Part shown: positions 1-64,000 of the stretch, piece by piece | Layout of the letters: each line of letters begins with the position of its first letter | Position numbering within the stretch: the first letter of the stretch is position 1 | Origin: an uncultured Desulfurococcales archaeon | GTDB taxonomy: Archaea; Thermoproteota; Thermoprotei_A; EX4484-217-1 | Direction: 5' to 3' | Assembly (NCBI GenBank): GCA_964406965.1 | Contig: CAYOTT010000001.1 | Coordinates: forward strand, 65,699-129,698 | Length of the DNA: 64,000 nucleotides | Program-made: the position numbers and the translations under genes | Notes under the pieces: generated by a model | Database searches by the model: none | What the model saw: only the letters and a program-made list of their open reading frames with translations | What the model was told of the DNA's origin: nothing

Positions 1-419
1 AGAGCGATACTTATTAAATCACTTAAAGTTAAGCCTTTCTTCACAACTGTTTCCGGAGAAATACGGTAGTTTCCTGCAGGAGTGATTTCCAATTTCTCTA
101 TGGGAATAAATCTCCACCCTGAACCACCCATGTACTTAATAGCTACTAGGGCTAAGCCACCAGCTCTTTTAGAAAATTCAAGAAGCCTCTCAATTTTTGA
201 CTTTTCAACATATATGGTCTCTCGTTTCTCTCGCGTCTTCACTTCAATTACAAATATTTTCCCATTTTTCATAGCTACGAGATCAGGATAAACTACTTTT
301 TTAGCTTTAGCTCCACTTGCCGGCCCCCTGATGCATGCGAAACCTTTCTTCCAAAATAACCTAGCTAAATCTCTTTCTCGAGAGAACCCTAGCCTTCTTC
401 TACGTGATTTCTCCGTCAT
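1..419 (-). CDS. hjc: Holliday junction resolvase Hjc. C-terminus is cut by the window edge, so no stop is visible; for that reason it is absent from the ORF track.
   Basis: Minus-strand translation from the ATG at 419..417 reads MTEKSRRRRLGFSRERDLARLFWKKGFACIRGPASGAKAKKVVYPDLVAMKNGKIFVIEVKTREKRETIYVEKSKIERLLEFSKRAGGLALVAIKYMGG... This has the archaeal Hjc signature (RAPASG..., D..A..NG...IEVK, nuclease fold). About 139 aa are visible. Confidence 0.8.
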   Translation of the reverse strand, partial: MTEKSRRRRLGFSRERDLARLFWKKGFACIRGPASGAKAKKVVYPDLVAMKNGKIFVIEVKTREKRETIYVEKSKIERLLEFSKRAGGLALVAIKYMGGSGWRFIPIEKLEITPAGNYRISPETVVKKGLTLSDLISIA

Positions 420-503
420 TTAAACACACACCTATTGGTATTTCCAAGTAGAATATTATATCCTCGTTAAATATTTAGTTCACCTAGAATAGTAGGGGAA
501 AGA

Positions 504-1709
504 GTGATGATAAGGATCATAGTTAGAGCTAAGAGGGATGCTGATGCTATTAAAGCAATGTTGAATCTCTTCTATCCAAATTGGAATGTAGTTGTTAAAA
601 CATTGAAGGGAGCTAGAGGAAGTGTAGGAATAAATAAGTTAAGAGAGATAATTGATGAAGGAAATTACAATATTGTACTTGTAGGTAAACAAGATAGTAA
701 TTTCTTAAAATTAAACGAAATTTTAGGGCCAAATACTGTAATTCATCTTGTACCTAGAGAGAAAATTAGAAACACTAGACTAAGCCAACTAGCTTATGAG
801 TTTGAAAAGGCAAAGGCAAGGTTTAGATTAGAAACTTCATGGAATAATGGAGGATACATATTCGGAATAACTCCCCAGGGTTTTAAGCTTCCTATAGAAA
901 TAAACCCTGCTTACGACGTTTTTCTTGAAACTAAGGATGTTGTGAAAAAATATTTAGACATAGAAACCAATGCATGTGAGCTTTTTGTTTTTGTTAGGAA
1001 ACTTGGTGGCGAGCATGATGTCTTCTGCGGTTTTAAACATGTAGCCAAGATAAAGATACCTAATAGAGGTAGGATTCAGATAATAGAAAAGCACATATTA
1101 TCTAGAGAATGTACGGTAAGTTTAAAGAAGACATTAAGTGAAAATGTGAGGATCTTAGAAGAATTAGAGAAGATAAGTGTCAAATACCTAATGAAGCTTA
1201 GGAATAAGTTTGACATATTCTTCGTTCCTTGGAGTGGGGGTAAGGACAGTACTGCTACACTTATTTTAGCTATTAAAGCTTTAGGTAAGAAGAGAGTTAA
1301 GGCAGTATACGTTGATACAGGAGTAGACTTCCCAGTGAATAGGGAATATGTTGAGAAAATTGCTAAAAAACTTGGTGTTAACCTCATAATTGAAGAAGCA
1401 GGGGTAGATAAGGAACTTGCGTGCGGGAAACCTTTTCCTACAAACGATAATAGATGGTGTACTAAACTCAAAATAACTGCTCTTTATAGGGCCATAAGCA
1501 AGAATTTTGATAGTAAAGAAGAAATAGCTGCAATTGTTGGTGATAGGGATGGTGAATCAGAGTTACGGTCCAAAAGGCCGCCCCTTAGAACCCATGAAGG
1601 CTTCACCCAGATAGCACCCATTAAGCTATGGAGTGCAGCACATACACAACTTTACCTATTATGGAACAATATTCCACTTAATCCACTCTATGAACTAGGC
1701 CTTTTATAG
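504..1709 (+). CDS. PP-loop ATP pyrophosphatase domain protein of the PAPS reductase/CysD-like family, with an N-terminal domain of unknown function.
   Basis: The C-terminal half contains SGGKDS (PP-loop), DTGVDFP, RWCTK and GDRDGESELR (the G.R..ES..R motif of the PAPS-reductase family). GTG start. Confidence 0.6.
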   Translation: MMIRIIVRAKRDADAIKAMLNLFYPNWNVVVKTLKGARGSVGINKLREIIDEGNYNIVLVGKQDSNFLKLNEILGPNTVIHLVPREKIRNTRLSQLAYEFEKAKARFRLETSWNNGGYIFGITPQGFKLPIEINPAYDVFLETKDVVKKYLDIETNACELFVFVRKLGGEHDVFCGFKHVAKIKIPNRGRIQIIEKHILSRECTVSLKKTLSENVRILEELEKISVKYLMKLRNKFDIFFVPWSGGKDSTATLILAIKALGKKRVKAVYVDTGVDFPVNREYVEKIAKKLGVNLIIEEAGVDKELACGKPFPTNDNRWCTKLKITALYRAISKNFDSKEEIAAIVGDRDGESELRSKRPPLRTHEGFTQIAPIKLWSAAHTQLYLLWNNIPLNPLYELGLL

Positions 1710-1874
1710 GATAGGGTGTTACATTTGCCCAGCCCTTAGAAGTTGGGAGATAATGATTATGCAAGCAAGTCCTCTAAGTGAAATTCTAAAGAACGAACTT
1801 TTCTACAAAGAGTTTATTACTCGCTTTCGGGAAATTGGGAATAATAGAGAATAGTTAGAGTAGGTGTTTAGTAG

Positions 1875-2651
1875 TTGCAGCTCATAGACTTTCTAATATA
1901 CTTTGGTATACCTTTACTAATAATCTTAATAATACTTTCAAAAAGCATTAAGATAGTTAAGGAGTATGAAAGAGCCGTTATATTCAGACTTGGTAGGCTC
2001 TTAGGTGCTAAAGGTCCCGGACTCTTCTTCATAATACCTTGGGTTGATAGTGTAAGAATAGTTGATCTAAGAGTTGTTTCAGTAGACGTTCCAGAGCAAA
2101 GAATAATAACAAAAGATAATGTAACCGTAGGAGTCGATGCTGTAGTTTACTATAAGGTTTTTGATCCCATAAAAGCTGTTGTTGCTGTAGAAAACTATTC
2201 ATATGCTGTTCTTCTCTTGGCACAGACAACTTTAAGAGATGTTTTAGGCCAAGTTGAACTAGACGATTTACTTACTAGAAGAGAAGAGTTGAACAAAAGG
2301 TTAACCAGCATATTAGATGTAGCAACAGATCCTTGGGGAATAAAGGTGACAGCGGTTACTATGAAGGAAGTTAAGCTACCGGAAACAATGCTTAGAGCTA
2401 TGGCGAAGCAAGCTGAAGCTGAGAGGTGGAGAAGAGCAAGAGTAATAGAGGCTGAAGGTGAGAGGCAAGCAGCAAAGATTATGGCTGAAGCTGCAGGTTT
2501 TTACGAGAAACATCCTGCAGCACTTAGGTTAAGAGAACTGCAGACAATGGTTGAAATAGCTAGAGAGAAGAACTTAGTAGTTATATCGGAAGCTGGTAGG
2601 GGAATAGGGGAAGTAGTAGGGTTAATTAAAGGCGTTAAGGAGGGGAAGTAG
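1875..2651 (+). CDS. SPFH/band-7 (stomatin/prohibitin-like) membrane protein.
   Basis: N-terminal TM segment; stomatin-like core (RAVIFRLGRL..., ITKDNVTV, DAVVYYKV); Ala/Glu-rich coiled-coil tail. Directly followed by an NfeD-like gene. Confidence 0.85.
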   Translation: MQLIDFLIYFGIPLLIILIILSKSIKIVKEYERAVIFRLGRLLGAKGPGLFFIIPWVDSVRIVDLRVVSVDVPEQRIITKDNVTVGVDAVVYYKVFDPIKAVVAVENYSYAVLLLAQTTLRDVLGQVELDDLLTRREELNKRLTSILDVATDPWGIKVTAVTMKEVKLPETMLRAMAKQAEAERWRRARVIEAEGERQAAKIMAEAAGFYEKHPAALRLRELQTMVEIAREKNLVVISEAGRGIGEVVGLIKGVKEGK

Positions 2652-2658
2652 TACAGCA

Positions 2659-3978
2659 ATGAAAAAAGTCTTCGTTAAAAAAATAATAATTTTTCTCTTA
2701 GTAGTAACACTTACTTTATCATATGTTACTAAAGCTGAAACAACTGTAGGTCCTAAAGTTTACATGTTCAAATTTGACGGTAAAATAATAAACCAAGGTC
2801 TTGCTGCAGCCCTTATTAATGCATTAAATAAAGCAGAAGCAGAAAACGCAATACTACTCCTCATAATAGATACTCCAGGAGGAGAACTTGACGCTACAGA
2901 ACAAATAGTAAAAGCCATTTTAAACTCTAAAGTTCCAGTTGTAGGCTACGTTTATCCTAGAGGCGCTACCGCATGGAGTGCTGGAACAATAATCTTACTT
3001 TCATGCCACATTGCAGCTATGGCGCCCGGTACAGCCATAGGAGCAGCACAACCAGTAATGTATGGTCCTGAAGGATTTCAGCCTATAAATTATAGTAAAA
3101 TAATAAATCCTGTTGCAGAACTAGTGCAGACTGTTAGTAAGGAGAGAGAAAGAAATGAAACAGCAGCTTACGAATTTGTGACTAAGAATTTAACGTTAAA
3201 CTACGAAGAAGCGTTGAAGAACAATGTAATAGACCTCATTGCTGACAATATTTATGACTTACTTTACAAAATAAATGGTATGGTTGTAAAGACCCCTTAT
3301 GGTAACGTCGTAATAAGTACTAAGGGTTATTCTCTTGAAGAATACGGGTGGAGTATAGGTGAAATTCTTTCTAATACTTTAGCTGATCCATTGCTTGCAA
3401 ACATACTTTTAATGCTAGGCTTTTACATATTACTAATAAGCTTATTTACTGGGCATTACCCCTTAATAGCCATAGGGTTATTGTTGTTCATACTAGGGCT
3501 TTTTGGCATGGGCTTCACAATAAACACCATTTCATCAGTACTAATAATTGCTGGCGTAATATTATTGGTAATAGAGCTTGTAACACCAGGTTTTGGAATA
3601 TTGGGAACAACAGGCGTTGTAATGATAGCGTTAGGATTCATTCTCCTCCCAATATACCTACCTGAGTCATGGTACATTACTCCTGAATTTTACTTTAGAT
3701 TCCTTATAGCAGGGCTCATAATAGGCTTTCTTGCTTCAGGATTTTTCGCATTCATAATATACAAAGTTGTTAAAGCTAGAAGAGCGAAACCTATGATATG
3801 GTCTATCGTAGGGGTTAAAGGTAAAGCACTTGACGATATTTCGCCAGATAAGGAAGGATTCGTTTTAGTTGAAGGAGAATATTGGATGGCTGTATCGGAT
3901 GAAGAAATAAAAGCTGGTGACGAAATAGTTGTTGTTGAAAAAATAGGGCCTCGGCTTAAAGTTAAAAAAGCTAAGTAA
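2659..3978 (+). CDS. NfeD-like membrane-bound protease (stomatin operon partner): ClpP-class serine protease domain, TM region and C-terminal OB domain.
   Basis: 8 bp downstream of the SPFH gene. N-terminal signal/TM, a ClpP-like region (TPGGELDAT, GYVYPRGATAWSAGT), multiple TM helices in the middle, and a C-terminal beta-rich domain. Confidence 0.75.
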   Translation: MKKVFVKKIIIFLLVVTLTLSYVTKAETTVGPKVYMFKFDGKIINQGLAAALINALNKAEAENAILLLIIDTPGGELDATEQIVKAILNSKVPVVGYVYPRGATAWSAGTIILLSCHIAAMAPGTAIGAAQPVMYGPEGFQPINYSKIINPVAELVQTVSKERERNETAAYEFVTKNLTLNYEEALKNNVIDLIADNIYDLLYKINGMVVKTPYGNVVISTKGYSLEEYGWSIGEILSNTLADPLLANILLMLGFYILLISLFTGHYPLIAIGLLLFILGLFGMGFTINTISSVLIIAGVILLVIELVTPGFGILGTTGVVMIALGFILLPIYLPESWYITPEFYFRFLIAGLIIGFLASGFFAFIIYKVVKARRAKPMIWSIVGVKGKALDDISPDKEGFVLVEGEYWMAVSDEEIKAGDEIVVVEKIGPRLKVKKAK

Positions 3979-3991
3979 TGAAACCTTACTA

Positions 3992-4549
3992 TTATGGCAT
4001 TAAATTGTAGAGTTCCTCCTTTCTCTTAAGATTTTTTCCATAAAGTTCATAACTAATTAGCTTAATTTCATTTAAATTTTTAAAGAAACCTATAATCATT
4101 GACGGTCTCATTGAAGCGTATCCTCCACTCCACACTCCTGTAACGGATCCCGGATTCGCTAAGAGCACTCTGTTTACCTTAATTATTCTTAAGTAATGTG
4201 TATGGCCATTTATTAAAATGTTTACTTTAAGATTCTTAGCTACGTTCAATAATCCTTCAACGTCTCCTCTAGGATATACTTGATCGCCATGTATTAAACC
4301 TACACGTACATCGTTAATTTCTTCAATAACATACTCTGGTAAGCTTAAGTAATCCATGTTGCCTCGTACAAAAAACGACTTACGAGCGAGGTTCTTAAAA
4401 AACTCTAAAACCCTTTCTGAAACAAGATCGCCCGTAAAGAATAGGTAATCGTAAGGTGAATTGCTCTCTATGATTTCAAGCATGACTCTAGGTATGTTTT
4501 TAGCTCTCGTAGGAATATGTGTATCACCTGTTATAAGCACTTTATACAT
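3992..4549 (-). CDS. Metallophosphoesterase of the MJ0936/YfcE/Vps29 family.
   Basis: Calcineurin-like motifs GDTH, GDLV, GNMD and GHTH in the expected order. Confidence 0.75.
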   Translation of the reverse strand: MYKVLITGDTHIPTRAKNIPRVMLEIIESNSPYDYLFFTGDLVSERVLEFFKNLARKSFFVRGNMDYLSLPEYVIEEINDVRVGLIHGDQVYPRGDVEGLLNVAKNLKVNILINGHTHYLRIIKVNRVLLANPGSVTGVWSGGYASMRPSMIIGFFKNLNEIKLISYELYGKNLKRKEELYNLMP

Positions 4550-4610
4550 TAATGTTTAGCCTCCTTAAAGAAATTTAAAATTCTATCTTAAAAATTTATA
4601 ACACACTATT

Positions 4611-5030
4611 TCAATCGTCTGCAGAGGGTTTTTGAGATAAAATTATGGGGCTTGACCTATCAGTGTAGTTTACGCTAAAGTTCTTAGGTTTCAATTGCGA
4701 AACTATATATCTAAATGCTTTCCAAGGATCTGTATGTGCACCACATGTATAAACATCTACTGTTGCAAATTTATACTTAGGCCAAGTATGAATTGCTATG
4801 TGGCTTTCAAGAACTAAGCCTATAACACTTACACCTCCCTTGCTTCCACCAAACTTCCACACCTTTAATTCGTAAAGTATGGCGTTTGCTAACTCAGCTG
4901 CTTTTTTAACTATTTCGCTTAATTTTTTCTCATCCGATATGACACTTACATTGCACTCGTAAAGATTCGCATATATGTGTTTACCTACTACTCTATCTTC
5001 CTCAGCAATTTGTTCAGCATATTTTTGCAT
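4611..5030 (-). CDS. speH: Pyruvoyl-dependent S-adenosylmethionine decarboxylase proenzyme family (SpeH-type), paralog 1.
   Basis: GKHIYANLYEC..., FGGSKGGVSV, and [24 protein letters not shown], which carries the E-S self-cleavage site. Confidence 0.8.
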   Translation of the reverse strand: MQKYAEQIAEEDRVVGKHIYANLYECNVSVISDEKKLSEIVKKAAELANAILYELKVWKFGGSKGGVSVIGLVLESHIAIHTWPKYKFATVDVYTCGAHTDPWKAFRYIVSQLKPKNFSVNYTDRSSPIILSQKPSADD

Positions 5031-5143
5031 AGTCTAAATCCTCTTACGTCTTTGTAAGAGTGTTATTGAAGGGGTTTTTAAACATTTAGTACTTGAAAGC
5101 CTTTCAAATAATAAAGAATACGAAATAATTAAGACTTTAAACC

Positions 5144-5965
5144 GTGGTGCTATGTAATATAGCGGGTGCAATTAAAATGTTTACAGCTGAGATAATTAGT
5201 ATAGGTAACGAATTATTGATAGGAAAAACTGTAAATACTAATGCAACATGGTTAGCTAGAAAACTTACACTCTTGGGATTTAGTGTCAGAAGAATAACAA
5301 CAGTGCCTGATGAAATAAGTGAAATAGTTTCAGCAATAAGAGAAGCCATAAGCAGGGGAACTAAAATTATAGTAACAACAGGAGGTCTCGGACCAACATT
5401 CGATGATAAAACAAGCGAAGCCCTCGCAAAGGCTCTTAATAGAAAATGGGTTATAAATAATGAAGCTTTAGAACTGGTCCGTAAAAAATACTCTAGCATG
5501 GGTTTCGAAATAACTGAGCATCGTTTAAAAATGGCTAAAATGCCGGAAAAAGCTAAGCCTATACCAAATCCCATAGGTTCAGCCCCCGGAATACTTGTTG
5601 AAGAAAATAACTCGCTAATTATAGCTCTACCTGGAGTTCCTAAGGAAATGAAAGCTATTTTTGAAGAATACGTTGAATCAATCCTAAAGAAGAAAGGGCC
5701 AAACATAGTTTTCTACGAAGACACCTTGGTACTCAAAGGGATGCCTGAATCCAGTTTAGCACCATTCCTTGAACAAGCCATGAAGAGAACGGTTAAAACA
5801 TATATAAAAAGTCATCCTAAAGGTTCTGAGAGTAAAGAGCCAGTAATAGAGATACACATCACTTCGTCGGGTAAATCGCTTGAAGAAGCAAGGAAGCTAG
5901 TAAATGAGGCAAAGGAAATTATTAAATCTCTTATTAAGGGTAAAGTCGATATTATAGAACACTAA
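5144..5965 (+). CDS. CinA-like / molybdopterin-binding (MoCF_biosynth) domain protein.
   Basis: TTGGLGPTFDDKT and the PGVPKEM motif typical of the CinA N-terminal domain. Confidence 0.7.
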   Translation: MVLCNIAGAIKMFTAEIISIGNELLIGKTVNTNATWLARKLTLLGFSVRRITTVPDEISEIVSAIREAISRGTKIIVTTGGLGPTFDDKTSEALAKALNRKWVINNEALELVRKKYSSMGFEITEHRLKMAKMPEKAKPIPNPIGSAPGILVEENNSLIIALPGVPKEMKAIFEEYVESILKKKGPNIVFYEDTLVLKGMPESSLAPFLEQAMKRTVKTYIKSHPKGSESKEPVIEIHITSSGKSLEEARKLVNEAKEIIKSLIKGKVDIIEH

Positions 5966-6017
5966 AATATATGTTTCTGGAGATCCCTAAGAGAGTAATG
6001 GTTTAAACAGGGGTAAT

Positions 6018-7094
6018 ATGGATATGGCATTGAAAACAGTAAGTGAAATGTTAACAGTAAAGAAAGGAGTTGTTAATGGTGAAGTAACCTTAATCTCAGC
6101 TGGACCTTTAAAACTAGGAATTTCATATGGTAACAGAAGCGGAAGCCTTCCATTTCAGTTACCTATTCCGGCAGACGCTAAAGTAAAGGAGTTAACTCTT
6201 GAAATAGCCGTTACGCATAGAAGCGAACCTTACAATGTTAAGTGGAGATTATGGTTTAATGGCTTCCCTCTCACAAGAGAGTTTAAGCCCCAAATAACCG
6301 TTGAAGCGAAGGAGAAATTTTTCAGTAAAGTTCTTTTTGACGTAACTCCAGTTCTACATGCAAAGGGCTTTAAGGAGGAAGCAATGCTTACAGTAAAATA
6401 TGATGGCAATGAAAACTTAATTATAGACCATGCAAACCTCATTGTAACCTATGAAACACCTGAGGCAAAATCTTCTTACATTTACTGTTCTGGAGCATTC
6501 CTTATACCTCCAAATACCTCAGCATCATATAGTTTCGATATTTCCGGGGTCGCAGAAGGCTTCGGTGAATTAAGGGGAATCATTATACTTCCCTCTAAAC
6601 TTTCTAAAGCCGAACTTTTCCTCAACGACAAAAGCATTTATAATGCCATAAACATTACTGGTGCTGAAGAATTTTACATAGAGAATGTTGATTTGAAAGA
6701 GAAAAACACCATAAAATTAGTGCATGAAGCACAAGAAAAAGTTCATCTTAAAGACTACGTTAACCTGTCAACAATGTTAGCCTCAATAACTTATATGCTA
6801 AAGCCTAAACTAGACATAGTTAAAGCGCAACTAGTTGCAGTAGATAATAAGGAGAAAGTTGTAGCGAAAATAAGGAATAATGGATACTCTAAGCCAGATA
6901 AGGCTTGGTTATTGATTATAGACACAGGAGTAGTTGTTTCAAGACAAAAACTTCCCCCGCTAAATCCAGGGGAGGAAATAGAACTCGAAATACCATGTAA
7001 AAAGCAGACGTTAACAAAACATGGTATAGTGTTTATTAGAGCCGTATGGACTAAACTCAGTAGAACATTTACTAGTGAAGTAAGAATAAGGTGA
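6018..7094 (+). CDS. Hypothetical protein.
   Basis: Long uninterrupted ORF in a gene-dense region. No motif recognised. Confidence 0.4.
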   Translation: MDMALKTVSEMLTVKKGVVNGEVTLISAGPLKLGISYGNRSGSLPFQLPIPADAKVKELTLEIAVTHRSEPYNVKWRLWFNGFPLTREFKPQITVEAKEKFFSKVLFDVTPVLHAKGFKEEAMLTVKYDGNENLIIDHANLIVTYETPEAKSSYIYCSGAFLIPPNTSASYSFDISGVAEGFGELRGIIILPSKLSKAELFLNDKSIYNAINITGAEEFYIENVDLKEKNTIKLVHEAQEKVHLKDYVNLSTMLASITYMLKPKLDIVKAQLVAVDNKEKVVAKIRNNGYSKPDKAWLLIIDTGVVVSRQKLPPLNPGEEIELEIPCKKQTLTKHGIVFIRAVWTKLSRTFTSEVRIR

Positions 7095-7757
7095 TTAAGT
7101 AGTTTTTGACGGGCAAAAAGTATTTGCTGGACATTCACTACATAAAGGCTTTCTTGCTTTGCATATTTTTCTACCGAAGCTTATTAATTGAAAATGTGCT
7201 TTAAGTCTATATTTTGCAGGTATATTCTTCTCCAAGCATTCTTTAATTTCTTCATAATTGCTTGAACTAACTAAGCCTATTCTTTTAGCTATTCTTCTAA
7301 TGTGCGTATCTACAGGAATTATAGGTTCATTAAATGAAAAAGCAAGTACCACATCGACTGTTTTAGGACCTATGCCTGGTATTTTGATGAGCATCTCTCT
7401 TAACTTCTCACTGTCTAGTGTTTCATGTAGGCGTTGTTCAAGGAATACTTTAGCTACATTCTTTATGACCTTACTTTTCGCTCTATAAAGCCCTGCAGGT
7501 TTAAGCATGCTCCTTAACGCTTCTTCAGAAGTACTTAATATTTTCTCAGGACTTATTCCTCCAAAAGCTTTCTTTAGATTAATGTAAGCTTTCCAAGTAT
7601 TTTTCCAATTAGTATTTTGGGAGATTATAGTTATTATAAGCTGTTCGAAAACATTTCTGCTTTTCACTTCACCAAGTATCTTATTAACTTCATTACCGAA
7701 ATGCTTTTCACAAAATGTTAAAATAGAAGCCAAAGCGAGAAGGGATTTATTCTGCAC
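7095..7757 (-). CDS. nth: Endonuclease III (HhH-GPD DNA glycosylase/AP lyase with a 4Fe-4S cluster).
   Basis: HhH motif IPGIGPKTVDVVL followed by a conserved Asp; C-terminal C-x6-C-x2-C-x5-C cluster (CKARKPLCSECPANTFC). Confidence 0.85.
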   Translation of the reverse strand: MQNKSLLALASILTFCEKHFGNEVNKILGEVKSRNVFEQLIITIISQNTNWKNTWKAYINLKKAFGGISPEKILSTSEEALRSMLKPAGLYRAKSKVIKNVAKVFLEQRLHETLDSEKLREMLIKIPGIGPKTVDVVLAFSFNEPIIPVDTHIRRIAKRIGLVSSSNYEEIKECLEKNIPAKYRLKAHFQLISFGRKICKARKPLCSECPANTFCPSKTT

Positions 7758-7829
7758 GTATGTTTCCTCCTCTTAGGGATAAAATATTAAAATGTAATTT
7801 TAAAAGCTTCTTTTAGAGGAAGGTGATAA

Positions 7830-8552
7830 GCCTTTACAATATCTTCGAAAGCCAAGTGGAGAAGCAGTGAAAGAATAGCTCTTTCGACTCTTGAAAGTTT
7901 AGGGTATAGAATAGTCGATATTCATAGGAAAGTTACTTTAAAAGGTATAGACGTTGCTGAAGTAGATGCTATAGCTGAAGATCCTAACGGAATTAAATAT
8001 GCCGTAGAAATAAAAGCTGGTAGACTTGATGTTTCAGGTGTAAGGCAAGCATATATTAATGCGAAACTTTTAGGTTTAAAACCTCTTGTAATATGTAAGG
8101 GCTTTGTTGATGAAGCTGCAAAGGCTACTGCTGAAGAATTAGGCGTAAAGGTAATCGAATTAAGTGATCAATTCCTTGTAGATTCCGAGGAATTAGAGAT
8201 TATTGTAAGGGAATCTGTGGAGACAATTATTGACGATTATCTAGCTTCCTTACTAACACCTCCACCTATTCTCGAAGATAGCGATGTAAAAGTTTTAAAA
8301 GCTATAGCTGAAAACCCAACATTAGCCGATGCTGCTGAAAGTTTAAACCTTGACCTTACACAATTTCTGGAAAAAATAAATGTACTTAAGAGAAAAAATA
8401 TTCTTCCAAAAACTAGAAATTATAGAGCTTTAAGGAGAAGAGCCAAAATACTACTTTACAAACTCTTATTTGAAAAAAGAACTAGTGAAGTCCTAAATAA
8501 GCTCGAAGAGGCAATAAATGAAATAAGATCTTTACGTAATTTAGAAAAGTAG
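7830..8552 (+). CDS. PD-(D/E)xK nuclease-like domain fused to a C-terminal winged-HTH. The reading frame is open from 7830, but the first in-frame canonical start is the GTG at 8217. Possible frameshift or pseudogene.
   Basis: In-frame translation upstream of the tracked ORF 8217..8552 reads ...RIVDIHRKVTLKGIDVAEVDAIAEDPNGIKYAVEIKAGRLDVSGVRQAY... (D...EVD...E.K nuclease motif). There is no ATG/GTG/TTG in frame between 7830 and 8217. A GTG at 7823 sits in another frame and terminates at 7868..7870. Confidence 0.45.
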   Translation, partial: AFTISSKAKWRSSERIALSTLESLGYRIVDIHRKVTLKGIDVAEVDAIAEDPNGIKYAVEIKAGRLDVSGVRQAYINAKLLGLKPLVICKGFVDEAAKATAEELGVKVIELSDQFLVDSEELEIIVRESVETIIDDYLASLLTPPPILEDSDVKVLKAIAENPTLADAAESLNLDLTQFLEKINVLKRKNILPKTRNYRALRRRAKILLYKLLFEKRTSEVLNKLEEAINEIRSLRNLEK

Positions 8553-8559
8553 TGTTACA

Positions 8560-9438
8560 ATGTTCCTAGAAGTTTACGAGTTTCATTATAAACAAGTCCC
8601 CCTACTGGCGGGAGCAGCACTCAAGAAGCTAAGTCATGTAAGTAGCTTTGAAACCTACATATCATTAGATCTAGGTCTTTCTCTTTCACGAGTAACTATA
8701 GATGAAACCTGCATTATTTTAGAAGACTACGGGATAAAGCTTCCACTAAGTAAAATATTAGAAAGTAAGGTGAAAGAAAACTCAGTATATGCAATAATAA
8801 ATGAAAACATACAAGAGCTATCGCTAATAACAAAAAACAAATACTATAAGCTTAAGGCACCTTACCTCAATAAAGCACCAACATTGGAAATTAGCGGAAT
8901 ACATATGCATAGAATTAAAGGTATCGACCCTTGGAAGGACTCGTTACTAAAGGTCAAAAAAGCGCGCATTAAAAAAGGAAGCATTGTTTTAGATACATGC
9001 ACTGGTTTGGGATATACAGCTATAGGTGCTTTAAGGTTTGGAGCAAAACATGTTTTTACCGTTGAAAATGATGAAAATGTGTTAGCGCTTAGCCAATATA
9101 ATCCTTGGTCTAAGTTTCTTGAAGACAATAGAATAACCGTACTTTTAGGTGACGTTTTTGAAGTAATTGATTTCTTCCAGGACGGAGTATTTGATAGAAT
9201 AATTCATGACCCCCCAAGATTTTCGCTTGCAGGCCACCTCTACAGTAGAGAATTCTATAGGAAGCTTTACCAGAAACTCAAACCAGGTGGAATACTTTTT
9301 CACTACATAGGTTCACCAGGTCAGAGACGTAGGGTAAATATGGTAAAAGGTGTTATGAATAGACTTAGAGAAGTAGGTTTCTACGTAAAAACAGAACCTA
9401 AAGCCCAAGGGGTTATTGCTTTTAAGCCAAGAATTTAA
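8560..9438 (+). CDS. SAM-dependent methyltransferase with a DPP(R/F) motif (RsmD/N6-N4 amino-methyltransferase-like).
   Basis: Motif I VLDTCTGLGYTA; motif IV DPPRF; order I then IV. Confidence 0.65.
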   Translation: MFLEVYEFHYKQVPLLAGAALKKLSHVSSFETYISLDLGLSLSRVTIDETCIILEDYGIKLPLSKILESKVKENSVYAIINENIQELSLITKNKYYKLKAPYLNKAPTLEISGIHMHRIKGIDPWKDSLLKVKKARIKKGSIVLDTCTGLGYTAIGALRFGAKHVFTVENDENVLALSQYNPWSKFLEDNRITVLLGDVFEVIDFFQDGVFDRIIHDPPRFSLAGHLYSREFYRKLYQKLKPGGILFHYIGSPGQRRRVNMVKGVMNRLREVGFYVKTEPKAQGVIAFKPRI

Positions 9439-9532
9439 GCAATTGTTAGCAATGACTTCTTTAATCTTATAGCTTAAATATTCTCAGCCTTTTTAAAGCA
9501 ATAATCAGTGGTTAATTTACTGGTGAAAAATT

Positions 9533-11104
9533 TTGGACAAGCATGAAGAACAATCAACAATAGATGAGTTAATAGAGGAACTTAAGAGATTAAAGGCTTT
9601 AGCTAAGCAAGGAGGAGGACCTGAGAAGATAAAGCGTCAAAAAATGAAGGATAAACTTACAGCTAGAGAAAGAATAGAAAAACTTCTTGACCCAGGATCT
9701 TTTGTTGAACTCCAACCATTCGTTATACACAGGAGTACGTATTTCGGCATGGATAAGGTAAAGTACTTAGGTGATGGCGTCATTACAGGGTTCGGTACAA
9801 TAAATAGTAGGAAGGTTTACATATTCTCTCAAGACTTCACAGTAATGGGAGGCTCACTTGGCGAAATGCATGCTAAGAAAATAGAGGCATTAATAGATCT
9901 TGCGTTAAAAACCGGTGCACCTCTAATAGGACTTTACGATTCCGGAGGTGCACGAATTCAAGAAGGTGTTGCAGCATTAGACGGTTTTGGTAGAATTTTT
10001 AAAATGAATGTTAAAGCCTCAGGGATAATACCTCAAATATCTCTTATTCTTGGACCTTGTGCTGGAGGAGCTTCTTATTCCCCATCTCTTACAGATTTCA
10101 TAATAATGGTTAAGAAAATATCCTACATGTTCATAACAGGGCCTCAAGTTGTAAAAGCTGTAACAGGCGAGGAAGTCACGTTTGAAGAGCTAGGAGGAGC
10201 TGAAGTACATGCTTCAAGAAGCGGTGTAGCTCATTTTATTACGGAAACAGAAGAAGAAGCTTTTGAAATAGTTAGGGAGCTTCTATCCTATATACCATCG
10301 AATAATATGGAGGAACCACCTTATGTTGAGACAGACGATCCTGTTGAAAGAGAGAGTGACGAGTTAAACAACATAGTCCCTACTGACCCTTCAGAACCAT
10401 ATGATGTCAGAGACGTTATATTTAGAATAGTGGATGACGGTAAATTCCTTGAAGTACATAAAGATTATGCACTAAATATTGTAATAGGCTTTGGTAGATT
10501 TGGAGGTTATTCAACATGCATTGTCGCTAATCAGCCAAAATATTTAGCTGGCGTTCTTGATATAGATGCTTCAGCAAAAGCAGCTCGCTTCATAAGATTT
10601 TGCGATTCATTCAACATACCTATATTGATGCTTGTAGATGTACCAGGTTACATGCCCGGAATAGATCAAGAGCATGGTGGAATAATAAAGCATGGTGCAA
10701 AACTTGTTTACGCGTATGCTGAAGCCACTGTACCTAAAGTAACTGTTGTTCTCAGAAAAGCATATGGTGGCGCCTATATTGCCATGGGTTCAAAGAGTCT
10801 GGGGGCAGATATTGTTTTAGCATGGCCTACAGCGGAAATAGCTGTTATGGGACCTGAAGGTGCTGTTAAAATAATTTTCAAAAAGGAACTCAAGGCTTCA
10901 GAACATCCGGAGGAACTCTTTAAGAAAAGATTAAGAGAGTATAGAAGTGTGTTTGCTAATCCTTATAGGGCAGCTGAACTAGGCCTAATAGACGATGTAA
11001 TAGAGCCTAGAAGAACCCGACCTATGGTGATTAAAGCATTTGAAGCTCTTAGAAATAAGAGGGAAATTAAGCTTCCAAGAAAACACGGCAATATACCGCT
11101 TTAA
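9533..11104 (+). CDS. pccB: Acetyl-/propionyl-CoA carboxylase carboxyltransferase subunit (beta).
   Basis: Carboxyltransferase domain throughout (GGARIQEG, GPCAGGASY, AWPTAEIAVMGPEGA); TTG start. Confidence 0.9.
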   Translation: MDKHEEQSTIDELIEELKRLKALAKQGGGPEKIKRQKMKDKLTARERIEKLLDPGSFVELQPFVIHRSTYFGMDKVKYLGDGVITGFGTINSRKVYIFSQDFTVMGGSLGEMHAKKIEALIDLALKTGAPLIGLYDSGGARIQEGVAALDGFGRIFKMNVKASGIIPQISLILGPCAGGASYSPSLTDFIIMVKKISYMFITGPQVVKAVTGEEVTFEELGGAEVHASRSGVAHFITETEEEAFEIVRELLSYIPSNNMEEPPYVETDDPVERESDELNNIVPTDPSEPYDVRDVIFRIVDDGKFLEVHKDYALNIVIGFGRFGGYSTCIVANQPKYLAGVLDIDASAKAARFIRFCDSFNIPILMLVDVPGYMPGIDQEHGGIIKHGAKLVYAYAEATVPKVTVVLRKAYGGAYIAMGSKSLGADIVLAWPTAEIAVMGPEGAVKIIFKKELKASEHPEELFKKRLREYRSVFANPYRAAELGLIDDVIEPRRTRPMVIKAFEALRNKREIKLPRKHGNIPL

Positions 11105-11112
11105 ACTAGAAG

Positions 11113-11652
11113 CTAGGATGATGGGTTTATTCTTATTAGAAGCTGATTCTTTTTTACAACATTCCCCTCCCTTATAGCTACCTCCTCAACAATGCCGTCA
11201 TATTGCGACTTTATCTCATTTAACATTTTCATAGATTCCATTATTAGAAGTGTTTGACCTTTATGTACTTTATCGCCAACCTTCACTTTTACTGAAATTA
11301 TCTTTCCACTTAAAGGAGCCCTTATTTCGCCTCTTTCTACTTTAGAGTTATCATTGTTCTTAAGTAAAAAATCGCTTAAGTCATTAACTAAAGTTTTCGT
11401 TATTAAATGCTCACTAATAGAAATTTTTAAAGGCACTCCATTAACGTAGGTTAAGTTTGCTTCCGGATCGATAACAACAACATATTTCTTGCCATCAATT
11501 TCTACTTCTACTCTTGAATCGTCAGAATACAGTATTTTAGCCTTAATTTTCCCTAGTTTATCATCGGTAATTACGTATTCTTTATTGTCGATATTCTTTT
11601 CTATTTCAAACGAAACCTCTTCATCAAATCCTTTAGCTACTATTTTACGCAT
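11113..11652 (-). CDS. accB: Biotin carboxyl carrier protein.
   Basis: C-terminal biotinyl domain with the EAMKM-type motif (LIMESMKMLNEI). Confidence 0.85.
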   Translation of the reverse strand: MRKIVAKGFDEEVSFEIEKNIDNKEYVITDDKLGKIKAKILYSDDSRVEVEIDGKKYVVVIDPEANLTYVNGVPLKISISEHLITKTLVNDLSDFLLKNNDNSKVERGEIRAPLSGKIISVKVKVGDKVHKGQTLLIMESMKMLNEIKSQYDGIVEEVAIREGNVVKKNQLLIRINPSS

Positions 11653-11682
11653 ATCTTCATTCCCTCGTCCTCGAGATACTAA

Positions 11683-13179
11683 TTATGTTTGATATAAACC
11701 ATAGAGTGTTGACACTTTCCATAAGCTCATGGTTTGTAAAGGCCTTCTCTCTTTAACGACTTTACTCATAGTTCTTCTTACGGACGTCTTTTCTCTAAGC
11801 GCTAATGCTGCCGCTATGATTCTTCTTCTTTCTTCAATGCTTAATTCACTTATAAACTTGGGGAGTTTTTCGTCGAGATACTTAGTATGTATGTTTCCTT
11901 CAAGAAAGTCTTTATCATTGACTATTTTCTTGTATAAAGGTATTGTTGTTCTAATACCTTCAATAATGTATTCGGAAAGAGCTCTTCTAAGTCTCTGTAT
12001 AGCTTCCTCTCTACTTTCACCCCACACAATAAGCTTTGATATGAGCGGATTATATGTCTGCGGAACATTGAATCCCTCATAAACCCCACTATCGACTCTA
12101 ACACCTAGTCCTCCAGGTTCATGATATTTAACTATTTTTCCTGGGGTAGGTGCGAATTCTCTTAGCGGATCTTCAGCGTTTATTCTAACTTCAATAGCCC
12201 AGCCTTTTAAAGAGACCTGCCCCTGACCTATATTTAATGGTTTATCCGCAGCTATTCTTATTTGGGCTTTTACAATATCTATCCCAGTTACCATTTCGGT
12301 AACTCCGTGTTCGACTTGTAACCTAGCATTTATTTCGATAAAGTAGTATCTACCATCCTTATAAAGAAACTCTACTGTACCAGCATTCGTATAACCTATT
12401 TTTTCCGCAAGTCTTAAAGCGTCAGACGCTATTTTTACTCTTTCATCCCACATTAGGGCTTTTGAAGGTGCTTCTTCTACGAGTTTTTGAAAACGCCTTT
12501 GAATTGAACATTCTCTTTCATAGAGATGTATGATATTACCGTAATTATCGGCGATAATTTGGACTTCAATGTGCCTAGGTTTTTCAATGTATTTCTCAAT
12601 ATATACGTCTGCCATTGCGAAGGCTTTATATGCTTCTTGCTGAGCTAATTTAAAGTATCTATGAAGCTCATCTCTATTTCTCACTATTCTCATTCCTATG
12701 CCTCCACCACCACCAACAGCCTTCAGTAGAATAGGGTAGCCTAGTTTTTCAGCTACTCTTTCAGCTTCGTTAATGCTTGTAATAGGCTTTAAAGGACCAG
12801 GTATTACGGGTACTTCTGCTTTTTCAGCAGCCTTCTTAGACTCAAGCTTATTACCAGCGAGAATCATAGCTTCCGGCTCAGGACCTATGAAAACTATTCC
12901 CTCCTTAACCACTTTACTCGCAAAAATAGGGTTTTCGGCTAAGAAACCATAGCCTGGATGTACCGCATCAGCTTTAGACTTTAACGCTATATCAACTATT
13001 TCATCTATACTTATGTAGCTAGAAACCCTATAGGCTTCATCTGAGAGAATTGCGTGAAGAGCAGAAGAATCCTCTTTAGTATAAATTACTGCCGTCCTTA
13101 TTCCAAGTTCTCTTGCCGCCCTTATGATCCTTACAGCTATTTCTCCCCTATTTGCCACCAATATTTTATCAAATAGCAA
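11683..13179 (-). CDS. accC: Biotin carboxylase subunit.
   Basis: ATP-grasp biotin carboxylase motifs (KILVANRGEIA, GGGGIGMR, EMVTGIDIV). Confidence 0.9.
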   Translation of the reverse strand: MLFDKILVANRGEIAVRIIRAARELGIRTAVIYTKEDSSALHAILSDEAYRVSSYISIDEIVDIALKSKADAVHPGYGFLAENPIFASKVVKEGIVFIGPEPEAMILAGNKLESKKAAEKAEVPVIPGPLKPITSINEAERVAEKLGYPILLKAVGGGGGIGMRIVRNRDELHRYFKLAQQEAYKAFAMADVYIEKYIEKPRHIEVQIIADNYGNIIHLYERECSIQRRFQKLVEEAPSKALMWDERVKIASDALRLAEKIGYTNAGTVEFLYKDGRYYFIEINARLQVEHGVTEMVTGIDIVKAQIRIAADKPLNIGQGQVSLKGWAIEVRINAEDPLREFAPTPGKIVKYHEPGGLGVRVDSGVYEGFNVPQTYNPLISKLIVWGESREEAIQRLRRALSEYIIEGIRTTIPLYKKIVNDKDFLEGNIHTKYLDEKLPKFISELSIEERRRIIAAALALREKTSVRRTMSKVVKERRPLQTMSLWKVSTLYGLYQT

Positions 13180-13330
13180 TCTCCATTTTCTCCTCTACTC
13201 ATCCTCTTAAGCTGCATGTTTCAAAAAAATTTTTTCGTGGAAACCAATGTATTACTCCTAGTAAAAAACAGTTTAGCTTAATTTGATAATTTTCGACAAA
13301 TGACGTAAAAAAATGAATATTAGGTGACGA

Positions 13331-14107
13331 ATGATTAGTCTTGAAAATATAGAATACGATAGAGAATTACGTGATCTTGGTTTCGAAGTTTTCTATTTGA
13401 GAAAAACTTTCTCAACAATGGATTATGCTAAAGAAGCACTGACTTACGGAGGTTATCTTAAGGCAGTTATTGTTACAGAAGAACAAATTAAAGGAAGAGG
13501 AAGAAAAGGAAGAAAATGGGTCTCACCCAAAGGGGGTCTTTGGGTAACTATTGTGACACCTGTACCTCAGAGTATGTTAGAATTAATAAGTATGATAGCT
13601 GGGTTATCCGTAGTTCTCACCATAAAGGAACTCTATGGATTAAACGTTAAACTTAAGTGGCCAAACGACATTGTGTATTTAGGCTTTAAACTAGGTGGTA
13701 TACTTATTGAAAACGAATTACATGGCAGTAAGGTAGTGAGCCTAATAGGTATAGGGTTAAACTGCAACAATAACTCATTAAGTATAGGGGTTCCAGGAGC
13801 AATATCTTTACGAGAAATTCTTGGGCGGAAAATCTCTCGTATAGCATTGCTTAAAGGTATTATTAAGAACTTAGTAGCATTACTTAACAATTACTTACCT
13901 CATGATATCATACAAATATATAAAAGTCATAGCTTTACATTAAACAGGAAGGTGAAAATATTTAATGGTGAAAAAACTATTGAAGGAATTGCTGTAGACA
14001 TTACCGCTAATGGAAAATTAGTAGTTAAAACCTACGAGAATAATTTCATTACCGTAGAATTTGGCGAAATTATAGAGCATGAGGGCCTTCATTATAAGCC
14101 CGGTTAA
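13331..14107 (+). CDS. birA: Biotin-[acetyl-CoA carboxylase] ligase, monofunctional (no HTH).
   Basis: GRGRKGRKW biotin-protein-ligase motif and KWPNDI; divergent from accC-accB. Confidence 0.85.
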
Positions 14108-14409
14108 AATCTAAAACGTGTTTTATGTGTTCTCTTAAGTTTAAAAACTTCCTCCCTGATGCCCCTAGCTAAATTATAGCATCCTTCACCTCGCTCTAAA
14201 ACTCCCTTTAAAATGAGGCTCTTTATTACTTTCAACGGATTTTTTATACCTAAAGCTCTAAGTTCTCTTTCAGCAAGTATTTCTCCTACTGAAATGTGTT
14301 TCACAAAATAGTAAGTAACAAGCTTTTCTTCATCAGTTAATTCTAAGTTATTTAAAGAACTTATTGTTGAAAGCACTCTAACGGCATCCTCTAGCTTAAG
14401 CATTAGCAT
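14104..14409 (-). CDS. Small putative winged-HTH regulator.
   Basis: 101 aa with a helix-rich HTH-like segment; overlaps the birA stop by 4 bp. Confidence 0.4.
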
Positions 14410-14518
14410 CTCTAATCACTTTACATAATAACTCACGTTAGGTCAGTGAAAGACTATGTCTAGTATTGGGATAAAAGCTTATTTGCAAAATGGTTAGTAA
14501 TTAAGCACATTACATATC

Positions 14519-14680
14519 TTAGCTTAAGGCTTCAACACTATTATAATTCCGTATTAGTAACGCTATTCCTCTACGTATTGCTTCGCTTCTTGATGTAAAA
14601 ATTCCCTTCTCAACAAGGCGGTCTATTTCTTTAAGTAACTCTTTTGGCATTTTTACTGAAACAACAACAACCTTGCCCAT
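14519..14680 (-). CDS. Ribbon-helix-helix (CopG/NikR-like) small DNA-binding protein, 53 aa. Too short for the ORF track.
   Basis: Hand translation of the minus strand gives MGKVVVVSVKMPKELLKEIDRLVEKGIFTSRSEAIRRGIALLIRNYNSVEALS*. It is paralogous to the product of 39030..39278 (FKVRRELLDRLDELVKNGYFSSRSEAIRTAIIMLI). Confidence 0.55.
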   Translation of the reverse strand: MGKVVVVSVKMPKELLKEIDRLVEKGIFTSRSEAIRRGIALLIRNYNSVEALS

Positions 14681-14760
14681 ACCAGAACTTCCTCAAGCAC
14701 TTTACTTTTCTTCGTAATTATACTTCGTTTTAATGGAAGGTTTAAAAGACTATTCCCTCA

Positions 14761-15738
14761 TCAATAATACCATGTGTTAATGAATAAGTGTTCTGATAAG
14801 CTTCTTTCAATATTTCCCTTAAAAGCTTCACAAACCCTATAGAATGGGCATGGTATAGTTTCCTTCCAATTTAAACATCGTGGCAAGGGTTTTATGCAAC
14901 ATGTTCTACCGAGGTTCCAAAGTACATCATCAAGTATTAATGGTGAAATATTTGCTTTTTCTGAAAGAATTTTGTAAGCTTTCCTAACAGTTAATCTTAT
15001 GATAACGTCTTCTTCCCAAGAGAATTCTTTACCATAAGAAATTCTTTGAATAATGTCTTTGCTAAGTTTAACTATACCTAAACGAAAAGCTATCCGTACT
15101 AAGTGGTTATCTACAGGTACTTGCAAATTCTCTTTATCTATGGGAATAAATATTCCTCTTCTTTCAAGAAATTTTACAAGTAAGTAAGGTTTTTTCTCAA
15201 CAGGATCCTCATAGGCTCTAAAAACTTTAAGCCTATCTATGAATCCTCCTTCAATGTTTTTCAACATGTTCTTGCTTTCACGGATAAGGTTCATAACACT
15301 ACCATCGTATAGTTTAACCAGTTTCCTCCCTAAATCTCTAAGAAGCATTACTCTTACATTTAAATCCCATATTTTAGCGTCATTAGTATTAAGCCACTTT
15401 CTAACATCGTTAACACTTATTTTGACAAGATTTTTAGGGTCAAAGAAATCAGGGTTGTTAACATACATTATTTTACCTAACCTGTAAAGTAAGTCAGCGC
15501 CATGGTACAGTTTACCATGCAATATTGTTTCATAGGGTTTTCCTTTATAACTTGTTCTATGATCAATAGCTACCATAGTTATGAAGTATTGAGCTACTTT
15601 TTCAGGTAAGTCATTTTTACTTGGATAATACTCTGGATTAGTAAAAGTGTCTATGTTTGAACTAAGCCCCCTAATTATTTTGCTCTTAACTAAGTAATTT
15701 GCTACCTCTGAAATTTTATCGTAATCTACCATTATCAT
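14761..15738 (-). CDS. Hypothetical protein with weak EndoIII-like (HhH-GPD-like) similarity and a C-terminal Cys4 cluster.
   Basis: VPVDNHLVRIAFRLGIV resembles the EndoIII VDTHV.RV..RLG segment; C-terminal CC-x6-C-x9-C-x5-C. Overlaps the downstream dUTPase-like gene by 4 bp. Confidence 0.35.
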   Translation of the reverse strand: MIMVDYDKISEVANYLVKSKIIRGLSSNIDTFTNPEYYPSKNDLPEKVAQYFITMVAIDHRTSYKGKPYETILHGKLYHGADLLYRLGKIMYVNNPDFFDPKNLVKISVNDVRKWLNTNDAKIWDLNVRVMLLRDLGRKLVKLYDGSVMNLIRESKNMLKNIEGGFIDRLKVFRAYEDPVEKKPYLLVKFLERRGIFIPIDKENLQVPVDNHLVRIAFRLGIVKLSKDIIQRISYGKEFSWEEDVIIRLTVRKAYKILSEKANISPLILDDVLWNLGRTCCIKPLPRCLNWKETIPCPFYRVCEAFKGNIERSLSEHLFINTWYY

Positions 15739-16211
15739 ATATTTTCACCCTTGTACTTACCATTATATTTTTTCAAAGGCTTAGAAGCCATTTTTACAAA
15801 AATTAATTGTGCTATTCTCGCATTCTTTTCAATAACTACTTCATCGACGTGTACGATCATTAAAACCTCGCTTCTACCGTAGTACCCAGGATCCCATAGT
15901 GCGCATCTAACATCTACACCCATCCTTAAAAGTGTTGAACGTGGAAAACAGAGTGCAACAGCATCTTCTGGTACGTACACGATTTCATTAATTACCACTT
16001 TGTATGCTCCTTTTTTAAGTTTCCATACATCATTCTTTAAAGGAACCTCCTCATACTTAGGCATTCTTCTTTCTTCGAAACCTACATAACCTTCAGTCAC
16101 TATTTTGAACACATGCCTTACTGTTAAATCAATACCAGCTGGTTGTACTTGCATGTTTTCGTTAATAATATTTTGTAAGTAATTTTTAGCTATATGTCCA
16201 GGCAATACCAA
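15735..16211 (-). CDS. dUTP diphosphatase / dCTP deaminase family protein.
   Basis: dUTPase-fold motifs (AGIDLTV, RSTLLRMGVDV, DPGYYGRSE). Confidence 0.7.
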   Translation of the reverse strand: MVLPGHIAKNYLQNIINENMQVQPAGIDLTVRHVFKIVTEGYVGFEERRMPKYEEVPLKNDVWKLKKGAYKVVINEIVYVPEDAVALCFPRSTLLRMGVDVRCALWDPGYYGRSEVLMIVHVDEVVIEKNARIAQLIFVKMASKPLKKYNGKYKGENI

Positions 16212-16275
16212 CTTTCATCACTTAAGGATGCTTGTATTTAAGTTCCGAAAAATATTTTATCATTTCAAAAATTTT

Positions 16276-16314
16276 AAGGGGGTAAAGCTTAAATTTTATG
16301 ATGTTTACCCCCTT
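16276..16314. promoter_or_regulatory. 11-bp inverted repeat AAGGGGGTAAA / TTTACCCCCTT (spacer 17 nt) bracketing a TATA-like box immediately upstream of the 16337 gene.
   Basis: Left arm 16276..16286, right arm 16304..16314, spacer gcttaaattttatgatg. G5 tracts at 16278-82, 16320-24 and 16330-34. Confidence 0.4.
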
Positions 16315-16336
16315 TTAAAGGGGGTGTTAGGGGGCG

Positions 16337-16723
16337 ATGACTGGGCTGGTAACTTTAGAGTATCAAGAACAGCAACCGAAAGTTATAGGACGCCATGTTT
16401 ATGGTAACCTATATGGATGCGATGAAGAAGTTCTTATGAACGAGGAGCTCCTTAGGGAAATAGTTGTTAATGCTGTAAAAATAGGTAACATGACTCTTCT
16501 TGATGTGAAATCATGGAAAATAGGGTTAGGTGTAAGTGTTCTTGCAATAGTTCTTGAAAGCCACATAGCGGTTCATACCTGGCCTGAGCATAAATTTGCA
16601 ACAGTAGATGTATACTCATGTGGTTCACATACAGATCCTGAAAAAGCATTTGATTACATAGCTAAAATGTTGAAAGCTGAGAGAGTTATTAGGAATTATG
16701 CTGATAGATCATATCTGGAATAG
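16337..16723 (+). CDS. Pyruvoyl-dependent decarboxylase of the AdoMetDC family, paralog 2. Candidate arginine decarboxylase or second AdoMetDC.
   Basis: [11 protein letters not shown] and [24 protein letters not shown]; paralogous to 4611..5030. Confidence 0.8.
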
Positions 16724-16773
16724 GGATTAGCGTTCAAAAACTTCTTGAGTTTAAGCGCTTTTTTACTGAACAA

Positions 16774-17208
16774 TCATTCTTCGGCCAGAAGCTTCTCGAC
16801 TTTTGAAAGATATCGTGATGTCTTTACTGCTCTTTCGGAAACTTCAATAACATTACCCTTGTATATGACATAGTGCTTAACATTTATGTTAGGAATTATT
16901 TTCTTGCACTCCTCAACCATCATGTGTAGTTGAACACAATGAGGACTACCGTCAACTGTAAGTACACTTATTTCCTCAAGCTCGCAAGACTTAATCATCG
17001 TAATAAGTTTGAACCCTACCATGTTCATATGTTCCCATTCTAAACAAACAGCTAACGGAACTTTGTCTTCAACGTATTTCCTCAATATTTCAGGATGTTC
17101 GTCTTTAACGCATGTCCCATAAATGAGAAGTTTCTTTTTCTCCCTAATCAGCTTGGAACATGCGTTAGTATCTATAAGTCTTCTAAATTTAAAACCCTCA
17201 TACCCCAT
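16774..17208 (-). CDS. Hypothetical Cys-containing protein.
   Basis: 144-aa ORF with six Cys; no recognised family. Confidence 0.35.
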   Translation of the reverse strand: MGYEGFKFRRLIDTNACSKLIREKKKLLIYGTCVKDEHPEILRKYVEDKVPLAVCLEWEHMNMVGFKLITMIKSCELEEISVLTVDGSPHCVQLHMMVEECKKIIPNINVKHYVIYKGNVIEVSERAVKTSRYLSKVEKLLAEE

Positions 17209-17255
17209 ATACTATACCCCGAGATAACAACTAATGAGGTGCCATATTTTAAACT

Positions 17256-18422
17256 ATGCACAAATATGATATTGCAATTATTGGCTTAGGACCAGCAGGA
17301 TTATCTCTCATACATTTCCTTATGGAGGAGTCTTTCAATAAGGGCATAGTAGCGTTTGAAGCAAAGAAACATGCTGGACTAAATAATCACTGTGCAGGTC
17401 TAGTTAGCTCAACTTTTATTAGGTTAATGTGGCCTTTTACTAGAGACATAATAATTAATAGCTTTAAAGGATTTTACGTAACAACTCTTTCATCAAATAA
17501 GAGTTTACATGTTAAATTAAATAATAAAGCTTATGTCATAAACCGTGTTGAGTATGAGAGAAAAATCTTTGAAAAGATAAAGGACTCAATAACCTATAGG
17601 CTAAGAGAACCCGTTATTGATATATGGAAGAATAAAATTATTTTAAGGAAAAATAGGAGTGTTGAAGCGAAAACAATAATTATTAGTGAAGGTTCTACGC
17701 ATAAACTAAGAACCAAGATTTTAGGGAGAGGAGGCAAGGACAGAGTATATGGTATTCAAGAGGATGTTAAAGCAAAACCTGAGTACATCAATGATTTTAC
17801 GGTAATATTTTCTGACAAATACGCGAAAGAATTCTTCGGATGGCTTATACCTCTTTCAACAAATAAAGCTAGGATAGGTATTGCTGGGAATAAAGTATCA
17901 TTAAAAATGCTTCGTTTATTTGAAAAACATATTGTGAAAAAGAAGCTTATTACGGAAATCGTAGATCGCAGTAGACCTTTTGGAGGAAGCATTCTCATAA
18001 AACCTCCTAATAAAATAGACCATGTAAACTCATTAATTTTCTTGGGAGACTCAGGATACCATGTAAAACCACTTACGGGAGGAGGACTTTTTATACTTAC
18101 TCTCTTTTCTAAAGCCTTAGCTAAGGCTTTAGCATCAGTGCATAATCATGAAGAAGCCCTTAACTTGTACTATAAAGAAACGTCGATGATTCGTAAGAGG
18201 CTCCATGTACAGAACATTATTTCACGAATTATTCATAAACTAAGTGAAAGAGATAAGGCAATGATTATAGAAGCCCTATATCAAAATGAAATATTTTTAA
18301 AAGATTATGATTTTCACGAAGTAAGTTTATTATCTCTACTAGCTAATAGCAACATTTTACTCAAGATCCTTGCAAGTTCCCCCTCGATCATAAAGGAGTT
18401 TCTAAAAAGTAGGGCTCAATAA
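17256..18422 (+). CDS. FAD-dependent oxidoreductase of the geranylgeranyl reductase family (short paralog).
   Basis: N-terminal Rossmann IAIIGLGPAGLS; GGR-like length and composition. Confidence 0.65.
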   Translation: MHKYDIAIIGLGPAGLSLIHFLMEESFNKGIVAFEAKKHAGLNNHCAGLVSSTFIRLMWPFTRDIIINSFKGFYVTTLSSNKSLHVKLNNKAYVINRVEYERKIFEKIKDSITYRLREPVIDIWKNKIILRKNRSVEAKTIIISEGSTHKLRTKILGRGGKDRVYGIQEDVKAKPEYINDFTVIFSDKYAKEFFGWLIPLSTNKARIGIAGNKVSLKMLRLFEKHIVKKKLITEIVDRSRPFGGSILIKPPNKIDHVNSLIFLGDSGYHVKPLTGGGLFILTLFSKALAKALASVHNHEEALNLYYKETSMIRKRLHVQNIISRIIHKLSERDKAMIIEALYQNEIFLKDYDFHEVSLLSLLANSNILLKILASSPSIIKEFLKSRAQ

Positions 18423-18990
18423 TGCATGAAGCTATTGTTGAAACGTAGCTCACAATAATTATTCCAATTAAGCCAGCGAATGCTATGATATAAGTGTATT
18501 CTCCTACAGGTTTATTTCTAAATCTGGAAATTATTATTTGAAAAATGCCTCCTTGAAGAAGGGATATTGAGATCATGTCTCCGATTATTAGTGGAATATA
18601 CATTGCAACAACACCATAGCTTTCCATTTCAAGTAGTCCAAGAAATAAACCCTCAGCAAAATATGTATATGCAACATACGGCGGAATAAGGGTTGACATT
18701 ATAGTTGTTGAAATACGTGATAAACTAACAATGTTAAAAAGATAAAATGAATTCCCTTGACTAACACCTCTAACTGTGTCATAAAGATTGCTGCATAATT
18801 TTGTCATAGGAGACTCCTTTACCTCCTCATATAGTGGTGTAACTATTGAGCTTGCATATGAGGGATTCGTTATTGATATGGAAAAACCAAATGCTATGGA
18901 TAGAACATATATTACCATAAAAACTATTGGCAGCACTTTACTCCATATTTCAAGCTCGGCTTTTAGGAAAAGCGCTCCTCTATTTAACAC
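18388..18990 (-). CDS. Hypothetical integral membrane protein.
   Basis: Several hydrophobic helices. Confidence 0.4.
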   Translation of the reverse strand: MLNRGALFLKAELEIWSKVLPIVFMVIYVLSIAFGFSISITNPSYASSIVTPLYEEVKESPMTKLCSNLYDTVRGVSQGNSFYLFNIVSLSRISTTIMSTLIPPYVAYTYFAEGLFLGLLEMESYGVVAMYIPLIIGDMISISLLQGGIFQIIISRFRNKPVGEYTYIIAFAGLIGIIIVSYVSTIASCIIEPYFLETPL

Positions 18991-19069
18991 TTCTCCCTCC
19001 TCTTAGTAAATTTGGATAGAATATCACTATATAAATGTGGAGTTTCAGAATGATAGACGGTAAAAACCA

Positions 19070-19348
19070 ATGGTTCTTTGCGAAATTTGCGAAGAAAATG
19101 AAGCTACATTAACATGTAATCTTTGTGGTAGAAGAGTATGCAGAAAACATATTAATGTAAACCATGTTTGCTCAGTATGTGAAATAACTCTTTGCGAAAG
19201 ATGCCATAAGTACCATGCAATAGGCTATTGTAAAATATGCGGAAGAAGCCTCTGTGAAGACTGCCTTATACAGTTGTCTCCCGTAGAGTATATATGTATT
19301 GATTGCCGCAATAAACTCTCCTTAAGGAAACTAAAAGCTAGGTTTTAG
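19070..19348 (+). CDS. Cys-rich zinc-finger (B-box-like) protein.
   Basis: Eight or more CxxC pairs in 92 aa. Confidence 0.45.
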   Translation: MVLCEICEENEATLTCNLCGRRVCRKHINVNHVCSVCEITLCERCHKYHAIGYCKICGRSLCEDCLIQLSPVEYICIDCRNKLSLRKLKARF

Positions 19349-19613
19349 TTTCCCCTAATTCCTTAAGAAAATCTTTAAGAATTTTAACATTAATTTCATG
19401 TTTAGATCTCCTACGCTTGTCAACGAATATGCCAAGCTTTCTTGCTTTATCTATCGTTAAACCTGCTTCCTTAATCTCTAATATACTAAAACCCCTTCCA
19501 ATTCTCCACTTAGGCGGTAATTTCCCTTGGCTTATTAATCTAGGTGTTTTTACTAGAGCCTTAGGGGGTTTCTGATTCTTCAACTTCAACCCCCCTGATT
19601 TAGGTTTTTCCAT
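19338..19613 (-). CDS. rpl13e: Ribosomal protein L13e.
   Basis: GRGFSILEIKEAGL...ARKLGIFVDKRRR matches the archaeal L13e pattern. Confidence 0.7.
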   Translation of the reverse strand: MEKPKSGGLKLKNQKPPKALVKTPRLISQGKLPPKWRIGRGFSILEIKEAGLTIDKARKLGIFVDKRRRSKHEINVKILKDFLKELGETKT

Positions 19614-19642
19614 AGTTAAAATGTAGTGTGGATATTTTAATT

Positions 19643-20122
19643 TTAAGGTACTTTGAGCCGGAAATCTTCTTTAACAACATTTAGAGCAATACTTGTGTTT
19701 GTGCTTAAAACATACGGTTTAGCCAGGAGGCTTTTTATGAAATCGTTGAGTTCTTTTATTGACTTAAACTTTGCAACAACAATTACGTCAAACTCTCCTG
19801 TAACATCATATACTGCACATACGTTAGGATATTTTGCGACATCTCTTTCAACATTAATTATATGCTTGCCATCAACTTTTATTAAGACAAGAGCGGTTAC
19901 ATCATACCCTACTCTTCCGTAATCAATTTGCACAGTAAAGCCCTTAATTATTCCCTTAGTTTGCAGCTTCCTTACTCTTAAGTGTACTGTGCCAACAGAA
20001 ACCCCAAGTCTTCTAGCTAATTCCCTATATGTTATTCTAGGATTCTCTATAAGCTCATTAAGTATTTTCTTATCTAGCTCATCAAGCACTTTTGTAGACG
20101 TCATTTTCTTCACGAGCATCAC
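19643..20122 (-). CDS. Lrp/AsnC-family transcriptional regulator.
   Basis: N-terminal HTH (LDKKILNELIENPRITYRELARRLGVSVGTVHLRVRKL) plus a C-terminal RAM domain. Confidence 0.85.
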   Translation of the reverse strand: MMLVKKMTSTKVLDELDKKILNELIENPRITYRELARRLGVSVGTVHLRVRKLQTKGIIKGFTVQIDYGRVGYDVTALVLIKVDGKHIINVERDVAKYPNVCAVYDVTGEFDVIVVAKFKSIKELNDFIKSLLAKPYVLSTNTSIALNVVKEDFRLKVP

Positions 20123-20229
20123 TCTAAATTTCTCATCTATCTTAAGCGTTTCTCACATAGGTATTTTTATTAAATGCTTATAAGCTAATTTTTTATAAAA
20201 ATAGTGTTGAATGGGTGGTTTAGTAAGAT

Positions 20230-20526
20230 ATGGCTAAAATAAGACGTTTAGTTTTAGACGTACTTAAACCATTAAAGGATCCTTCAGTTATAGAAGTAGC
20301 CAAAGCATTAGCTAATGTAAAAGGAGTTTCTGCTGTAAACGTTACAGTAAATGAAGTTGATGTTGAAACTATGGGTTTAATAATAACTATTGAAGGAGAG
20401 GATATTGATTATAGAGAAGTAGAGGATGTACTCAGGAATGTTGGTGCTGTAATACATAGTGTAGACCAGGTGGTTGTTGGAGAAAAAATTATTGAAACAG
20501 CAGCTACTATTCAAAGCAGAACTTAG
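20230..20526 (+). CDS. Small hypothetical protein.
   Basis: 98-aa ORF; no motif recognised. Confidence 0.4.
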   Translation: MAKIRRLVLDVLKPLKDPSVIEVAKALANVKGVSAVNVTVNEVDVETMGLIITIEGEDIDYREVEDVLRNVGAVIHSVDQVVVGEKIIETAATIQSRT

Positions 20527-20873
20527 CATACCTTAGTGCCAGGCTCTGGTTCATTATCAACTGTTAGAACTCTTGGCTTACCTTTAGGACAGCCTGCCGC
20601 CAATATCATACCTTGGCTAACGTAACCTCTAATAACTTTAGGTTTAAGATTAGCTACAACGATGAGTCTTCTATTAACAAGGCTTTCAGGAGTATATACA
20701 TCACCTATACCAGCTATTATTTGTCTTTCCCCAAGCTTCCCAAGATCTACTATTAGCCTTATAAGCTTAGTTCCAGGAATTCGTTCAGCATGTTTCACTA
20801 AACCAACTCTCAAATCTATTTTAGAAAAGTCTTCTATCGTTATTTGTTCAGATTCAGACAAAGCTACTAACAC
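20523..20873 (-). CDS. tRNA-binding domain protein (EMAP/CsaA/Trbp111-like OB fold).
   Basis: DLRVGLV...E..P...KL....VDLG......I..G motif of tRNA-binding domains. Confidence 0.75.
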   Translation of the reverse strand: MLVALSESEQITIEDFSKIDLRVGLVKHAERIPGTKLIRLIVDLGKLGERQIIAGIGDVYTPESLVNRRLIVVANLKPKVIRGYVSQGMILAAGCPKGKPRVLTVDNEPEPGTKVC

Positions 20874-20960
20874 CCAAGCATTTGTAATCTAATTATTAAG
20901 AAATGAGTGTGACTTATAAATTTAGTTAATTATTCAAATATTAAGTAAGGTTGAAGCTCT

Positions 20961-21566
20961 ATGATAGTTAATGAGAAAATATGGTACAATAGGAAAAATG
21001 CATTCATGAAACGTCTCGAAAGGGATAAGAAGACAGGGTATTTCGATAAGGAGCTTGAAGGCTTAGTAAAGCTGCTAAACAGTTTCAATGACATGTTTAC
21101 AACAAGTAGCTGCGCTGGGCGTATCATGATTTTTTCATCTAAGAGGCCTTGGGATAAGAAATCAATAAAAATTTATTTGAAATCCCATAATTTTTTAAAG
21201 ACAGATGATGTTAAGAAAGCTATTGAGAAATCTTCAGATGGAAACTTATGGTTTGTTATGCAGCCACCAATAATACATGTTTCATGCTTAAATCCCGAAA
21301 GAGCACAGGAACTTTTAAAGATAGCTAGAAATGTTGGGTTTAAACACAGCGGCATTATAAGTTTTTCAAGAAAAGGCATTCATGTCGAGCTTCAAGGTGA
21401 TGAGCATTTAGAATTCCCCTTAAAGGTTAATGGAAGAATAGTTATTAGAAAACATAGTTTAAACAGACTTGTAAAATGGGCCAATGGCCTTCTTCTCGAG
21501 TCTAAAAAGAAGATATTTAAGTTAGAATCAGTAATCAGAAGAAAATGGTTAGAAAAGGGTGGTTGA
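20961..21566 (+). CDS. taw3: tRNA wybutosine-synthesizing protein 3 family (TYW3/Taw3) methyltransferase.
   Basis: TSSCAGRI motif (the TYW3 SSCxGR signature); about 200 aa. Confidence 0.65.
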   Translation: MIVNEKIWYNRKNAFMKRLERDKKTGYFDKELEGLVKLLNSFNDMFTTSSCAGRIMIFSSKRPWDKKSIKIYLKSHNFLKTDDVKKAIEKSSDGNLWFVMQPPIIHVSCLNPERAQELLKIARNVGFKHSGIISFSRKGIHVELQGDEHLEFPLKVNGRIVIRKHSLNRLVKWANGLLLESKKKIFKLESVIRRKWLEKGG

Positions 21567-21569
21567 ATA

Positions 21570-22724
21570 GTGTCAGCCGTAAAAACGCCTCTTGACATAA
21601 TAAAACCGTTAAGCCCTGGACAAGAGGAATTACTTAATGTACTTAAGGATAAAAGCTATGATATCATAGGAGTTTTTGGACCTACAGGAACGGGTAAAAG
21701 TCTACTTTCCATAGCTTATGGAATCTCTGAGGTTATTAAAGGGAATTATAGGAGATTCATTATAGCACGCCCATTAATAGACATAGTTTCTGAACGTGAA
21801 GTAACAGCTATAGAGCTAGGCAAGCTCTACTATGAGCTTTCAGCTGCCTATATTAGGGATATTTTATCAGAGTTCATAGAGTGGAATATAGTGGAGAGCC
21901 TAGTTAAGGATAAAAAAGTTCTCTTAGTAGATATTCATTTCTTAAGAGGAAGAACATTTGATGACACAATAATATTTCTAGACGACGCACAAAATGTTCC
22001 TCCAGAAAGCTCATTGGAGCTTCTTATGAGAATGGGTAATAAATCTAGGATGATAATCGCTGGAGATCCTGTCTTCCAGAAAAACCCGGAGATCCACTTA
22101 GACGGAGCAACATTGCTTAGAGAAGCACTGATAGGTGAGGAAAGAGCAGCAGTAGTGGACCTAGGAATTAAAGATATTGTAAGAATGGGTGCTAAGAGAG
22201 GAATAAAGCTTCTTCTTGAAGTCAGGATGAGGAAGAGAAAACTTAGCGATTTAGAATCAAAAATACTTGATGCTGCTAGAACCTATGCTCCCGACGCAGA
22301 CATAGTTACAGTAATAGAGTTTCTTGAAGAGAAAAAGAAATTTGAAATCACAAGCGAACATACACCAGATGCATTAATTATAGTTAAAGAAGGACATTTA
22401 GGTAGGCTTGTCGGAAGAGGCGGAGAGAGAATAAATAAAATTGAAGGAGAAGTAGGTCTTAAAATAAGGAGCATCGAGCTCACATTAGACTTTAGAGAGC
22501 TTGTTAGAGCAATTCATCCGGTAAGCTGGGTACATAAGCACGTTGTTGATGCTGACTTTGCAGGGCCCAATATGGTGTTTAAAGTTAGAAGCGAAGAGTT
22601 CGGTCCATTCGTTGGGCAGAAAGGATTCTATGTTAAGTTCATGGATGCTGTGCTAAAGAAATTAGTAGGTGTTGGTGCTAGAGCTTTTGAGGTAGAGGAG
22701 AGAAGGCGGAAGCGCAGAAGATAA
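21570..22724 (+). CDS. PhoH-like ATPase with a C-terminal KH domain.
   Basis: P-loop GVFGPTGTGKS; KH-like GRLVGRGGERINKIEGEVGLKI. Confidence 0.75.
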   Translation: MSAVKTPLDIIKPLSPGQEELLNVLKDKSYDIIGVFGPTGTGKSLLSIAYGISEVIKGNYRRFIIARPLIDIVSEREVTAIELGKLYYELSAAYIRDILSEFIEWNIVESLVKDKKVLLVDIHFLRGRTFDDTIIFLDDAQNVPPESSLELLMRMGNKSRMIIAGDPVFQKNPEIHLDGATLLREALIGEERAAVVDLGIKDIVRMGAKRGIKLLLEVRMRKRKLSDLESKILDAARTYAPDADIVTVIEFLEEKKKFEITSEHTPDALIIVKEGHLGRLVGRGGERINKIEGEVGLKIRSIELTLDFRELVRAIHPVSWVHKHVVDADFAGPNMVFKVRSEEFGPFVGQKGFYVKFMDAVLKKLVGVGARAFEVEERRRKRRR

Positions 22725-22725
22725 G

Positions 22726-23592
22726 TTACTTTTCCACATAATAATCTATTACTACCTGGTACTTCTTAGTACCAACAGATCTTATAACCCTTACCTCTCT
22801 TACGTGAGCCTTTTCTACATGCTTCTTAAGAAACTGCGTATAATCACTAATAGCATTCATCTTAGCTTCTCCTCTATTGCGACCTTTTACGAAGAGGTAT
22901 ACGTGGAGAAAACCCTTGGATTTCAGCGCATACAAAGCATATTTCAAATAATCATATACAAGTTCAGGCAAAGGCATTAAAACCCTATCAGCTATTCCAC
23001 TAAGTTCTCTTTCAATAACATCTTTAGCGTCTCCTAAGATCGGTATAACCTTGCCTTTTAACCTATTTAACCCAATACTTTTTACCATGTAATAATATGC
23101 GTAAGGATTAACATCTATGGAGTACACAGTAATTTTCTTTCTTAAAGCAGAGACTATAGAAAACAACCCTATTCCAGCAAACATATTAACTACGGTTTCG
23201 TTGTCGCGTACCTTCTCAGATACTCTCCTGTGTTCATAATTTAGCGCAGGTGAAATGTAAACTCTCGTAATATCAACAAGAAAGCGGGCACCGTGCTCAA
23301 CGTAAATAGTTTCACTCCTATATTCTCCACAGAGAAAAACGTAGTCTCTAACCCTATGCTTACCTTTAATTTCTGAAATAGAACACCAAGCGGACTTTAT
23401 ATAAAATAAACAATCCATAATATGAGCTGCAAGTCGTCTTAACTTTTCTAATTCAACATTTAAGGGTTTTCTTAAAACTAAAATGTCACCTATGATTTCC
23501 ATTCTTTTCCATATCCTTCTTGAAAAATCTTCTCCGAAAAGTTTTCTAGCAAGTTCTCTTAGGAAAACACCGTGAACCATAGAGGACACCAC
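22726..23592 (-). CDS. Trm5/Taw2 (Met-10+) family tRNA methyltransferase.
   Basis: VVNMFAGIGLFS and the DxNP region (IDVNPYAY). Confidence 0.8.
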   Translation of the reverse strand: MVSSMVHGVFLRELARKLFGEDFSRRIWKRMEIIGDILVLRKPLNVELEKLRRLAAHIMDCLFYIKSAWCSISEIKGKHRVRDYVFLCGEYRSETIYVEHGARFLVDITRVYISPALNYEHRRVSEKVRDNETVVNMFAGIGLFSIVSALRKKITVYSIDVNPYAYYYMVKSIGLNRLKGKVIPILGDAKDVIERELSGIADRVLMPLPELVYDYLKYALYALKSKGFLHVYLFVKGRNRGEAKMNAISDYTQFLKKHVEKAHVREVRVIRSVGTKKYQVVIDYYVEK

Positions 23593-23607
23593 ATAATGTG
23601 AGGTATT

Positions 23608-24048
23608 ATGAGTAAACGTATTATGATACCTTGGGGTGGTAAGGCTAAGAAGTCTTTAGCACTAATACTTAAGCCGTATGAAGCATCTGTAGTTTCAAAG
23701 AACATACTCATAATCCTTACATCTCGAGAAATCAGAATATCTGACTATGTTAAAAAATATTCTGAAGAAGAATCTACAAGAAAAAGATATATTAGAGTAT
23801 TTTTTAGTGAACCAATAACACCTTTAAATGAAGAACCGTATCCCAGATTCCATGGTGGTATTATTGAAAATTTCGATGTAAGATATACTAATCTAGGTTT
23901 CTCGAAGTATTTAACATTAATAGTTCCCGGAAGTTTCCTTTACAACTATATAGTGCTTACGGAAAACAGCCTCTCAATAGAGTGTTCAGTTAAGAAAAGT
24001 GTTTATTTTGAAGAATATAAAACCTCACTTACCATATATTTTGTTTAA
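23608..24048 (+). CDS. Hypothetical protein.
   Basis: ORF only. Confidence 0.3.
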   Translation: MSKRIMIPWGGKAKKSLALILKPYEASVVSKNILIILTSREIRISDYVKKYSEEESTRKRYIRVFFSEPITPLNEEPYPRFHGGIIENFDVRYTNLGFSKYLTLIVPGSFLYNYIVLTENSLSIECSVKKSVYFEEYKTSLTIYFV

Positions 24049-25326
24049 CTTACTTTCCAATATTTTCCTTGCCTTTCGAATTTCTCCGCTATCTATGGTT
24101 AAAACTTCTCCGCTATCCATAAGTACTTCGCCTCTTACAATAACTGTCTCTATAGCAGCATTCGAGAATAGTACTGCATTATAAACATTTGTTTCTAAAG
24201 GCCATCCTCTTACATCGGAAAAGTCCATAACTATGATGTTTGCATCATACCCTTTCGATATTTTACCATGGTTTTCTATTCCTTTAAACTTAGCTCTATT
24301 GCCTGTTGCTAATTCTAAGAGCATATATGAGCTTATTCTTGATGGTACACCATAAAGAGTATTTACTGTAAAATAGGTTAATTTGGCTTCTGAAAGAACA
24401 TCCCATGATGGATTTATATCTGTTCCAAACCCTACCTTAACATTTTTAGCTAGCATATCAACTATGGGCATGGCTCCTGAAAGCAAGATATTATTAGATG
24501 TTGGACAATGTGCAACATTTGCCTCGCTTTTAGAAAGATAATTTATCTCTCTTTCCGTAACCCATACTGCATGCGCTACTAGTGTTTTACTTGAGAGAAG
24601 ACCGTAGTCTCTCAGAACCCCAATAGGCCTTTTACCATATGCTTCCTTAACCTTCCTGACATCATCTAGAGTTTCTGCTGCGTGAACATGTATACCTATG
24701 TTCTCTTCCTTAGAAATCAGTGATATTTCATTTAGTTGTTCTCTTGTAAGGTATCTTAAACAACATGGACCCAAATATACATTTATTCTTCCATCGTCAA
24801 CTCCGTCCCATTTACGATGAAGCTCAAGGTTTTCTTTAAGCGTTTTCTCATACTCGAATCCAGCTGTTTCCAAAATGGCTACCGAAAGGTTAGCTATAAG
24901 TCCTGCTTCTTTAGCAGCTTTAGCTACGGAATCCATGTTAAAGTGCATGTCGGCAAAAGCAACTATGCCATTCTTTATGAAAACATACATGGCAAGTTTT
25001 GATGCATAATAGGATTCCTCAGGACTCAATGTGGTTTCGTAAGGCCAAGCTACTGCTTCCTCCCATTCACTAAGTGTTAATCCTAAACCCATGAACCTTA
25101 GAGGAAAAAGTCCTAAATGACTGTGGTAACTTACGAAGCCTGGTAAAATGATTTTTCCCTTTAAATTAAGCACTAATTCTGAGTACTTGTAGTCGTAAGG
25201 TAGCTTATCTGCTTGTCCTACATCAACTATTTTTCCATTCTCTATGTATACATATCCTTCTTTTATTACTGAATCCCTGCTTTCCATAGTAATTATGGTT
25301 GGATTGAGCAATAGTATACTGACCAA
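24025..25326 (-). CDS. Amidohydrolase-superfamily deaminase, MTA/SAH deaminase (MtaD)-like.
   Basis: Metal-binding HSH motif (YHSHLG), conserved HxxE and an Asp near the C-terminus; length typical of MtaD/chlorohydrolases. Confidence 0.7.
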   Translation of the reverse strand: MVSILLLNPTIITMESRDSVIKEGYVYIENGKIVDVGQADKLPYDYKYSELVLNLKGKIILPGFVSYHSHLGLFPLRFMGLGLTLSEWEEAVAWPYETTLSPEESYYASKLAMYVFIKNGIVAFADMHFNMDSVAKAAKEAGLIANLSVAILETAGFEYEKTLKENLELHRKWDGVDDGRINVYLGPCCLRYLTREQLNEISLISKEENIGIHVHAAETLDDVRKVKEAYGKRPIGVLRDYGLLSSKTLVAHAVWVTEREINYLSKSEANVAHCPTSNNILLSGAMPIVDMLAKNVKVGFGTDINPSWDVLSEAKLTYFTVNTLYGVPSRISSYMLLELATGNRAKFKGIENHGKISKGYDANIIVMDFSDVRGWPLETNVYNAVLFSNAAIETVIVRGEVLMDSGEVLTIDSGEIRKARKILESKLNKIYGK

Positions 25327-25423
25327 TTTTAAGCCTCGCGGGAAGTGGTGGAGAATAATTTATACGTAGTGGCATAAAAAATTTGGTATTTTAAGCGTGT
25401 TTTTCAATCTTATTCTTTATTTT

Positions 25424-25996
25424 CTACTCTGAAAGAATCTCCTTTATTTTTTCAATTTTCTTCTTATACTTTTCAAGTTCACTTTTTACTTTCTCGTTTT
25501 CACTACGTAGCTTATTTACTTCATCTTCTAGGACTCTAACTTTATTTGCTAAATTATTTTTCTCTTCTTCAAGAGCCTTTATTCTATCATTTAAGGTTCC
25601 TATTTCTTTCTTGTATTTCTCTATTTCAGGAGGTGAAGCTAATTTAGCTACTGCTTCAGGTACTTCTATTCTTACACCTTCTCTTAGAAATCTTTGATAA
25701 GTTTCCTGAATGAGCTTTCCCGCTTTTGTCTTCGCTTGTAAGTGGTTTCTTATTGTTCCCTCACTTCTACCTAGTTCTTCAGCTATTTGCGAAACAGTCA
25801 TGCCTGCTTTTGATCTAGCTAAAGCAGCTGCTGCAACAGCTAAGCTGTCAACCCATGTTAATCTCTCCTCAGCTTTTCTAATTTCCTCTATAACATCAGG
25901 CCTCAGCAGTGTAGCTATGAGTAATGCGGTCTCTAACTTATGAATATCCTGTCTACCTACAGGCCTTAGAGGAATTTCCTCAGACACTTTCCTCAC
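25424..25996 (-). CDS. HTH-containing protein with a long C-terminal coiled coil.
   Basis: HTH-like MTVSQIAEELGRSEGTIRNHL; heptad-rich Lys/Glu tail. Confidence 0.45.
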   Translation of the reverse strand: MRKVSEEIPLRPVGRQDIHKLETALLIATLLRPDVIEEIRKAEERLTWVDSLAVAAAALARSKAGMTVSQIAEELGRSEGTIRNHLQAKTKAGKLIQETYQRFLREGVRIEVPEAVAKLASPPEIEKYKKEIGTLNDRIKALEEEKNNLANKVRVLEDEVNKLRSENEKVKSELEKYKKKIEKIKEILSE

Positions 25997-26071
25997 CCTA
26001 AAGTATTAATATTTGAGAATAATATTTAACTAAATCTTAATGAGCTAATATTTAGAGGTAAAATCGTTAAC

Positions 26072-26563
26072 ATGATAGCTCTTGAAATAACTATTAGTAA
26101 TATTCAAAAACCCACTTATAGGGAGCATATTTTAGGTATAGTTTTAAGCGGAAAAGGCATGTTTAAACTAGCATTAACATGTAGAGAGGATATTCCAGGT
26201 GGAAGAGTTTTCGAGCTTTATCTTCTCGTTGATAAGTATAATGAATTTCTCGTGAAAAAATACTTTGAAGCAGGGGGCGACGTAGGATATGCCAACATTA
26301 GTAATGCTGAAAAACTATTGAATATGGTTAAAGAGAAAATTCCCATAGAAAAGTACTATGTGAGCCCATGGAAAATTATACCTGCATTAATAGCCTATGT
26401 TGAAGGTAAAGTCTATAGTGAAAAAGAATTCTTGCAGAGAATTAAGTTAAGAGACAATAAATACTCCAAAGGCTGGCATAATTTCTTCAAAAAACATAGA
26501 GATATTAGTTTAGAAAAAATAGTTAATAAATTAAATGTTGAACTAATAGTTAAAGTAGTTTGA
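26072..26563 (+). CDS. Hypothetical protein.
   Basis: ORF only. Confidence 0.35.
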   Translation: MIALEITISNIQKPTYREHILGIVLSGKGMFKLALTCREDIPGGRVFELYLLVDKYNEFLVKKYFEAGGDVGYANISNAEKLLNMVKEKIPIEKYYVSPWKIIPALIAYVEGKVYSEKEFLQRIKLRDNKYSKGWHNFFKKHRDISLEKIVNKLNVELIVKVV

Positions 26564-26569
26564 AATTTG

Positions 26570-27511
26570 CTAAGCTATTAATTCTTTTTCAAGTTTTGAT
26601 TTCACTTTCTCAAATATCTCCAAAACCTCATGTTCATAGGGTATTCCATTTCTTGCCCCCTTTCTCTCAACCTTAATACCAGCTGCAACACTTGCAAATA
26701 ATGCACTATCCCATAAGCTATATCCTTTTAAAAGACTGGCTGTAAGCGCTGCTGCGAAAACATCTCCCGCTCCCGTAGTGTCAACCACTCTCCTAGGCTT
26801 GTATGGTGGAACCCTTATTCTTGCTTCACTCAATACAAGATATGACCCTTTAGAACCCATTTTAACAACAATAAGTTTCGGCCCATATTGCAGAAGTTTA
26901 GAAGCTGATTCAGGATCTTTTACTTTAGTTAAACACTCTAGTTCTCTTAAATTTAGGTAAAGTATTTTTACGTGTGAAAAAATGGGTTTTAGCTCTTCTA
27001 TGCTGTAATGGCATACTATGGAACCTGGATCATAACTAAACGTCATACCGTATTTTGAAGCTATTTCAGCAATAGCTTCTGCAAGCTTCTTTCTTATGCT
27101 TGCAGCATGAATTACTTTCGCTTTTGAAACATATTTTTCATCTATGTCCTCTTTTGAAACATAGGCATTTGCTCCTCTATGTGCTATCATTCTTCTTACT
27201 CCATTTCTAGTGACTATTATGAAGACTTTTCCTGTGGGATGTTCATTATCTATGATAAGGTTTGTTATGTCTACACCTTCCTTTTCAAATTCTTTTTTAA
27301 TAAATTCTCCAAAACTATCTTTACCTATTCTTCCTATGAAACCGCTCTTCATTCCTAATCTAGCTAAAGCTACAGCGTAATTTGATGCCGAACCCCCCGC
27401 TGAAATTATTGAATCATAAGCTTCAATAGCTTCGTCCTCATCAGGAACCCTATCGACATACATTATTATATCTACGTTGGCATTGCCTATAGCTACAACA
27501 TCTAGTACCAT
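26570..27511 (-). CDS. PfkB-family (ribokinase-like) sugar/nucleoside kinase.
   Basis: DTTGAGD motif and an N-terminal GG dipeptide region; 10-bp overlap with the upstream gene. Confidence 0.8.
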   Translation of the reverse strand: MVLDVVAIGNANVDIIMYVDRVPDEDEAIEAYDSIISAGGSASNYAVALARLGMKSGFIGRIGKDSFGEFIKKEFEKEGVDITNLIIDNEHPTGKVFIIVTRNGVRRMIAHRGANAYVSKEDIDEKYVSKAKVIHAASIRKKLAEAIAEIASKYGMTFSYDPGSIVCHYSIEELKPIFSHVKILYLNLRELECLTKVKDPESASKLLQYGPKLIVVKMGSKGSYLVLSEARIRVPPYKPRRVVDTTGAGDVFAAALTASLLKGYSLWDSALFASVAAGIKVERKGARNGIPYEHEVLEIFEKVKSKLEKELIA

Positions 27512-28506
27512 TCCTCATACTCCTCCTTTACTGTTTTGAATTCTTTCATGAAGTAATCTTGAATTACCCAACCATACTTTTCTATTAAGACAAGGAATGC
27601 TGCTTGTGGAGGTATTAATCCCTCTTCAGTTATTATCGCATCTATATACTCTGAAGGAGTTACATCGAACGCAGGATTCCTAACTCTAACATTAGGATGC
27701 TCTCTAAGATATTCTTCACTTACAACTTCTAATGGGCTTCTCTCTTCTATTTGAACAAGTTCGCCTATTACCGTTGCTGGACTGAACTTATATGTTTCAG
27801 CGGCGACAAACATTCTTACTCTAGCTTCCTTAGCTGCCAAGGCAATATTAGAAGTACCTATTTTATTAACTACAGCTCCATTAGCTGCTACAGTATCTGC
27901 ACCAACAATTACCTTATCCACCTTCTTCATAATGTACCTCACTGCAGAATCCGGTATTAGTGTTACATCTACGCCTTCAGATAAAAGAGCCCTGGCTGTA
28001 ATGTGCCCTTGAAACCTAGGTCTAGTTTCTGTAGCATAAACCCTAATTTTCTTTCCCTGTTTATGAGCATTAATTATTATGGAAACTGCTGCTGAACTAT
28101 TACAATGTGTTAAAATAACGTCTCCGTCCTGAATTCTTTTAGAACCTATTATACCTATTTTTTCCGTTGCTACTTTAGAGTACTCTACGAACTCATTAGA
28201 TAGCTTAACTACAAGTGAAATAGCCTCATCTATTGTTTTCACTTTTGCTCTCTTTAGTCTCGATGTAATATACATTACAGCATTAGGTAGAGATACAGCT
28301 GTAGGTCTAGTAGATAGTAGGAGTTTAGCTACTTCATCAATGTATTTTATGAACTCTGTGAGATCTTCTTTCTCGACATATTTTTCAGCAGCAATTTTGA
28401 GTGCTTGAGCTGCAGCTCTTGCTATCCTGCCTGCGCCCCTTATTCTCATAGCTTTTATGTCTTCAGCTATCTTCACTACTTCGAAAGGTATAACTAATTT
28501 ATCCAT
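27502..28506 (-). CDS. eIF-2B-like family sugar-phosphate isomerase (MTR-1-P / R15P isomerase type), catalytic paralog.
   Basis: LTHCNSSA (catalytic Cys motif) and GADTVAANG (catalytic Asp motif). Confidence 0.7.
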   Translation of the reverse strand: MDKLVIPFEVVKIAEDIKAMRIRGAGRIARAAAQALKIAAEKYVEKEDLTEFIKYIDEVAKLLLSTRPTAVSLPNAVMYITSRLKRAKVKTIDEAISLVVKLSNEFVEYSKVATEKIGIIGSKRIQDGDVILTHCNSSAAVSIIINAHKQGKKIRVYATETRPRFQGHITARALLSEGVDVTLIPDSAVRYIMKKVDKVIVGADTVAANGAVVNKIGTSNIALAAKEARVRMFVAAETYKFSPATVIGELVQIEERSPLEVVSEEYLREHPNVRVRNPAFDVTPSEYIDAIITEEGLIPPQAAFLVLIEKYGWVIQDYFMKEFKTVKEEYEEWY

Positions 28507-29495
28507 GACCTCATCTCACCTATTAAAACTTGCAAATCAGGATATTCCGGAGGCCATTTACCATAAATTTCTTTCATCAAAATAGGTAAGGCTTGAGGAG
28601 CTATAACGCCATACTCCGTTATTATTGCGTCAACGTATTCTGGAGGTATTACATCTAAAAGCGGTATTTCGACTTTTAGGCCTTTACCTATTTTTGCTTT
28701 TGCTTTCTCATTTAATATGGTTTTTTCGGGAGCATGAGGTATTTTAACGAGTTCTCCGAAAATTGTTTCATAACTAAACTTTAGGGTAGAAGATGCTACA
28801 AAAACTCTAACCCTTGCTTCATGCGCTACTAAGGCAAGTAATGATGAGCCCACCTTACTTATGACTGCTCCATTAGCAGCTACCGCTTCTGCGCCTAAAA
28901 ATGATTTTGTAGCGTCCTTCATGAAGAATCTTATGGCAGAATCTACAATAAGTATTGTTGGTATATTCATTTTCGAAAGTTCTGAAGCAACAATCTTACC
29001 ATCATCGCCAGGCCTTGACTCAGCAACATATACTTCAAATCTCTTTCCCTGCTTCAAAGCTTTCTCAAAAATCTTCATTATGGTTTTACTGTAAGTAGCA
29101 GTTATTATAATGTCCCCATCAACTATTCTATTAGCACCTATTGTGGCTATTTTCTCTATGTCACTTCGTGACTTAGCAATAAGGTAGTTTATTCTGCGAA
29201 GAAGTATTTCAACCATTTCCTCATGTTTCATGCGTTCCTTAAGACCTTGTTTAAGATTTAAAAGTATTTCTCTAAAGGAATTAATGAGCATAGCGGATGT
29301 AGGTCTTGAAGCTACTATTTCACGCATAGCATACATTACATTATTTACTAATTCATTCATCGATGAACTTAGTTTAATTATTTTAGCTAATGTTTCAAGA
29401 GCTGCTTCAGCCACACCTGACGAGCTTCTAATGCTCCATTCCTTAATGTTTTTAACAACACTAGAAACTAATAGTACTATATCTTTTTTAGCCAT
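28494..29495 (-). CDS. eIF-2B-like family protein, apparently non-catalytic paralog (aIF-2B subunit-like).
   Basis: Same fold as 27502..28506, but the Cys motif is replaced (ITATYSK) and GAD becomes GAE. Confidence 0.65.
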   Translation of the reverse strand: MAKKDIVLLVSSVVKNIKEWSIRSSSGVAEAALETLAKIIKLSSSMNELVNNVMYAMREIVASRPTSAMLINSFREILLNLKQGLKERMKHEEMVEILLRRINYLIAKSRSDIEKIATIGANRIVDGDIIITATYSKTIMKIFEKALKQGKRFEVYVAESRPGDDGKIVASELSKMNIPTILIVDSAIRFFMKDATKSFLGAEAVAANGAVISKVGSSLLALVAHEARVRVFVASSTLKFSYETIFGELVKIPHAPEKTILNEKAKAKIGKGLKVEIPLLDVIPPEYVDAIITEYGVIAPQALPILMKEIYGKWPPEYPDLQVLIGEMRSWIN

Positions 29496-29511
29496 AACCT
29501 ACTATTGCACC

Positions 29512-30345
29512 TCAAATTAGTAATGATGGGAAGAAATGTTTCCTCCCTTTCTTTAGCTTAATTTCATCCCATTCGTAGAGTATTTTAACTGCTTCATTAG
29601 CTACACGTATGGCATCTTCGACTCCGACCTCCGGTAAAAGTTCATCAGTAACTCTGTTTGCTATAGCAGCACATACTGAACCCGCCCTAGCTCCGTAAAT
29701 ATTAGCTAACGTGAAAATTGTTGAAGCTTCCATTTCGAAATTAATAACTCCTATTTTTTGAAGATCAGGGATTATGTTCTTCATCCAGCTCGGCACGTAG
29801 CCTTTAAAACCTGGTCTACCTTGCCCCGTGTAAAAGGAGTCCGTAGATGCCGTAATTCCAACATGGTATTTTACGTTAAGGTTTTCTGCTGCCTCAATAA
29901 GAGCTAAGACAACTTCATAACTTGCTATAGCAGGGTATTCTGGAAACACATACTGTTTGGTTACGCCATCAAACCTTATAGCGCCTAATGAAATAACTAA
30001 GTCTCCAACATTAACTTCTTTCTGAATAGCGCCCGTTGTGCCAACTCTAATGAATGTGTGAGCGCCAACTCTTAAAAGCTCTTCAATGGCTATTGCAGTT
30101 GCTGGACCTCCTATTCCTGTACTTGTAGCTGAAATGGGCACGCCTTTATACTTGCCCGTGTAAGTTACATATTCTCTATGTTCAGCTACCTTCCTAAAAC
30201 TATCCCAGAAACTCGCTATCTTAGGTACCCTTTTAGGATCTCCTGGAAGAAGAACGTATGGAGCAACATCTCCAAGTTTACATGCTATATGATATTGCTT
30301 ACCTTCACTTGTCTGAGGGATAGATGCGGAGACCTTATTTTTCAA
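29512..30345 (-). CDS. Purine nucleoside / 5'-methylthioadenosine phosphorylase (PNP/UDP family 1, DeoD-like).
   Basis: GDPKR and the STGIGGPATAIA motif; first gene of a 4-gene overlapping operon. Confidence 0.8.
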   Translation of the reverse strand: MKNKVSASIPQTSEGKQYHIACKLGDVAPYVLLPGDPKRVPKIASFWDSFRKVAEHREYVTYTGKYKGVPISATSTGIGGPATAIAIEELLRVGAHTFIRVGTTGAIQKEVNVGDLVISLGAIRFDGVTKQYVFPEYPAIASYEVVLALIEAAENLNVKYHVGITASTDSFYTGQGRPGFKGYVPSWMKNIIPDLQKIGVINFEMEASTIFTLANIYGARAGSVCAAIANRVTDELLPEVGVEDAIRVANEAVKILYEWDEIKLKKGRKHFFPSLLI

Positions 30346-30451
30346 GGAACACCACCTACTTTAGAAACTTTTTGCACATAAGAAACATTATTTTGCAAGT
30401 TTTGTTATTAATTAAATACTGTGGGCTTACTAATAAAGGTAACATTGAGTT

Positions 30452-30503
30452 GTGATGAACCTTTCCCTCACTGAGTTTCCGTGACGAAAACGGTCGCCGC
30501 TGA
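30452..30503 (+). ncRNA. C/D box sRNA (2'-O-methylation guide).
   Basis: C box GTGATGA (30452-58), 12-nt guide, D' CTGA (30471-74), C' GTGACGA (30481-87), 12-nt guide, D box CTGA (30500-03). Intergenic. Confidence 0.7.
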
Positions 30504-30527
30504 TAAAGTTTAGGGTTAAGATAGGAA

Positions 30528-30914
30528 ATGAAGATGAAAATAATACATGGTGCAAAACTACTCCCTAAAATTAGAGAGAGATTGGCTAAATTAATTATGA
30601 GAAACAATGAGTTAGCGAGAGGAGAAAAACTCTACTTGAAACCTGTTCATATAGTTATAGTTAAAAAAGGAAGCACTGTCAAAAAATATGTTTATATCAG
30701 TAGGTACTGGTGGAGGATCAAGTATAAGGGGAAGAAAAACAAGGTATCTCAAATAAAGTGGAAGTATTTAGGTAAAAACATATCTCAAGCAAACTTTAAT
30801 ATAAAGTTCAAAGTGGAAAACAACGACATAATAATTGATGAAGAAAATTTGGAAAAACTTAAAGAGCTCTTAAACAGCGAACTTAAAAAATACATTATAG
30901 TGAAGGAAGATTAA
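30528..30914 (+). CDS. Hypothetical Lys-rich protein.
   Basis: ORF only. Confidence 0.35.
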   Translation: MKMKIIHGAKLLPKIRERLAKLIMRNNELARGEKLYLKPVHIVIVKKGSTVKKYVYISRYWWRIKYKGKKNKVSQIKWKYLGKNISQANFNIKFKVENNDIIIDEENLEKLKELLNSELKKYIIVKED

Positions 30915-30917
30915 AAA

Positions 30918-32639
30918 CTATTTCAATACACTGGGCCTCTTCACTGTAGCACGAGCCCTAAACAATATCTCCTCCGCCTTCTCGAGAAAATCAGGTGGCA
31001 ATTTTTTAAATACAGGTTTGGGTCTTCTTATTTTATGCCCTGGCTTTACAAATAATTCCCTCATTAAACTCCATTTTTCACGTGTAACATCAGTTTCCAT
31101 GCCGAGCATTTTCCATATTTTTTGCGCATACTTAGGAATAAATGGGGCTAGCATTAGTGCTAAAAACCCTACAGCATTCGCTGAAAGCCATAGGGTCGTT
31201 TTTGCATTCTCTAAAGTTTCTGCCTTTTTAACTTTATCCCAAGGAGCTTTTCTGTTTAAATATTGATTACCTGATCTAGCTAACTCAATGATATGGTGGA
31301 GAGCTTGTTTAAGTCTAACTTCTTCAAAGAATTTACTTACGATATCTGGTGTTTGAAGAATTTTTTCTTTAAATTCATAATCAACTTGGCTTAAAATCCC
31401 TGGCTTAGGAACTTTTTGATCAAAATATTTACTTATAAAGCTTAGTGTCCTATGTATGAAGTTTCCTATATCATCATTTAAATCACTATTTACTATCCTA
31501 TAGAATTCCTTCCATGTGAAATTGGTGTCCTTTACTTCAGGTCTCATAGAGATTAACGCGAATCTCCAATAGTCAGCATCTAGCATTTCTAGAGCTTCAT
31601 CGATCCATACTCCTATTCCTCGACTCTTACTGAACTTCTCTCCTTCAAACGTTAAGTACTCTGTAGCGGCTATTTGCCAAGGGAGAACTAATTTTTCTCC
31701 GGAAGCAAGTATTAATGCAGGCAATATTATTGTATGGAAGGGAATATTGTCTTTCCCTATGAAATACACTGTCTTTGTTTTACTGTCTTTCCAATATTTT
31801 TCCCAGAACTTCTCGTCTCCCTTTTTTACGCCATACTCTATTGTAGCTGAAATATATCCTAAAAGAGCATCAAACCACACATAAACAGTTTTATTCTCAG
31901 CATCAGGGAAGGGTGCGGGTATTCCCCATTTATTATCTCTAGTTATGGCTCTAGGTTTTAATCCCTCCTTAATCCAGTTTAGAGAAAACTTCTTTGCATT
32001 ATCTGGGAAGTTTTCATGTTCTCTTATGAATTTATTAAGAGCATCCGTTAGTTTAGGTAAGTCGAAGTACCAGTGCTTAGTTAATTTAAATATTGGTTTT
32101 GAACCACAAAACACGCATTTAGGGTTTATTAATTGCCAAGGTTCTAGTAGTCTCCCACATTTATCACATTGGTCACCACGTGCTCTTTCATAGCCACAAT
32201 AGGGACATGTTCCTTCAATAAATCTATCCGGTAAAAACATTTTATCTTTAAGACAATAAGGCATTCGTATTTCTTGAGTAAAAATGTAACCATTATTATA
32301 AACTTTAAGTAGAAATTCTCTAACAAACTTAATATGAATAGGATTCTCTGTTCTCGTATAGTTATCAAAGCTTATTTCAAAAGCTTCAAATAGTTTAGAC
32401 ACATACTCATGAACCTGGTCCGTTAACTTCTTTGGTTCTACATTTCTCTTTTTAGCCTCAACCTCTATAGGTGTTCCATGCTCATCACTTCCACTAACAA
32501 AAATTACGTCTTCACCTTTCATTCTAAGATATCTTGCAAAAACATCTGCTGAAAGAACGGAGCCTATGAGCGTTCCTAAGTGAGGTACAGAGTTAACATA
32601 GGGCCATGCTGAACATACAACCCATCTACCCATGCTCAT
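30918..32639 (-). CDS. metG: Methionyl-tRNA synthetase.
   Basis: HLGT (HIGH-like), KFSKSRG (KMSKS), and Zn knuckles CPYCG / CDKCG. Confidence 0.9.
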
Positions 32640-32754
32640 TAACCCCCTATTCCTTTAACTTTAAAATTTTAACGTTAAATAAGGTTTACCGAAATTGCAA
32701 TATACGAGCCCTAACATAGTTGGTTGCGAGAGCATTCCTTCAAACAGGTAAGAG

Positions 32755-33312
32755 GTGGTTTCCTCTATGGTTAAGAGGAGAAAAAGCATTTGGGATTTAT
32801 TTGATGAGTTCTTTGAAGACATTTTTGAGAACATAGATAGGGAATTTAGAGATTGGATGAAAAGGTTTGAACATATAGAAGAGGAAATGGCTAGAGCTAC
32901 TCGTGAGGGAAGAATTATAGGACCTTATGTTTACGGTTTCAGCATAACTATAGGTCCCGATGGAAGACCAGTAATTAAGGAATTTGGTAACATACGTAGG
33001 GAGGCAGGTAGACCTAAAATTGCTGAAGAAAGAGAGCCTCTCGTAGATGTTTTGGAAGACGAAAACACGGTAACTGTTGTAGCTGAAGTACCAGGAGTTA
33101 ATAAGGAGGATATCGATATAAGGATTAAGGACAACACATTAGTAATATCAGCTCAAAGTGGAGATAGAAAATACTATAAGGAAATACAGCTTCCCGCCAA
33201 GGTAAAGCCTGAAACAGCCAAGGCTACATATAAGAATGGTGTTTTAGAGGTCAGACTAGAGAAGGAGAAGAGAGAAAAGAAGGAAGAAGGAATTAAGATT
33301 AAAGTAGAGTAG
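32755..33312 (+). CDS. Small heat shock protein (Hsp20/alpha-crystallin).
   Basis: Alpha-crystallin domain (VTVVAEVPGVNKEDIDIRIKDNTLVISA...GVLEVRLEK). Confidence 0.85.
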   Translation: MVSSMVKRRKSIWDLFDEFFEDIFENIDREFRDWMKRFEHIEEEMARATREGRIIGPYVYGFSITIGPDGRPVIKEFGNIRREAGRPKIAEEREPLVDVLEDENTVTVVAEVPGVNKEDIDIRIKDNTLVISAQSGDRKYYKEIQLPAKVKPETAKATYKNGVLEVRLEKEKREKKEEGIKIKVE

Positions 33313-33370
33313 CGTTTAGAGAAATAATGTAAAAACATTGGTATTCAATTAAGACTACAGAAGATGCATT

Positions 33371-34495
33371 ATGAAACCAAAAATAGTCTTTATTGACTAT
33401 TCAAAATACCCATTTCTCACATCTCCGCAAAAATATTTTGAGGAAAAATATGGTTACTCCCTAAGTTTATCAGAAATTTTTGAAATACACTTAACATCGC
33501 TTGTAGAGAAACGAGTAATTGAAAGAATAATTGGTGCAGTAAGGGGAAAAATATCAGAGCCAAAAGGACTTACTGATGATGAGGAAATAGTGTCTTTTTA
33601 TCTTTCACTCATAGTTTTAGGGGGAATAAACGATAAATGGCTTACATCACGTTATAGTGTCTTTGAAGCTAAAAGAATAAAGAAACATTTAGATAAAGAA
33701 AAGCCGGAGATTTTAGAAGCCATAGGTAAAATTTTAGGTTTAAACATACAATACTTAGGATCTAACAAAGCCTATAAAGTACTTCATGATATTAGAAAGG
33801 GGAGAGCAATTTACACTTACCTCCCATTTAAAGTAACAGTATATGATTACTTAAAATCCTTAAGATTACATACTGATCTCTCATGGAAGCTTTCAAACCA
33901 AATAGTAAGTGAAGGCTACATATACCTCACTCATCAACGGGTAAGTAGATTTTTGGAAGAAATAATATCACAAAAAATAGCTGAAATGGTTAAGCCCATT
34001 GAAATCGATGTGTTACCTGAGAAAATTAAAAAACTTGTAAAAGCAGTCTCCAAAGAGTACTACATCGTTAGAAAGGAACATGTAAAGGAAGCACTAAAAT
34101 TTAGTTTACGAGAGAAATTTGAAGAACTAAAATCTCTGGAGATAATTGAGCCGGAAGCATTTCCTCCATGTATTAAAACATTATATGATGAAGCAATAGA
34201 GGGAAAACATCTATCACACCATGCAAGATTTGCGTTAGCATCGTTTCTTCTTAACATAGGTTTAAATGTTGACTCGGTAGTTAACGTCTTTAGAAAACTG
34301 CCTGACTTTAACGAAACAATTGCAAGATACCAAGTTGAACACCTAGCTGGCCTTAGAGGGTCAAGAAAGAGATATAAACCTTATAACTGCGACACTATGA
34401 GAACATTAGGCCTTTGTGTTTCTGAATGCAGAGTGAAAAATCCCTTAGTATACTATTATAGAGAAGTTTTAAGAAGAATGTCAAAGAGAAGTTAA
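33371..34495 (+). CDS. priL: DNA primase large subunit PriL.
   Basis: C-terminal Fe-S domain pattern PPCIKTLYDEA...HHARFALASFLLNIG plus additional Cys. Confidence 0.65.
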   Translation: MKPKIVFIDYSKYPFLTSPQKYFEEKYGYSLSLSEIFEIHLTSLVEKRVIERIIGAVRGKISEPKGLTDDEEIVSFYLSLIVLGGINDKWLTSRYSVFEAKRIKKHLDKEKPEILEAIGKILGLNIQYLGSNKAYKVLHDIRKGRAIYTYLPFKVTVYDYLKSLRLHTDLSWKLSNQIVSEGYIYLTHQRVSRFLEEIISQKIAEMVKPIEIDVLPEKIKKLVKAVSKEYYIVRKEHVKEALKFSLREKFEELKSLEIIEPEAFPPCIKTLYDEAIEGKHLSHHARFALASFLLNIGLNVDSVVNVFRKLPDFNETIARYQVEHLAGLRGSRKRYKPYNCDTMRTLGLCVSECRVKNPLVYYYREVLRRMSKRS

Positions 34496-35016
34496 ATTTC
34501 AAAAACTATTTTTTCATATCCGCTTATTTTATCGCCTTTCCTTGTCCAAATGTAAAGTATATTTGGTTTCACTAGGTCGAAATCCCCTGAAACATATACC
34601 TCCTTTACTTTTGCTTTTTCGGGAAAGAACCAGTATATTTCATAATCGTACTCTGCTACTTCTTCTTCATAAAAGTCTTCAAAAACGTTTTCTCCTCTCC
34701 TTAAATTACCTTTGAAACGTATAAAGTAGAGTACATATGGATGATCTCTATAACCAGCAAAGTCTATATTGACCATGAGAACTCTAGGTTTAACTCTTAC
34801 ACTGTTCACGAATATTTTTTCTCTTGAAAGAAAATTCTCCATAGCGTTATGAAGCCTACTTATTTCGACATAGTATTCTTCAGGCTTATGTATTAAGTGA
34901 TAATAGTATTCGTCCTCATCATAATAAATAAACCTTAGTATTTGATTAAACATTCCTTTACGTTCAACTATAAAGTAGGATTCTCCATGAATAGGTATGA
35001 GGTTCAACAGCATCAT
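34492..35016 (-). CDS. Hypothetical Tyr-rich protein.
   Basis: ORF only. Confidence 0.35.
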   Translation of the reverse strand: MMLLNLIPIHGESYFIVERKGMFNQILRFIYYDEDEYYYHLIHKPEEYYVEISRLHNAMENFLSREKIFVNSVRVKPRVLMVNIDFAGYRDHPYVLYFIRFKGNLRRGENVFEDFYEEEVAEYDYEIYWFFPEKAKVKEVYVSGDFDLVKPNILYIWTRKGDKISGYEKIVFEI

Positions 35017-35046
35017 CCTCTACATTGAAAAGGAGAAGAAGAGTAT

Positions 35047-35132
35047 ACGGGGGGCCATGACGCCTAGGGGTGGAGTCTCCCGTGTTCACCCCTACCCGCG
35101 ACACGGGTTGAGGTTACACGGGCCGTGGATTC
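35047..35132. ncRNA. GC-rich (about 65% GC) ~86-nt structured element in an AT-rich intergenic region. Candidate stable ncRNA or structured leader of unknown class.
   Basis: Sharp compositional island. 8-bp stem AGGGGTGG/TCACCCCT; CCCGTG...CACGGG pairing; direct repeat ACACGGG x2. No tRNA cloverleaf, 5S or C/D motifs could be fitted. Confidence 0.4.
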
Positions 35133-35152
35133 CATTATTATTTACTAAAGTA

Positions 35153-36994
35153 TTACTTTTTTATTTGTTTCTCTTGTGTCTCCATGGGTTCGGGCCTTAT
35201 TTTAACCCATAATGGCCGTGGGTCTCCGATTACTCGAATAAGGACCTCTCCTGTTCTTAACCATGTCATTCTCTCTTTTTCTGCCTCATTTAGTTTCATA
35301 AACTTACTTACGCTTTCAATATAATCTTTGCTATTTGACCCGAAAACGGCGATTGTTCCAGCATTATCTAGGATTTCCTTTGGAAAATCAGTTATATCTT
35401 GGGAAGCTAAAGCTACTGCGAGTCCGTAGCCTCGTCCCTCCTTTACCAGGGACTTAATAATTTTTGTCCCAGAACGTGTATCCATAAAGCGCCATGCTTC
35501 ATCAAGTATTACTAAGCAACGTATAGTATTTGTTGGCGTTAGCGTTAAAATATAGTTAGCTAAGATCTGAAGTAATGCTAGAGTGTATAATTTACGGTAC
35601 TCCTCAGGCAGCCTATGTAAAAGAAATATTAGAGGCTTCTTAAAGTTAAGAGTATATACGTTACCGTTGAAGAATATCTTTGATCTTAAAGACTCAAGCT
35701 TTGTTAGTAAACTAAACTCAACATCCTTATCACCATAATTCTTAGAGACTTCGGCAACTGTTGATATTAAGTATTTGAAGCTGGGATTATTTGTTGATTC
35801 ATACGTTTTTATAAGTGACATGTATAGTAGATATTCCTCCTTGGAAGTTAATGATGATGCGCTTTTAATAAGCTCAATTATTTGCTTCGCTCTTATTCTA
35901 GGGCTTGTAAACCATGTGTATAATATGTTAACATTGTTTCTTTCAGGATCTATTATTTCAAAAGCACCTGTAGACTTTAAACCGATAAATTCCCCCCTCA
36001 AGTCGAAAATCCATACTGGAATTTCATATTCCTCAATAGCCCTTTTCGCTATTGTGTAAAGGAATGTTGTCTTACCCCTACCTGTAGGCCCTACTATCAC
36101 TATATGTTTAGTTAAGTACTTTTCGAAATCATAAAAGACCGGTGTACCATAGTCTATGTCTTCACCCAAATAAATACCCTTACCGGAAATCTTAGGTCTT
36201 TTAACATATCCTATGGGCATCATGAAGCCTATGTCAGACTCCAACATAATCTTATGTTTAGTTTCTTTAAGAACGCCTAAACTTATTGCTTCTAAAACTT
36301 CATCTTCAGTTGCTTTTCTAACTTCAAAACCCATTGAGGCTTTAAATGACGTTATCACTGTACGTGCTCTTTCCTGAATAGCCTTCATTAACCCCTTTTC
36401 CGACGAAGCATGTGCTTTAACTATTATGTAGTACTTTATACTAATGGGTTTTTCACCCTTAACTATCCTATCATATATTTTTTCTAATCTTCTAAGTTTC
36501 TTTAAAATCTGAGGATTTGCGGGATCTGTTGTAACCATTATCTTATAATTTATAAGTTGTCTTTCTAAGTTCTTCACATATGATGTTGCATTTGCTTTTT
36601 TCTTCAGTAAAACTATTGAAACATCATTTTCGGTTGCTGTAATAAATCCTGTAAAGGATTTAATTTGTTGTATAAGGAAATCCGAAGCCACATCTTTGTA
36701 ACTATAAGGAACATCATCAACCACATATACTGCTAAGCCACTTATGATTTTATCCTTTTTCACAACTAAGATGTTACCTTTAACCACAATATTTGCTTCA
36801 CTAAACTCTAGTTTACGAGGCATTATTTTTGATGAAAGCTTTGGAAAAATCAGTGGTATGTTATAAGCGAAGATGAACAATAAGAACAAGATTATGTAAT
36901 GTTCTAATGCAACAAAATCCCTCAAGAAAACATAAGCTAAAACAAACGCTCCAATAACAATTATGAGCACTGGTATTTTTTCATTATACTCCAT
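35153..36994 (-). CDS. Membrane-anchored VirB4/TrbE-like AAA ATPase (CedB-like).
   Basis: Two N-terminal TM helices; Walker A GPTGRGKTT; Walker B ILDEAWRF (the DEAW of VirB4); GRGYGLAVALASQ. Confidence 0.6.
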   Translation of the reverse strand: MEYNEKIPVLIIVIGAFVLAYVFLRDFVALEHYIILFLLFIFAYNIPLIFPKLSSKIMPRKLEFSEANIVVKGNILVVKKDKIISGLAVYVVDDVPYSYKDVASDFLIQQIKSFTGFITATENDVSIVLLKKKANATSYVKNLERQLINYKIMVTTDPANPQILKKLRRLEKIYDRIVKGEKPISIKYYIIVKAHASSEKGLMKAIQERARTVITSFKASMGFEVRKATEDEVLEAISLGVLKETKHKIMLESDIGFMMPIGYVKRPKISGKGIYLGEDIDYGTPVFYDFEKYLTKHIVIVGPTGRGKTTFLYTIAKRAIEEYEIPVWIFDLRGEFIGLKSTGAFEIIDPERNNVNILYTWFTSPRIRAKQIIELIKSASSLTSKEEYLLYMSLIKTYESTNNPSFKYLISTVAEVSKNYGDKDVEFSLLTKLESLRSKIFFNGNVYTLNFKKPLIFLLHRLPEEYRKLYTLALLQILANYILTLTPTNTIRCLVILDEAWRFMDTRSGTKIIKSLVKEGRGYGLAVALASQDITDFPKEILDNAGTIAVFGSNSKDYIESVSKFMKLNEAEKERMTWLRTGEVLIRVIGDPRPLWVKIRPEPMETQEKQIKK

Positions 36995-37003
36995 AGCTTA
37001 CAC

Positions 37004-37186
37004 CTATTTTAAAATGCCCCTGTAATATATGATGAGTGTAATCGTAGGGATTATGATAAGCATTACTAGTAAAATAGTTAGCATGATATTCAAGTTGGCA
37101 CTATTCTTTACGATAATGTAAGTTACGTAAAGTACGTTAATTAAGTATAGTATTAGCATTGTTTTAAAATTAAAAGGATTCACCAT
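37004..37186 (-). CDS. Small two-TM membrane protein (CedA1/A2-like).
   Basis: 60 aa, two hydrophobic helices, tightly packed between the neighbouring genes. Confidence 0.4.
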   Translation of the reverse strand: MVNPFNFKTMLILYLINVLYVTYIIVKNSANLNIMLTILLVMLIIIPTITLIIYYRGILK

Positions 37187-37194
37187 TAACCACC

Positions 37195-38643
37195 TTACAC
37201 TCTATCTCTTATCGGTAAACGTAATTTTCTACCTCCAAGAGTATATGCGAAAGAGTAAGTTATCGAAACAAGAATCGTTAAATAAGTTACAGGTAATATT
37301 ATCCATTGAAAGAACACTTTACCTATGGCTTCACCTAAATTTTGAACATTAATATTAGAGTTTAAAGAGTTATCTATACCGCTAAAATACCCTTTATCTA
37401 CGAGTTGAATACTTTCTTTACCAACTACAACATAGGATACCTCTATAACCGTAGATCCTTTAGGTAAGTGGAAGCTTATGGTTGAAACATTTACATTGTT
37501 CCAAGTATAGCTTCTACTGGTAAATTTAATTTCATCATTGTTCACCTTCAACTTTGTTAATTTCGCAGCTTTAGGGATGTAGGCGATTACTGCTTCTTGT
37601 GGTTCATTCAAAACTATATTAAGAACGTACGTGTTTCCTTGTTCATAGACTTCAGCATTATTTACTTCATTCTGTAATATTAAAAGAACTGTATGGCCAA
37701 AATAAATAACATTATTTAGTGTAAAGTCATGTATGTAGTCTGCGTCGGGATCCAAATAGGGATTGTAGAGAAATTCGTTCATAGATATGTTCATAGAGCT
37801 TATGCTAATACCTAAGTAGCTGAGCTTAACGTAAAATCCGTTTACTTTTGCAGGTAATCCTCCAAAGGGTCTTCCAGCATTATAAAAGCCATTTTCGTCA
37901 GTATAGTATATAGCTATAGGATCTATGCTACTTTCTTTAAGAAACCATTCCGTTTTAATATACGGTATAGGCTTCCCCATAATATCTTTAACTAATCCCT
38001 TAGCAAAAAATACTCCAAGATCCTCCCTAGGCTTAAGTGAACTACTTATACTCGTATTTGAAAGGGGATTATCTCCGCCTACACTCATAACATTTACAAA
38101 TGTTGGAAGAAGCGGGAGAGCTATTGTGAAAACTATAGACATAGCTATTAATGATGCCCCTGCGCTTCTAGCTAATCTAAATGGTACTGCATAAAGTAGT
38201 ATTCCGAAGGCAAGTATTTTTGCAAAATACCCTTTAAACACTAATCCTAAAACAAAGAAAAACTCCATAACTATAAGCGTATATGTAGCTATACTAGTTA
38301 TTGGTCCTAAGAAAGATGCAACTAAAGCTCTTCCTCCAGCTTGAGATATAGCTAAAGAAATACTTATTAGCAGTGAAATAAATGAACCTAAAATAGCTAT
38401 TCTTTCAATAAGCCAGTTAAAGTAAAGGTTCCAACTAACTCCCAAAATACCTCCAAAATAGGATGTAGCTTCAATTATCGATGTAAACAATAAAACTAAA
38501 ATCGTTACTGCAAACGAATCGTAAATTAAAGTCGGCGCCCATTTCTTAATGCTCCAAACAGGTATAGGTAACAAGTATATAAGTACACCTAGGTAGTAAG
38601 TTAGTATAGCTAATGAATAGGCGATTATTAGAAACTCGTCCAT
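37195..38643 (-). CDS. Polytopic membrane protein with a large extracytoplasmic domain (CedA-like candidate).
   Basis: About 6 N-terminal TM helices, a soluble domain of about 240 aa rich in Asn/Tyr, and a C-terminal TM. Confidence 0.45.
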   Translation of the reverse strand: MDEFLIIAYSLAILTYYLGVLIYLLPIPVWSIKKWAPTLIYDSFAVTILVLLFTSIIEATSYFGGILGVSWNLYFNWLIERIAILGSFISLLISISLAISQAGGRALVASFLGPITSIATYTLIVMEFFFVLGLVFKGYFAKILAFGILLYAVPFRLARSAGASLIAMSIVFTIALPLLPTFVNVMSVGGDNPLSNTSISSSLKPREDLGVFFAKGLVKDIMGKPIPYIKTEWFLKESSIDPIAIYYTDENGFYNAGRPFGGLPAKVNGFYVKLSYLGISISSMNISMNEFLYNPYLDPDADYIHDFTLNNVIYFGHTVLLILQNEVNNAEVYEQGNTYVLNIVLNEPQEAVIAYIPKAAKLTKLKVNNDEIKFTSRSYTWNNVNVSTISFHLPKGSTVIEVSYVVVGKESIQLVDKGYFSGIDNSLNSNINVQNLGEAIGKVFFQWIILPVTYLTILVSITYSFAYTLGGRKLRLPIRDRV

Positions 38644-38677
38644 TACTTAACCCTTATAGTACCACTCATTATATTGA

Positions 38678-38992
38678 CTAAGTTGATGAGGCTATGTACT
38701 TTATTAAAGCAAAAATGCTTGTTCCTACAGCTAGCCAGAATGCACCTAAAATAGCATCTTCAACTATGTCCTGTCCAAACCTTTTTACTCTATATATTGG
38801 AATAGGTGAGCCCTTTAGAAGCCACCCAATGGCCCATGAAAGCATGAAGAGAGCCCATGCTGCAATAACTACTCTGTTAGTTAAATCATTGATTAGCGCT
38901 TCTATATCCACAACTATCCCCCCTAAGAATATATTGCTTTTTAAAAGGCTTTTTTGGGCTTTTAAAAAGCAATTATTTAAGATGATTCTCAA
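38678..38992 (-). CDS. Small membrane protein.
   Basis: 104 aa, two or three hydrophobic helices. Confidence 0.4.
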   Translation of the reverse strand: MRIILNNCFLKAQKSLLKSNIFLGGIVVDIEALINDLTNRVVIAAWALFMLSWAIGWLLKGSPIPIYRVKRFGQDIVEDAILGAFWLAVGTSIFALIKYIASST

Positions 38993-39029
38993 AATACTTT
39001 TATAGTTGCTACTACGGTAATACTTTTGG

Positions 39030-39278
39030 GTGATAATTCTTTTGAGTGTATTATGTCTTAACGATACAGTTGTTGTGACTTTTAAAGTAAGACGTGAACT
39101 TCTCGATAGACTTGATGAATTAGTAAAGAATGGATACTTTTCCAGTAGAAGTGAAGCAATAAGAACAGCAATAATAATGTTAATAAATAGTTATAGTAAA
39201 GGAGAAGGAAATGGGGAAAAACTTAGTAAAAGAAATTTAAAGGAGATTTTTGGTCCTAGACTTACTGTTTTAGGCTAA
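39030..39278 (+). CDS. Ribbon-helix-helix (CopG-like) protein; the true start is probably internal (GTG near 39075).
   Basis: VVVTFKVRRELLDRLDELVKNGYFSSRSEAIRTAIIMLI, paralogous to the product of 14519..14680. Confidence 0.5.
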   Translation: MIILLSVLCLNDTVVVTFKVRRELLDRLDELVKNGYFSSRSEAIRTAIIMLINSYSKGEGNGEKLSKRNLKEIFGPRLTVLG

Positions 39279-39471
39279 TAATTTTCCCTCTAAAGGCAAT
39301 TTTAATCCTACTTAAGCTTGGTCTCTCCAATTTTGCGTTACACTTCGGACACACTCCACTATACCAGTTCATAATTTCGCTAGGTGTAGGTAAACCATAG
39401 TAATCTTGACCTACACGTTCAAACCTATATAATTCAAAACCACAGTTTTTACAGACATATATTACAGGCAT
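39262..39471 (-). CDS. Zinc-ribbon protein.
   Basis: CKNC...CPKC within 69 aa. Confidence 0.45.
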   Translation of the reverse strand: MPVIYVCKNCGFELYRFERVGQDYYGLPTPSEIMNWYSGVCPKCNAKLERPSLSRIKIAFRGKIISLKQ

Positions 39472-39492
39472 TCTTAATACACACCTACATGG

Positions 39493-39504
39493 GTAATACC
39501 GACG
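39493..39504. repeat. Direct repeat GTAATACCGACG, copy 1.
   Basis: Exact 12-mer also present at 39629..39640 in the same divergent intergenic region. Confidence 0.5.
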
Positions 39505-39628
39505 TCAAGCAAAAATATGTAGAAAAAAGTATTTACCATCTACTCCTAAGTAATACCCAACAATTTCTTTAAATAATTATTTAAAAATATCAAGAAATTA
39601 TAGTCATAATTTTTAATCAAATATTTAA

Positions 39629-39640
39629 GTAATACCGACG
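39629..39640. repeat. Direct repeat GTAATACCGACG, copy 2.
   Basis: Exact 12-mer repeat of 39493..39504. Confidence 0.5.
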
Positions 39641-39744
39641 GTTAAAAATATATAATTGTTTTATTTGCTTAACTAGTGCATCGTATATGTAAAACGCTAA
39701 ACAGTAATGTAATTTAACTATGTCTTATATATTACATATCATTA

Positions 39745-40464
39745 GTGATCAAAATGGCTTATATTTCTAAGAAGGCGAAAATAGGGGAGAAAGTTGCCGT
39801 TGAAGGAAACGTTATAGTGCTAGGACGCTCCATTATTAAGGACAACACTATATTAGGCCTTGGAGTTATAGTGGGCTATCCTACTAAAGCTAAAATACTT
39901 AAAGTAATGAGTAATAAAGGGAATATAAGTTTTAAGACCTATGATGAAATAAGTTCTGGAGCAACAATAGGAGCAAACTGCATTATCAGGTCGAACAGCA
40001 TATTATATGAAAACACTTTCATAGACAACAATGTTGAAACAGGACACAATGTCTTAATAAGAGAAAATACAAGGATTGGTGAAAACACTAAAATAGGGAC
40101 TGGAACAATAATTGACGGCCACGTTTTAATAGGTAGAAATGTCAGTATTCAATCATCAGTTTATATTCCTCCTGAAACAATAGTTGGAAACAACGTATTC
40201 ATTGGGCCTCGGGTTATAATAACTAACGATAAGTATCCGCCAAGTAGACGTTTAGTAGGCGTTAAAATATGTGATGGAGCAGTAATAGGGGCAAATGCGA
40301 CATTAATTGCAGGAATAGAAGTAGGTGAAAAAGCAGTAGTAGCTGCAGGAGCCGTAGTTGCAAAAAACGTACCACCTCATACAGTAGTTGCTGGTGTACC
40401 AGCAAAAATTATAGGTACCTACGAAGACTATGTGAAAAAGAGAGAAAAGTATGAAAAAGAGTAA
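39745..40464 (+). CDS. Hexapeptide-repeat (left-handed beta-helix) acyl/acetyltransferase.
   Basis: Repeated [LIV]G.... hexapeptides throughout. Confidence 0.8.
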   Translation: MIKMAYISKKAKIGEKVAVEGNVIVLGRSIIKDNTILGLGVIVGYPTKAKILKVMSNKGNISFKTYDEISSGATIGANCIIRSNSILYENTFIDNNVETGHNVLIRENTRIGENTKIGTGTIIDGHVLIGRNVSIQSSVYIPPETIVGNNVFIGPRVIITNDKYPPSRRLVGVKICDGAVIGANATLIAGIEVGEKAVVAAGAVVAKNVPPHTVVAGVPAKIIGTYEDYVKKREKYEKE

Positions 40465-40470
40465 GAAACC

Positions 40471-42504
40471 ATGCTGAAAAAGCATTGGCCAAAAATAGCT
40501 AAAGTATTTTGGTGTCCGAACTGCAATATTCCACTCATCAGTAGTAAATGCTACAAATGTGGAGGTGAAGGTATAGAAGTTAAACTTAGAGAACCAGCAG
40601 ATGCAAGAATAGCCTTCCCAAGAGATATAGAAACAGTAAAGGAAGCGTTTAAAGAAAAATTTGGTACAGAGAAAGGTTTTGAAAAGATAGCTAATTCCTC
40701 AAAAATAATTTTACTAAATAAAACAACCCACATAGATGATGCTAAAGAAATGGTAATTAATGGCAATAACGTTGGAATTCTACTGTTTAATCCCTTCACT
40801 TCAAAGTGGGGGTTTAGACCATCATATTATGGCTCTCTCAAAATATTGGAAGAAAACGAAGTGGAAACAGTAGCTGTTAGAGGCAATATTAAAGAGAACG
40901 AAGTATTGCCCTTCAGAAAACAAAGCATAAATGAGAACCAGTATGTTATCATAACAAATCTTAATGGAGAACCATTAGGTTTAGGTGCTGTACTCCGAAA
41001 CGGAAAAATTCGGGTAATTAAGAAGTATAGACAGAAGTTTATTTATGAAACATCAGAAAAATCAGCAACAATAAATGAGGTAATTAAGGGAAACATTGAT
41101 AAATTAGAGAGACAAGTTGAAGAAGCAAAAACCTTTCTTAAAAAAATGAATTCAAAAGCAAGGACGCCTGTTGTTGTCTCGTTCTCAGGGGGTAAAGATA
41201 GTTTAGTATCACTTCACTTAGCACTAAATAGCGTTAGCGAAATAACGTTGCTTTTCAATAATACAGGTATAGAGCTTCCAGAAACTTTAGAGACGGTTTT
41301 AAAAGTTTCTGAAGAATACGGATTAAAGCTTGAAATAGCTGATGCGAAAAACGCTTTTTGGGAATCTGTGAATGTTTTTGGACCGCCAGCAAGAGACTAT
41401 AGATGGTGCTGTAAAGTTGCAAAACTTGTTCCTTTAGCTAAGAAAATGCTTAAAAAATGGCCCTCTGGCGCGTTAAACATTGTTGGTCAAAGAGCATACG
41501 AGTCCCTCGAAAGAGCTAAGAGTACTAGAATTTGGCGTAACAAATGGGTTCCCATGGTAATAAGTGTCTCACCTATACAGTATTGGAGCCAGCTTTCAAT
41601 ATGGCTTTACATATTTAAAGAGAAACTTACCAAACATGTTAACCCATTATACTTTAAAGGTTTTGAAAGAATAGGATGCTTCATGTGCCCCGCCAGTAGA
41701 TTAGCTGAATTTGAAGAGGTTAAGAAAGCCCATCCTAACTTATGGAACAAATGGGAGAATTTCCTTTATAAATGGGCTCAAAGAATAAATGCACCTAAGG
41801 AATGGGTAACGCTGGGCTTATGGAGATGGCTTGGACCTGCAGCACCTAAGAAAGTTCTCTCAAGAAAAACCCAGTTTAATGCTTACGATTGGATTAGCAC
41901 TTATGAAAAATGGGTAGATACAAAGATATATTCATTTGAAAAAGAAGAAAAAGAAGACTCCATCATCGCTAAGGTAAAGTTAAGCAAGAAAATAGACTTA
42001 GATAGAGTCTTAAGAATCCTCACTATTTTGGGAAAAATAGCTAAAAAACATGCTGATGAGGTAATAGTATATAGCGGTGAAACTAAAACCCACTACATTC
42101 TTAGAAGAAGTGGTGAAATACTTGTTAAAACACAAGCTGGCAAGAGATGGGTTGAGGAGTTTTTAGATGCAGTAAAGCTTGCCTATAGAGCACATTACTG
42201 TGTAGAATGTGGTTCTTGCGAAGCCCTTTGTCCCTCTGGAGCGATCAAAGTAATTAATGCGAAACCAATAGTCCAAGAGCTGCTATGCCTTAAATGTAAG
42301 GCATGTAATGATGTGTGCCCTATAGCTGATGTTATGGTGGAGAAGTTGGTTTCAGCTATAATCTTTAATAGATACGATGCATGGAGAAGAAAGACTAAAA
42401 GAAGTAGAGAATACACTGCAAAATTACTTGCAGAATTAATGTTCAAAACAAAGTTTTTCTCTAAACACTTAGCTCTTCCAGAATCTCCTTGTTCTAATAA
42501 ATAA
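40471..42504 (+). CDS. Multidomain protein: N-terminal Zn ribbon, PAPS-reductase-like PP-loop domain, and C-terminal 2x[4Fe-4S] ferredoxin domain.
   Basis: CPNC...CYKC; VVVSFSGGKDS, NNTGIELPET, RDYRWCCK, GQRAYESLER; CVECGSCEALCP and CLKCKACNDVCP. 6 bp downstream of the acyltransferase. Confidence 0.65.
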   Translation: MLKKHWPKIAKVFWCPNCNIPLISSKCYKCGGEGIEVKLREPADARIAFPRDIETVKEAFKEKFGTEKGFEKIANSSKIILLNKTTHIDDAKEMVINGNNVGILLFNPFTSKWGFRPSYYGSLKILEENEVETVAVRGNIKENEVLPFRKQSINENQYVIITNLNGEPLGLGAVLRNGKIRVIKKYRQKFIYETSEKSATINEVIKGNIDKLERQVEEAKTFLKKMNSKARTPVVVSFSGGKDSLVSLHLALNSVSEITLLFNNTGIELPETLETVLKVSEEYGLKLEIADAKNAFWESVNVFGPPARDYRWCCKVAKLVPLAKKMLKKWPSGALNIVGQRAYESLERAKSTRIWRNKWVPMVISVSPIQYWSQLSIWLYIFKEKLTKHVNPLYFKGFERIGCFMCPASRLAEFEEVKKAHPNLWNKWENFLYKWAQRINAPKEWVTLGLWRWLGPAAPKKVLSRKTQFNAYDWISTYEKWVDTKIYSFEKEEKEDSIIAKVKLSKKIDLDRVLRILTILGKIAKKHADEVIVYSGETKTHYILRRSGEILVKTQAGKRWVEEFLDAVKLAYRAHYCVECGSCEALCPSGAIKVINAKPIVQELLCLKCKACNDVCPIADVMVEKLVSAIIFNRYDAWRRKTKRSREYTAKLLAELMFKTKFFSKHLALPESPCSNK

Positions 42505-45303
42505 TGTTTCAGCTTCTATGAGCGCTTTATAGAATTCGCTTTCATTTTCGAAAAACTTTCCAACTATTCTTGCCGCAGTTTTGTATCCCACACCAAATGT
42601 TGATAGAGCAATTATGGCTGGCTTACCAAACCTCAACACAAGATCAGCCTTTAACTTTTCCTCTCTTAACATAGCTTTCTCAGCAAGACTAAGTTTAAGA
42701 TTTCTTAGCATCTTACGCACAATAACTTCTATATCCCTTGATCCTATAGATGTTGTTGTTAAAAAACCTGACCCGCAAATATTACACTTAGGATAGTTCG
42801 GAAGATCGGCGATCCTAACATTGTCCATAACATTACCGCACATCAAACATATAAGCCTAACCCGCTTTTCTACAGCCCTACGCTTAAATAACTCTATTAT
42901 TTCCATTAAGGGAGTGAGTTTTACTGAAACATCATAGTAAGAATAAGCTGTTAATGCTTGCATAGTTAACGGTGAATAGTTCTCTAAGTAAACAAATTTC
43001 ACTTTAACCTTGCCTTTTCTAATTGAGTCAATGAATTTGAAAATAGCATTTAAATCTATTTTATCAACAGCTATTTCATTAAATGCCTCATAACCTATAG
43101 GTGTATCAACATAGTATGCTAAAATGTTTGAAACTTTTTTTACACTAACATCTTTCCTTATAGCTCCAAACCTTTTTGCCACATTATACAAGCGCCATTT
43201 AAATACATTACTTCTCTTAATATTTTCTCTTAGTAAGTACTTTAAATCCTCAACATTAACACTAACTAGGTCGTTAATTACTTCCTCAAAATGCACTATT
43301 GAGTTGCTCATCAGAATTACCCTATATGGGTCGCTTTTGCTTACAACATTTACTCCTCGCTTTCTTAGAAAGTATGTAAGTAGCATCATTAAGCCAAAAT
43401 TTCCTTTACTACCTAGGTGCGAATTTACAATAATATTTTTGCCTCCAATAATTTCAACTATAACCTCTTTATCCGTAGGAATCCACCCCGTTTTAGAATA
43501 ATGTTCCTTAATTTGCTTTCCAATGGAATTTAGAAGAGATTGTGAAGTTGGATATTTTTTAAGGATTGCAAGTCCCTTCTCTATTATTCTACGCTTTAAA
43601 GCACCTACTTCCCTGGAAACTTTATAATCAACAGGTATAAGTTCACCCTCCCATTTAGGAAGGGCGCCCCAAGAATCTTCAGCAGGCTTAACATAAACGT
43701 ACTTTTCATCATAATCTAACGTCTCCCAAACCTTTCCTGAAAGTAAAAATTTAGCTCCTACATTAAGTGATGAAACCACAAAGTCTTCGTCAAGCTGTCC
43801 TATTATAGTATTATCTATAATATTTTTAACTAGAAAATGTCTCGCATCAGGTATCATCGAAACATCATAATAGTAAATCTTAGTTCTCTTAGTTTTTCTC
43901 AGCATTTTTCCATCGAAAGAAATAACACCTATTGTTGAAGCAAAACTTAACGTTTCAATAAGGGTAGCATAGCTTAACTTTCTATAGTAAAAAGACCTCC
44001 TCAATAACTTAAAGACTTCGTCTACGGAGACTTCTCCGTATTCAAGAAGTAACCCGGCAGTTTCATAAACTATAATGTCAAGTGGATTTTCATAAATGCT
44101 TTCACTTTCTAAATTCTTATCAATAACTCTTCTTGCCAGTACAAGAGATTCTAATGCATCATCTACGTTAGCTAAGGCTATAACATACCCTTTTGACTTC
44201 TCAGTTTCTCTATGGCCAGATCTACCTACTCTTTGTAAAAGCTTTATTGCCTGTCTTGGAGAACCGTATTGAATAACTAGATCTACTTCACCTACATCTA
44301 TACCTAATTCTAAAGATGATGTTGCTACCACGTACCTTATAATGCCCCGTTTAAATTCTGATTCAAGAGTTAATCTAACATTTCTTGACAAGCTACCATG
44401 GTGCACTCCTACACTAATATTAAATATTCTCTTTAATCTTGAGGATAAGAGCTCAGCTAAATCTCTCGTGTTAGTGAAAACTATACCTGATTTAGATTTT
44501 TCAAGGATCTCAACTATCCTTCTCAATCTAGCCATGGTGCTAGGCGAGATACCTTCACGTAAAGCAATTATTTCATCTTCACTTGTAGGCTGAGGAACTT
44601 CAACAATAATCTCATATGGCTTCTGATAATATACTTCAACAACTTCAACATATCTAGGTCCCCCTAAAAACCTTTTAGCTGCTTCAACATTTCCTATAAC
44701 CGCCGAAAGCCCTATTCTTTGAAATTCCCTTCCGCAGAGCCTAACAAGTCTTTCCAAAGCTACTGAAAGTATTACACCCCTCTTACTACTCATTAGCTCG
44801 TTTACTTCGTCAACAATAACCCACTTAATATTTTTAAGAACCTTTCTCATAATAGCGTGAACTAGAAGGTAATGAAGGGTTTCAGGAGTTGTTATTAGCA
44901 TATGTGGTGGATTTTCTGCTATCTTTCTTCTAAAATAGTAAGTTGTATCGCCATGTCTTACAGCTATATTTAAACCTATATCTTTAGCTATTTTCCCCAT
45001 TCTTACTAAAATATCTCTATTTAAAGCTCTAAGAGGTGTTATGTAAAGTGCTTGAATTCCACTTGTAAAATTCTTTTCAACAATTTTCGAGTATATGGGG
45101 AATAATGCTGCCTCGGTTTTTCCCGCCCCTGTTGGGGCTACGATTAACGTATTATAACCTTTAAGTATGAGTGGTATAGCTTTACTCTGAACTTTTGTAG
45201 GCTCTAAATACCCATATTTTTGAATAACACTTTTGAGTTTAGGGTTCAGCATGTTAAATACGTTCTTCTCATTTAAAGCGTACTTGTTTTTACTGCCAAG
45301 CAT
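42469..45303 (-). CDS. lhr: Lhr-like large ATP-dependent helicase (DEAD/DEAH box, superfamily 2).
   Basis: Motif I APTGAGKT, DEVNE, helicase C motifs (QRVGRSGHR); about 940 aa. Confidence 0.85.
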   Translation of the reverse strand: MLGSKNKYALNEKNVFNMLNPKLKSVIQKYGYLEPTKVQSKAIPLILKGYNTLIVAPTGAGKTEAALFPIYSKIVEKNFTSGIQALYITPLRALNRDILVRMGKIAKDIGLNIAVRHGDTTYYFRRKIAENPPHMLITTPETLHYLLVHAIMRKVLKNIKWVIVDEVNELMSSKRGVILSVALERLVRLCGREFQRIGLSAVIGNVEAAKRFLGGPRYVEVVEVYYQKPYEIIVEVPQPTSEDEIIALREGISPSTMARLRRIVEILEKSKSGIVFTNTRDLAELLSSRLKRIFNISVGVHHGSLSRNVRLTLESEFKRGIIRYVVATSSLELGIDVGEVDLVIQYGSPRQAIKLLQRVGRSGHRETEKSKGYVIALANVDDALESLVLARRVIDKNLESESIYENPLDIIVYETAGLLLEYGEVSVDEVFKLLRRSFYYRKLSYATLIETLSFASTIGVISFDGKMLRKTKRTKIYYYDVSMIPDARHFLVKNIIDNTIIGQLDEDFVVSSLNVGAKFLLSGKVWETLDYDEKYVYVKPAEDSWGALPKWEGELIPVDYKVSREVGALKRRIIEKGLAILKKYPTSQSLLNSIGKQIKEHYSKTGWIPTDKEVIVEIIGGKNIIVNSHLGSKGNFGLMMLLTYFLRKRGVNVVSKSDPYRVILMSNSIVHFEEVINDLVSVNVEDLKYLLRENIKRSNVFKWRLYNVAKRFGAIRKDVSVKKVSNILAYYVDTPIGYEAFNEIAVDKIDLNAIFKFIDSIRKGKVKVKFVYLENYSPLTMQALTAYSYYDVSVKLTPLMEIIELFKRRAVEKRVRLICLMCGNVMDNVRIADLPNYPKCNICGSGFLTTTSIGSRDIEVIVRKMLRNLKLSLAEKAMLREEKLKADLVLRFGKPAIIALSTFGVGYKTAARIVGKFFENESEFYKALIEAETLFIRTRRFWKS

Positions 45304-45389
45304 TATTTCACTTAACCTAAGTGTAAGTATTCCGGTTAAGCTTAAAAATTAAATATAACTTTTAAATTTAATCTAGGACATGGTAGAGT

Positions 45390-47204
45390 ATGCGTATTAA
45401 TAAAGTTATCTTAGTAGTAAACTTTGTTTTCATTGTAGCATTATTCTTATTGCTAGCTTTAATAAGTAATGTTGGTTCTTTAATTATAGTACCAATTCTT
45501 TATACGGTGCTAATAATATTCCAACTAATTACAGCTACACTTTTAGAATCTCCAATGCTGGCTTTTATAAACACCTTAGCGTTAACGTTTGGAATGAACA
45601 TTTTAAAGAGGTATGTACTCCTCATAGCGTTTTTAATGAGAAACGCATTACTCTATTATTTAGTTTTCTCAATAGACTCCTTCATAAGAAACCCTATAAC
45701 CTATCTAACTATATTTGCAACTTACATAACATTATATTATTCATGGACCTTCATAGTTAAGAAGGGAGATTCCCTCATAGAAAGTATCAAGAGAAGAAGT
45801 TTTAACATTGAAATAAAGCCTAAGAACGTACTTATAATAATGCTTCTTTCACTACTATTAATAATTTTAAGACCACTAACTTTACTTGACGAAATAATAT
45901 ATTTAACAGGAGTCTTAATTTCCTCATTATTCATACGTGAGCTAAGTCAAATAGCTATTTTATCACCTCTTCTCTCATGGATACTAATACCTTATACAAT
46001 ACATATCCCGCCAAGGGAGGTCTCGAGAGGAAAGAAGTTAGAAATCGTAAGGGAGGGTATTGTCTTAGGAAAACTTATAGCATCATTAACTTATGGTAAA
46101 CCTGTTAATGAATGGTTAAAGGACAGAGTATCAGCAACAAAATCGCCTTCATGGTATTGGCGAATAGAAGATGAAAAGTACGTTTTTAACCCATATGTGC
46201 AGGTTAATTACCATGTATTAATTGCGGGAACTAGCGGCACAGGCAAGTCTAGCTTAGCTAAAAAGCTAGTGAAAGAACTTTACCTTACATGGGGCATTCC
46301 TTCATTAATACTTGATCCTCATAATGAGTACGTGAATTTAATCAAACAACTAAATGGCGTAATTGTGGATGCTTCTAAAATATCAATTAATCCTCTAGAG
46401 CTTGATGGAGCATCACCGAGAGAGAGAACGGTTCAAGTAGCTGATACATTACAAAGAGTTTTTAAGCTAGGAAACCTTCAAAGAACTGTTCTTGAAGACT
46501 TAATTGAAGAAGCTTACGCGGAAAAGGGAATACTAATAGACGATGAAGAATCTTGGAATAATACTCCTCCGACCTTCCAAACATTACTTAGGGTTGTCGA
46601 GAAAAGAATAGAATATGCGAGAACTTCAGCTGAAAGAGCTAGATATGAAAGTTTAAAACCATATTTAAGAACTCTCTCCATCACCATATTTAGAAATACT
46701 ACAATAGAGTTTCAAAAACTCCTTGAAAAACCAAGTGTAATAGCTATGGCTAATTTGCCAGGAGAATACGTTAAATCTATTCTTGCTGAAACTGTTCTTA
46801 GAAAAATAGCTCATAAAATGTACGCTGCTGGTGAGAAGCAAAGACTTCTAAACTATATAGTAATAGATGAGGCGCATAGATTATGCAGGAGAGGAGTTGA
46901 ACCATCGCTTGTAGCAAAGCTAATGATGGAAAGTAGAAAATATGGTATAGGCTTCATAATTATAACTCAGCAACCATTAGACATTGACGAATCCATAGTT
47001 GCAAATGCAGCTACCAAAATATCTTTCAAACTCGCAGAACCGGAGAATTTAGATTATATAGCTAAAACGTTTGCAGGATTCGTTACTGATAATAGATATG
47101 ATATGGTGAGAAAGGCATTATACTATTTACCAATGTTTCATGCCATAATTAAAGATAGTGTAGTGAACGATCCTATCATAGTTAGAATAGATATTTCAAG
47201 TTAA
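45390..47204 (+). CDS. Membrane-anchored HerA/FtsK-superfamily (DUF87-like) ATPase.
   Basis: About 6 N-terminal TM helices; Walker A AGTSGTGKSS; Walker B VIDEAHRL; RKYGIGFIIITQQP. Confidence 0.65.
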   Translation: MRINKVILVVNFVFIVALFLLLALISNVGSLIIVPILYTVLIIFQLITATLLESPMLAFINTLALTFGMNILKRYVLLIAFLMRNALLYYLVFSIDSFIRNPITYLTIFATYITLYYSWTFIVKKGDSLIESIKRRSFNIEIKPKNVLIIMLLSLLLIILRPLTLLDEIIYLTGVLISSLFIRELSQIAILSPLLSWILIPYTIHIPPREVSRGKKLEIVREGIVLGKLIASLTYGKPVNEWLKDRVSATKSPSWYWRIEDEKYVFNPYVQVNYHVLIAGTSGTGKSSLAKKLVKELYLTWGIPSLILDPHNEYVNLIKQLNGVIVDASKISINPLELDGASPRERTVQVADTLQRVFKLGNLQRTVLEDLIEEAYAEKGILIDDEESWNNTPPTFQTLLRVVEKRIEYARTSAERARYESLKPYLRTLSITIFRNTTIEFQKLLEKPSVIAMANLPGEYVKSILAETVLRKIAHKMYAAGEKQRLLNYIVIDEAHRLCRRGVEPSLVAKLMMESRKYGIGFIIITQQPLDIDESIVANAATKISFKLAEPENLDYIAKTFAGFVTDNRYDMVRKALYYLPMFHAIIKDSVVNDPIIVRIDISS

Positions 47205-47278
47205 ACAAGGTTTTTAAATACCTCCACAAACTACTATTTCCTCGATCCTAACCTCGTTATTCACATTGGTGATTCCTT

Positions 47279-47509
47279 TTGTCTGAAGAGGGTGTTGTCG
47301 AAGAAAAAACCGAGGAAGCTCCAGTAAAAGAGGAGGAAATTGTCGAAGAAGAGGAATACAGCGAAGAACTTTCTGTGCAAGATTTAGAATTCTTTGTGGA
47401 AATAACGGAGCTTTGGGAGAAAATGCTTAGAGGAGAAGCAACGCTTCAAGATATAGCTAAGCTTGAGCGAAAGAAAATTAGAGTAAGGGCTAGAAAGAAG
47501 AGGAAATAG
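47279..47509 (+). CDS. Small highly acidic protein with a basic C-terminus.
   Basis: Glu-rich N-terminus and a KKRK tail; GTG/TTG start; weak. Confidence 0.3.
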   Translation: MSEEGVVEEKTEEAPVKEEEIVEEEEYSEELSVQDLEFFVEITELWEKMLRGEATLQDIAKLERKKIRVRARKKRK

Positions 47510-47520
47510 TAGCTTATTAG

Positions 47521-47913
47521 CTATAGTTCACTTTTAACAATGTTTACACTATAACCTAACTCCTCCAATACTTTCATAACATTTTCAAGGGAAATCGAAC
47601 GGTCAAAAATTAAACCTACTTTCTTTCTACCGTTTTCACCGATAAGAAGCTTCACTTTATCGAAGAGAATTGTTCCTTTAAGCATATCACTTGAGTCATG
47701 AGGTATTAAAATATAGTTTTTAAACTTTTTGCGAGCTATGTCATAAAATACATCAAAATTACGTATGATCCTAAGTACTTCTTTAATATCTTTATTCTTA
47801 CTTGGAAATCTTTTGGAAAGCATTCGTAAAAATTCTTCAGAATCCTCTAAGGGAATCTCAATGTATTTATAGTTTCCCAACATAACTTTTACCGTAATTT
47901 CCTTAGACATCAC
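47521..47913 (-). CDS. Hypothetical protein.
   Basis: ORF only. Confidence 0.35.
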   Translation of the reverse strand: MMSKEITVKVMLGNYKYIEIPLEDSEEFLRMLSKRFPSKNKDIKEVLRIIRNFDVFYDIARKKFKNYILIPHDSSDMLKGTILFDKVKLLIGENGRKKVGLIFDRSISLENVMKVLEELGYSVNIVKSEL

Positions 47914-48016
47914 ATCATACCTCCTAGTTCTGTTTAAAATTCCTTATAGATACTTTAGTTAAAAGTAACATTATAAAGTTTGGTTTGTAAATATTCTAGA
48001 GTGTGGTGTAGTAAAA

Positions 48017-48778
48017 ATGAGTTTTAGAGCACTCTATCCCTCAGCATCGAAATTTAAGTATATAGCCCAGACATTAGCTAAAATCGCCGATGAAATCCCG
48101 TTTACAGTAAATGAAAATGGCCTATTTGTTAAAACATTGAGTCCCGATAAAACAACTATGATATCATTAAATATTCCATCATTAGCTTTCGACGAATTCG
48201 AGTGCCCGGAGGAAACAACGTTTATCGTAAGTAGCGATGAATTCAATAGAACAGCTAGAAGAGGTTCAAGAAACGACATGGTTGAGCTCGTTCTTGAAAG
48301 GGAAAATAGGAGATTAAGGATGGCGTTTATTGATAAGAAACTTGGTTATAAAAGAACATTTTATGTTCAGCTTAAAGAGGGCATAATAGAGAAATTACCT
48401 GAACCTAAGCTGAAGCTTCCTGCAATAGTTAGAATGGTTAGTGATGATTTCAAAAACATAATTAAAGATGCAAAGATAGTAGGTGATGAAATAGAATTCG
48501 TAGCGACTTCTGATAAACTAGAAGCAAGGACAATAACTCCTCAAAAAGAATACTACAACATTATGAAGCCTGACAGACCGTTAATATCCTTAATGGTTGA
48601 AGAATCTGAAGTCAGATCCACTTATGGAATAGACTTATTGGAAATAACATTAAAGGCTATCGCAGCTTCTGAAACAGTAACTTTAGAATTCGGCTCATCA
48701 ATGCCTATGAAAGTGACCTTTGACGTTCCAGGTGGAGGGACTTTAGTTTACTGGGTGGCACCCAGAGCCCAAGCATGA
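48017..48778 (+). CDS. pcn: DNA polymerase sliding clamp (PCNA) subunit.
   Basis: About 250 aa; C-terminal GGGTLVYWVAP pattern and overall PCNA-like beta-rich composition. Confidence 0.7.
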   Translation: MSFRALYPSASKFKYIAQTLAKIADEIPFTVNENGLFVKTLSPDKTTMISLNIPSLAFDEFECPEETTFIVSSDEFNRTARRGSRNDMVELVLERENRRLRMAFIDKKLGYKRTFYVQLKEGIIEKLPEPKLKLPAIVRMVSDDFKNIIKDAKIVGDEIEFVATSDKLEARTITPQKEYYNIMKPDRPLISLMVEESEVRSTYGIDLLEITLKAIAASETVTLEFGSSMPMKVTFDVPGGGTLVYWVAPRAQA

Positions 48779-48782
48779 CTAC

Positions 48783-49034
48783 CTACTCTAATTTGCCCAA
48801 AAGCTCCTCAAGAACTTTCTGAATCTTTTCCTCTGCTACCTTCTTTTCCTTCACCTTAACTTCCTCTATACTTTTCACCCTAAGTTCAGAAAACCACACA
48901 GGTTTTGGACAACGGCTCCTTTCAGGACATATTAGACAACAAGAAGAACAAACCTGTCTCTCTGGATGAAGCCAACATGTTAATGTTGGTATATAATGCC
49001 CGCAGGTATAGCATCTTTCCCAATACATTGTCAT
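48783..49034 (-). CDS. Cys-rich zinc-binding protein.
   Basis: C..C...C....C..CC..C within the N-terminal 45 aa. Confidence 0.4.
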   Translation of the reverse strand: MTMYWERCYTCGHYIPTLTCWLHPERQVCSSCCLICPERSRCPKPVWFSELRVKSIEEVKVKEKKVAEEKIQKVLEELLGKLE

Positions 49035-49058
49035 GAATTATTTCCCCCAAACTGCTTA

Positions 49059-50420
49059 CTATTTGCTTATTTTCGCTTTAAATTCACTATATATTTTTAA
49101 TAGTTCATTCTCCCATTTGGGTAAAAATCTTGGATTTTCAGGGTACCTATAGTAATGTTCTTTTACTTTATTCATATAGTCTGCTAAACTCCTAAGTTTC
49201 AAAAGTAGACTAGGTCGACTTACGAATTTTAATGCATTAACTATTTTCTCAGCAATACTTACTCTTAAGTTGCCTGTTGTGCTTATTTCTAGAAGTTCAA
49301 CGCCTGAAACAACTTTTTTCTTAATTATAAACGTCAAATCTTCATCACTAAGTTTTTGCAAAAATAATCTAAGAATATCGAGAGAAGCTTGCTTTGCTCC
49401 ATAATTCTCTATGTATAGTTTATTAGCAGGCCAAAGAGATTCTATTGTAATTTCCCCTTTTTCCAAAGATTCTATTGATGCCTTAGCTGCAGCCCAGGCT
49501 GAAATTAGCGATGAACCTATACCACCTCCATGTATTGGATTAGCTGTAAAAGCAGCATCTCCTATTGCAATGAAATTGGAGTAAACTAGGGTTCTAAGAG
49601 GGCGCCTCGTAGGTACAATACCTCCTCCAGCATGAATTAATCTTGAATTTCTAAATTCGCTTCTAGATAAAATGTATGTTCTAAAATTCTTTGCAGGACT
49701 AGGGTTACCAACACCTCCCTGAACACCTAATCCAACATTAACCTTATTTTTACCCTTAGGGAAAAACCACCAATAACCTCCGGGAGCTATTTTCGGTGAC
49801 AAATATATTCTAAGGTATTCTGGTCTTTCGATATTTGTACTTAAAATTCTTATTTCCCTATACGCTATTGCTGCATCTTCATAACTAAGTTTCTCAGACA
49901 CCCACCAGTTCTCAGGAAGCTTGTTTCTTATTACGGCCGCAGCTCCTGATGCATCAACAATTATTTTTCCTTCTAACACTCTGCTCCTCTTAGCTTTATC
50001 ATCATAAATTAGGATTCCTTTAACGAGGCCTTTTTCTAAAATAGGTTTTTTGGCAAAACTATTATCGTAAACAAGAACACCCCTAGAAATAGCCTCTTTT
50101 AAAAGTCTTTGTCCAAAATTCTTCCTATTTAGCTCATAGCCTTCGCCTTTAACCAATAAACTATGTTTCTCATTAGGTGCTATAATTTCTATACCTTTAA
50201 CAACATTTTCTACTTCATTACCTGAGGGCTCTTTAAGACCAAGCTTTTTAAAATACTCTTTACTTATTGCATCGCCACATACTTTCTCTCCTATTTTATC
50301 TAATGGCTTCATCTCAACTAAAGCTACTGAAAACCCCTTTTCCGCAACAAGTCGAGAGTAAAAAAGGCCTGCAATACCACCTCCAACAACTACAACATCA
50401 AAATTCTCATAACTTTCCAT
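49059..50420 (-). CDS. Geranylgeranyl reductase (digeranylgeranylglycerophospholipid reductase-type).
   Basis: FDVVVVGGGIAGL Rossmann motif; 453-aa GGR-family length. Confidence 0.85.
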   Translation of the reverse strand: MESYENFDVVVVGGGIAGLFYSRLVAEKGFSVALVEMKPLDKIGEKVCGDAISKEYFKKLGLKEPSGNEVENVVKGIEIIAPNEKHSLLVKGEGYELNRKNFGQRLLKEAISRGVLVYDNSFAKKPILEKGLVKGILIYDDKAKRSRVLEGKIIVDASGAAAVIRNKLPENWWVSEKLSYEDAAIAYREIRILSTNIERPEYLRIYLSPKIAPGGYWWFFPKGKNKVNVGLGVQGGVGNPSPAKNFRTYILSRSEFRNSRLIHAGGGIVPTRRPLRTLVYSNFIAIGDAAFTANPIHGGGIGSSLISAWAAAKASIESLEKGEITIESLWPANKLYIENYGAKQASLDILRLFLQKLSDEDLTFIIKKKVVSGVELLEISTTGNLRVSIAEKIVNALKFVSRPSLLLKLRSLADYMNKVKEHYYRYPENPRFLPKWENELLKIYSEFKAKISK

Positions 50421-50444
50421 AACATAGACACCTTTGAGAGCTTA

Positions 50445-50496
50445 TCACGAGCACCAGCTTTCATCATCTTTCAGACGCGGGTTCGACGCTCATCAA
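50445..50496 (-). ncRNA. Candidate C/D box sRNA (non-canonical D box).
   Basis: Minus strand: C TTGATGA, 15-nt spacer, D' CTGA, 3-nt spacer, C' ATGATGA, 12-nt guide, D-like GTGA. Confidence 0.35.
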
Positions 50497-50523
50497 GTTA
50501 TGTAGGTTACTCTATGCCCTTTC

Positions 50524-51939
50524 TTATACTTTTCCTCTAAATAGCATGTTTGCAGAGTAAACTATTGAAAGTAACTGTAAAGTGTACCAGAGTGTAACCG
50601 TAGCATAACCATAAATGTAAGATACTAGTATGGTCAAGAAAAAGAAAACAAGTAGAAAAGAGATTTCATAAACATGTTTCTCCATAGAAACCTTATGTAA
50701 CCCTTTAGGCGTTACATGCCATTTAAAAGGCAAATTAAGTAACCCCTTAATAACAGAAAAAGTAAGTAGCGGAGCCAACATGAAGGTTAAACCGGTGGTT
50801 CTTCCAAGAATTCTTAGGGTTCTAAAATACCCGACTTTTCCTTTAAAATACTTAGTGAAGATTAAAGCATAAGAACCTGAAACAATAAGCCAAAAACTAA
50901 ATGCATAGTTAAATATGTAGGATATAATGTTCCTTTCCGGCATGAAAGCTAATAGCAAAACAAGAATATTAAGCATTATGAGGAAGAATGGTGAAAGATA
51001 CTGTGAAAGATAGGTTAAGTTTTCAATTTTCTTAATAAAACCTATTTTAGATTTAAGAATCTTAGTAAAATACTCCCTTAAAAGCTGTGATGAACCATAA
51101 GCCCATCTTTCCTGCTGAATCTTATAAGCGTAAAAAGTTGAAGGCACTTCTAAGTATGTTGATACACTTTCACAAAAACACACTTTTAACCCTGAAACTA
51201 ACATTTTTAAACCTAGTTCAACATCTTCGAGCATAGATTTTTCATTGAATCCTCCGAGTTTAAAAAGAACATTTTTCTTGATGATAAATCCTGAGCCAGC
51301 GATACTACAGTATCCTAAGCTCATAAACCTTCTTTTAAAAAGGGTTTCAACAACAAATTTCTTAATGCACCCTAAAGCTTCACTTAGTAATGAAATGTCC
51401 GCGTTTGAAGGTTCCCACTTACTCATTACTGCGTCACATTTGCTCTCATGAGCCACTTTAACAAGTTTAAGTAGGTAGTCGCTGCTAAATCTAGAATCTG
51501 CATCTAAAACAACAATGTACTCCCCCTTAGAAAATTTCAGAGCATAATTTAATGCTCCAGCTTTGTATCCAACATTAACAGGTCTTCGAACAATAGATAA
51601 CTTAACCTTTTCGCCCCTTATTTTCTTAGATACGGCTTCTCTGATGACTTTAAAGTATTTTTCATCATCATCGCTTACTATGACGACTTCAAAACATTCC
51701 CTAGGATAATTTAGTTTTAAAATGTTGTCTACGAGGCCTAAGATGGTGTCTAAATTTTCATTACGTATAGGGACTATTATAGTAATTTTAGGATGAATCT
51801 TAGTAACGATGGTTGAAAAGTACAGTTTATGTCTCCATTTCGCTATGTAATATGTTATTTGAAGAAGTAAAGGTAAAAGTATGCCCGTCATTAACATTAG
51901 TACTACTACCATTATTAACGAGTACATTATAGTGCTCAT
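50524..51939 (-). CDS. Family 2 glycosyltransferase (processive type, QxxRW), integral membrane.
   Basis: VPIRNE, VLDADS and the QQERW motif; TM helices at both ends. Confidence 0.8.
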   Translation of the reverse strand: MSTIMYSLIMVVVLMLMTGILLPLLLQITYYIAKWRHKLYFSTIVTKIHPKITIIVPIRNENLDTILGLVDNILKLNYPRECFEVVIVSDDDEKYFKVIREAVSKKIRGEKVKLSIVRRPVNVGYKAGALNYALKFSKGEYIVVLDADSRFSSDYLLKLVKVAHESKCDAVMSKWEPSNADISLLSEALGCIKKFVVETLFKRRFMSLGYCSIAGSGFIIKKNVLFKLGGFNEKSMLEDVELGLKMLVSGLKVCFCESVSTYLEVPSTFYAYKIQQERWAYGSSQLLREYFTKILKSKIGFIKKIENLTYLSQYLSPFFLIMLNILVLLLAFMPERNIISYIFNYAFSFWLIVSGSYALIFTKYFKGKVGYFRTLRILGRTTGLTFMLAPLLTFSVIKGLLNLPFKWHVTPKGLHKVSMEKHVYEISFLLVFFFLTILVSYIYGYATVTLWYTLQLLSIVYSANMLFRGKV

Positions 51940-52190
51940 TTCAGCGCTTTCTCCCTATATTTAACTATTAAGAAGAACCATAGAAGAAGCCATAGAAGCG
52001 CAATAGTAGCTGATAATACTAATCTAATTAAACTAGCTACTAATTTCTCTAACGGGCTCTCTCCGGAGGGAAAATACATTATTAAACTATTTACAATATA
52101 TAGTACACTAAGCATGCCAAGCCAAGCGATAATCATTATTAAAGCTACTGGAATAACAGCCTTTATTATCCTAATAAATCTCATATGCAT
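51936..52190 (-). CDS. Small membrane protein co-transcribed with the GT2 gene.
   Basis: Two TM helices; 4-bp overlap with the GT2 start. Confidence 0.4.
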   Translation of the reverse strand: MHMRFIRIIKAVIPVALIMIIAWLGMLSVLYIVNSLIMYFPSGESPLEKLVASLIRLVLSATIALLWLLLWFFLIVKYREKALK

Positions 52191-53005
52191 AGCCCTTTAA
52201 ACTCAGTACTACATCTATTTTTGAAGCTTAAAGAATCATTATACATGAAAATATTGTTAAACATAACATATACTATATTAGCGCCTTTTTCAATGTAGTT
52301 TCTTATTTTTAAGATTAGGAAGTTAAAGTCTTCTTCACAGTACCTATATTTATAATTTGGCCATTTTCCGTTTCTACCATGCAATCTCAAATAAACTATG
52401 TTGCCCACGTAGGCAGGATCTATAACGAATGGATCAACACAGTGAATAATTTCTGTTTTTAAAACTATAGCTTTAATGCTCTCCACTTTTTTAATCCAAT
52501 CCCCCCTAGGTTCCCAAGCAATTTCTACATTTCCTGCAATAGACTTAGCATTTCTAAAGAATTCAAGCGCATTTTTAATGTTAACGTCCGATACCTTAAA
52601 TGATGGAGGAGTTTGAACAACTATAATAGTTGACTTTAAAATTTCCGCTATTTCAACCATTTTTTCCCATGCCTTAAAATTCTCTGGAGTCGGTTTAAGA
52701 AAACCATAATTTTCACTTTTCTCTACCTTTATTCCTGCTTTTCTCCATGTAGGGCTCTTAGGAGAATGCGTAATTAGCTGCCAAGCCTTAATTGTGAATT
52801 CAAAAGTTCCTGGAGCTTCGTTACGCCATCTTCTCAACGTTTTTATAGAGGGAGGCTTGTAGAATGTCTGCTGAATCTCAACTATATTATGTGTTTTAAA
52901 ATATTTGCTTCTAGAAACTGGAAAGCCACAGCATCCAACCTTTACTCCCAATTCAGTCACCATAGCGTTCTCTAAATAAAATGCTACATTAAGTTTATTA
53001 AGCAT
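52181..53005 (-). CDS. DUF72 (YecE-like) family protein.
   Basis: VGCCGFP...VEIQQTFYKPP pattern resembling the DUF72 GTSGW...VE.N.TFY..P motif. Confidence 0.6.
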   Translation of the reverse strand: MLNKLNVAFYLENAMVTELGVKVGCCGFPVSRSKYFKTHNIVEIQQTFYKPPSIKTLRRWRNEAPGTFEFTIKAWQLITHSPKSPTWRKAGIKVEKSENYGFLKPTPENFKAWEKMVEIAEILKSTIIVVQTPPSFKVSDVNIKNALEFFRNAKSIAGNVEIAWEPRGDWIKKVESIKAIVLKTEIIHCVDPFVIDPAYVGNIVYLRLHGRNGKWPNYKYRYCEEDFNFLILKIRNYIEKGANIVYVMFNNIFMYNDSLSFKNRCSTEFKGLCI

Positions 53006-53064
53006 TTACCTAATGATTGCTATAATAGCTTGTATTCAGAAATCTGAGCACCCAAGAAAACAAG

Positions 53065-53715
53065 GTGTTCGAAATAGCAAGTAGTATTCCTGACTATTTT
53101 ACATGTCTTATGTGTGGAGACTGTTGCAGAGCAAGCCCTATATCGTTGCTTCCTCATGAGAAATTATTTATTGAAGAACTAGCGAAGAAATTAAATGTAA
53201 AAGTAGAATTCGCTAGAGGCTATACTGTCCATGACAGCTTAAGTAACATTAATATTGTTCTCACATATCACATGCAGCTTAATGATAAAGGGGAATGCCC
53301 ATTTTTAAGTAAAGATAATAAATGTAAAATACATCATGCATATAAACCATTAATTTGTAGAAGCTTCCCATATACTATAAAGAACGTTAACTACTATTTT
53401 GACCCTATAACGAAAGCAGCTATTCATAGAAGCGAATACACTATTTCAAGTGCTTGTAGATTTGTAAGGAAAAACATAGATAAATTAGAACTTAAATTAA
53501 GAAGCGAGGCCTTTGTTAAAAAATTCTTCAAGGAAGAGGTTAATGCAGGCTATTTAATGGAAAAATATAGGAGCATGTATATGGTGGCACTTACTTATCT
53601 TTGGAAAATGGGCCGCATATATTTAGTTTCAACCGAAAGAAAAGGCAGCATTTATATGAACGCATACACCTTCATAAGGCGATTTATACCGTACTTTGTA
53701 ATAGTTCCATATTAA
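53065..53715 (+). CDS. YkgJ-family (CxxCxxCC) putative Fe-S / zinc cluster protein.
   Basis: N-terminal CLMCGDCC motif. Confidence 0.6.
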   Translation: MFEIASSIPDYFTCLMCGDCCRASPISLLPHEKLFIEELAKKLNVKVEFARGYTVHDSLSNINIVLTYHMQLNDKGECPFLSKDNKCKIHHAYKPLICRSFPYTIKNVNYYFDPITKAAIHRSEYTISSACRFVRKNIDKLELKLRSEAFVKKFFKEEVNAGYLMEKYRSMYMVALTYLWKMGRIYLVSTERKGSIYMNAYTFIRRFIPYFVIVPY

Positions 53716-54413
53716 TTAAAATTCTTAATCCACAGAGGCCCTAATTCTAAGGCTTTCTCTATAATTACCTTGCCTTCATTTCTAACGTAGTCATGTCCGG
53801 TTAAAAGTAGTTCAAAATCATATGAAAGTATTTTTTCTAAACTTTTTCTCCATAATTTCTCATCAGAACTCCATTCCTTACATAATGGACCTAATGCATC
53901 ACCTATGATCATTATTTTTCTCCCATTAAGCTCGAAATAAATAGATAACGACCCTAAGGTATGTCCTGGCGTATGTATAAGCTCGAAACACACACCACTT
54001 ACTGATATAGTTTCAACACTTTTCCTTAAATTAACTGTTATTGGTGATGAATCATAGTGTAATCCATACTTTTTTGCTAAAGTCTTTTCCTCATCACCTA
54101 TACGTATATAAGTAGAGTCTGGTTCATGAGCTACTGTTTTTAAACCTACTCTATAGTATAGTTTACTAGCTCCACCAGAATGTCTCACATGACAATGAGT
54201 TAATATTACATACTCTATGTTTTTTGAGGGGATAATGCCTAGTTCTAGGATGTTTCTCAAAACATTTTTGTAACCTAATCCTGTACCTGAATCTATTAGA
54301 ACGCCTTTGCTTCTATTTCCTGATAATATTAAGTAGATATTAGCATCTAAGGGGTGGGAAAGTTGCTGGCCCCCTACCAAGTATATTCCACGGGATATTC
54401 CTATTATAGGCAA
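53712..54413 (-). CDS. Metallo-beta-lactamase-fold hydrolase.
   Basis: THCHVRHSGG (HxHxDH-type) and downstream His residues. Confidence 0.75.
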   Translation of the reverse strand: MPIIGISRGIYLVGGQQLSHPLDANIYLILSGNRSKGVLIDSGTGLGYKNVLRNILELGIIPSKNIEYVILTHCHVRHSGGASKLYYRVGLKTVAHEPDSTYIRIGDEEKTLAKKYGLHYDSSPITVNLRKSVETISVSGVCFELIHTPGHTLGSLSIYFELNGRKIMIIGDALGPLCKEWSSDEKLWRKSLEKILSYDFELLLTGHDYVRNEGKVIIEKALELGPLWIKNFN

Positions 54414-54427
54414 TTTTTAAAGTAACC

Positions 54428-54865
54428 CTATTTCTTCATAAGTTTTCTTATTTCCACATATTTTACTACAGGTATTTCATTAAGGACAATTTTTAGCTTA
54501 TTTGCCTCCCTTACTAAAGCCTTTGAGACATCAACTATTATTAAACACTCAGCAGTTTCACCCTTTTTTACTGTAGCACATCTGTTAGTTACCATGTCTA
54601 TTTTTAAGTTTGCAAGCTTCGTAGCTACTTTAGCTAAAGCTCCTGGCTCATCTTTTATTTCAACCTTTAGCTCTAAGAGCTCAGCTGATGGAGGAAGCAC
54701 AGGGGTAAGGATTATTTCCCTAGACTCTGTATCTGCAAGTAAAAGAACATACATCCCCTCTAAAAGACCTAAGGATTCCCTCATGACTAAAGGTATGGTT
54801 ATCCTTCCCTTACTATCTATTTTAGCTATTTCCGATATTTTCAACTTACAACACCCATTGACCAC
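54428..54865 (-). CDS. AbrB/SpoVT-like swapped-hairpin DNA-binding domain protein with a C-terminal regulatory domain.
   Basis: KIDSKGRITIP motif at the N-terminus. Confidence 0.45.
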   Translation of the reverse strand: MVNGCCKLKISEIAKIDSKGRITIPLVMRESLGLLEGMYVLLLADTESREIILTPVLPPSAELLELKVEIKDEPGALAKVATKLANLKIDMVTNRCATVKKGETAECLIIVDVSKALVREANKLKIVLNEIPVVKYVEIRKLMKK

Positions 54866-54938
54866 GAGTAAATTTAAATATTCAGCTTAGCGAGGACCTC
54901 ATCATTTTTATCTATTTGGCATAACTCTTCTCTAATAA

Positions 54939-55853
54939 TTACTTACTCCTAACGAATTTAATAACATATTCGCCTAAACCCACATTTAAGGAGGATGCTA
55001 TAACTGAACACTTAGCTCTAAGAATGAATACCATATTTTTCTTAAGTGGAAAATCTTCTGAAGCTAAATATTCATAATGAGCCATACCCTTAGATATTAT
55101 TAAATCAGCTTCCTCCACTACCTCACGGAGTTCTGGGTTTATTTCGTCTAAGAAAATAGTGGAAGCATCAGTACCTGTTTCTATTAATTTAACATTTTTT
55201 CCGATATCAGTAAACCTTAACTCCTTAGCTTCCCCATAAGTTATATCATTTTGGAAACTTCCTGACTTAGCCACAACATAAGTTACGGCATTTACGTAGT
55301 TTTTAGAAATAGCTCTAATGAGTTCCCTATCGAAAACAGCTTCACCTGCATTATCAAGCAAATAAATGATTGTTCTTACGCTTTTTAATGTTTCTAGAAG
55401 CTTATCAGTATCGTCTATTTTAAAAATAGCTTTCTTAACCTCGTTAAGAATATTTTCAGCATCAAATTCATAGCCTAAGACGCCGAAATCTATTGAATTC
55501 CCTATAGCAGCAAGTTTAATTAAAAACTTTATGTCGTCAAGATACTTCGAATTCAAGTCCTTAAGCGCTTTTTCAGCGAGAAAATTTGCTTCCCTCTTAA
55601 CTCTACTGTAAGGATCATTATTTTCAATAGTCTCTTTAAGACGCCTAAAAGTTAACGTAGCTATTTTAGTAATGTTAGCATCTTTTAACGCCTCATTAGC
55701 TACCAATGCAGCTAATTCACTTATCAGTTTAACTCTAATTCTCCTATCCCTAATAAAATTAGCAATCTCTCTAGCCCTAACATGCAGTATGCATGGGATA
55801 CATTGAGCATCTACAAAAATCATTACAAAAACCACCAAGAAAAAATAATTCAT
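54939..55853 (-). CDS. DUF89 (ARMT1-like damage-control phosphatase) family protein.
   Basis: DNAGE motif (LLDNAGEAVFD). Confidence 0.65.
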   Translation of the reverse strand: MNYFFLVVFVMIFVDAQCIPCILHVRAREIANFIRDRRIRVKLISELAALVANEALKDANITKIATLTFRRLKETIENNDPYSRVKREANFLAEKALKDLNSKYLDDIKFLIKLAAIGNSIDFGVLGYEFDAENILNEVKKAIFKIDDTDKLLETLKSVRTIIYLLDNAGEAVFDRELIRAISKNYVNAVTYVVAKSGSFQNDITYGEAKELRFTDIGKNVKLIETGTDASTIFLDEINPELREVVEEADLIISKGMAHYEYLASEDFPLKKNMVFILRAKCSVIASSLNVGLGEYVIKFVRSK

Positions 55854-56362
55854 TTACTCTTAAGTAGCTTAAGAAATTCTCTCATAAATGCCGGCAAATC
55901 AGGGGGATGCCTTGACGTTACTAAATATTCGTCAACAACAACTTCTCTATTTTCATAAAGACCTCCTGCAGCAATAATGTCGTCCCTTATACCTATGTAA
56001 GATGTTACTTTTTTGCCCTTAACAACACCAGCTGAAATAAGGACTTGAGGTCCATGACATATTGCAGCAATAGGTTTATTGTTTTCGAAGAAGTGTTTAA
56101 CAATGCTTATAACTTTAGGTATTATTCGTATTTTCTCAGGCGCTTTACCTCCCGGAATTATTAATCCATCATATTCCTCGGGGTTTACTTTGTTAAATGT
56201 TATGTCAACTCTCATTTCATACCCATGTTTACCTTTTATAACGCCTCTATTTTTTGATGCTACATGGACTTGGTATCCTTCTTCAATAAGTCTATAGTAA
56301 GGGTATAGTAGTTCTATATCCTCCACGTCATCGAATGATATTATTAATACCTTTTTACTCAA
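55850..56362 (-). CDS. pfpI: DJ-1/PfpI-family intracellular protease.
   Basis: AAICHGPQVL nucleophile elbow; about 170 aa. Confidence 0.85.
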   Translation of the reverse strand: MSKKVLIISFDDVEDIELLYPYYRLIEEGYQVHVASKNRGVIKGKHGYEMRVDITFNKVNPEEYDGLIIPGGKAPEKIRIIPKVISIVKHFFENNKPIAAICHGPQVLISAGVVKGKKVTSYIGIRDDIIAAGGLYENREVVVDEYLVTSRHPPDLPAFMREFLKLLKSK

Positions 56363-56398
56363 TAAATACTCGCCTCCTAATGGTTATTTATTTTGAGA

Positions 56399-56454
56399 TC
56401 AGTGTTTAGCCTGATCATCATCCCTTATAGGTCATTTCGTGGTCCTATCATCAA
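56399..56454 (-). ncRNA. Candidate C/D box sRNA in the Mrp 3' region.
   Basis: Minus strand: C TTGATGA (overlapping the Mrp stop), 13-nt guide, D'-like TGAC, C' ATGATGA, 12-nt guide, D CTGA. Confidence 0.4.
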
Positions 56455-57344
56455 CTCTCCTCTAACTTCTTAACTATTTTTTCAGCTATTTTAAGAATTT
56501 CCTTAGCGCCTTCTTCATTAGCGTAAGCTTTCACAAAAGGAATGCCTTTATCATTTGCTTCAGCTATCTTTGAACTTAACGGTATTTTGCCGAGAAGATC
56601 AACATTTAAGTGTTTAGCTAGGAATTCTCCACCGCCTTTACCGAAAACATAGTCTACATGACCACACTTAGGACATTTATAATAACTCATGTTTTCCACA
56701 ATACCTAAAATCGGGAGGTTAAGTTTCTTTGCGAAACCCGCAGCCCGTTTAACATCAAGTAAGGAAACTTCTGATGGAAGAGTTACTAAAATTATCCCTG
56801 AGGGATTAGGCATTTCTTGAGCAACACTTAAAGGTTCATCACCTGTACCTGGAGGTAAATCAACAATGAAATAATCAAGCTCTCCCCAATTAACTTCTCC
56901 TAACAACTGCCTTATAGCAGAAATTTTTAAAGGACCTCTCCATATAACAGGAGTTTCATCGTCTGGAAGCATGAAGTCTAATGACACTACCTTTATACCA
57001 TCCCTTGAAGTAACAGGTATTATTCCCTGAGGGCTTGCTAAAAGAGGAGTACCCCTTAAGCCGAGAATTTTAGGGATATCAGGGCCATGAAAGTCCGCGT
57101 CAAGTATCCCAACCTTCTTTCCAAACATAGTTAAGGCTACAGCTAGGTTTGCAGCGATAAAACTTTTTCCTACACCTCCCTTACCGCTACCTATAAGTAT
57201 TTTATACTTTATTTTCTTAAAGCGTCTAAGGATAAGTTCTTTCTGCTTCTCAATAAAACTTGGAACCCTAAGGTTTCTCAGCCCTTGTGAACTCATCATA
57301 AGTAACCTCTGTATTTCCTTAACAATGTTAGAAAAGACTTCCAT
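56451..57344 (-). CDS. Mrp/NBP35/ApbC-family Fe-S cluster carrier ATPase.
   Basis: GKGGVGKS P-loop; CPKCGH motif. Confidence 0.85.
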   Translation of the reverse strand: MEVFSNIVKEIQRLLMMSSQGLRNLRVPSFIEKQKELILRRFKKIKYKILIGSGKGGVGKSFIAANLAVALTMFGKKVGILDADFHGPDIPKILGLRGTPLLASPQGIIPVTSRDGIKVVSLDFMLPDDETPVIWRGPLKISAIRQLLGEVNWGELDYFIVDLPPGTGDEPLSVAQEMPNPSGIILVTLPSEVSLLDVKRAAGFAKKLNLPILGIVENMSYYKCPKCGHVDYVFGKGGGEFLAKHLNVDLLGKIPLSSKIAEANDKGIPFVKAYANEEGAKEILKIAEKIVKKLEES

Positions 57345-59103
57345 ATATAAAAACTATTGGTGTAGAAACTAAAATATACGAGGAAAAGTTCAAGGCAAAA
57401 AACAAGGAAACAGTTATTTTAAGATCTTTCACTATACCCTCTAAAACCCTATATCCTAAGGAACCTAAAATCTTAGTTTTAATGTTAACCCTAAAGTATT
57501 TTAGCTTACATTCACTTATGGAACTTAATGCTTTCTTAACAGCATCAACGGTTAATTTAAGAATTACACTCCTACACTTACTTGCTCCCACAGGAACATA
57601 TGTTTGCCCACCAAAATAACCCGTCTTTTCATGGTTATCTGTGGTAGTAATTTCAGCAAACACTATGTTCTCATTTAGTTTCCTAACTTCATCTTTCACA
57701 ATGTTTCTAAAATCCTCTAAAGCATTATTTCCATCATAAACTACAAGAACAGATATGCGATCATTATGTTCAAACGCTATTGCGTTTATTGCTGGCGAAC
57801 ATAAATCACGACATCCGATAAGTTCTGCATCCACTACCTCTGCTATACCTATCTTAAGGGATTTTTTGGACTCATCATTGAGAAATATTTTTGGTAATGC
57901 TTCTTCAATAAGCTTCCTATAATAGTTCATCTCTTTTGCAACATTTCTTATGCCTTCCGGCTTAGAATTATGAGCTTCAATTAAGAAAATATCCTTTAGC
58001 TTCTCGATTTTACGGATTTTTCTTTCTAATGCATCATTAAGGTATGTTGGTAAGTCATCAATACCGTTCTTAGAGTTATAAAGCAAAATTAAAGGAACTT
58101 TATCTAACCCTATTATATAAGCACATTGGTTATCTATGCATAAGTTAAATAAACCATGTATTTTTTCTATGGTGTCATAGCTGTTTGCCTTTAAAGTTCT
58201 CACTAACTCTTCAAGCGCCTCCTTAAGATAGCGTGAAGAAACTAAGTCCTTTTCATGAGTGGTTGTTGTGTGAAATATTGCCACAGGTACATTTCCGTAA
58301 ATTTTCTTTAATGTATTACGTAGGTTTGCAATAACCTTGGAACTACCAACATTTCTGAAGGGACCCGCATGAATAGATGTTAATGCTATAACTCCCTTAA
58401 CATTTCCTGAACACTTATCAACTATGGTGAAAACTTTTACCCAAACTTCATCATTAACGGAGTTTTTCTCCAATACCTCCTCGAGAGGCTTCTTGTTATT
58501 TGCAAACCAAAGTTCCAAGAAAGCCTCTGAGAATTTAAGGGTAAAATCTCCCATTTTCGAATATTTTCTCAAAGTTAAAAAATAAAGTTCTCCCATAAGA
58601 GCTGATACCAAAGATCCTAAAGCAAGCAGCAATAATATAAGATCTTTAACGAAAACACTCACAAACACATAGTATGCTACTACAGGAATTGAAGCTTCAA
58701 TAATACTTTCTAAAACCTTACGCTTAGGCCTTATTAAAAGATAGTGAATAAAGGAATAACCACAATAAGTGATTAAGAATGGATATTTTAAACCAAAAAC
58801 AATAGCTAATAATGATTCAAAAAGTAGTAAGTGTAATAGAACAAAATTAAGCAGTACAAGAACTCTTCTTAAAAAATTTTTAGCTCTTAAAACACTTCTT
58901 TTAAGCATTATAAATGTTAAGATATTTGACGCTAATAAGGCAACAATAATTAAGTAAAAAACACTCTCTACATAACCCATAGAAGCTTTCAAAATGCATA
59001 ATAAAGTAAGTAAAAGGACATATGCAGCAATTAAGCTAGTAAGCTTAGGAGAAGTAAATACAAATCTAGAGTAATACTTTGATACATAAGCCTCAGTATC
59101 CAT
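57328..59103 (-). CDS. Large integral membrane protein of unknown function.
   Basis: Multiple N-terminal TM helices followed by a soluble domain. Confidence 0.4.
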   Translation of the reverse strand: MDTEAYVSKYYSRFVFTSPKLTSLIAAYVLLLTLLCILKASMGYVESVFYLIIVALLASNILTFIMLKRSVLRAKNFLRRVLVLLNFVLLHLLLFESLLAIVFGLKYPFLITYCGYSFIHYLLIRPKRKVLESIIEASIPVVAYYVFVSVFVKDLILLLLALGSLVSALMGELYFLTLRKYSKMGDFTLKFSEAFLELWFANNKKPLEEVLEKNSVNDEVWVKVFTIVDKCSGNVKGVIALTSIHAGPFRNVGSSKVIANLRNTLKKIYGNVPVAIFHTTTTHEKDLVSSRYLKEALEELVRTLKANSYDTIEKIHGLFNLCIDNQCAYIIGLDKVPLILLYNSKNGIDDLPTYLNDALERKIRKIEKLKDIFLIEAHNSKPEGIRNVAKEMNYYRKLIEEALPKIFLNDESKKSLKIGIAEVVDAELIGCRDLCSPAINAIAFEHNDRISVLVVYDGNNALEDFRNIVKDEVRKLNENIVFAEITTTDNHEKTGYFGGQTYVPVGASKCRSVILKLTVDAVKKALSSISECKLKYFRVNIKTKILGSLGYRVLEGIVKDLKITVSLFFALNFSSYILVSTPIVFIYGSLF

Positions 59104-59163
59104 TACTTCTTATCCTCAAATATATTGGAGATTGTAATGTTGTAACATTAATTTAAGAAAAAC

Positions 59164-59895
59164 CTAGATTTTTAAATTCTCGGGAAGCTGGACTATAGTC
59201 TGCACTGGAATGTTTATTTCCTTCTTCCAACTATCGCCTATGGCTACTAAAACTACTGCACCACTTATTATAGCTTTGACTTTTTCAATAATTCTTACCA
59301 TAGTCCTTAATGTTTTCCCTGTTCTAATAATATCGTCTATTATAAGCACTTCATCCTTTCTTTTAATCATTCTCTTTGGAACGTAGAAAGTAACAATGTC
59401 TGCTGATGGAGCTATATATGATCCTTCAATATAGTCAATAGCGTTAATATGTCTTGTTCTTCTAGCAATAACCAGTGGTACTTGAAATGTTAAAGATATT
59501 GCTGCAGCTAATGGTATACCATTAACTGCTGGTGCAAGTATTTTTGTTACTCTTTTTCCAGCGAACATCATGTAAACATGTTGTGCTATGTATTGTAACA
59601 TGTAAGGATCTGATAGTATTTGTGAAAGGTCTACGAATCCCTCCCCTGTTATTTCAAGTTTTTCTAGAATAAGTTTTCTAATATCAACCATTCTATTTAA
59701 TGCATTCCATATTCTTTCTGCTTGATCGTAACTTGGAATAATAGATCCCTTAATATATCTACAAAGCACTGTTTCCGGAACGCCAGTAATTGAAGACAAC
59801 TCCTTGTACGAGAACATTCTTTTAAGAAGTTTTAACCTCTCAATTACCATGAGACGAAATCTCAATGCCTCGTATTTATCTGCGGATATGCTCAT
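59164..59895 (-). CDS. HTH plus phosphoribosyltransferase-like domain protein (GfcR / PyrE-like regulator family).
   Basis: N-terminal HTH; PRTase signature VLIIDDIIRTGKT. Confidence 0.6.
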   Translation of the reverse strand: MSISADKYEALRFRLMVIERLKLLKRMFSYKELSSITGVPETVLCRYIKGSIIPSYDQAERIWNALNRMVDIRKLILEKLEITGEGFVDLSQILSDPYMLQYIAQHVYMMFAGKRVTKILAPAVNGIPLAAAISLTFQVPLVIARRTRHINAIDYIEGSYIAPSADIVTFYVPKRMIKRKDEVLIIDDIIRTGKTLRTMVRIIEKVKAIISGAVVLVAIGDSWKKEINIPVQTIVQLPENLKI

Positions 59896-59994
59896 GTTCT
59901 TTCCCTTAACTTTCAGCTTTTTCTAATAATTTTTCAACACAGATTTAAAAATCTTTTTTAATATGTCAGTAATGCGGGAAAACCATCATCAATA

Positions 59995-60249
59995 TCAGGT
60001 CCGAGTGCCTTCATCACCATATAATTTCTTTTCTAACCCTGCCTCTTTAGCTTTATAGTACTTCACTAACAAGTGAGCTTCATATGAGCTTCTAGCGTAA
60101 GCTAGCGCTTTTAGCTCATAAACTTTAAGCTTCCTTCCACAGTAAGTGCATAACTTAGTTTTCTGTTTAATCTTAACTACAAGGATGTTTTTACAGTAAG
60201 GGCATTTCACTATCTTATATTCATAAGCTATGCTCATTTTCACAATCAC
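59995..60249 (-). CDS. Zinc-ribbon protein.
   Basis: CPYC...CTYC. Confidence 0.4.
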   Translation of the reverse strand: MIVKMSIAYEYKIVKCPYCKNILVVKIKQKTKLCTYCGRKLKVYELKALAYARSSYEAHLLVKYYKAKEAGLEKKLYGDEGTRT

Positions 60250-60349
60250 TTATAGCTTCTTAGTAATTAATATTTATTTAGGAGGATGGATGAAGAGGGA
60301 TTTAAGTACTGATATGTTGATGACAAACCCACGCGACGACATCCTCGCT

Positions 60350-61819
60350 TTAAACTTTAAATTCACCTCTTTTGACTTTCTCAAGCATCTCTAATACTAT
60401 CCTATGTGTTATTTCGGGATCAGCCTTTCCTCCAGTTTTACGCATGACTTGACCTATCAGATAATGTATTGCTTTCTTATTAACTAATGCGTCATGAACT
60501 GATTTCTTATGTTCAACAAATACCTGCTTAACTACCTCCCTAATAATGTTCTCGTCTGATATTTTTAGTAAATTCTTTTCCTTAATTATTTGATAAGGAT
60601 GTTTACCATACACTATTATTTCGGGAAGTATTTTCTTCAATATTTTAATACTTATTACCTTCTCATCAAGTAACTTTAAGAGTTCAGCAATATGTTGAGG
60701 TGTAGCTTTAACTTCACTATGGCTTAAACCTTTATCGTGAATCCATCTTAAGAAGTCATTTATTAGTATGTTAGCAAGTTTCTTAGGATCTTTATCATAG
60801 TATTTTAAGGTCTCCTCAAAAAAGTCTGCTAACCACTTGTTAGAAACTAAAACTAACGAATCATACTCAGTAAGTCCGTAGGTTTCCATGAATCTCTTGG
60901 CTCTAACATCGGGAAGTTCTGGCATAGATTCACGAATCTTTTCTATGTAATCACGAGTTATCACTATCGGCGGTATGTCAGCTTCTGGGAAGTATCTGTA
61001 ATCTTGCTCTTCCTCCTTTACCCGTAAGGGAACAGTAACTTTCCTTAAGTCATCCCAATGTCTTGTTTCACTTTTAATGCTGAGCCCTTTAGAAATAGCT
61101 TGTTTCTGCCTAATAATTTCATAAGCTAGCGCTTTTTCTACATCTTTAGGAGAACTTATATTCTTAATTTCAACTCTATTTCCACCAGCTATAGAGATGT
61201 TAGCATCAGCTCTCATGGAGCCTTCTAATTCACAATTACATACACCTAAATGCTCAAGTATGGACCTTAACTTATTTAAGAAAGCTCTTGCTTCAGCTGG
61301 ACTACTCATATCAGGTTCAGTAACTATTTCAAGAAGAGCTATACCTGATCTATTATAATCAACTAAGGTGTACGGGCTTGTCATTATAGAACCTGTTGGA
61401 TAAACAAGTTTCCCGGGGTCTTCTTCAATATTGATTCTTCTAATTCTAATTCTTTTCTCTTTGCCGTTAATGGTTATTTTTAAGAATCCTCCAATAGCTA
61501 TAGGAGCTCCGCCTGCTTTATCATATTGTGTTATTTGGAAGTTCTTTGGTAAGTCAGGATAAAAATAGTGTTTCCTAAAGAAGATTATTTTTTCATTCAC
61601 TTTAGAATTTAAGGCTAAAGCCACCATTATTGCATAATCTATTGCCCTCTTATTAACTACGGGCAATGCTCCAGGAAGGCCTAAACATACAGGACATACA
61701 TGCGTGTTTGGAGGTTTTCCACGATAATCTGATGAACATGAGCAAAAGAGCTTTGTTTTTAAAGTCGTCAATTGTACATGTACTTCTAAACCTATTTTAA
61801 TATCACCTGACGTTTCCAT
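60350..61819 (-). CDS. gatB: Aspartyl/glutamyl-tRNA(Asn/Gln) amidotransferase subunit B.
   Basis: GLEVHVQL start and a GatB/YqeY C-terminal domain. Confidence 0.9.
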   Translation of the reverse strand: METSGDIKIGLEVHVQLTTLKTKLFCSCSSDYRGKPPNTHVCPVCLGLPGALPVVNKRAIDYAIMVALALNSKVNEKIIFFRKHYFYPDLPKNFQITQYDKAGGAPIAIGGFLKITINGKEKRIRIRRINIEEDPGKLVYPTGSIMTSPYTLVDYNRSGIALLEIVTEPDMSSPAEARAFLNKLRSILEHLGVCNCELEGSMRADANISIAGGNRVEIKNISSPKDVEKALAYEIIRQKQAISKGLSIKSETRHWDDLRKVTVPLRVKEEEQDYRYFPEADIPPIVITRDYIEKIRESMPELPDVRAKRFMETYGLTEYDSLVLVSNKWLADFFEETLKYYDKDPKKLANILINDFLRWIHDKGLSHSEVKATPQHIAELLKLLDEKVISIKILKKILPEIIVYGKHPYQIIKEKNLLKISDENIIREVVKQVFVEHKKSVHDALVNKKAIHYLIGQVMRKTGGKADPEITHRIVLEMLEKVKRGEFKV

Positions 61820-61830
61820 GGGCCACCCTC

Positions 61831-63309
61831 TTAAATTTTTGCTATGAGATTTCTTAGTCCAGTTAATTTCTCAATAAAAGCAGCTATAGACAATAAAAGA
61901 TCTTCTCTGAGATGATCAGCCATAAGCTGTATTCCTACAGGCAAATTGCCGCTAACAAAACCTGCTGGAAGCGATATTGCAGGAATCCCTACAATGTTTG
62001 CGACAACTGTTTCTACATCACTCATATACATTGCGAGAGGATCTTTTATTTTCTCACCTATTTTGAAAGGTGGAGTAGGCATTGTTGGCGAAATTAAAAT
62101 ATTGTATTTTCTAAAAGCATTTTTAAACTCCCTTAATATAAGGGTTCTAACTTTTAAAGCCTTTAAATAATATTGGTCAAAATATCCTGCACTTAAAGTA
62201 AAAGTGCCCATAATTATTCTCCTTTTAACCTCCTTTCCGAAACCCTCTTTGCGGGTTTCTGAAAATACCTCATTCCAGTTTCCCGAGATTTTAGCTCTAA
62301 AACCATAACGTATGCCATCGTATCTAGCTAGGTTTGAACTTGCTTCAGACATAGCTATAATGTAATATGCGGGTAAAGCATATTTTATTATTGGAATTGA
62401 TATTTCGTCTACTAAGAATCCTTCGCTAACTAATTTATTAACAACGTTCTTCACTATTAAAGCAACATCTTTACTTACACCTTCCTCAAACATTTCCTTA
62501 ACTAAAGCTACCCTTACTTTTCTGTGTAAGTCGTTGACATTATATGTGGATGCTAAATAATTAGGTCTTTTAACGTTAAGCGAAGTAGCATCATTAGGAT
62601 CGTACTTCGCTATTACATTGAGCAGAAGCGCAGTATCTCGAACGCTTCTGCCCATGGGCCCTATTTGTTCTAAACTGTTAGCATAAGCTATTAATCCATA
62701 CCTACTAACTAAGCCGTAAGTCGGCTTCAGACCCACTGTTGCAGTAAAGCTTGCTGGTGCACGAACTGAACCCCCTGTGTCTGAACCTAAAGCCAAAGGT
62801 GCTTCACCAGATGCTAATGCTGCTGCACTTCCTCCCGATGATCCTCCTGGAACCCTACTTAAGTCCCAAGGATTTCTTGTAGGTCCGAAAAAGCTAGTCT
62901 CCGTCGATGACCCCATAGCGAACTCGTCCATGTTTGTTTTACCCAAAATTATCGCTCCCTCTCTCTTCAAAAGTTTAATAACTGTTGCATCATATGGCGG
63001 GACATAGTTGTAAAGCATTTTAGAACCACATGTTGTCCTAATATTTTCCGTTGAAATATTATCCTTCACAGCGACTGGTAATCCAAAAAGAACACTTTTT
63101 GCTTGTCCTCGTCTCAGTACCCCATCTTTCTCCTTCGCTTCCCTTAATATTTCTTCCCTGTCCCTTAAAGTTATAAACGCGTTTATCTTAGTCTCTACTT
63201 TCTCTATTCTTTCCAAGAATTCCTCAACTACTTCGTAAACCCTAAGATTTCCTTCTTTAATGTTTTTAATTAGCTCTAATGCTTCAAGCTCATAAATATG
63301 TTTAGGCAA
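61831..63309 (-). CDS. gatA: Aspartyl/glutamyl-tRNA(Asn/Gln) amidotransferase subunit A (amidase).
   Basis: Amidase signature GGSSGGSAAALA and the Ser-cisSer-Lys region. Confidence 0.9.
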   Translation of the reverse strand: MPKHIYELEALELIKNIKEGNLRVYEVVEEFLERIEKVETKINAFITLRDREEILREAKEKDGVLRRGQAKSVLFGLPVAVKDNISTENIRTTCGSKMLYNYVPPYDATVIKLLKREGAIILGKTNMDEFAMGSSTETSFFGPTRNPWDLSRVPGGSSGGSAAALASGEAPLALGSDTGGSVRAPASFTATVGLKPTYGLVSRYGLIAYANSLEQIGPMGRSVRDTALLLNVIAKYDPNDATSLNVKRPNYLASTYNVNDLHRKVRVALVKEMFEEGVSKDVALIVKNVVNKLVSEGFLVDEISIPIIKYALPAYYIIAMSEASSNLARYDGIRYGFRAKISGNWNEVFSETRKEGFGKEVKRRIIMGTFTLSAGYFDQYYLKALKVRTLILREFKNAFRKYNILISPTMPTPPFKIGEKIKDPLAMYMSDVETVVANIVGIPAISLPAGFVSGNLPVGIQLMADHLREDLLLSIAAFIEKLTGLRNLIAKI

Positions 63310-63321
63310 AATTAATATTCC

Positions 63322-63618
63322 TCATAAGATTTTTGGAGCCCTAAAGTACTCTTTCTCCTTCTCTGAGGCGTTACGAAGAACTTTCTCTAAGGGTAAAGAT
63401 TCTCTAGGAACATCATCCCTAAGGACGTTCGTTAAAAGCGCAGTATGTGTTGTTGGTTCAATGTTCTCCACATTAACTTCATCTATTTCATTGAAAAACT
63501 CAAGAACCCTATTAAGATCCTTTATAAATTCCCTTTTTTCTTCCTCAGTAAGTCTTATTCTTGCAAGCCACGATAAATGCTCAATAAGTTTCTCCGTAAT
63601 CACTATTTTTCTACGCAT
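63322..63618 (-). CDS. gatC: Aspartyl/glutamyl-tRNA(Asn/Gln) amidotransferase subunit C.
   Basis: About 98 aa, directly upstream of gatA on the same strand; GatC-like helical composition. Confidence 0.75.
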   Translation of the reverse strand: MRRKIVITEKLIEHLSWLARIRLTEEEKREFIKDLNRVLEFFNEIDEVNVENIEPTTHTALLTNVLRDDVPRESLPLEKVLRNASEKEKEYFRAPKIL

Positions 63619-63863
63619 ATATTAAGACACCATAGCTTTCAGTTTCTTATTGATCAAATTCTTATTCGCCGATATCTGCTATAAAACTTTATTTTTTAAT
63701 TTCAAAGAATTTGTTGAAACTATTTTAGCGAATCATAAATTCATCTTAAATTTTTTCATAACCTTTAACTATAAGTAATGCTATTACTTCAGAAACATCA
63801 TAGCTGTGAATCTCCTTTACTTTATTAACTAATTTTTCAATTTTTCTTCAAGTGTCTTGGCGA

Positions 63864-64000
63864 TTAATAAGCACTCAAAAGATTCGATTCTACAACTCCT
63901 CCTTTCCATAAATAAACTGAGTGGATATTGCTAACGATGTTTACGCATGCTACAAGTTTATTAATAATAAACTCCTTAGCTCTTTTCCTAGTCTCCTCAA
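63864..64000 (-). CDS. cutA: CutA1 divalent-cation tolerance protein, C-terminal fragment (N-terminus lies beyond the window).
   Basis: Minus-strand translation ...LVACVNIVSNIHSVYLWKGGVVESNLLSAY* matches the CutA AACVNI...SIY.WKG motif. Confidence 0.5.
   Translation of the reverse strand, partial: EETRKRAKEFIINKLVACVNIVSNIHSVYLWKGGVVESNLLSAY

Follow-up and report, generated by a model that had tools for sequence, protein, structure and literature searches.

A widespread archaeal PP-loop and ferredoxin fusion protein labelled as PAPS reductase is a candidate nucleic-acid modification enzyme related to BrxP

What reaction is catalyzed by a 677-residue archaeal protein that joins a PAPS-reductase-like PP-loop core to a ferredoxin domain, and does the acyltransferase gene just upstream take part in it? 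We refer to the protein as PPfd; it is encoded in a 64,000-nucleotide stretch of DNA from an uncultured Desulfurococcales archaeon, which we call the window. Members of its family are labelled everywhere as ‘PAPS reductase family protein’. Both open reading frames, and all the motifs quoted for them in an initial annotation made from the sequence alone, are present exactly where they had been placed. The first, at 39745-40464 on the + strand, encodes 239 aa from a mechanically assigned GTG start at 39745, while the public gene call and homologs begin at ATG 39754 to give 236 aa. PPfd lies at 40471-42504 on the same strand, and the coordinates, read directly, bear out the claimed 6-bp gap. An AT-rich intergenic region of 273 bp holds a TATA-like box, TTATATAT, that is likely the promoter of a leaderless transcript covering both genes. 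An intergenic repeat, (A/G)GTAATACC(G/C)A, with three copies at 39492-39638, was discarded as it shows no window-wide enrichment and 38 of 100 shuffles reach three matches. The neighbors of the gene pair in the window are Ced-like genes, an RHH protein and an Lhr helicase. The features discussed below are as follows.

504-1854, + strand: PP2, PRK08576 family, Toprim-like N-terminal domain and PP-loop core; frameshifted, with the frame change after 1700
39725-39732, + strand: TATA-like box TTATATAT, lying roughly 22-29 nt before ATG 39754, read from the sequence
39754-40464, + strand: left-handed beta-helix N-acetyltransferase of QdtC/WlbB type, 236 aa (Hexapep, PDB matches, public gene call)
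40471-42504, + strand: PPfd, 677 aa, Zn-ribbon/PUA/PP-loop/[4Fe-4S]/TBP-like/ferredoxin, NCBIfam PRK13795 member
40507-40566, + strand: N-terminal Zn-ribbon of PPfd, CPNC-x8-CYKC, residues 15-30, read from the sequence
40693-41040, + strand: predicted PUA domain, residues ~75-190, with preceding pre-PUA helices
41068-41880, + strand: PAPS-reductase-like PP-loop ATP-pyrophosphatase core with SFSGGKDS (235-244), RWCCK (C313, C314) and GCFMCP (C403, C406)
41908-42138, + strand: TBP-like or Mog1-PsbP-like alpha+beta domain, residues ~480-556
42178-42336, + strand: 2x[4Fe-4S] ferredoxin domain, C577/580/583/587 and C606/609/612/616 (Fer4 matches)

The initial annotation had correctly listed a Zn-ribbon, a PP-loop core and a ferredoxin domain in PPfd, and CPNC...CYKC, SFSGGKDS, GQRAYESLER, RWCCK, CVECGSCEALCP and CLKCKACNDVCP were all found again; it had missed the PUA domain and the TBP/Mog1-PsbP-like domain. 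The PAPS_reduct model PF01507 covers residues 234-408 far beyond chance (4.1e-46), and PPfd has both the PAPS-reductase fold and the SGGxDS motif of PP-loop ATP pyrophosphatases, here as SFSGGKDS. Several Fer4 di-cluster models match residues 569-622 (about 1e-5 to 1e-6), the ferredoxin region also resembles the FrhG gamma subunit (9r51, 1.2e-6), and about 55 residues follow it at the C-terminus. The PUA fold is assigned from a predicted structure, with a sequence match that is weak by itself (E=0.008); PUA-like folds are also found in enzymes that do not have RNA as substrate.

To describe conservation we used word- and HMM-derived alignments (A1 and A2). Among 90 homologs collected by word and HMM search, S237, S239, G241, K242, D243 and S244 of the loop are invariant. 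Also invariant are C313/C314 and C403/C406, which align with the CC...CxxC of 2goy and 7lhr and are predicted to ligate a [4Fe-4S] cluster of the APS-reductase type. A separate set of 80 PPfd loci was drawn from species-representative genomes with RWCCK and SGGKDS as scan patterns, so that the presence of these two motifs in 80/80 loci is circular and no independent evidence. A Zn-ribbon of the CPNC...CYKC type, sought with a regular expression, occurs in half of these loci (40/80) and is absent from Desulfurococcaceae-type copies. The ferredoxin cysteines are invariant or nearly so in the homolog alignment and are lost from Desulfurococcus-type copies; thus, any electron-transfer step that depends on them cannot be universal in the family.

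PPfd belongs to NCBIfam NF010367 (PRK13795.1-2, ‘hypothetical protein’) by a small margin (459.7 bits, cutoff 456), with residues 8-619 matching profile positions 8-582 of 584, and it falls below the cutoffs of each of the sister models PRK13795.1-1,.1-3 and.1-4. Relatives are found in at least 559 archaeal species genomes that span the Thermoproteota, Thermococci, Thermoplasmata, methanogens and Asgard archaea, and PPfd is a single-copy gene across archaeal phyla. In line with the initial annotation, neither PP-loop protein of the window falls into a characterized family with a known substrate, the matched NCBIfam equivalogs being named only ‘hypothetical protein’. We found no paper in the searchable literature with an experimental datum on the PRK13795 family, and PMC2948915 holds nothing on it. 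The APS and PAPS reductases reported from M. jannaschii may belong to PRK13795, PRK08557 or PRK08576.

If the current label were right, PPfd would be an unusual assimilatory APS or PAPS reductase, fed with electrons by its own ferredoxin domain and not by thioredoxin, and would supply sulfite, for example for cysteine or for sulfated or sulfoquinovose-containing glycans. In the HMM check that had been suggested, PPfd and the second PP-loop protein, PP2, both fell well short of the cutoffs for CysH, APS reductase, CysD and DndC. For the CysH family, PPfd scored 81.9 against a cutoff of 154 (PRK02090), 67.3 against 235.3 (TIGR02055), 50.8 against 165.1 (TIGR00434) and 29.5 against 254.2 (TIGR02057). 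The catalytic cysteine of APS and PAPS reductases, defined by the C-terminal motif ECG[LI]H, forms the S-sulfocysteine intermediate. This motif is missing from PPfd, the alignments with 2goy and 7lhr ending before it; no conserved cysteine lies between C406 and C577 in the 90 homologs, and the next one after C406 appears only in the ferredoxin domain. Where APS reductase has SFSGAED, PPfd carries the ATP-type loop SFSGGKDS; compared with the assimilatory APS reductases (2goy, 7lhr), it also has some 35 extra residues inserted behind CxxC and additional PUA, alpha+beta and ferredoxin domains. Moreover, sulfate reduction gives the PUA domain no role, the family occurs in sulfide-dependent anaerobes (Thermococci, methanogens and Asgard archaea), and such genes can be possessed without growth on sulfate, which they do not confer (PMC10322725). 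We consider a reductase of this kind unlikely. PPfd fails the defining test and, as part of the reading that we tentatively favor, would be neither a PAPS reductase nor an enzyme of sulfate assimilation. The [4Fe-4S]-dependent tRNA thiolases TtuA and NcsA also differ from it: they belong to another PP-loop subfamily (PF01171 type), have other cluster-ligand positions, carry Zn-fingers in place of a PUA domain and lack the ferredoxin domain, and their sequence match to PPfd is not significant (E=0.19).

The best non-self profile of PPfd is PADLOC BrxP (2.3e-51, 173 bits), with lower scores for CysH PRK02090 (81.9 bits), PADLOC SspD (48) and DndC (about 30-32), of which the SspD and DndC matches are partial; against the DndC model TIGR03183 it reaches 29.1 with a cutoff of 290.4, and these scores place it in neither DndC nor SspD. 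In BLASTP, residues 197-645 of PPfd align with residues 92-512 of a Methanosphaera BrxP from an annotated BREX-4 locus (E=9e-31, 449 residues, 26% identity). The alignment is collinear through the PP-loop, the CxxC, the middle domain and the ferredoxin motifs, and both proteins share the order SFSGGKDS, RWC..., GCxxCP, a Trp-rich helical insert, an alpha+beta domain (Mog1/PsbP/TBP-like) and CxxCxxCxxxCP. PPfd thus shows the BrxP combination of PAPS-reductase, alpha+beta and Cys-rich ferredoxin-like modules, an arrangement described as PAPS-reductase + Mog1/PsbP-like + Fe-S (PMC12839542); BrxP is reported to make DNA phosphorothioate and to contain DUF4007 (PMC12914056). The thiolation or sulfur transfer on a nucleotide-containing substrate that the initial annotation had entertained fits both the profile match and this collinearity.

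Nevertheless, PPfd is not simply a BrxP. Its N-terminus carries a Zn-ribbon/PUA module and its C-terminus is devoid of the DUF4007 (SspB-like) domain, the alignment stopping at BrxP residue 512 of 785, and it reads RWCC, with two adjacent cysteines, where the single BrxP examined has RWCT. In contrast to the BREX-4 locus compared, its gene is not beside BrxC/pglY, PglZ or BrxL, and its single-copy occurrence across archaeal phyla differs from that of BrxP in sporadic defence islands. When all ORFs near the 80 PPfd loci were clustered against each other, no neighbor common to several phyla emerged. What recurred was either local synteny (Lhr, Ced-like genes, DUF2286 and an RNA methyltransferase), generic ABC ATPases or AOR (5 loci), with no defence-type genes (such as PglZ or BrxL) among these clusters. 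A role as a defence system was rejected because BREX, Dnd and Ssp partner genes are absent and the distribution is of a housekeeping type.

Our best, though tentative, explanation, in which we place somewhat less than even confidence, is that PPfd is a housekeeping modifier of nucleic acid, probably RNA, that uses ATP and Fe-S clusters, with sulfur insertion as the likeliest chemistry, and that its gene shares a transcript here with that of a glycan enzyme to which it is unrelated. The N-terminal Zn-ribbon/PUA module would dock the RNA, and the PP-loop core, at the expense of ATP, would adenylate an oxygen of the target, be it that of a base carbonyl or of a backbone phosphate. Sulfide from the adjacent [4Fe-4S] cluster (C313/C314/C403/C406) might then displace AMP, and the C-terminal 2x[4Fe-4S] ferredoxin domain could pass electrons to or from the core cluster, perhaps so that a persulfide donor is reduced. 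This unit of PP-loop, alpha+beta and ferredoxin domains is the one that BrxP and some SspD enzymes use in DNA phosphorothioation. Domain layout, family membership, conserved ligands, distribution and patchy adjacency are observed, whereas the substrate, sulfur as the atom put in and the part played by the ferredoxin are inferred. Counting against this explanation, PPfd has no conserved neighbor of the cysteine desulfurase or sulfur-carrier type.

It is possible, if doubtful, that PPfd adenylates its target and inserts no sulfur. Its reaction, in analogy to FAD synthetase, QueC, TilS or nitrile synthetases, might then be a reduction driven by ferredoxin, or the transfer of an adenylyl or amido group, with RNA or a small molecule as substrate. 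Against this, the nearest family with a known reaction, as judged by profile score and collinear architecture, is the sulfur-inserting BrxP. The clusters of TtuA, NcsA, LarE and APS reductase act in sulfur chemistry, and active-site [4Fe-4S] clusters in PP-loop enzymes have so far been linked to it. Taken further, the sulfur-insertion reading would make PPfd the cellular, housekeeping counterpart of BrxP, SspD and DndC, an RNA-directed, ATP- and Fe-S-dependent enzyme for a so far unassigned thio-modification of archaeal tRNA or rRNA, at its boldest a backbone phosphorothioate, from which DNA-phosphorothioation defence was recruited and of which PP2 would be a second example; we offer this as speculation and hold it to be rather improbable. 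Earlier claims of natural RNA phosphorothioates were shown to be artefacts (PMC8597057), a point against the explanation that we favor.

The upstream gene encodes a predicted glycan-synthesis enzyme, a nucleotide-3-amino-sugar N-acetyltransferase of the QdtC/WlbB (WbpD-type) group. Hexapep matches it in four stretches (1.4e-27), residues 4-224 align with residues 8-222 of QdtC 3fs8 over the full length (E=3e-40), and WlbB 3mqg matches at 8e-18; it misses all NCBIfam equivalog cutoffs. In Hyperthermus butylicus, its ortholog comes after the genes for a DegT aminotransferase and a Gfo/Idh/MocA oxidoreductase in one operon, an order that we take to be the classic WbpE/WbpB/WbpD arrangement.

The initial annotation had linked PPfd and the acyltransferase to a common pathway for a nucleotide or sugar-nucleotide, in which, for instance, adenylation or thiolation would precede acylation. 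Apart from the 6-bp gap here, the pair has overlapping starts in L002, L022, L026 and L033 and lies side by side in L001, L093 and L095, among PPfd orthologs only 38-68% identical. This overlap persists across orthologs only 38-43% identical, which is more than pure chance synteny would predict and counts against the two genes being unrelated. However, all these cases, 5 of the 80 PPfd loci and two further relatives, fall in Sulfolobales/Desulfurococcales-type genomes, and the acyltransferase is missing within 6 kb at the other 75 of the 80. Where flanks were inspected, the same local synteny was seen (L001, L093 and L095; in part L002, L022, L026 and L033), with both genes inside one conserved Ced-...-Lhr block. 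The acyltransferase is also conserved at 50-67% identity where it is located elsewhere, as in the Hyperthermus operon and, amid unrelated genes, in Vulcanisaeta, Korarchaeota and Methanomethylicota, and no DegT or Gfo partner gene lies within the 64-kb window. Functional coupling is thus not backed, and we regard a shared pathway as highly improbable; the acyltransferase would simply share a promoter with PPfd in this lineage, as a separate enzyme and not a partner. Membership of both PP-loop proteins in a characterized family together with a non-conserved adjacency had been named as what would overturn the original proposal. The adjacency is indeed not conserved; the NCBIfam equivalogs that the two proteins match are named only ‘hypothetical protein’.

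PP2, the second PP-loop gene at the window start, had been described as an intact 401-aa paralog at 504-1709. As sequenced, it is frameshifted, its homologs being about 447 aa long: deleting one C at 1700/1701 restores a frame that reads ...ELGFYRIGCYICPALRSWEIMIM...GNNRE, stops at 1854, yields about 447-448 aa and carries a CxxC motif in the restored C-terminus. PP2 belongs to NCBIfam NF006351 (PRK08576, ‘hypothetical protein’), where it scores 404.7 bits and the cutoff is 290; owing to the frameshift, the match goes no further than position 392 of the 436 in the profile. In its closest relative, P0123 (87% identical), the SGGKDS region has been lost through an internal deletion. As had been noted earlier, hjc lies beside PP2; it occupies the - strand from 418 and extends past the start of the window. 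Only the close relative L088 retains this adjacency, which is absent in Staphylothermus and Hyperthermus. Since the N-terminal domain of PP2 is Toprim-like, both paralogs bear modules of a nucleic-acid type, and PP2 is best explained as a second, probably nucleic-acid-directed PP-loop paralog that is frameshifted in this genome.

For the window, these results call for three corrections of annotation: PPfd should not be called a PAPS reductase, 504-1854 holds a frameshifted paralog, and the acetyltransferase is a predicted glycan enzyme. More broadly, a family found in most archaeal phyla, including the Asgard archaea, is annotated as PAPS reductase yet fails the defining test for one. PPfd carries the catalytic module of the BREX type 4 and Ssp DNA-phosphorothioate writers, joined to a predicted docking domain of RNA type. 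Knowledge of its reaction could bring to light a new modification of nucleic acids or supply the enzyme for an orphan one, and it could show the origin of the DNA-phosphorothioation enzymes.

PPfd, the 677-aa protein that joins Zn-ribbon, PUA, PP-loop, [4Fe-4S], TBP-like and ferredoxin parts, belongs, as a further member, to a catalogued, uncharacterised, archaea-wide family. The initial annotation was right that it is not a textbook enzyme. It passes the cutoff of NCBIfam model NF010367 (PRK13795.1-2; 459.7 bits, cutoff 456), a family named only "hypothetical protein". A protein search gave 1972 significant matches, the best 120 of which cover 87-100% of the query at 38-91% identity, and in a scan with a single genome for each species at least 559 stretches encode a relative. 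The 80 loci retained come from Sulfolobales/Desulfurococcales, Thermofilales, Thermoproteales, Bathyarchaeia, Nezha- and Brockarchaeota, and from Thermococci, Thermoplasmata, Methanomassiliicoccales, Methanosarcinales and Asgard archaea; because the scan patterns were RWCCK and SGGKDS, the presence of both motifs in these loci is circular. Pfam places PAPS_reduct on residues 234-408 (4.1e-46) and several di-cluster Fer4 models on residues 569-622, the C-terminal part being a 2x[4Fe-4S] ferredoxin. A fusion of PUA to an ATPase was reportedly already recognised in the 1999 definition of the PUA domain. Solved structures reach no further than the core (query-normalised TM-score at most 0.25).

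Structural relatives of PPfd segments, with scores
Residues about 200-470, PAPS-reductase-like PP-loop core: APS reductases 14.6-15.2, FAD synthase PAPS domain 14.6; further, CysD 13.5, TilS 12.5, TtuA 11.3, NcsA 10.7
Residues about 480-556, TBP-like / Mog1-PsbP-like alpha+beta: PA1624 8.1, TBP 7.5, DcrB 7.3

In five Desulfurococcus-type orthologs (L010, L028, L029, L031 and L036), SGGKDS, RWCC and GCxxCP remain, but both the CxxCxxCxxxC ferredoxin motifs and the N-terminal Zn-ribbon have been lost, so some lineages can do without the ferredoxin clusters.

We rejected the assignment of PPfd as a (P)APS reductase on profile scores, an ATP-type P-loop and a missing catalytic cysteine. On CysH and APS-/PAPS-reductase models it scores at most about one third of the cutoffs, PRK02090 (81.9 versus 154) apart. 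Its P-loop, SFSGGKDS, is the ATP-pyrophosphatase signature, with S237, S239, G241, K242, D243 and S244 invariant across 90 homologs, whereas the corresponding residues of Pseudomonas APS reductase read SFSGAED. PPfd shares the four conserved [4Fe-4S] ligands of Fe-S-type APS reductases at homologous positions, RWCC313/314 aligning with ECC and GC403xxC406 with GCxxC. Thiol-dependent (P)APS reductases are defined by a catalytic C-terminal cysteine; the PPfd homolog alignments contain no conserved cysteine between C406 and the ferredoxin domain, so this residue is absent from PPfd.

Judged by sequence comparison, the closest family with a known reaction is BrxP, the PAPS-reductase-domain protein of BREX type 4. 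Among PADLOC profiles, PPfd scores 2.3e-51 (173 bits) on BrxP, compared with 48 bits for SspD and about 30 bits for DndC, both DNA-phosphorothioation proteins, and the BrxP score also exceeds that of every CysH-type model. By tblastn of plasmids we found a genuine BrxP on a Methanosphaera plasmid, in a locus annotated as BREX-4 (PAPS-reductase-family protein, 1186-aa protein, "BREX-4 system phosphatase PglZ" and BrxL). Residues 92-512 of this BrxP form a collinear alignment with PPfd residues 197-645 (26% identity, E=9e-31) that takes in SFSGGKDS, RWC and GCxxCP as well as the helical insert, the middle domain and the two ferredoxin motifs. BrxP is described as a PAPS reductase with a Mog1p/PsbP-like alpha+beta domain and a Cys-rich [4Fe-4S] ferredoxin-like region (PMC12839542); BREX type 4 systems are reported to make DNA phosphorothioates, and their PAPS-reductase domain is treated as the pyrophosphatase essential for this synthesis (PMC12914056). 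Unlike BrxP, PPfd carries an N-terminal Zn-ribbon/PUA module but no C-terminal DUF4007 domain; BrxC, PglZ and BrxL are missing from its neighbourhood, and its distribution resembles that of a housekeeping gene.

The ORF list and sequence bear out, as real though incompletely described, the ORF positions of PPfd and of the hexapeptide acetyltransferase (Hexapep, 1.4e-27) encoded directly upstream, together with all motifs that the initial annotation quoted.

The two-gene unit and its upstream element
39725-39732, TATA-like TTATATAT, within a 273-bp AT-rich spacer
39745-40464, + strand, acetyltransferase ORF, 239 aa (ORF list)
40471-42504, + strand, PPfd ORF, 677 aa (ORF list)

Six bases separate the acetyltransferase stop from the PPfd ATG (GAG TAA gaaacc ATG). 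The public gene call for this contig starts the acetyltransferase at ATG 39754 (236 aa), which fits the N-termini of homologs and the location of TTATATAT, the putative promoter of the unit. A convergent gene for a 944-aa Lhr-type helicase, 42469-45303 (-), overlaps the 3' end of PPfd by 36 bp, so the transcription unit is most simply the two genes. The motif (A/G)GTAATACC(G/C)A occurs three times in the intergenic region upstream of the acetyltransferase (39492-39638, +). Across the window it shows no enrichment (38 of 100 shuffles give 3 matches), but all three copies fall in one 150-bp spacer.

Co-transcription of the two genes here is very probable, but the functional coupling proposed by the initial annotation is wrong or at least unsupported. 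Overlapping acetyltransferase/PPfd starts that persist across distant orthologs speak for it; yet the acetyltransferase lies directly upstream in only 5 of the 80 PPfd loci (L001, L002, L022, L026 and L033; gaps of 0-22 bp or overlapping), plus two relatives outside that set (L093 and L095), and its orthologs elsewhere sit in a sugar operon or unrelated contexts, which makes coupling highly improbable. L001, L093 and L095 share the window's block (Ced-like genes, RHH, 69-73-aa ORF, acetyltransferase, PPfd, Lhr), in L093 without the Ced-like genes; L002, L022, L026 and L033 have parts of the Ced-like to Lhr block, and other same-order members (for example L015, L019, L020, L028 and L040) keep the block but lack the acetyltransferase. 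The closest solved structure, matched over its full length, is QdtC (3fs8, E=3e-40), a dTDP-3-amino-sugar N-acetyltransferase, followed by WlbB (8e-18); all NCBIfam equivalogs fall under cutoff. Conservation of the family is strong, at 50-67% identity across Thermoproteota, Korarchaeota, Methanomethylicota and a MAG labelled Njordarchaeales (Asgard-related). The Hyperthermus butylicus ortholog follows a DegT aminotransferase and a Gfo/Idh/MocA oxidoreductase, in a WbpE/WbpB/WbpD-like sugar operon, and those of Vulcanisaeta, Korarchaeota and Methanomethylicota have unrelated contexts. The 64-kb window holds no DegT or Gfo homolog.

Other neighbours are of several kinds. The segments 35153-38992 (-) and 45390-47204 (+) resemble a Ced-type locus for crenarchaeal DNA import, with a 613-aa HerA/VirB4-like ATPase (DUF87, AAA_10 and TrwB-like matches) and membrane proteins from a 60-aa ORF, a 104-aa ORF (publicly called as 77 aa) and a 482-aa product; precomputed Pfam assigns PF27251 CedA1 to the 482-aa and 77-aa products. 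Past the Lhr helicase lies another membrane-anchored HerA-like ATPase (604 aa), and parts of the ATPase, membrane protein, PPfd, Lhr, ATPase block recur in about 15-18 Desulfurococcales/Sulfolobales loci. With the PADLOC BrxHI model the helicase (DEAD, Helicase_C, WH_Lhr and DEAD_assoc) gives 5.9e-92, probably reflecting the Lhr family in general, not a BREX system. An 82-aa RHH protein, 39030-39278 (+) (RHH_1, 4e-7; best NCBIfam match the aCcr1 cell-cycle regulator family, 38.8 bits versus a cutoff of 60), is convergent with a 69-aa Zn-ribbon ORF, 39262-39471 (-), that overlaps its 3' end; L001 has matches to both, and in L093 and L095 an RHH protein and a 69-73-aa ORF of like size are called in the same arrangement. 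In seven Desulfurococcales-type loci (L003, L004, L013, L018, L023, L038 and L049), a gene for a small DUF2286 protein (about 110-150 aa, "uncharacterized protein conserved in archaea") is found no more than about 160 bp from PPfd, divergently upstream in some and downstream in others, and an eighth copy lies 2.6 kb downstream in L030.

The second PP-loop paralog reported at 504-1709, here PP2 (PRK08576 family, +), is present but, contrary to the initial annotation, not intact. Its homologs P0121 and P0122 are about 447 aa and 64-66% identical to this ORF, whose NCBIfam match ends at profile position 392 of 436. A single extra C in GGCC causes a frameshift at 1698-1702 (...GAA CTA GGC C TTT TAT AGG ATA GGG TGT TAC ATT TGC CCA...). 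Removing one C at 1700/1701 gives ...ELGFYRIGCYICPALRSWEIMIM...EIGNNRE*, ending at 1854, which agrees with the C-termini of homologs and restores GCxxCP; tblastn with the PPfd core found the shifted segment independently. The nearest relative, P0123 (87% identical), has an internal deletion of roughly 95 residues that takes out the SGGKDS region, and the two lesions suggest that the gene is decaying in this lineage or that the MAG assembly contains errors. The neighbouring hjc was confirmed as divergent, an adjacency kept only in a close relative. On the small Methanobacterium congolense plasmid II (L087), hjc and a 381-aa PAPS-reductase-family gene are about 3 kb apart (4324-4755 and 7911-9056), a resemblance to the hjc-PP2 pairing at the start of the window that is probably coincidental. 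In Hyperthermus butylicus (L090), a PRK08576 ortholog divergently adjoins a third, 405-aa PAPS_reduct/PP-loop paralog (2598-3815 (-), 4001-5419 (+)), so some archaea have three group members, two of them possibly neighbours. Both PPfd and PP2 carry nucleic-acid-type N-terminal modules, which supports a nucleic-acid substrate for the whole group.

In TtuA and NcsA, sulfide supplied by a [4Fe-4S] cluster displaces AMP. By a similar route, the PUA module of PPfd would dock RNA, the PP-loop would adenylate a target oxygen, the adjacent [4Fe-4S] cluster would give sulfide that displaces AMP, and the ferredoxin domain would shuttle electrons. The loss of ferredoxin cysteines and Zn-ribbon in Desulfurococcus-type orthologs weakens this mechanism, as do the lack of a sulfur-donor gene among recurrent neighbours at the 80 loci and of experimental literature on the family in full-text searches. 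A tungsten-type aldehyde:ferredoxin oxidoreductase gene (AFOR_N, AFOR_C, E=1e-139) lies 30-184 bp upstream of PPfd on the same strand in two phyla (L021 and L030 in Thermoproteota; L071, L074 and L080 in Asgard); the PPfd copies there group with their own phyla, so one shared transfer does not explain the arrangement, and the enzyme may act as redox partner of the ferredoxin domain. With BrxP as the nearest family of known reaction, the sulfur-transfer chemistry on a nucleotide-containing substrate that the initial annotation considered is plausible for PPfd, and the point of interest is the PRK13795 family rather than this locus.

Follow-up and report, generated by a model that had tools for sequence, protein, structure and literature searches.

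Gene X, as it is named here, was found to belong to a distinct family of chromosomal, vertically inherited, membrane-embedded P-loop ATPases of the HerA/VirB4 class, which is a third paralogue beside CedB and CedD in Sulfolobales, Desulfurococcales, Acidilobales, and Fervidicoccaceae. The gene lies at positions 45390-47204 (+ strand) of the window, the whole 64,000-nucleotide stretch of DNA from an uncultured Desulfurococcales archaeon that was analysed, and is an ATG-to-stop open reading frame encoding a membrane-anchored ATPase of 604 aa. An earlier sequence-only reading had described a frame of this length with a HerA-like ATPase; the frame and the Walker A, Walker B, and SRKYGIGFIIITQQP motifs were all present. 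X is no chance open reading frame: homologues align along its whole length at identities as low as 22%, the catalytic residues do not vary, and the membrane domain, too, has conserved positions.

X was characterized, from the N- to the C-terminus, by a polytopic membrane domain (residues 1-215; 45390-46034, + strand), a linker with a long β-hairpin (46035-46202, + strand), and a P-loop ATPase domain of the HerA/VirB4 type (residues 272-604; 46203-47201, + strand), with matches to the Pfam families DUF87 and AAA_10. The protein was hydrophobic from residue 1 to about residue 205. A Kyte-Doolittle plot of this region gave 5-6 non-overlapping 19-mer peaks and AlphaFold2 predicted eight long helices and one amphipathic helix, so that 6-8 hydrophobic helices is the honest range and the "about 6" transmembrane helices first proposed are a reasonable count. 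For the N-terminus and the ATPase domain both to be cytoplasmic, the true spans would have to be even in number. The membrane domain showed no recognisable family, and its conserved residues included S196, W197, P201, and G174. The linker, with predicted strands at residues 224-236 and 254-266 (AlphaFold2 secondary structure), carried the family motif YGKP..N.WLK...KSP.WYWR and the conserved residues W257 and G223/G227; the hairpin linker had no counterpart in CedD in a profile-profile alignment.

Within the ATPase domain, the Walker A motif GTSGTGKS occupied residues 280-287 (46227-46250, + strand), with G280, G283, G285, and K286 invariant in 31 diverse family members. The Walker B motif IVIDE (residues 490-494; 46857-46871, + strand) was followed by AH, up to residue 496, and E494 and A495 were invariant in the same 31 members. 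The SRKYGIGFIIITQQP motif corresponded to residues 515-529; among the 31 aligned members it contained an invariant pair, R516-K517 (46935-46940, + strand), with an invariant Q527 downstream. By analogy with FtsK-HerA ATPases in general, R516-K517 is a candidate arginine finger and Q527 a candidate sensor-like glutamine. The domain scored 59.7 bits with the Pfam DUF87/HerA central domain (cutoff 23.2), and its sequence matches in the PDB were the C-terminal domain of DptH/DndH (7es4) and HerA (4d2i). The AlphaFold2 model (mean pLDDT of 82) was matched by Foldseek to 7es4 (TM 0.75), VirB4 (4ag6; TM 0.73), and HerA (4d2i), with E-values from 7.6e-18 to 1e-12. By its motifs, DUF87 score, and fold, X belongs to the HerA/VirB4 branch of the FtsK-HerA superfamily.

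CedB (Saci_0748), a VirB4-like DNA import ATPase, resembles X in being membrane-anchored and HerA/VirB4-like, and is encoded in the same window. The CedB-like protein of the window, noted earlier as a "DEAW" ATPase (35153-36994, - strand; 613 aa; Walker B LDEAW), adjoins cedA and matched the NCBIfam CedB model end to end (residues 10-599 against 5-586 of the 590 model positions), with 279 bits, a score below the equivalog cutoff of 700. X reached 47.4 bits with the same model (NF041017), in the ATPase region 262-534 only, and was 24% identical to the 613-aa protein, over the ATPase domain only. X is thus distinct from the DEAW ATPase upstream, as the sequence-only reading had held, and is not the organism's CedB.

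CedD (Saci_0667/SiRe_1715; PMC11823120, PMC11868833) is, like X, a membrane-associated ATPase of the FtsK-HerA superfamily in Thermoprotei; both are found in genomes with a Ced system and they are homologous along the entire ATPase domain. However, CedD combines 0-2 hydrophobic segments with a globular N-terminal domain resembling that of VirB4, in place of the 6-8 helices and β-hairpin of X; CedD is strongly damage-induced and encoded near tfb3, whereas X stands beside lhr and is missing from the induced lists. Although CedD was the top NCBIfam match of X (NF053655), the score was just 67.1 bits, against a cutoff of 600. The window's own CedB-like protein scored higher with this model (82 bits), and the best of the 28 X-family members scanned reached 103.8 bits; an authentic S. 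islandicus-type CedD (L015:4864-6489), the positive control, obtained 771.7 bits. A published cedD qPCR primer was matched as a full 25-mer in metagenome contigs, and as a 22-mer matched nothing in genome contigs. By hhalign, only positions 219-613 of X aligned with CedD (197-546; probability 99.96%, 21% identity), leaving the N-terminal regions unaligned.

In a neighbour-joining tree with an unresolved backbone (supports of 1-35%), the CedD clade had 100% bootstrap and CedB plus CedD 92%, and X members were never placed inside either. The ATPase domain of X was no nearer to CedB and CedD than to HerA, VirB4, or DndH. X and CedD coexisted in S. tengchongensis (P0023, P0260), Sulfurisphaera javensis (P0022, P0292), Metallosphaera javensis (P0187, P0272), and S. 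islandicus (P0030, P0256), the last of which is reported to carry CedB too. CedD-type proteins were also separate in Desulfurococcales, e.g. in Staphylothermus and Desulfurococcaceae AG1.

The X family, as defined here, has at least four hydrophobic N-terminal helices, a Walker A motif at about residues 200-335, a HerA-like ATPase, and a divergent pairing with aLhr1 followed by rpo13/pcna; the window's X shows all of these features. A total of 451 representatives was obtained at E ≤ 1e-30, and the architecture of membrane domain plus ATPase was present in 67 of the best 150 representatives at 50% identity. Members came from Saccharolobus, Acidianus, Metallosphaera, and Sulfurisphaera, as well as from MAGs of Desulfurococcales, Acidilobales, and Fervidicoccaceae, and the nearest named relative was a Desulfurococcales MAG protein (67% identity); the window itself probably does not derive from Sulfolobales. 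As a homologue search with a 31-sequence profile gave no proteins beyond those already known, this taxonomic range rests on the names of cluster members. Genome contigs scanned with the family alignment yielded 599 pattern stretches, with none confirmed by tblastn. An origin as a plasmid TrbE was rejected, the best plasmid matches being bacterial, over the ATPase domain only, and 24-29% identical; plasmids, archaeal ones included, carried no close match. Descent from a virus or mobile element was likewise rejected, since viral contigs gave partial ATPase matches only.

In S. islandicus, Tn-seq places both the X orthologue (M164_1755; ADX85668.1 in strain REY15A) and the aLhr1 gene among the non-essential genes. 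We found no paper on the X family, and the orthologue names had no matches in the main texts of the literature. A published set of genes with more than 30-fold induction by NQO includes cedA, cedA1, cedA2, cedB, cedD, and cedE but not the S. islandicus orthologue of X, and Saci_0814 (aLhr1) and its neighbouring gene are missing from the S. acidocaldarius TFB3/UV table; X is therefore not obviously in the damage regulon.

X is transcribed divergently from an aLhr1-type helicase gene (42469-45303, - strand; 944 aa), across the 86-bp spacer at 45304-45389 that was first noted. The helicase matched Pfam DEAD, Helicase_C, WH_Lhr, and DEAD_assoc and has a C-terminal CxxC...CxxC zinc finger (Cys819/822/840/843). 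Its orthologues SSO0394, Saci_0814, and SiRe_1605 have been assigned to aLhr1 (PMC10003305, PMC8301817), and mutants of aLhr1 have phenotypes in repair and recombination (PMC10003305). Some 15-30 nt ahead of the X start codon there was a TATA-like, A/T-rich box, CTTTTAAATTTAAT. The spacer measured 36-119 bp in 10 of 11 contexts and 214 bp in the other (L012); read without alignment, the 11 spacers had no evident common motif beyond A/T-rich TATA-like boxes. No exact copy of the ANTTTC-type damage-response motif was seen by eye in the window's spacer, and at such a length it would be uninformative in any case.

Downstream of X, the "tiny acidic" frame of the sequence-only reading was present and identified as rpo13, encoding RNA polymerase subunit Rpo13 (47279-47509, + strand; 76 aa; PF12136, 28.3 bits, cutoff 25); its N-terminus is acidic and its C-terminal tail basic. 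A PCNA sliding-clamp subunit gene (48017-48778, + strand; NF002218, 281.6 bits, cutoff 267) closes the lhr-X-rpo13-pcna block. The order aLhr1, divergent X, rpo13, and then pcna was kept in all 13 distinct contexts read, three Sulfolobales genomes included, with X identity as low as 22%; beyond the block, the genes of Sulfolobales differed from those of other lineages. A gene with the Rpo13 Pfam domain followed X in eight loci (L001/L002, L003/L004, L005/L006, L007, L010, L011, L017), and in L008, L009, L012, L013, and L016 the slot held a small gene of 103-117 aa with no Rpo13 match. X and rpo13 were spaced by 0 to -1 bp in Sulfolobales and form a probable operon. The earlier proposal of a membrane DNA translocation or processing unit outside described systems is supported and stands, because X is not CedB and the synteny with lhr is conserved.

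The window also contained, on the - strand, a cedA1 pilin gene (38678-38992; NCBIfam Ced_CedA1, 120.6 bits, cutoff 100), a gene for a CedA-like membrane protein (37195-38643; 482 aa) and, between cedA and cedB, a hydrophobic frame of 60 aa (37004-37186). The CedA-like protein scored 164 bits with NCBIfam CedA, below the cutoff of 330, with residues 3-196 aligned to 6-198 of the 259 model positions. The 60-aa frame occupies the slot expected for cedA2 and had no family match; small frames occurred in the same slot in L001, L003, L012, and L016.

The lhr-X pair recurrently adjoins the ced cluster, an observation that is new in the present analysis. Genes of the cluster were found 0-4 genes upstream of lhr in 7 of the 13 contexts, with no intervening gene in L017, one in L012, L013, and L016, and four in the window, L001/L002, and L003/L004. 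In Sulfurisphaera javensis (L008), cedA lay about 9 kb upstream. No ced gene was present within 10 kb in the other five contexts (L005/L006, L007, L010, L009, L011), so the linkage may be an ancestral trait and not a product of selection; moreover, several of the ced-linked contexts are not independent, as the MAG lineages behind them are related and their genomes broadly collinear.

We tentatively infer that X most likely functions as an Lhr-coupled membrane DNA translocase linked to Ced DNA exchange, a reading to which we would give a little under an even chance. By analogy with its structural relatives HerA, VirB4, and the DndH C-terminal domain, X would probably form a hexameric ring that its own membrane domain keeps on the cytoplasmic side of the membrane and that uses ATP to thread DNA. 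The 3'-5' helicase aLhr1, with its links to recombination and repair, would work alongside X to unwind or feed the DNA. The pair would most likely serve Ced-type intercellular DNA exchange, in which X could act as the motor for substrate coupling or for export on the donor side; alternatively, it could pass incoming DNA to the recombination machinery.

Architecturally, such a role recalls the coupling proteins VirD4, TrwB, and TraD, in which an N-terminal membrane anchor is joined to a hexameric FtsK/HerA-superfamily ATPase; X likewise has an anchor and an ATPase of this superfamily. Unlike them, X lacks the all-alpha domain and is chromosomal rather than plasmid-borne. Its matches to the type IV coupling Pfams all fell just short of threshold (TrwB_AAD_bind, 20.2 against 20.5; TraG-D_C, 19.2 against 22; P-loop_TraG, 19.9 against 25.8) and were confined to short stretches or the generic P-loop. 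The pairing of X with a DNA helicase is analogous to that of TraD with TraI; to our knowledge, archaea have no relaxase. In a bolder version of the preferred reading, which we hold to be improbable, X and aLhr1 would be the donor-side machinery that is still missing from crenarchaeal exchange of chromosomal DNA. Here, aLhr1 would unwind the DNA and the X hexamer would export a strand, pumping it toward the Ced pilus and channel of the partner cell, and the two would form a relaxase-free archaeal analogue of the coupling-protein and helicase pair of bacterial conjugation, encoded together with cedA1, cedA, and cedB in an ancestral super-cluster.

Sulfolobales and their relatives repair DNA by swapping chromosomal DNA between cells. 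The import side comprises CedA, CedA1, CedA2, and CedB, with CedD and CedE added since 2025; both 2025 papers state that export and the further ATPases taking part are unknown, and their discussions explicitly include the donor-side export ATPase (PMC11823120, PMC11868833). X is a candidate, and one that can be tested, for an absent component of archaeal cell-to-cell DNA exchange because it is kept beside aLhr1 and often near ced genes: it is a conserved, non-essential third membrane ATPase of the CedB/CedD superfamily, paired with a recombination-linked helicase. It is also genetically tractable, since an orthologue is present in the model organism S. islandicus and assays that resolve donor from recipient are already available. 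Even without a Ced link, X represents a new architecture of membrane-anchored HerA-like motor, with a membrane domain that has no known relatives and an architecture conserved in at least three orders of Thermoprotei.

Among the alternatives to a role in DNA exchange, a housekeeping pump like FtsK/SpoIIIE, whose hexamer, assisted by aLhr1, would clear or resolve chromosomal dsDNA during segregation or where the cell divides, appears rather unlikely; the proximity to ced would then be historical. FtsK/SpoIIIE follow the same logic as X, a polytopic N-terminal membrane domain joined to a RecA-like ring motor that pumps DNA and belongs to the same superfamily. X is set amid the core information-processing genes pcna, rpo13, lhr, and priL and abuts rpo13 in Sulfolobales, it is missing from the published damage-induced lists, and it occurs in a MAG of Fervidicoccaceae, an order reported to be without CedB and CedD. 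Its distribution presumably resembles that of the Thermoprotei that divide by Cdv, which we count for this reading. However, X had no Pfam FtsK_SpoIIIE match at E ≤ 0.01 and no gamma (KOPS-reading) domain, the protein ending with the ATPase domain; it also lacks the long linker and its ATPase is on the HerA/VirB4 branch. The recurrence of ced adjacency in seven contexts is left unexplained by such a pump. The non-essentiality in S. islandicus also counts against it, although the FtsK motor domain is likewise dispensable in E. coli.

We consider it unlikely that X is a membrane-tethered repair motor, i.e. a HerA-like translocase that would process ends or remodel forks with aLhr1 on the cell's own damaged chromosome, with a membrane domain that is merely an anchor or sensor and no DNA crossing the membrane. 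X does match the central domain of HerA, which acts in double-strand break repair with its partner NurA, and aligns with the Sulfolobus HerA structure 4d2i; a PCNA gene is nearby, the aLhr1 partner is tied to H2O2 and MMS sensitivity and to recombination, and both genes are non-essential. On the other hand, X scored 51.2 bits with HerA_Thermprot (cutoff 800) and 43.3 bits with helicase_HerA (cutoff 970), and no nurA, mre11, or rad50 gene was present in any of the 13 distinct contexts. X is not soluble as HerA is and lacks the HAS-barrel, only a two-strand hairpin preceding the ATPase in the AlphaFold2 model. A repair motor would hardly need a membrane domain of 6-8 helices that is conserved and includes invariant positions, and X is missing from the damage-induced lists.

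It is very unlikely that X is a VirB4-like assembly ATPase that would act on protein, for instance by extracting or inserting the CedA1/CedA2 pilin or another surface component. The VirB4 C-terminal domain was among the best structural matches, X gave weak matches to VirB4, TraC, and CD1110-type models, and cedA1 and cedA are nearby. However, the score with VirB4 TIGR00929 was 50.7 bits (cutoff 643), no globular N-terminal domain of VirB4 was visible in the AlphaFold2 model, a VirB4 role has already been proposed for CedB and CedD jointly, and such a role would not account for the constant association of X with a DNA helicase.

An anti-phage defence module, formed by a HerA-like ATPase and an Lhr/BrxHI-like helicase, is highly improbable. 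In PADLOC, X hit the models of DndH (102 bits) and mad8 (90 bits) as well as HerA models of the defence type, and Lhr scored 307 bits with BrxHI; the C-terminal ATPase domain of DndH/DptH was the best match of the X ATPase in both sequence and structure. DndH itself is soluble, has about 1700 aa, and works together with DndF and DndG in restriction that depends on phosphorothioates, whereas X has neither partners of the DndF/DndG type nor the other domains of DndH. Furthermore, X is single-copy and vertically inherited, and in every lineage it has a fixed core-genome place flanked by lhr and rpo13/pcna; no partner of the nuclease, Sir2, or DUF4297 type accompanies it, and viral and plasmid contigs showed only ATPase-domain similarity. 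Because a PAPS-reductase-like gene adjoining lhr stands beside this DndH-like ATPase, a link to DndC was considered; it was rejected, as the gene reached 29 bits with the DndC model (cutoff 290) and was not adjacent in L013, L017, or Sulfolobales.

Finally, the reading of X as the lineage's divergent CedB or CedD orthologue, to which its top NCBIfam match, membrane association, shared superfamily, and position near ced genes might point, was left with next to no likelihood by the higher score of the window's CedB with the CedD model, the far higher score of true CedD, the co-occurrence of X and CedD in Sulfolobales genomes, the separate clades, and the different N-terminal domains, and was refuted as far as sequence evidence goes.

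The gene of the 604-aa ATPase (45390-47204, forward strand) formed an uninterrupted ORF of 604 codons, in which the Walker A motif GTSGTGKS (residues 280-287), the Walker B motif IVIDE(AH) (residues 490-496) and the motif SRKYGIGFIIITQQP (residues 515-529), quoted in the sequence-only reading, were all found. The N-terminal ~205 residues were strongly hydrophobic, with five to six non-overlapping 19-residue Kyte-Doolittle peaks. An AlphaFold2 model built from 13 homologues (mean pLDDT 82) displayed eight long helices (2-28, 30-52, 55-83, 86-100, 102-123, 144-160, 165-181 and 186-204), one amphipathic helix inside a lysine/arginine-rich loop (123-145), a long beta-hairpin (strands 224-236 and 254-266) and a compact alpha/beta ATPase domain (272-604); the N-terminal domain modelled by itself agreed with the full-length model. 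Applying the positive-inside rule, we consider that this arrangement fits six membrane spans and two interfacial or re-entrant helices. Nearest to the ATPase domain, by both sequence and structure, were the C-domains of DndH/DptH (7es4) and VirB4 (4ag5, 4ag6), and HerA (4d2i).

Among 1.84 billion cluster representatives, a profile search returned 451 matches at E<=1e-30, and 67 of the 150 best representatives exhibited the same architecture, defined as at least four hydrophobic peaks, a Walker A motif at residue ~200-335 and a length below 700 aa. Members were found in Saccharolobus islandicus, S. shibatae, Acidianus ambivalens, A. infernus, A. hospitalis and other named Sulfolobales (Metallosphaera javensis, M. 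yellowstonensis, Sulfolobales archaeon HS-7, Sulfurisphaera javensis, Sulfolobus tengchongensis), as well as in MAGs labelled Desulfurococcaceae, Desulfurococcales, Acidilobales, Fervidicoccaceae and Thermoprotei. The closest named relative came from a 'Desulfurococcales archaeon' MAG (67% identity); given this and its GC content of 35%, the window probably does not derive from Sulfolobales. Existing annotations of the members went no further than 'ATP-binding protein', 'AAA ATPase' or 'DUF87 domain-containing protein', or were wrong ('HerA' or 'EcfA2'). The catalytic residues G280, G283, G285, K286, E494, R516, K517 and Q527 were invariant in 31 members, with identities to the target down to 22%, and G174, S196, W197 and P201 of the membrane domain were invariant or nearly so; both domains are therefore under selection. 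Plasmid and viral collections contained relatives at the level of the ATPase domain only.

Gene order was compared in 13 contexts: the window and the metagenome or genome loci L001/L002, L003/L004, L005/L006 (each pair being one context), L007, L008, L009, L010, L011, L012, L013, L016 and L017. In the window, the 944-aa Lhr helicase (42469-45303, reverse strand), noted earlier as lying 86 bp from the ATPase gene on the opposite strand, carried all the domains typical of Lhr (DEAD, Helicase_C, WH_Lhr and DEAD_assoc) and a C-terminal CxxC...CxxC. The synteny was conserved across relatives, Sulfolobales included, with a divergent Lhr gene (888-953 aa, WH_Lhr and DEAD_assoc) immediately upstream in all 13 contexts. 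What had been read as a tiny acidic ORF after the ATPase gene encodes the RNA polymerase subunit Rpo13, acidic at its N-terminus and basic in its tail (47279-47509; Pfam PF12136 above threshold); a PCNA subunit gene (48017-48778) comes next. A small gene directly followed the ATPase gene in every context, with an Rpo13 Pfam match in most (in L008, L009, L012, L013 and L016 it encoded 103-117 aa and had no Pfam match), and a PCNA gene was located one or two genes beyond it in 13 out of 13. This order was kept at protein identities to the target ranging from 67% to 22%. The block spanned the Sulfolobales/non-Sulfolobales divide, while the genes outside it differed, with cbf5/L14e-type genes upstream of lhr in Sulfolobales and a PAPS-reductase-like gene elsewhere.

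In the window, the latter gene (40471-42504, forward strand) encodes a 677-aa protein of the PRK13795 family, with PAPS-reductase and 4Fe-4S ferredoxin domains, and its 3' end overlaps that of lhr by 36 bp; a gene of this family adjoins lhr in most non-Sulfolobales loci. A link to DndC, considered for a PAPS-reductase-like gene beside a DndH-like ATPase, was rejected (weak match of 29 bits versus 290; adjacency not conserved). Between rpo13 and pcna, a 130-aa ORF (47521-47913, reverse strand) matched no family of Pfam or NCBIfam. Its slot was taken by a same-strand gene of 122-130 aa in all non-Sulfolobales contexts (L001, L003, L005, L007, L010, L012, L013, L016, L017), and no such gene was present in the Sulfolobales loci L008, L009 and L011. 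A PINA-type ATPase gene (PIN and PINA_C) was observed ~7-9 kb downstream of the ATPase gene in two unrelated contexts (L005, 21030-21911; L017, 17045-17875), a recurrence that may be coincidental. Sulfolobus PINA is essential and associated with Holliday-junction processing.

In Sulfolobales (L011, 10001-12787, and its equivalents in L008 and L009), the ATPase stop codon abutted or overlapped the beginning of the small gene behind it (spacing of 0 to -1 bp); that gene had an Rpo13 Pfam match in L011 and none in L008 or L009. This spacing suggests that the two genes are co-transcribed and, with pcna1 close behind, suggests an X-rpo13(-pcna1) operon, X being the ATPase gene; outside Sulfolobales, rpo13 was preceded by its own A/T-rich box. 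The L011 order matches that of M164_1753 to M164_1756 in S. islandicus M.16.4, so M164_1755 is the orthologue of the target. According to Tn-seq data, M164_1755 ('arCOG00285, HerA helicase / ATPase AAA'), M164_1754 (rpo13) and M164_1756 (Lhr-like helicase) are non-essential and M164_1753 (pcna1) is essential (PMC6249222, with supplementary data). Since insertions in the ATPase gene are tolerated although pcna1 is essential, pcna1 must additionally be transcribed from a promoter of its own.

Membrane-anchored HerA/VirB4-like ATPases already known in these archaea are CedB and CedD, the latter (Saci_0667/SiRe_1715) reported in 2025 as a second ATPase of the FtsK-HerA superfamily that is bound to the membrane and indispensable for DNA import (PMC11823120, PMC11868833). 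In the window, the 613-aa 'DEAW' ATPase (35153-36994, reverse strand) matched NCBIfam CedB end to end (279 bits) and clustered with a 482-aa CedA-like gene (37195-38643, reverse strand), a 60-aa hydrophobic ORF and cedA1, which passed its curated cutoff (120.6 versus 100). Judged by sequence, these genes are the organism's Ced DNA-import cluster, and the 613-aa protein is not a plasmid TrbE. Their sub-cutoff equivalog scores presumably reflect the distance of this organism from the sequences behind the models. The target scored only 47 bits against CedB (cutoff 700), so the earlier separation of the two ATPases held. Its best NCBIfam match was CedD (67 bits versus a cutoff of 600, ATPase domain only), on which the window's CedB scored higher (82 bits), and none of the 28 family members scanned exceeded 104 bits on the Ced models. 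The cedD qPCR primer given in the mLife supplement served as query against metagenome contigs and led to a genuine CedD gene (L015:4864-6489), used as a positive control; it scored 771.7 bits on the CedD model and shared 23% identity with the target, in the ATPase domain only. The 118 proteins found from this control were Sulfolobales CedDs and shorter Desulfurococcales proteins, often TM-less (Staphylothermus, Desulfurococcaceae AG1), with no member of the target family among them, and the search started from the target gave a separate set. Both proteins were present in each of four organisms, namely S. tengchongensis (P0023 and P0260), Sulfurisphaera javensis (P0022 and P0292), Metallosphaera javensis (P0187 and P0272) and S. 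islandicus (P0030 and P0256). In an NJ tree of the ATPase domain, CedD was monophyletic (100% bootstrap) and grouped with CedB (92%); the target subclade (100%) and the Sulfolobales members (99%) fell outside this group, with deeper backbone supports of 1-35%. The profile-profile alignment with CedD started only at residue ~219, leaving the N-terminal regions unaligned, and the hairpin segment was an insertion; CedD has 0-2 hydrophobic segments, whereas the target family has 5-8. A divergent CedB or CedD was rejected on these low scores, separate clades, coexistence and unaligned N-termini, from which the target is, as far as comparison of proteins can tell, a third paralogue, set apart by a membrane domain of no recognisable kind and by another, deeply conserved partner in the genome.

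Genes of the ced cluster were located just upstream of lhr in the window and six other distinct contexts, several of which are related, broadly collinear MAG lineages and not independent. The number of intervening genes was zero in L017 (cedB-like and cedA), whose ATPase was the most divergent examined, one in L012, L013 and L016, and four in the window, L001/L002 and L003/L004; in Sulfurisphaera javensis, cedA was ~9 kb upstream. No ced genes were found within 10 kb in L005/L006, L007, L010 and two Saccharolobus/Sulfolobus genomes. As the intervening genes vary in identity while the two clusters stay neighbours, the pattern suggests a slowly decaying ancestral super-cluster (cedB-cedA-cedA1 ... 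lhr <-> X) or selection for proximity.

The target thus represents a distinct family of HerA/VirB4-class ATPases that are embedded in the membrane and whose active site is intact; the family is conserved, chromosomal and non-essential, constantly paired with an Lhr helicase of the aLhr1 type (SSO0394, Saci_0814, SiRe_1605; PMC10003305, PMC8301817) and often adjacent to ced. By analogy with every characterised relative, it would assemble at the membrane as a hexameric ring that translocates DNA, with aLhr1 as its probable functional partner. We tentatively favour a role of the pair in Ced-type DNA exchange. According to both 2025 Ced papers, the component or ATPase that exports DNA on the donor side is unknown (PMC11823120, PMC11868833); that the pair is this missing motor, analogous to a conjugative coupling protein and helicase, seems rather doubtful. 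For this acknowledged gap in the model of archaeal DNA exchange, the target offers a specific candidate that is easy to test in genetically tractable organisms. The main rival, an FtsK-like housekeeping pump, is unlikely: it fits the core-genome setting, the Fervidicoccaceae member and the lack of damage induction, and leaves the ced adjacency unexplained. Orthologues of the ATPase and aLhr1 were not in the S. islandicus list of >30-fold NQO-induced genes, which has cedA, cedA1, cedA2, cedB, cedD and cedE, and Saci_0814 and its neighbour were not in the S. acidocaldarius TFB3/UV table; a literature search by the locus tags and accessions derivable here returned no paper mentioning any. Sensitivity to H2O2 or MMS has been reported for aLhr1 mutants, and aLhr1 is linked to homologous recombination (PMC10003305, PMC8301817); a membrane-tethered repair motor nevertheless has a low probability. 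A VirB4-like assembly ATPase handling protein is quite improbable, a defence module highly so, and simple identity with CedB or CedD the least probable of all.

Only residues ~3-196 of the 482-aa CedA match the 259-aa CedA model; other non-Sulfolobales CedA proteins are likewise long (432-505 aa) and extend C-terminally by ~250-300 unannotated residues. The L017 lineage, whose ATPase diverges most, may have a reduced or degenerate CedB: a 437-aa protein beside cedA (1794-3107, reverse strand), without a precomputed Pfam family, resembled CedB only over a short P-loop stretch (37.6 bits). Divergent from cedA1, an 82-aa ribbon-helix-helix protein (39030-39278, forward strand) matched the aCcr1 family of archaeal cell-cycle regulators below threshold (38.8 bits, cutoff 60); L001 and L003 have the same gene next to cedA1, and a ribbon-helix-helix gene also occurs in L005. 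Just past cedB, we identified the DNA primase large subunit PriL (33371-34495, forward strand; Pfam DNA_primase_lrg, 124.8 bits), so the whole 33-49 kb stretch is rich in replication, repair and DNA-transfer genes.
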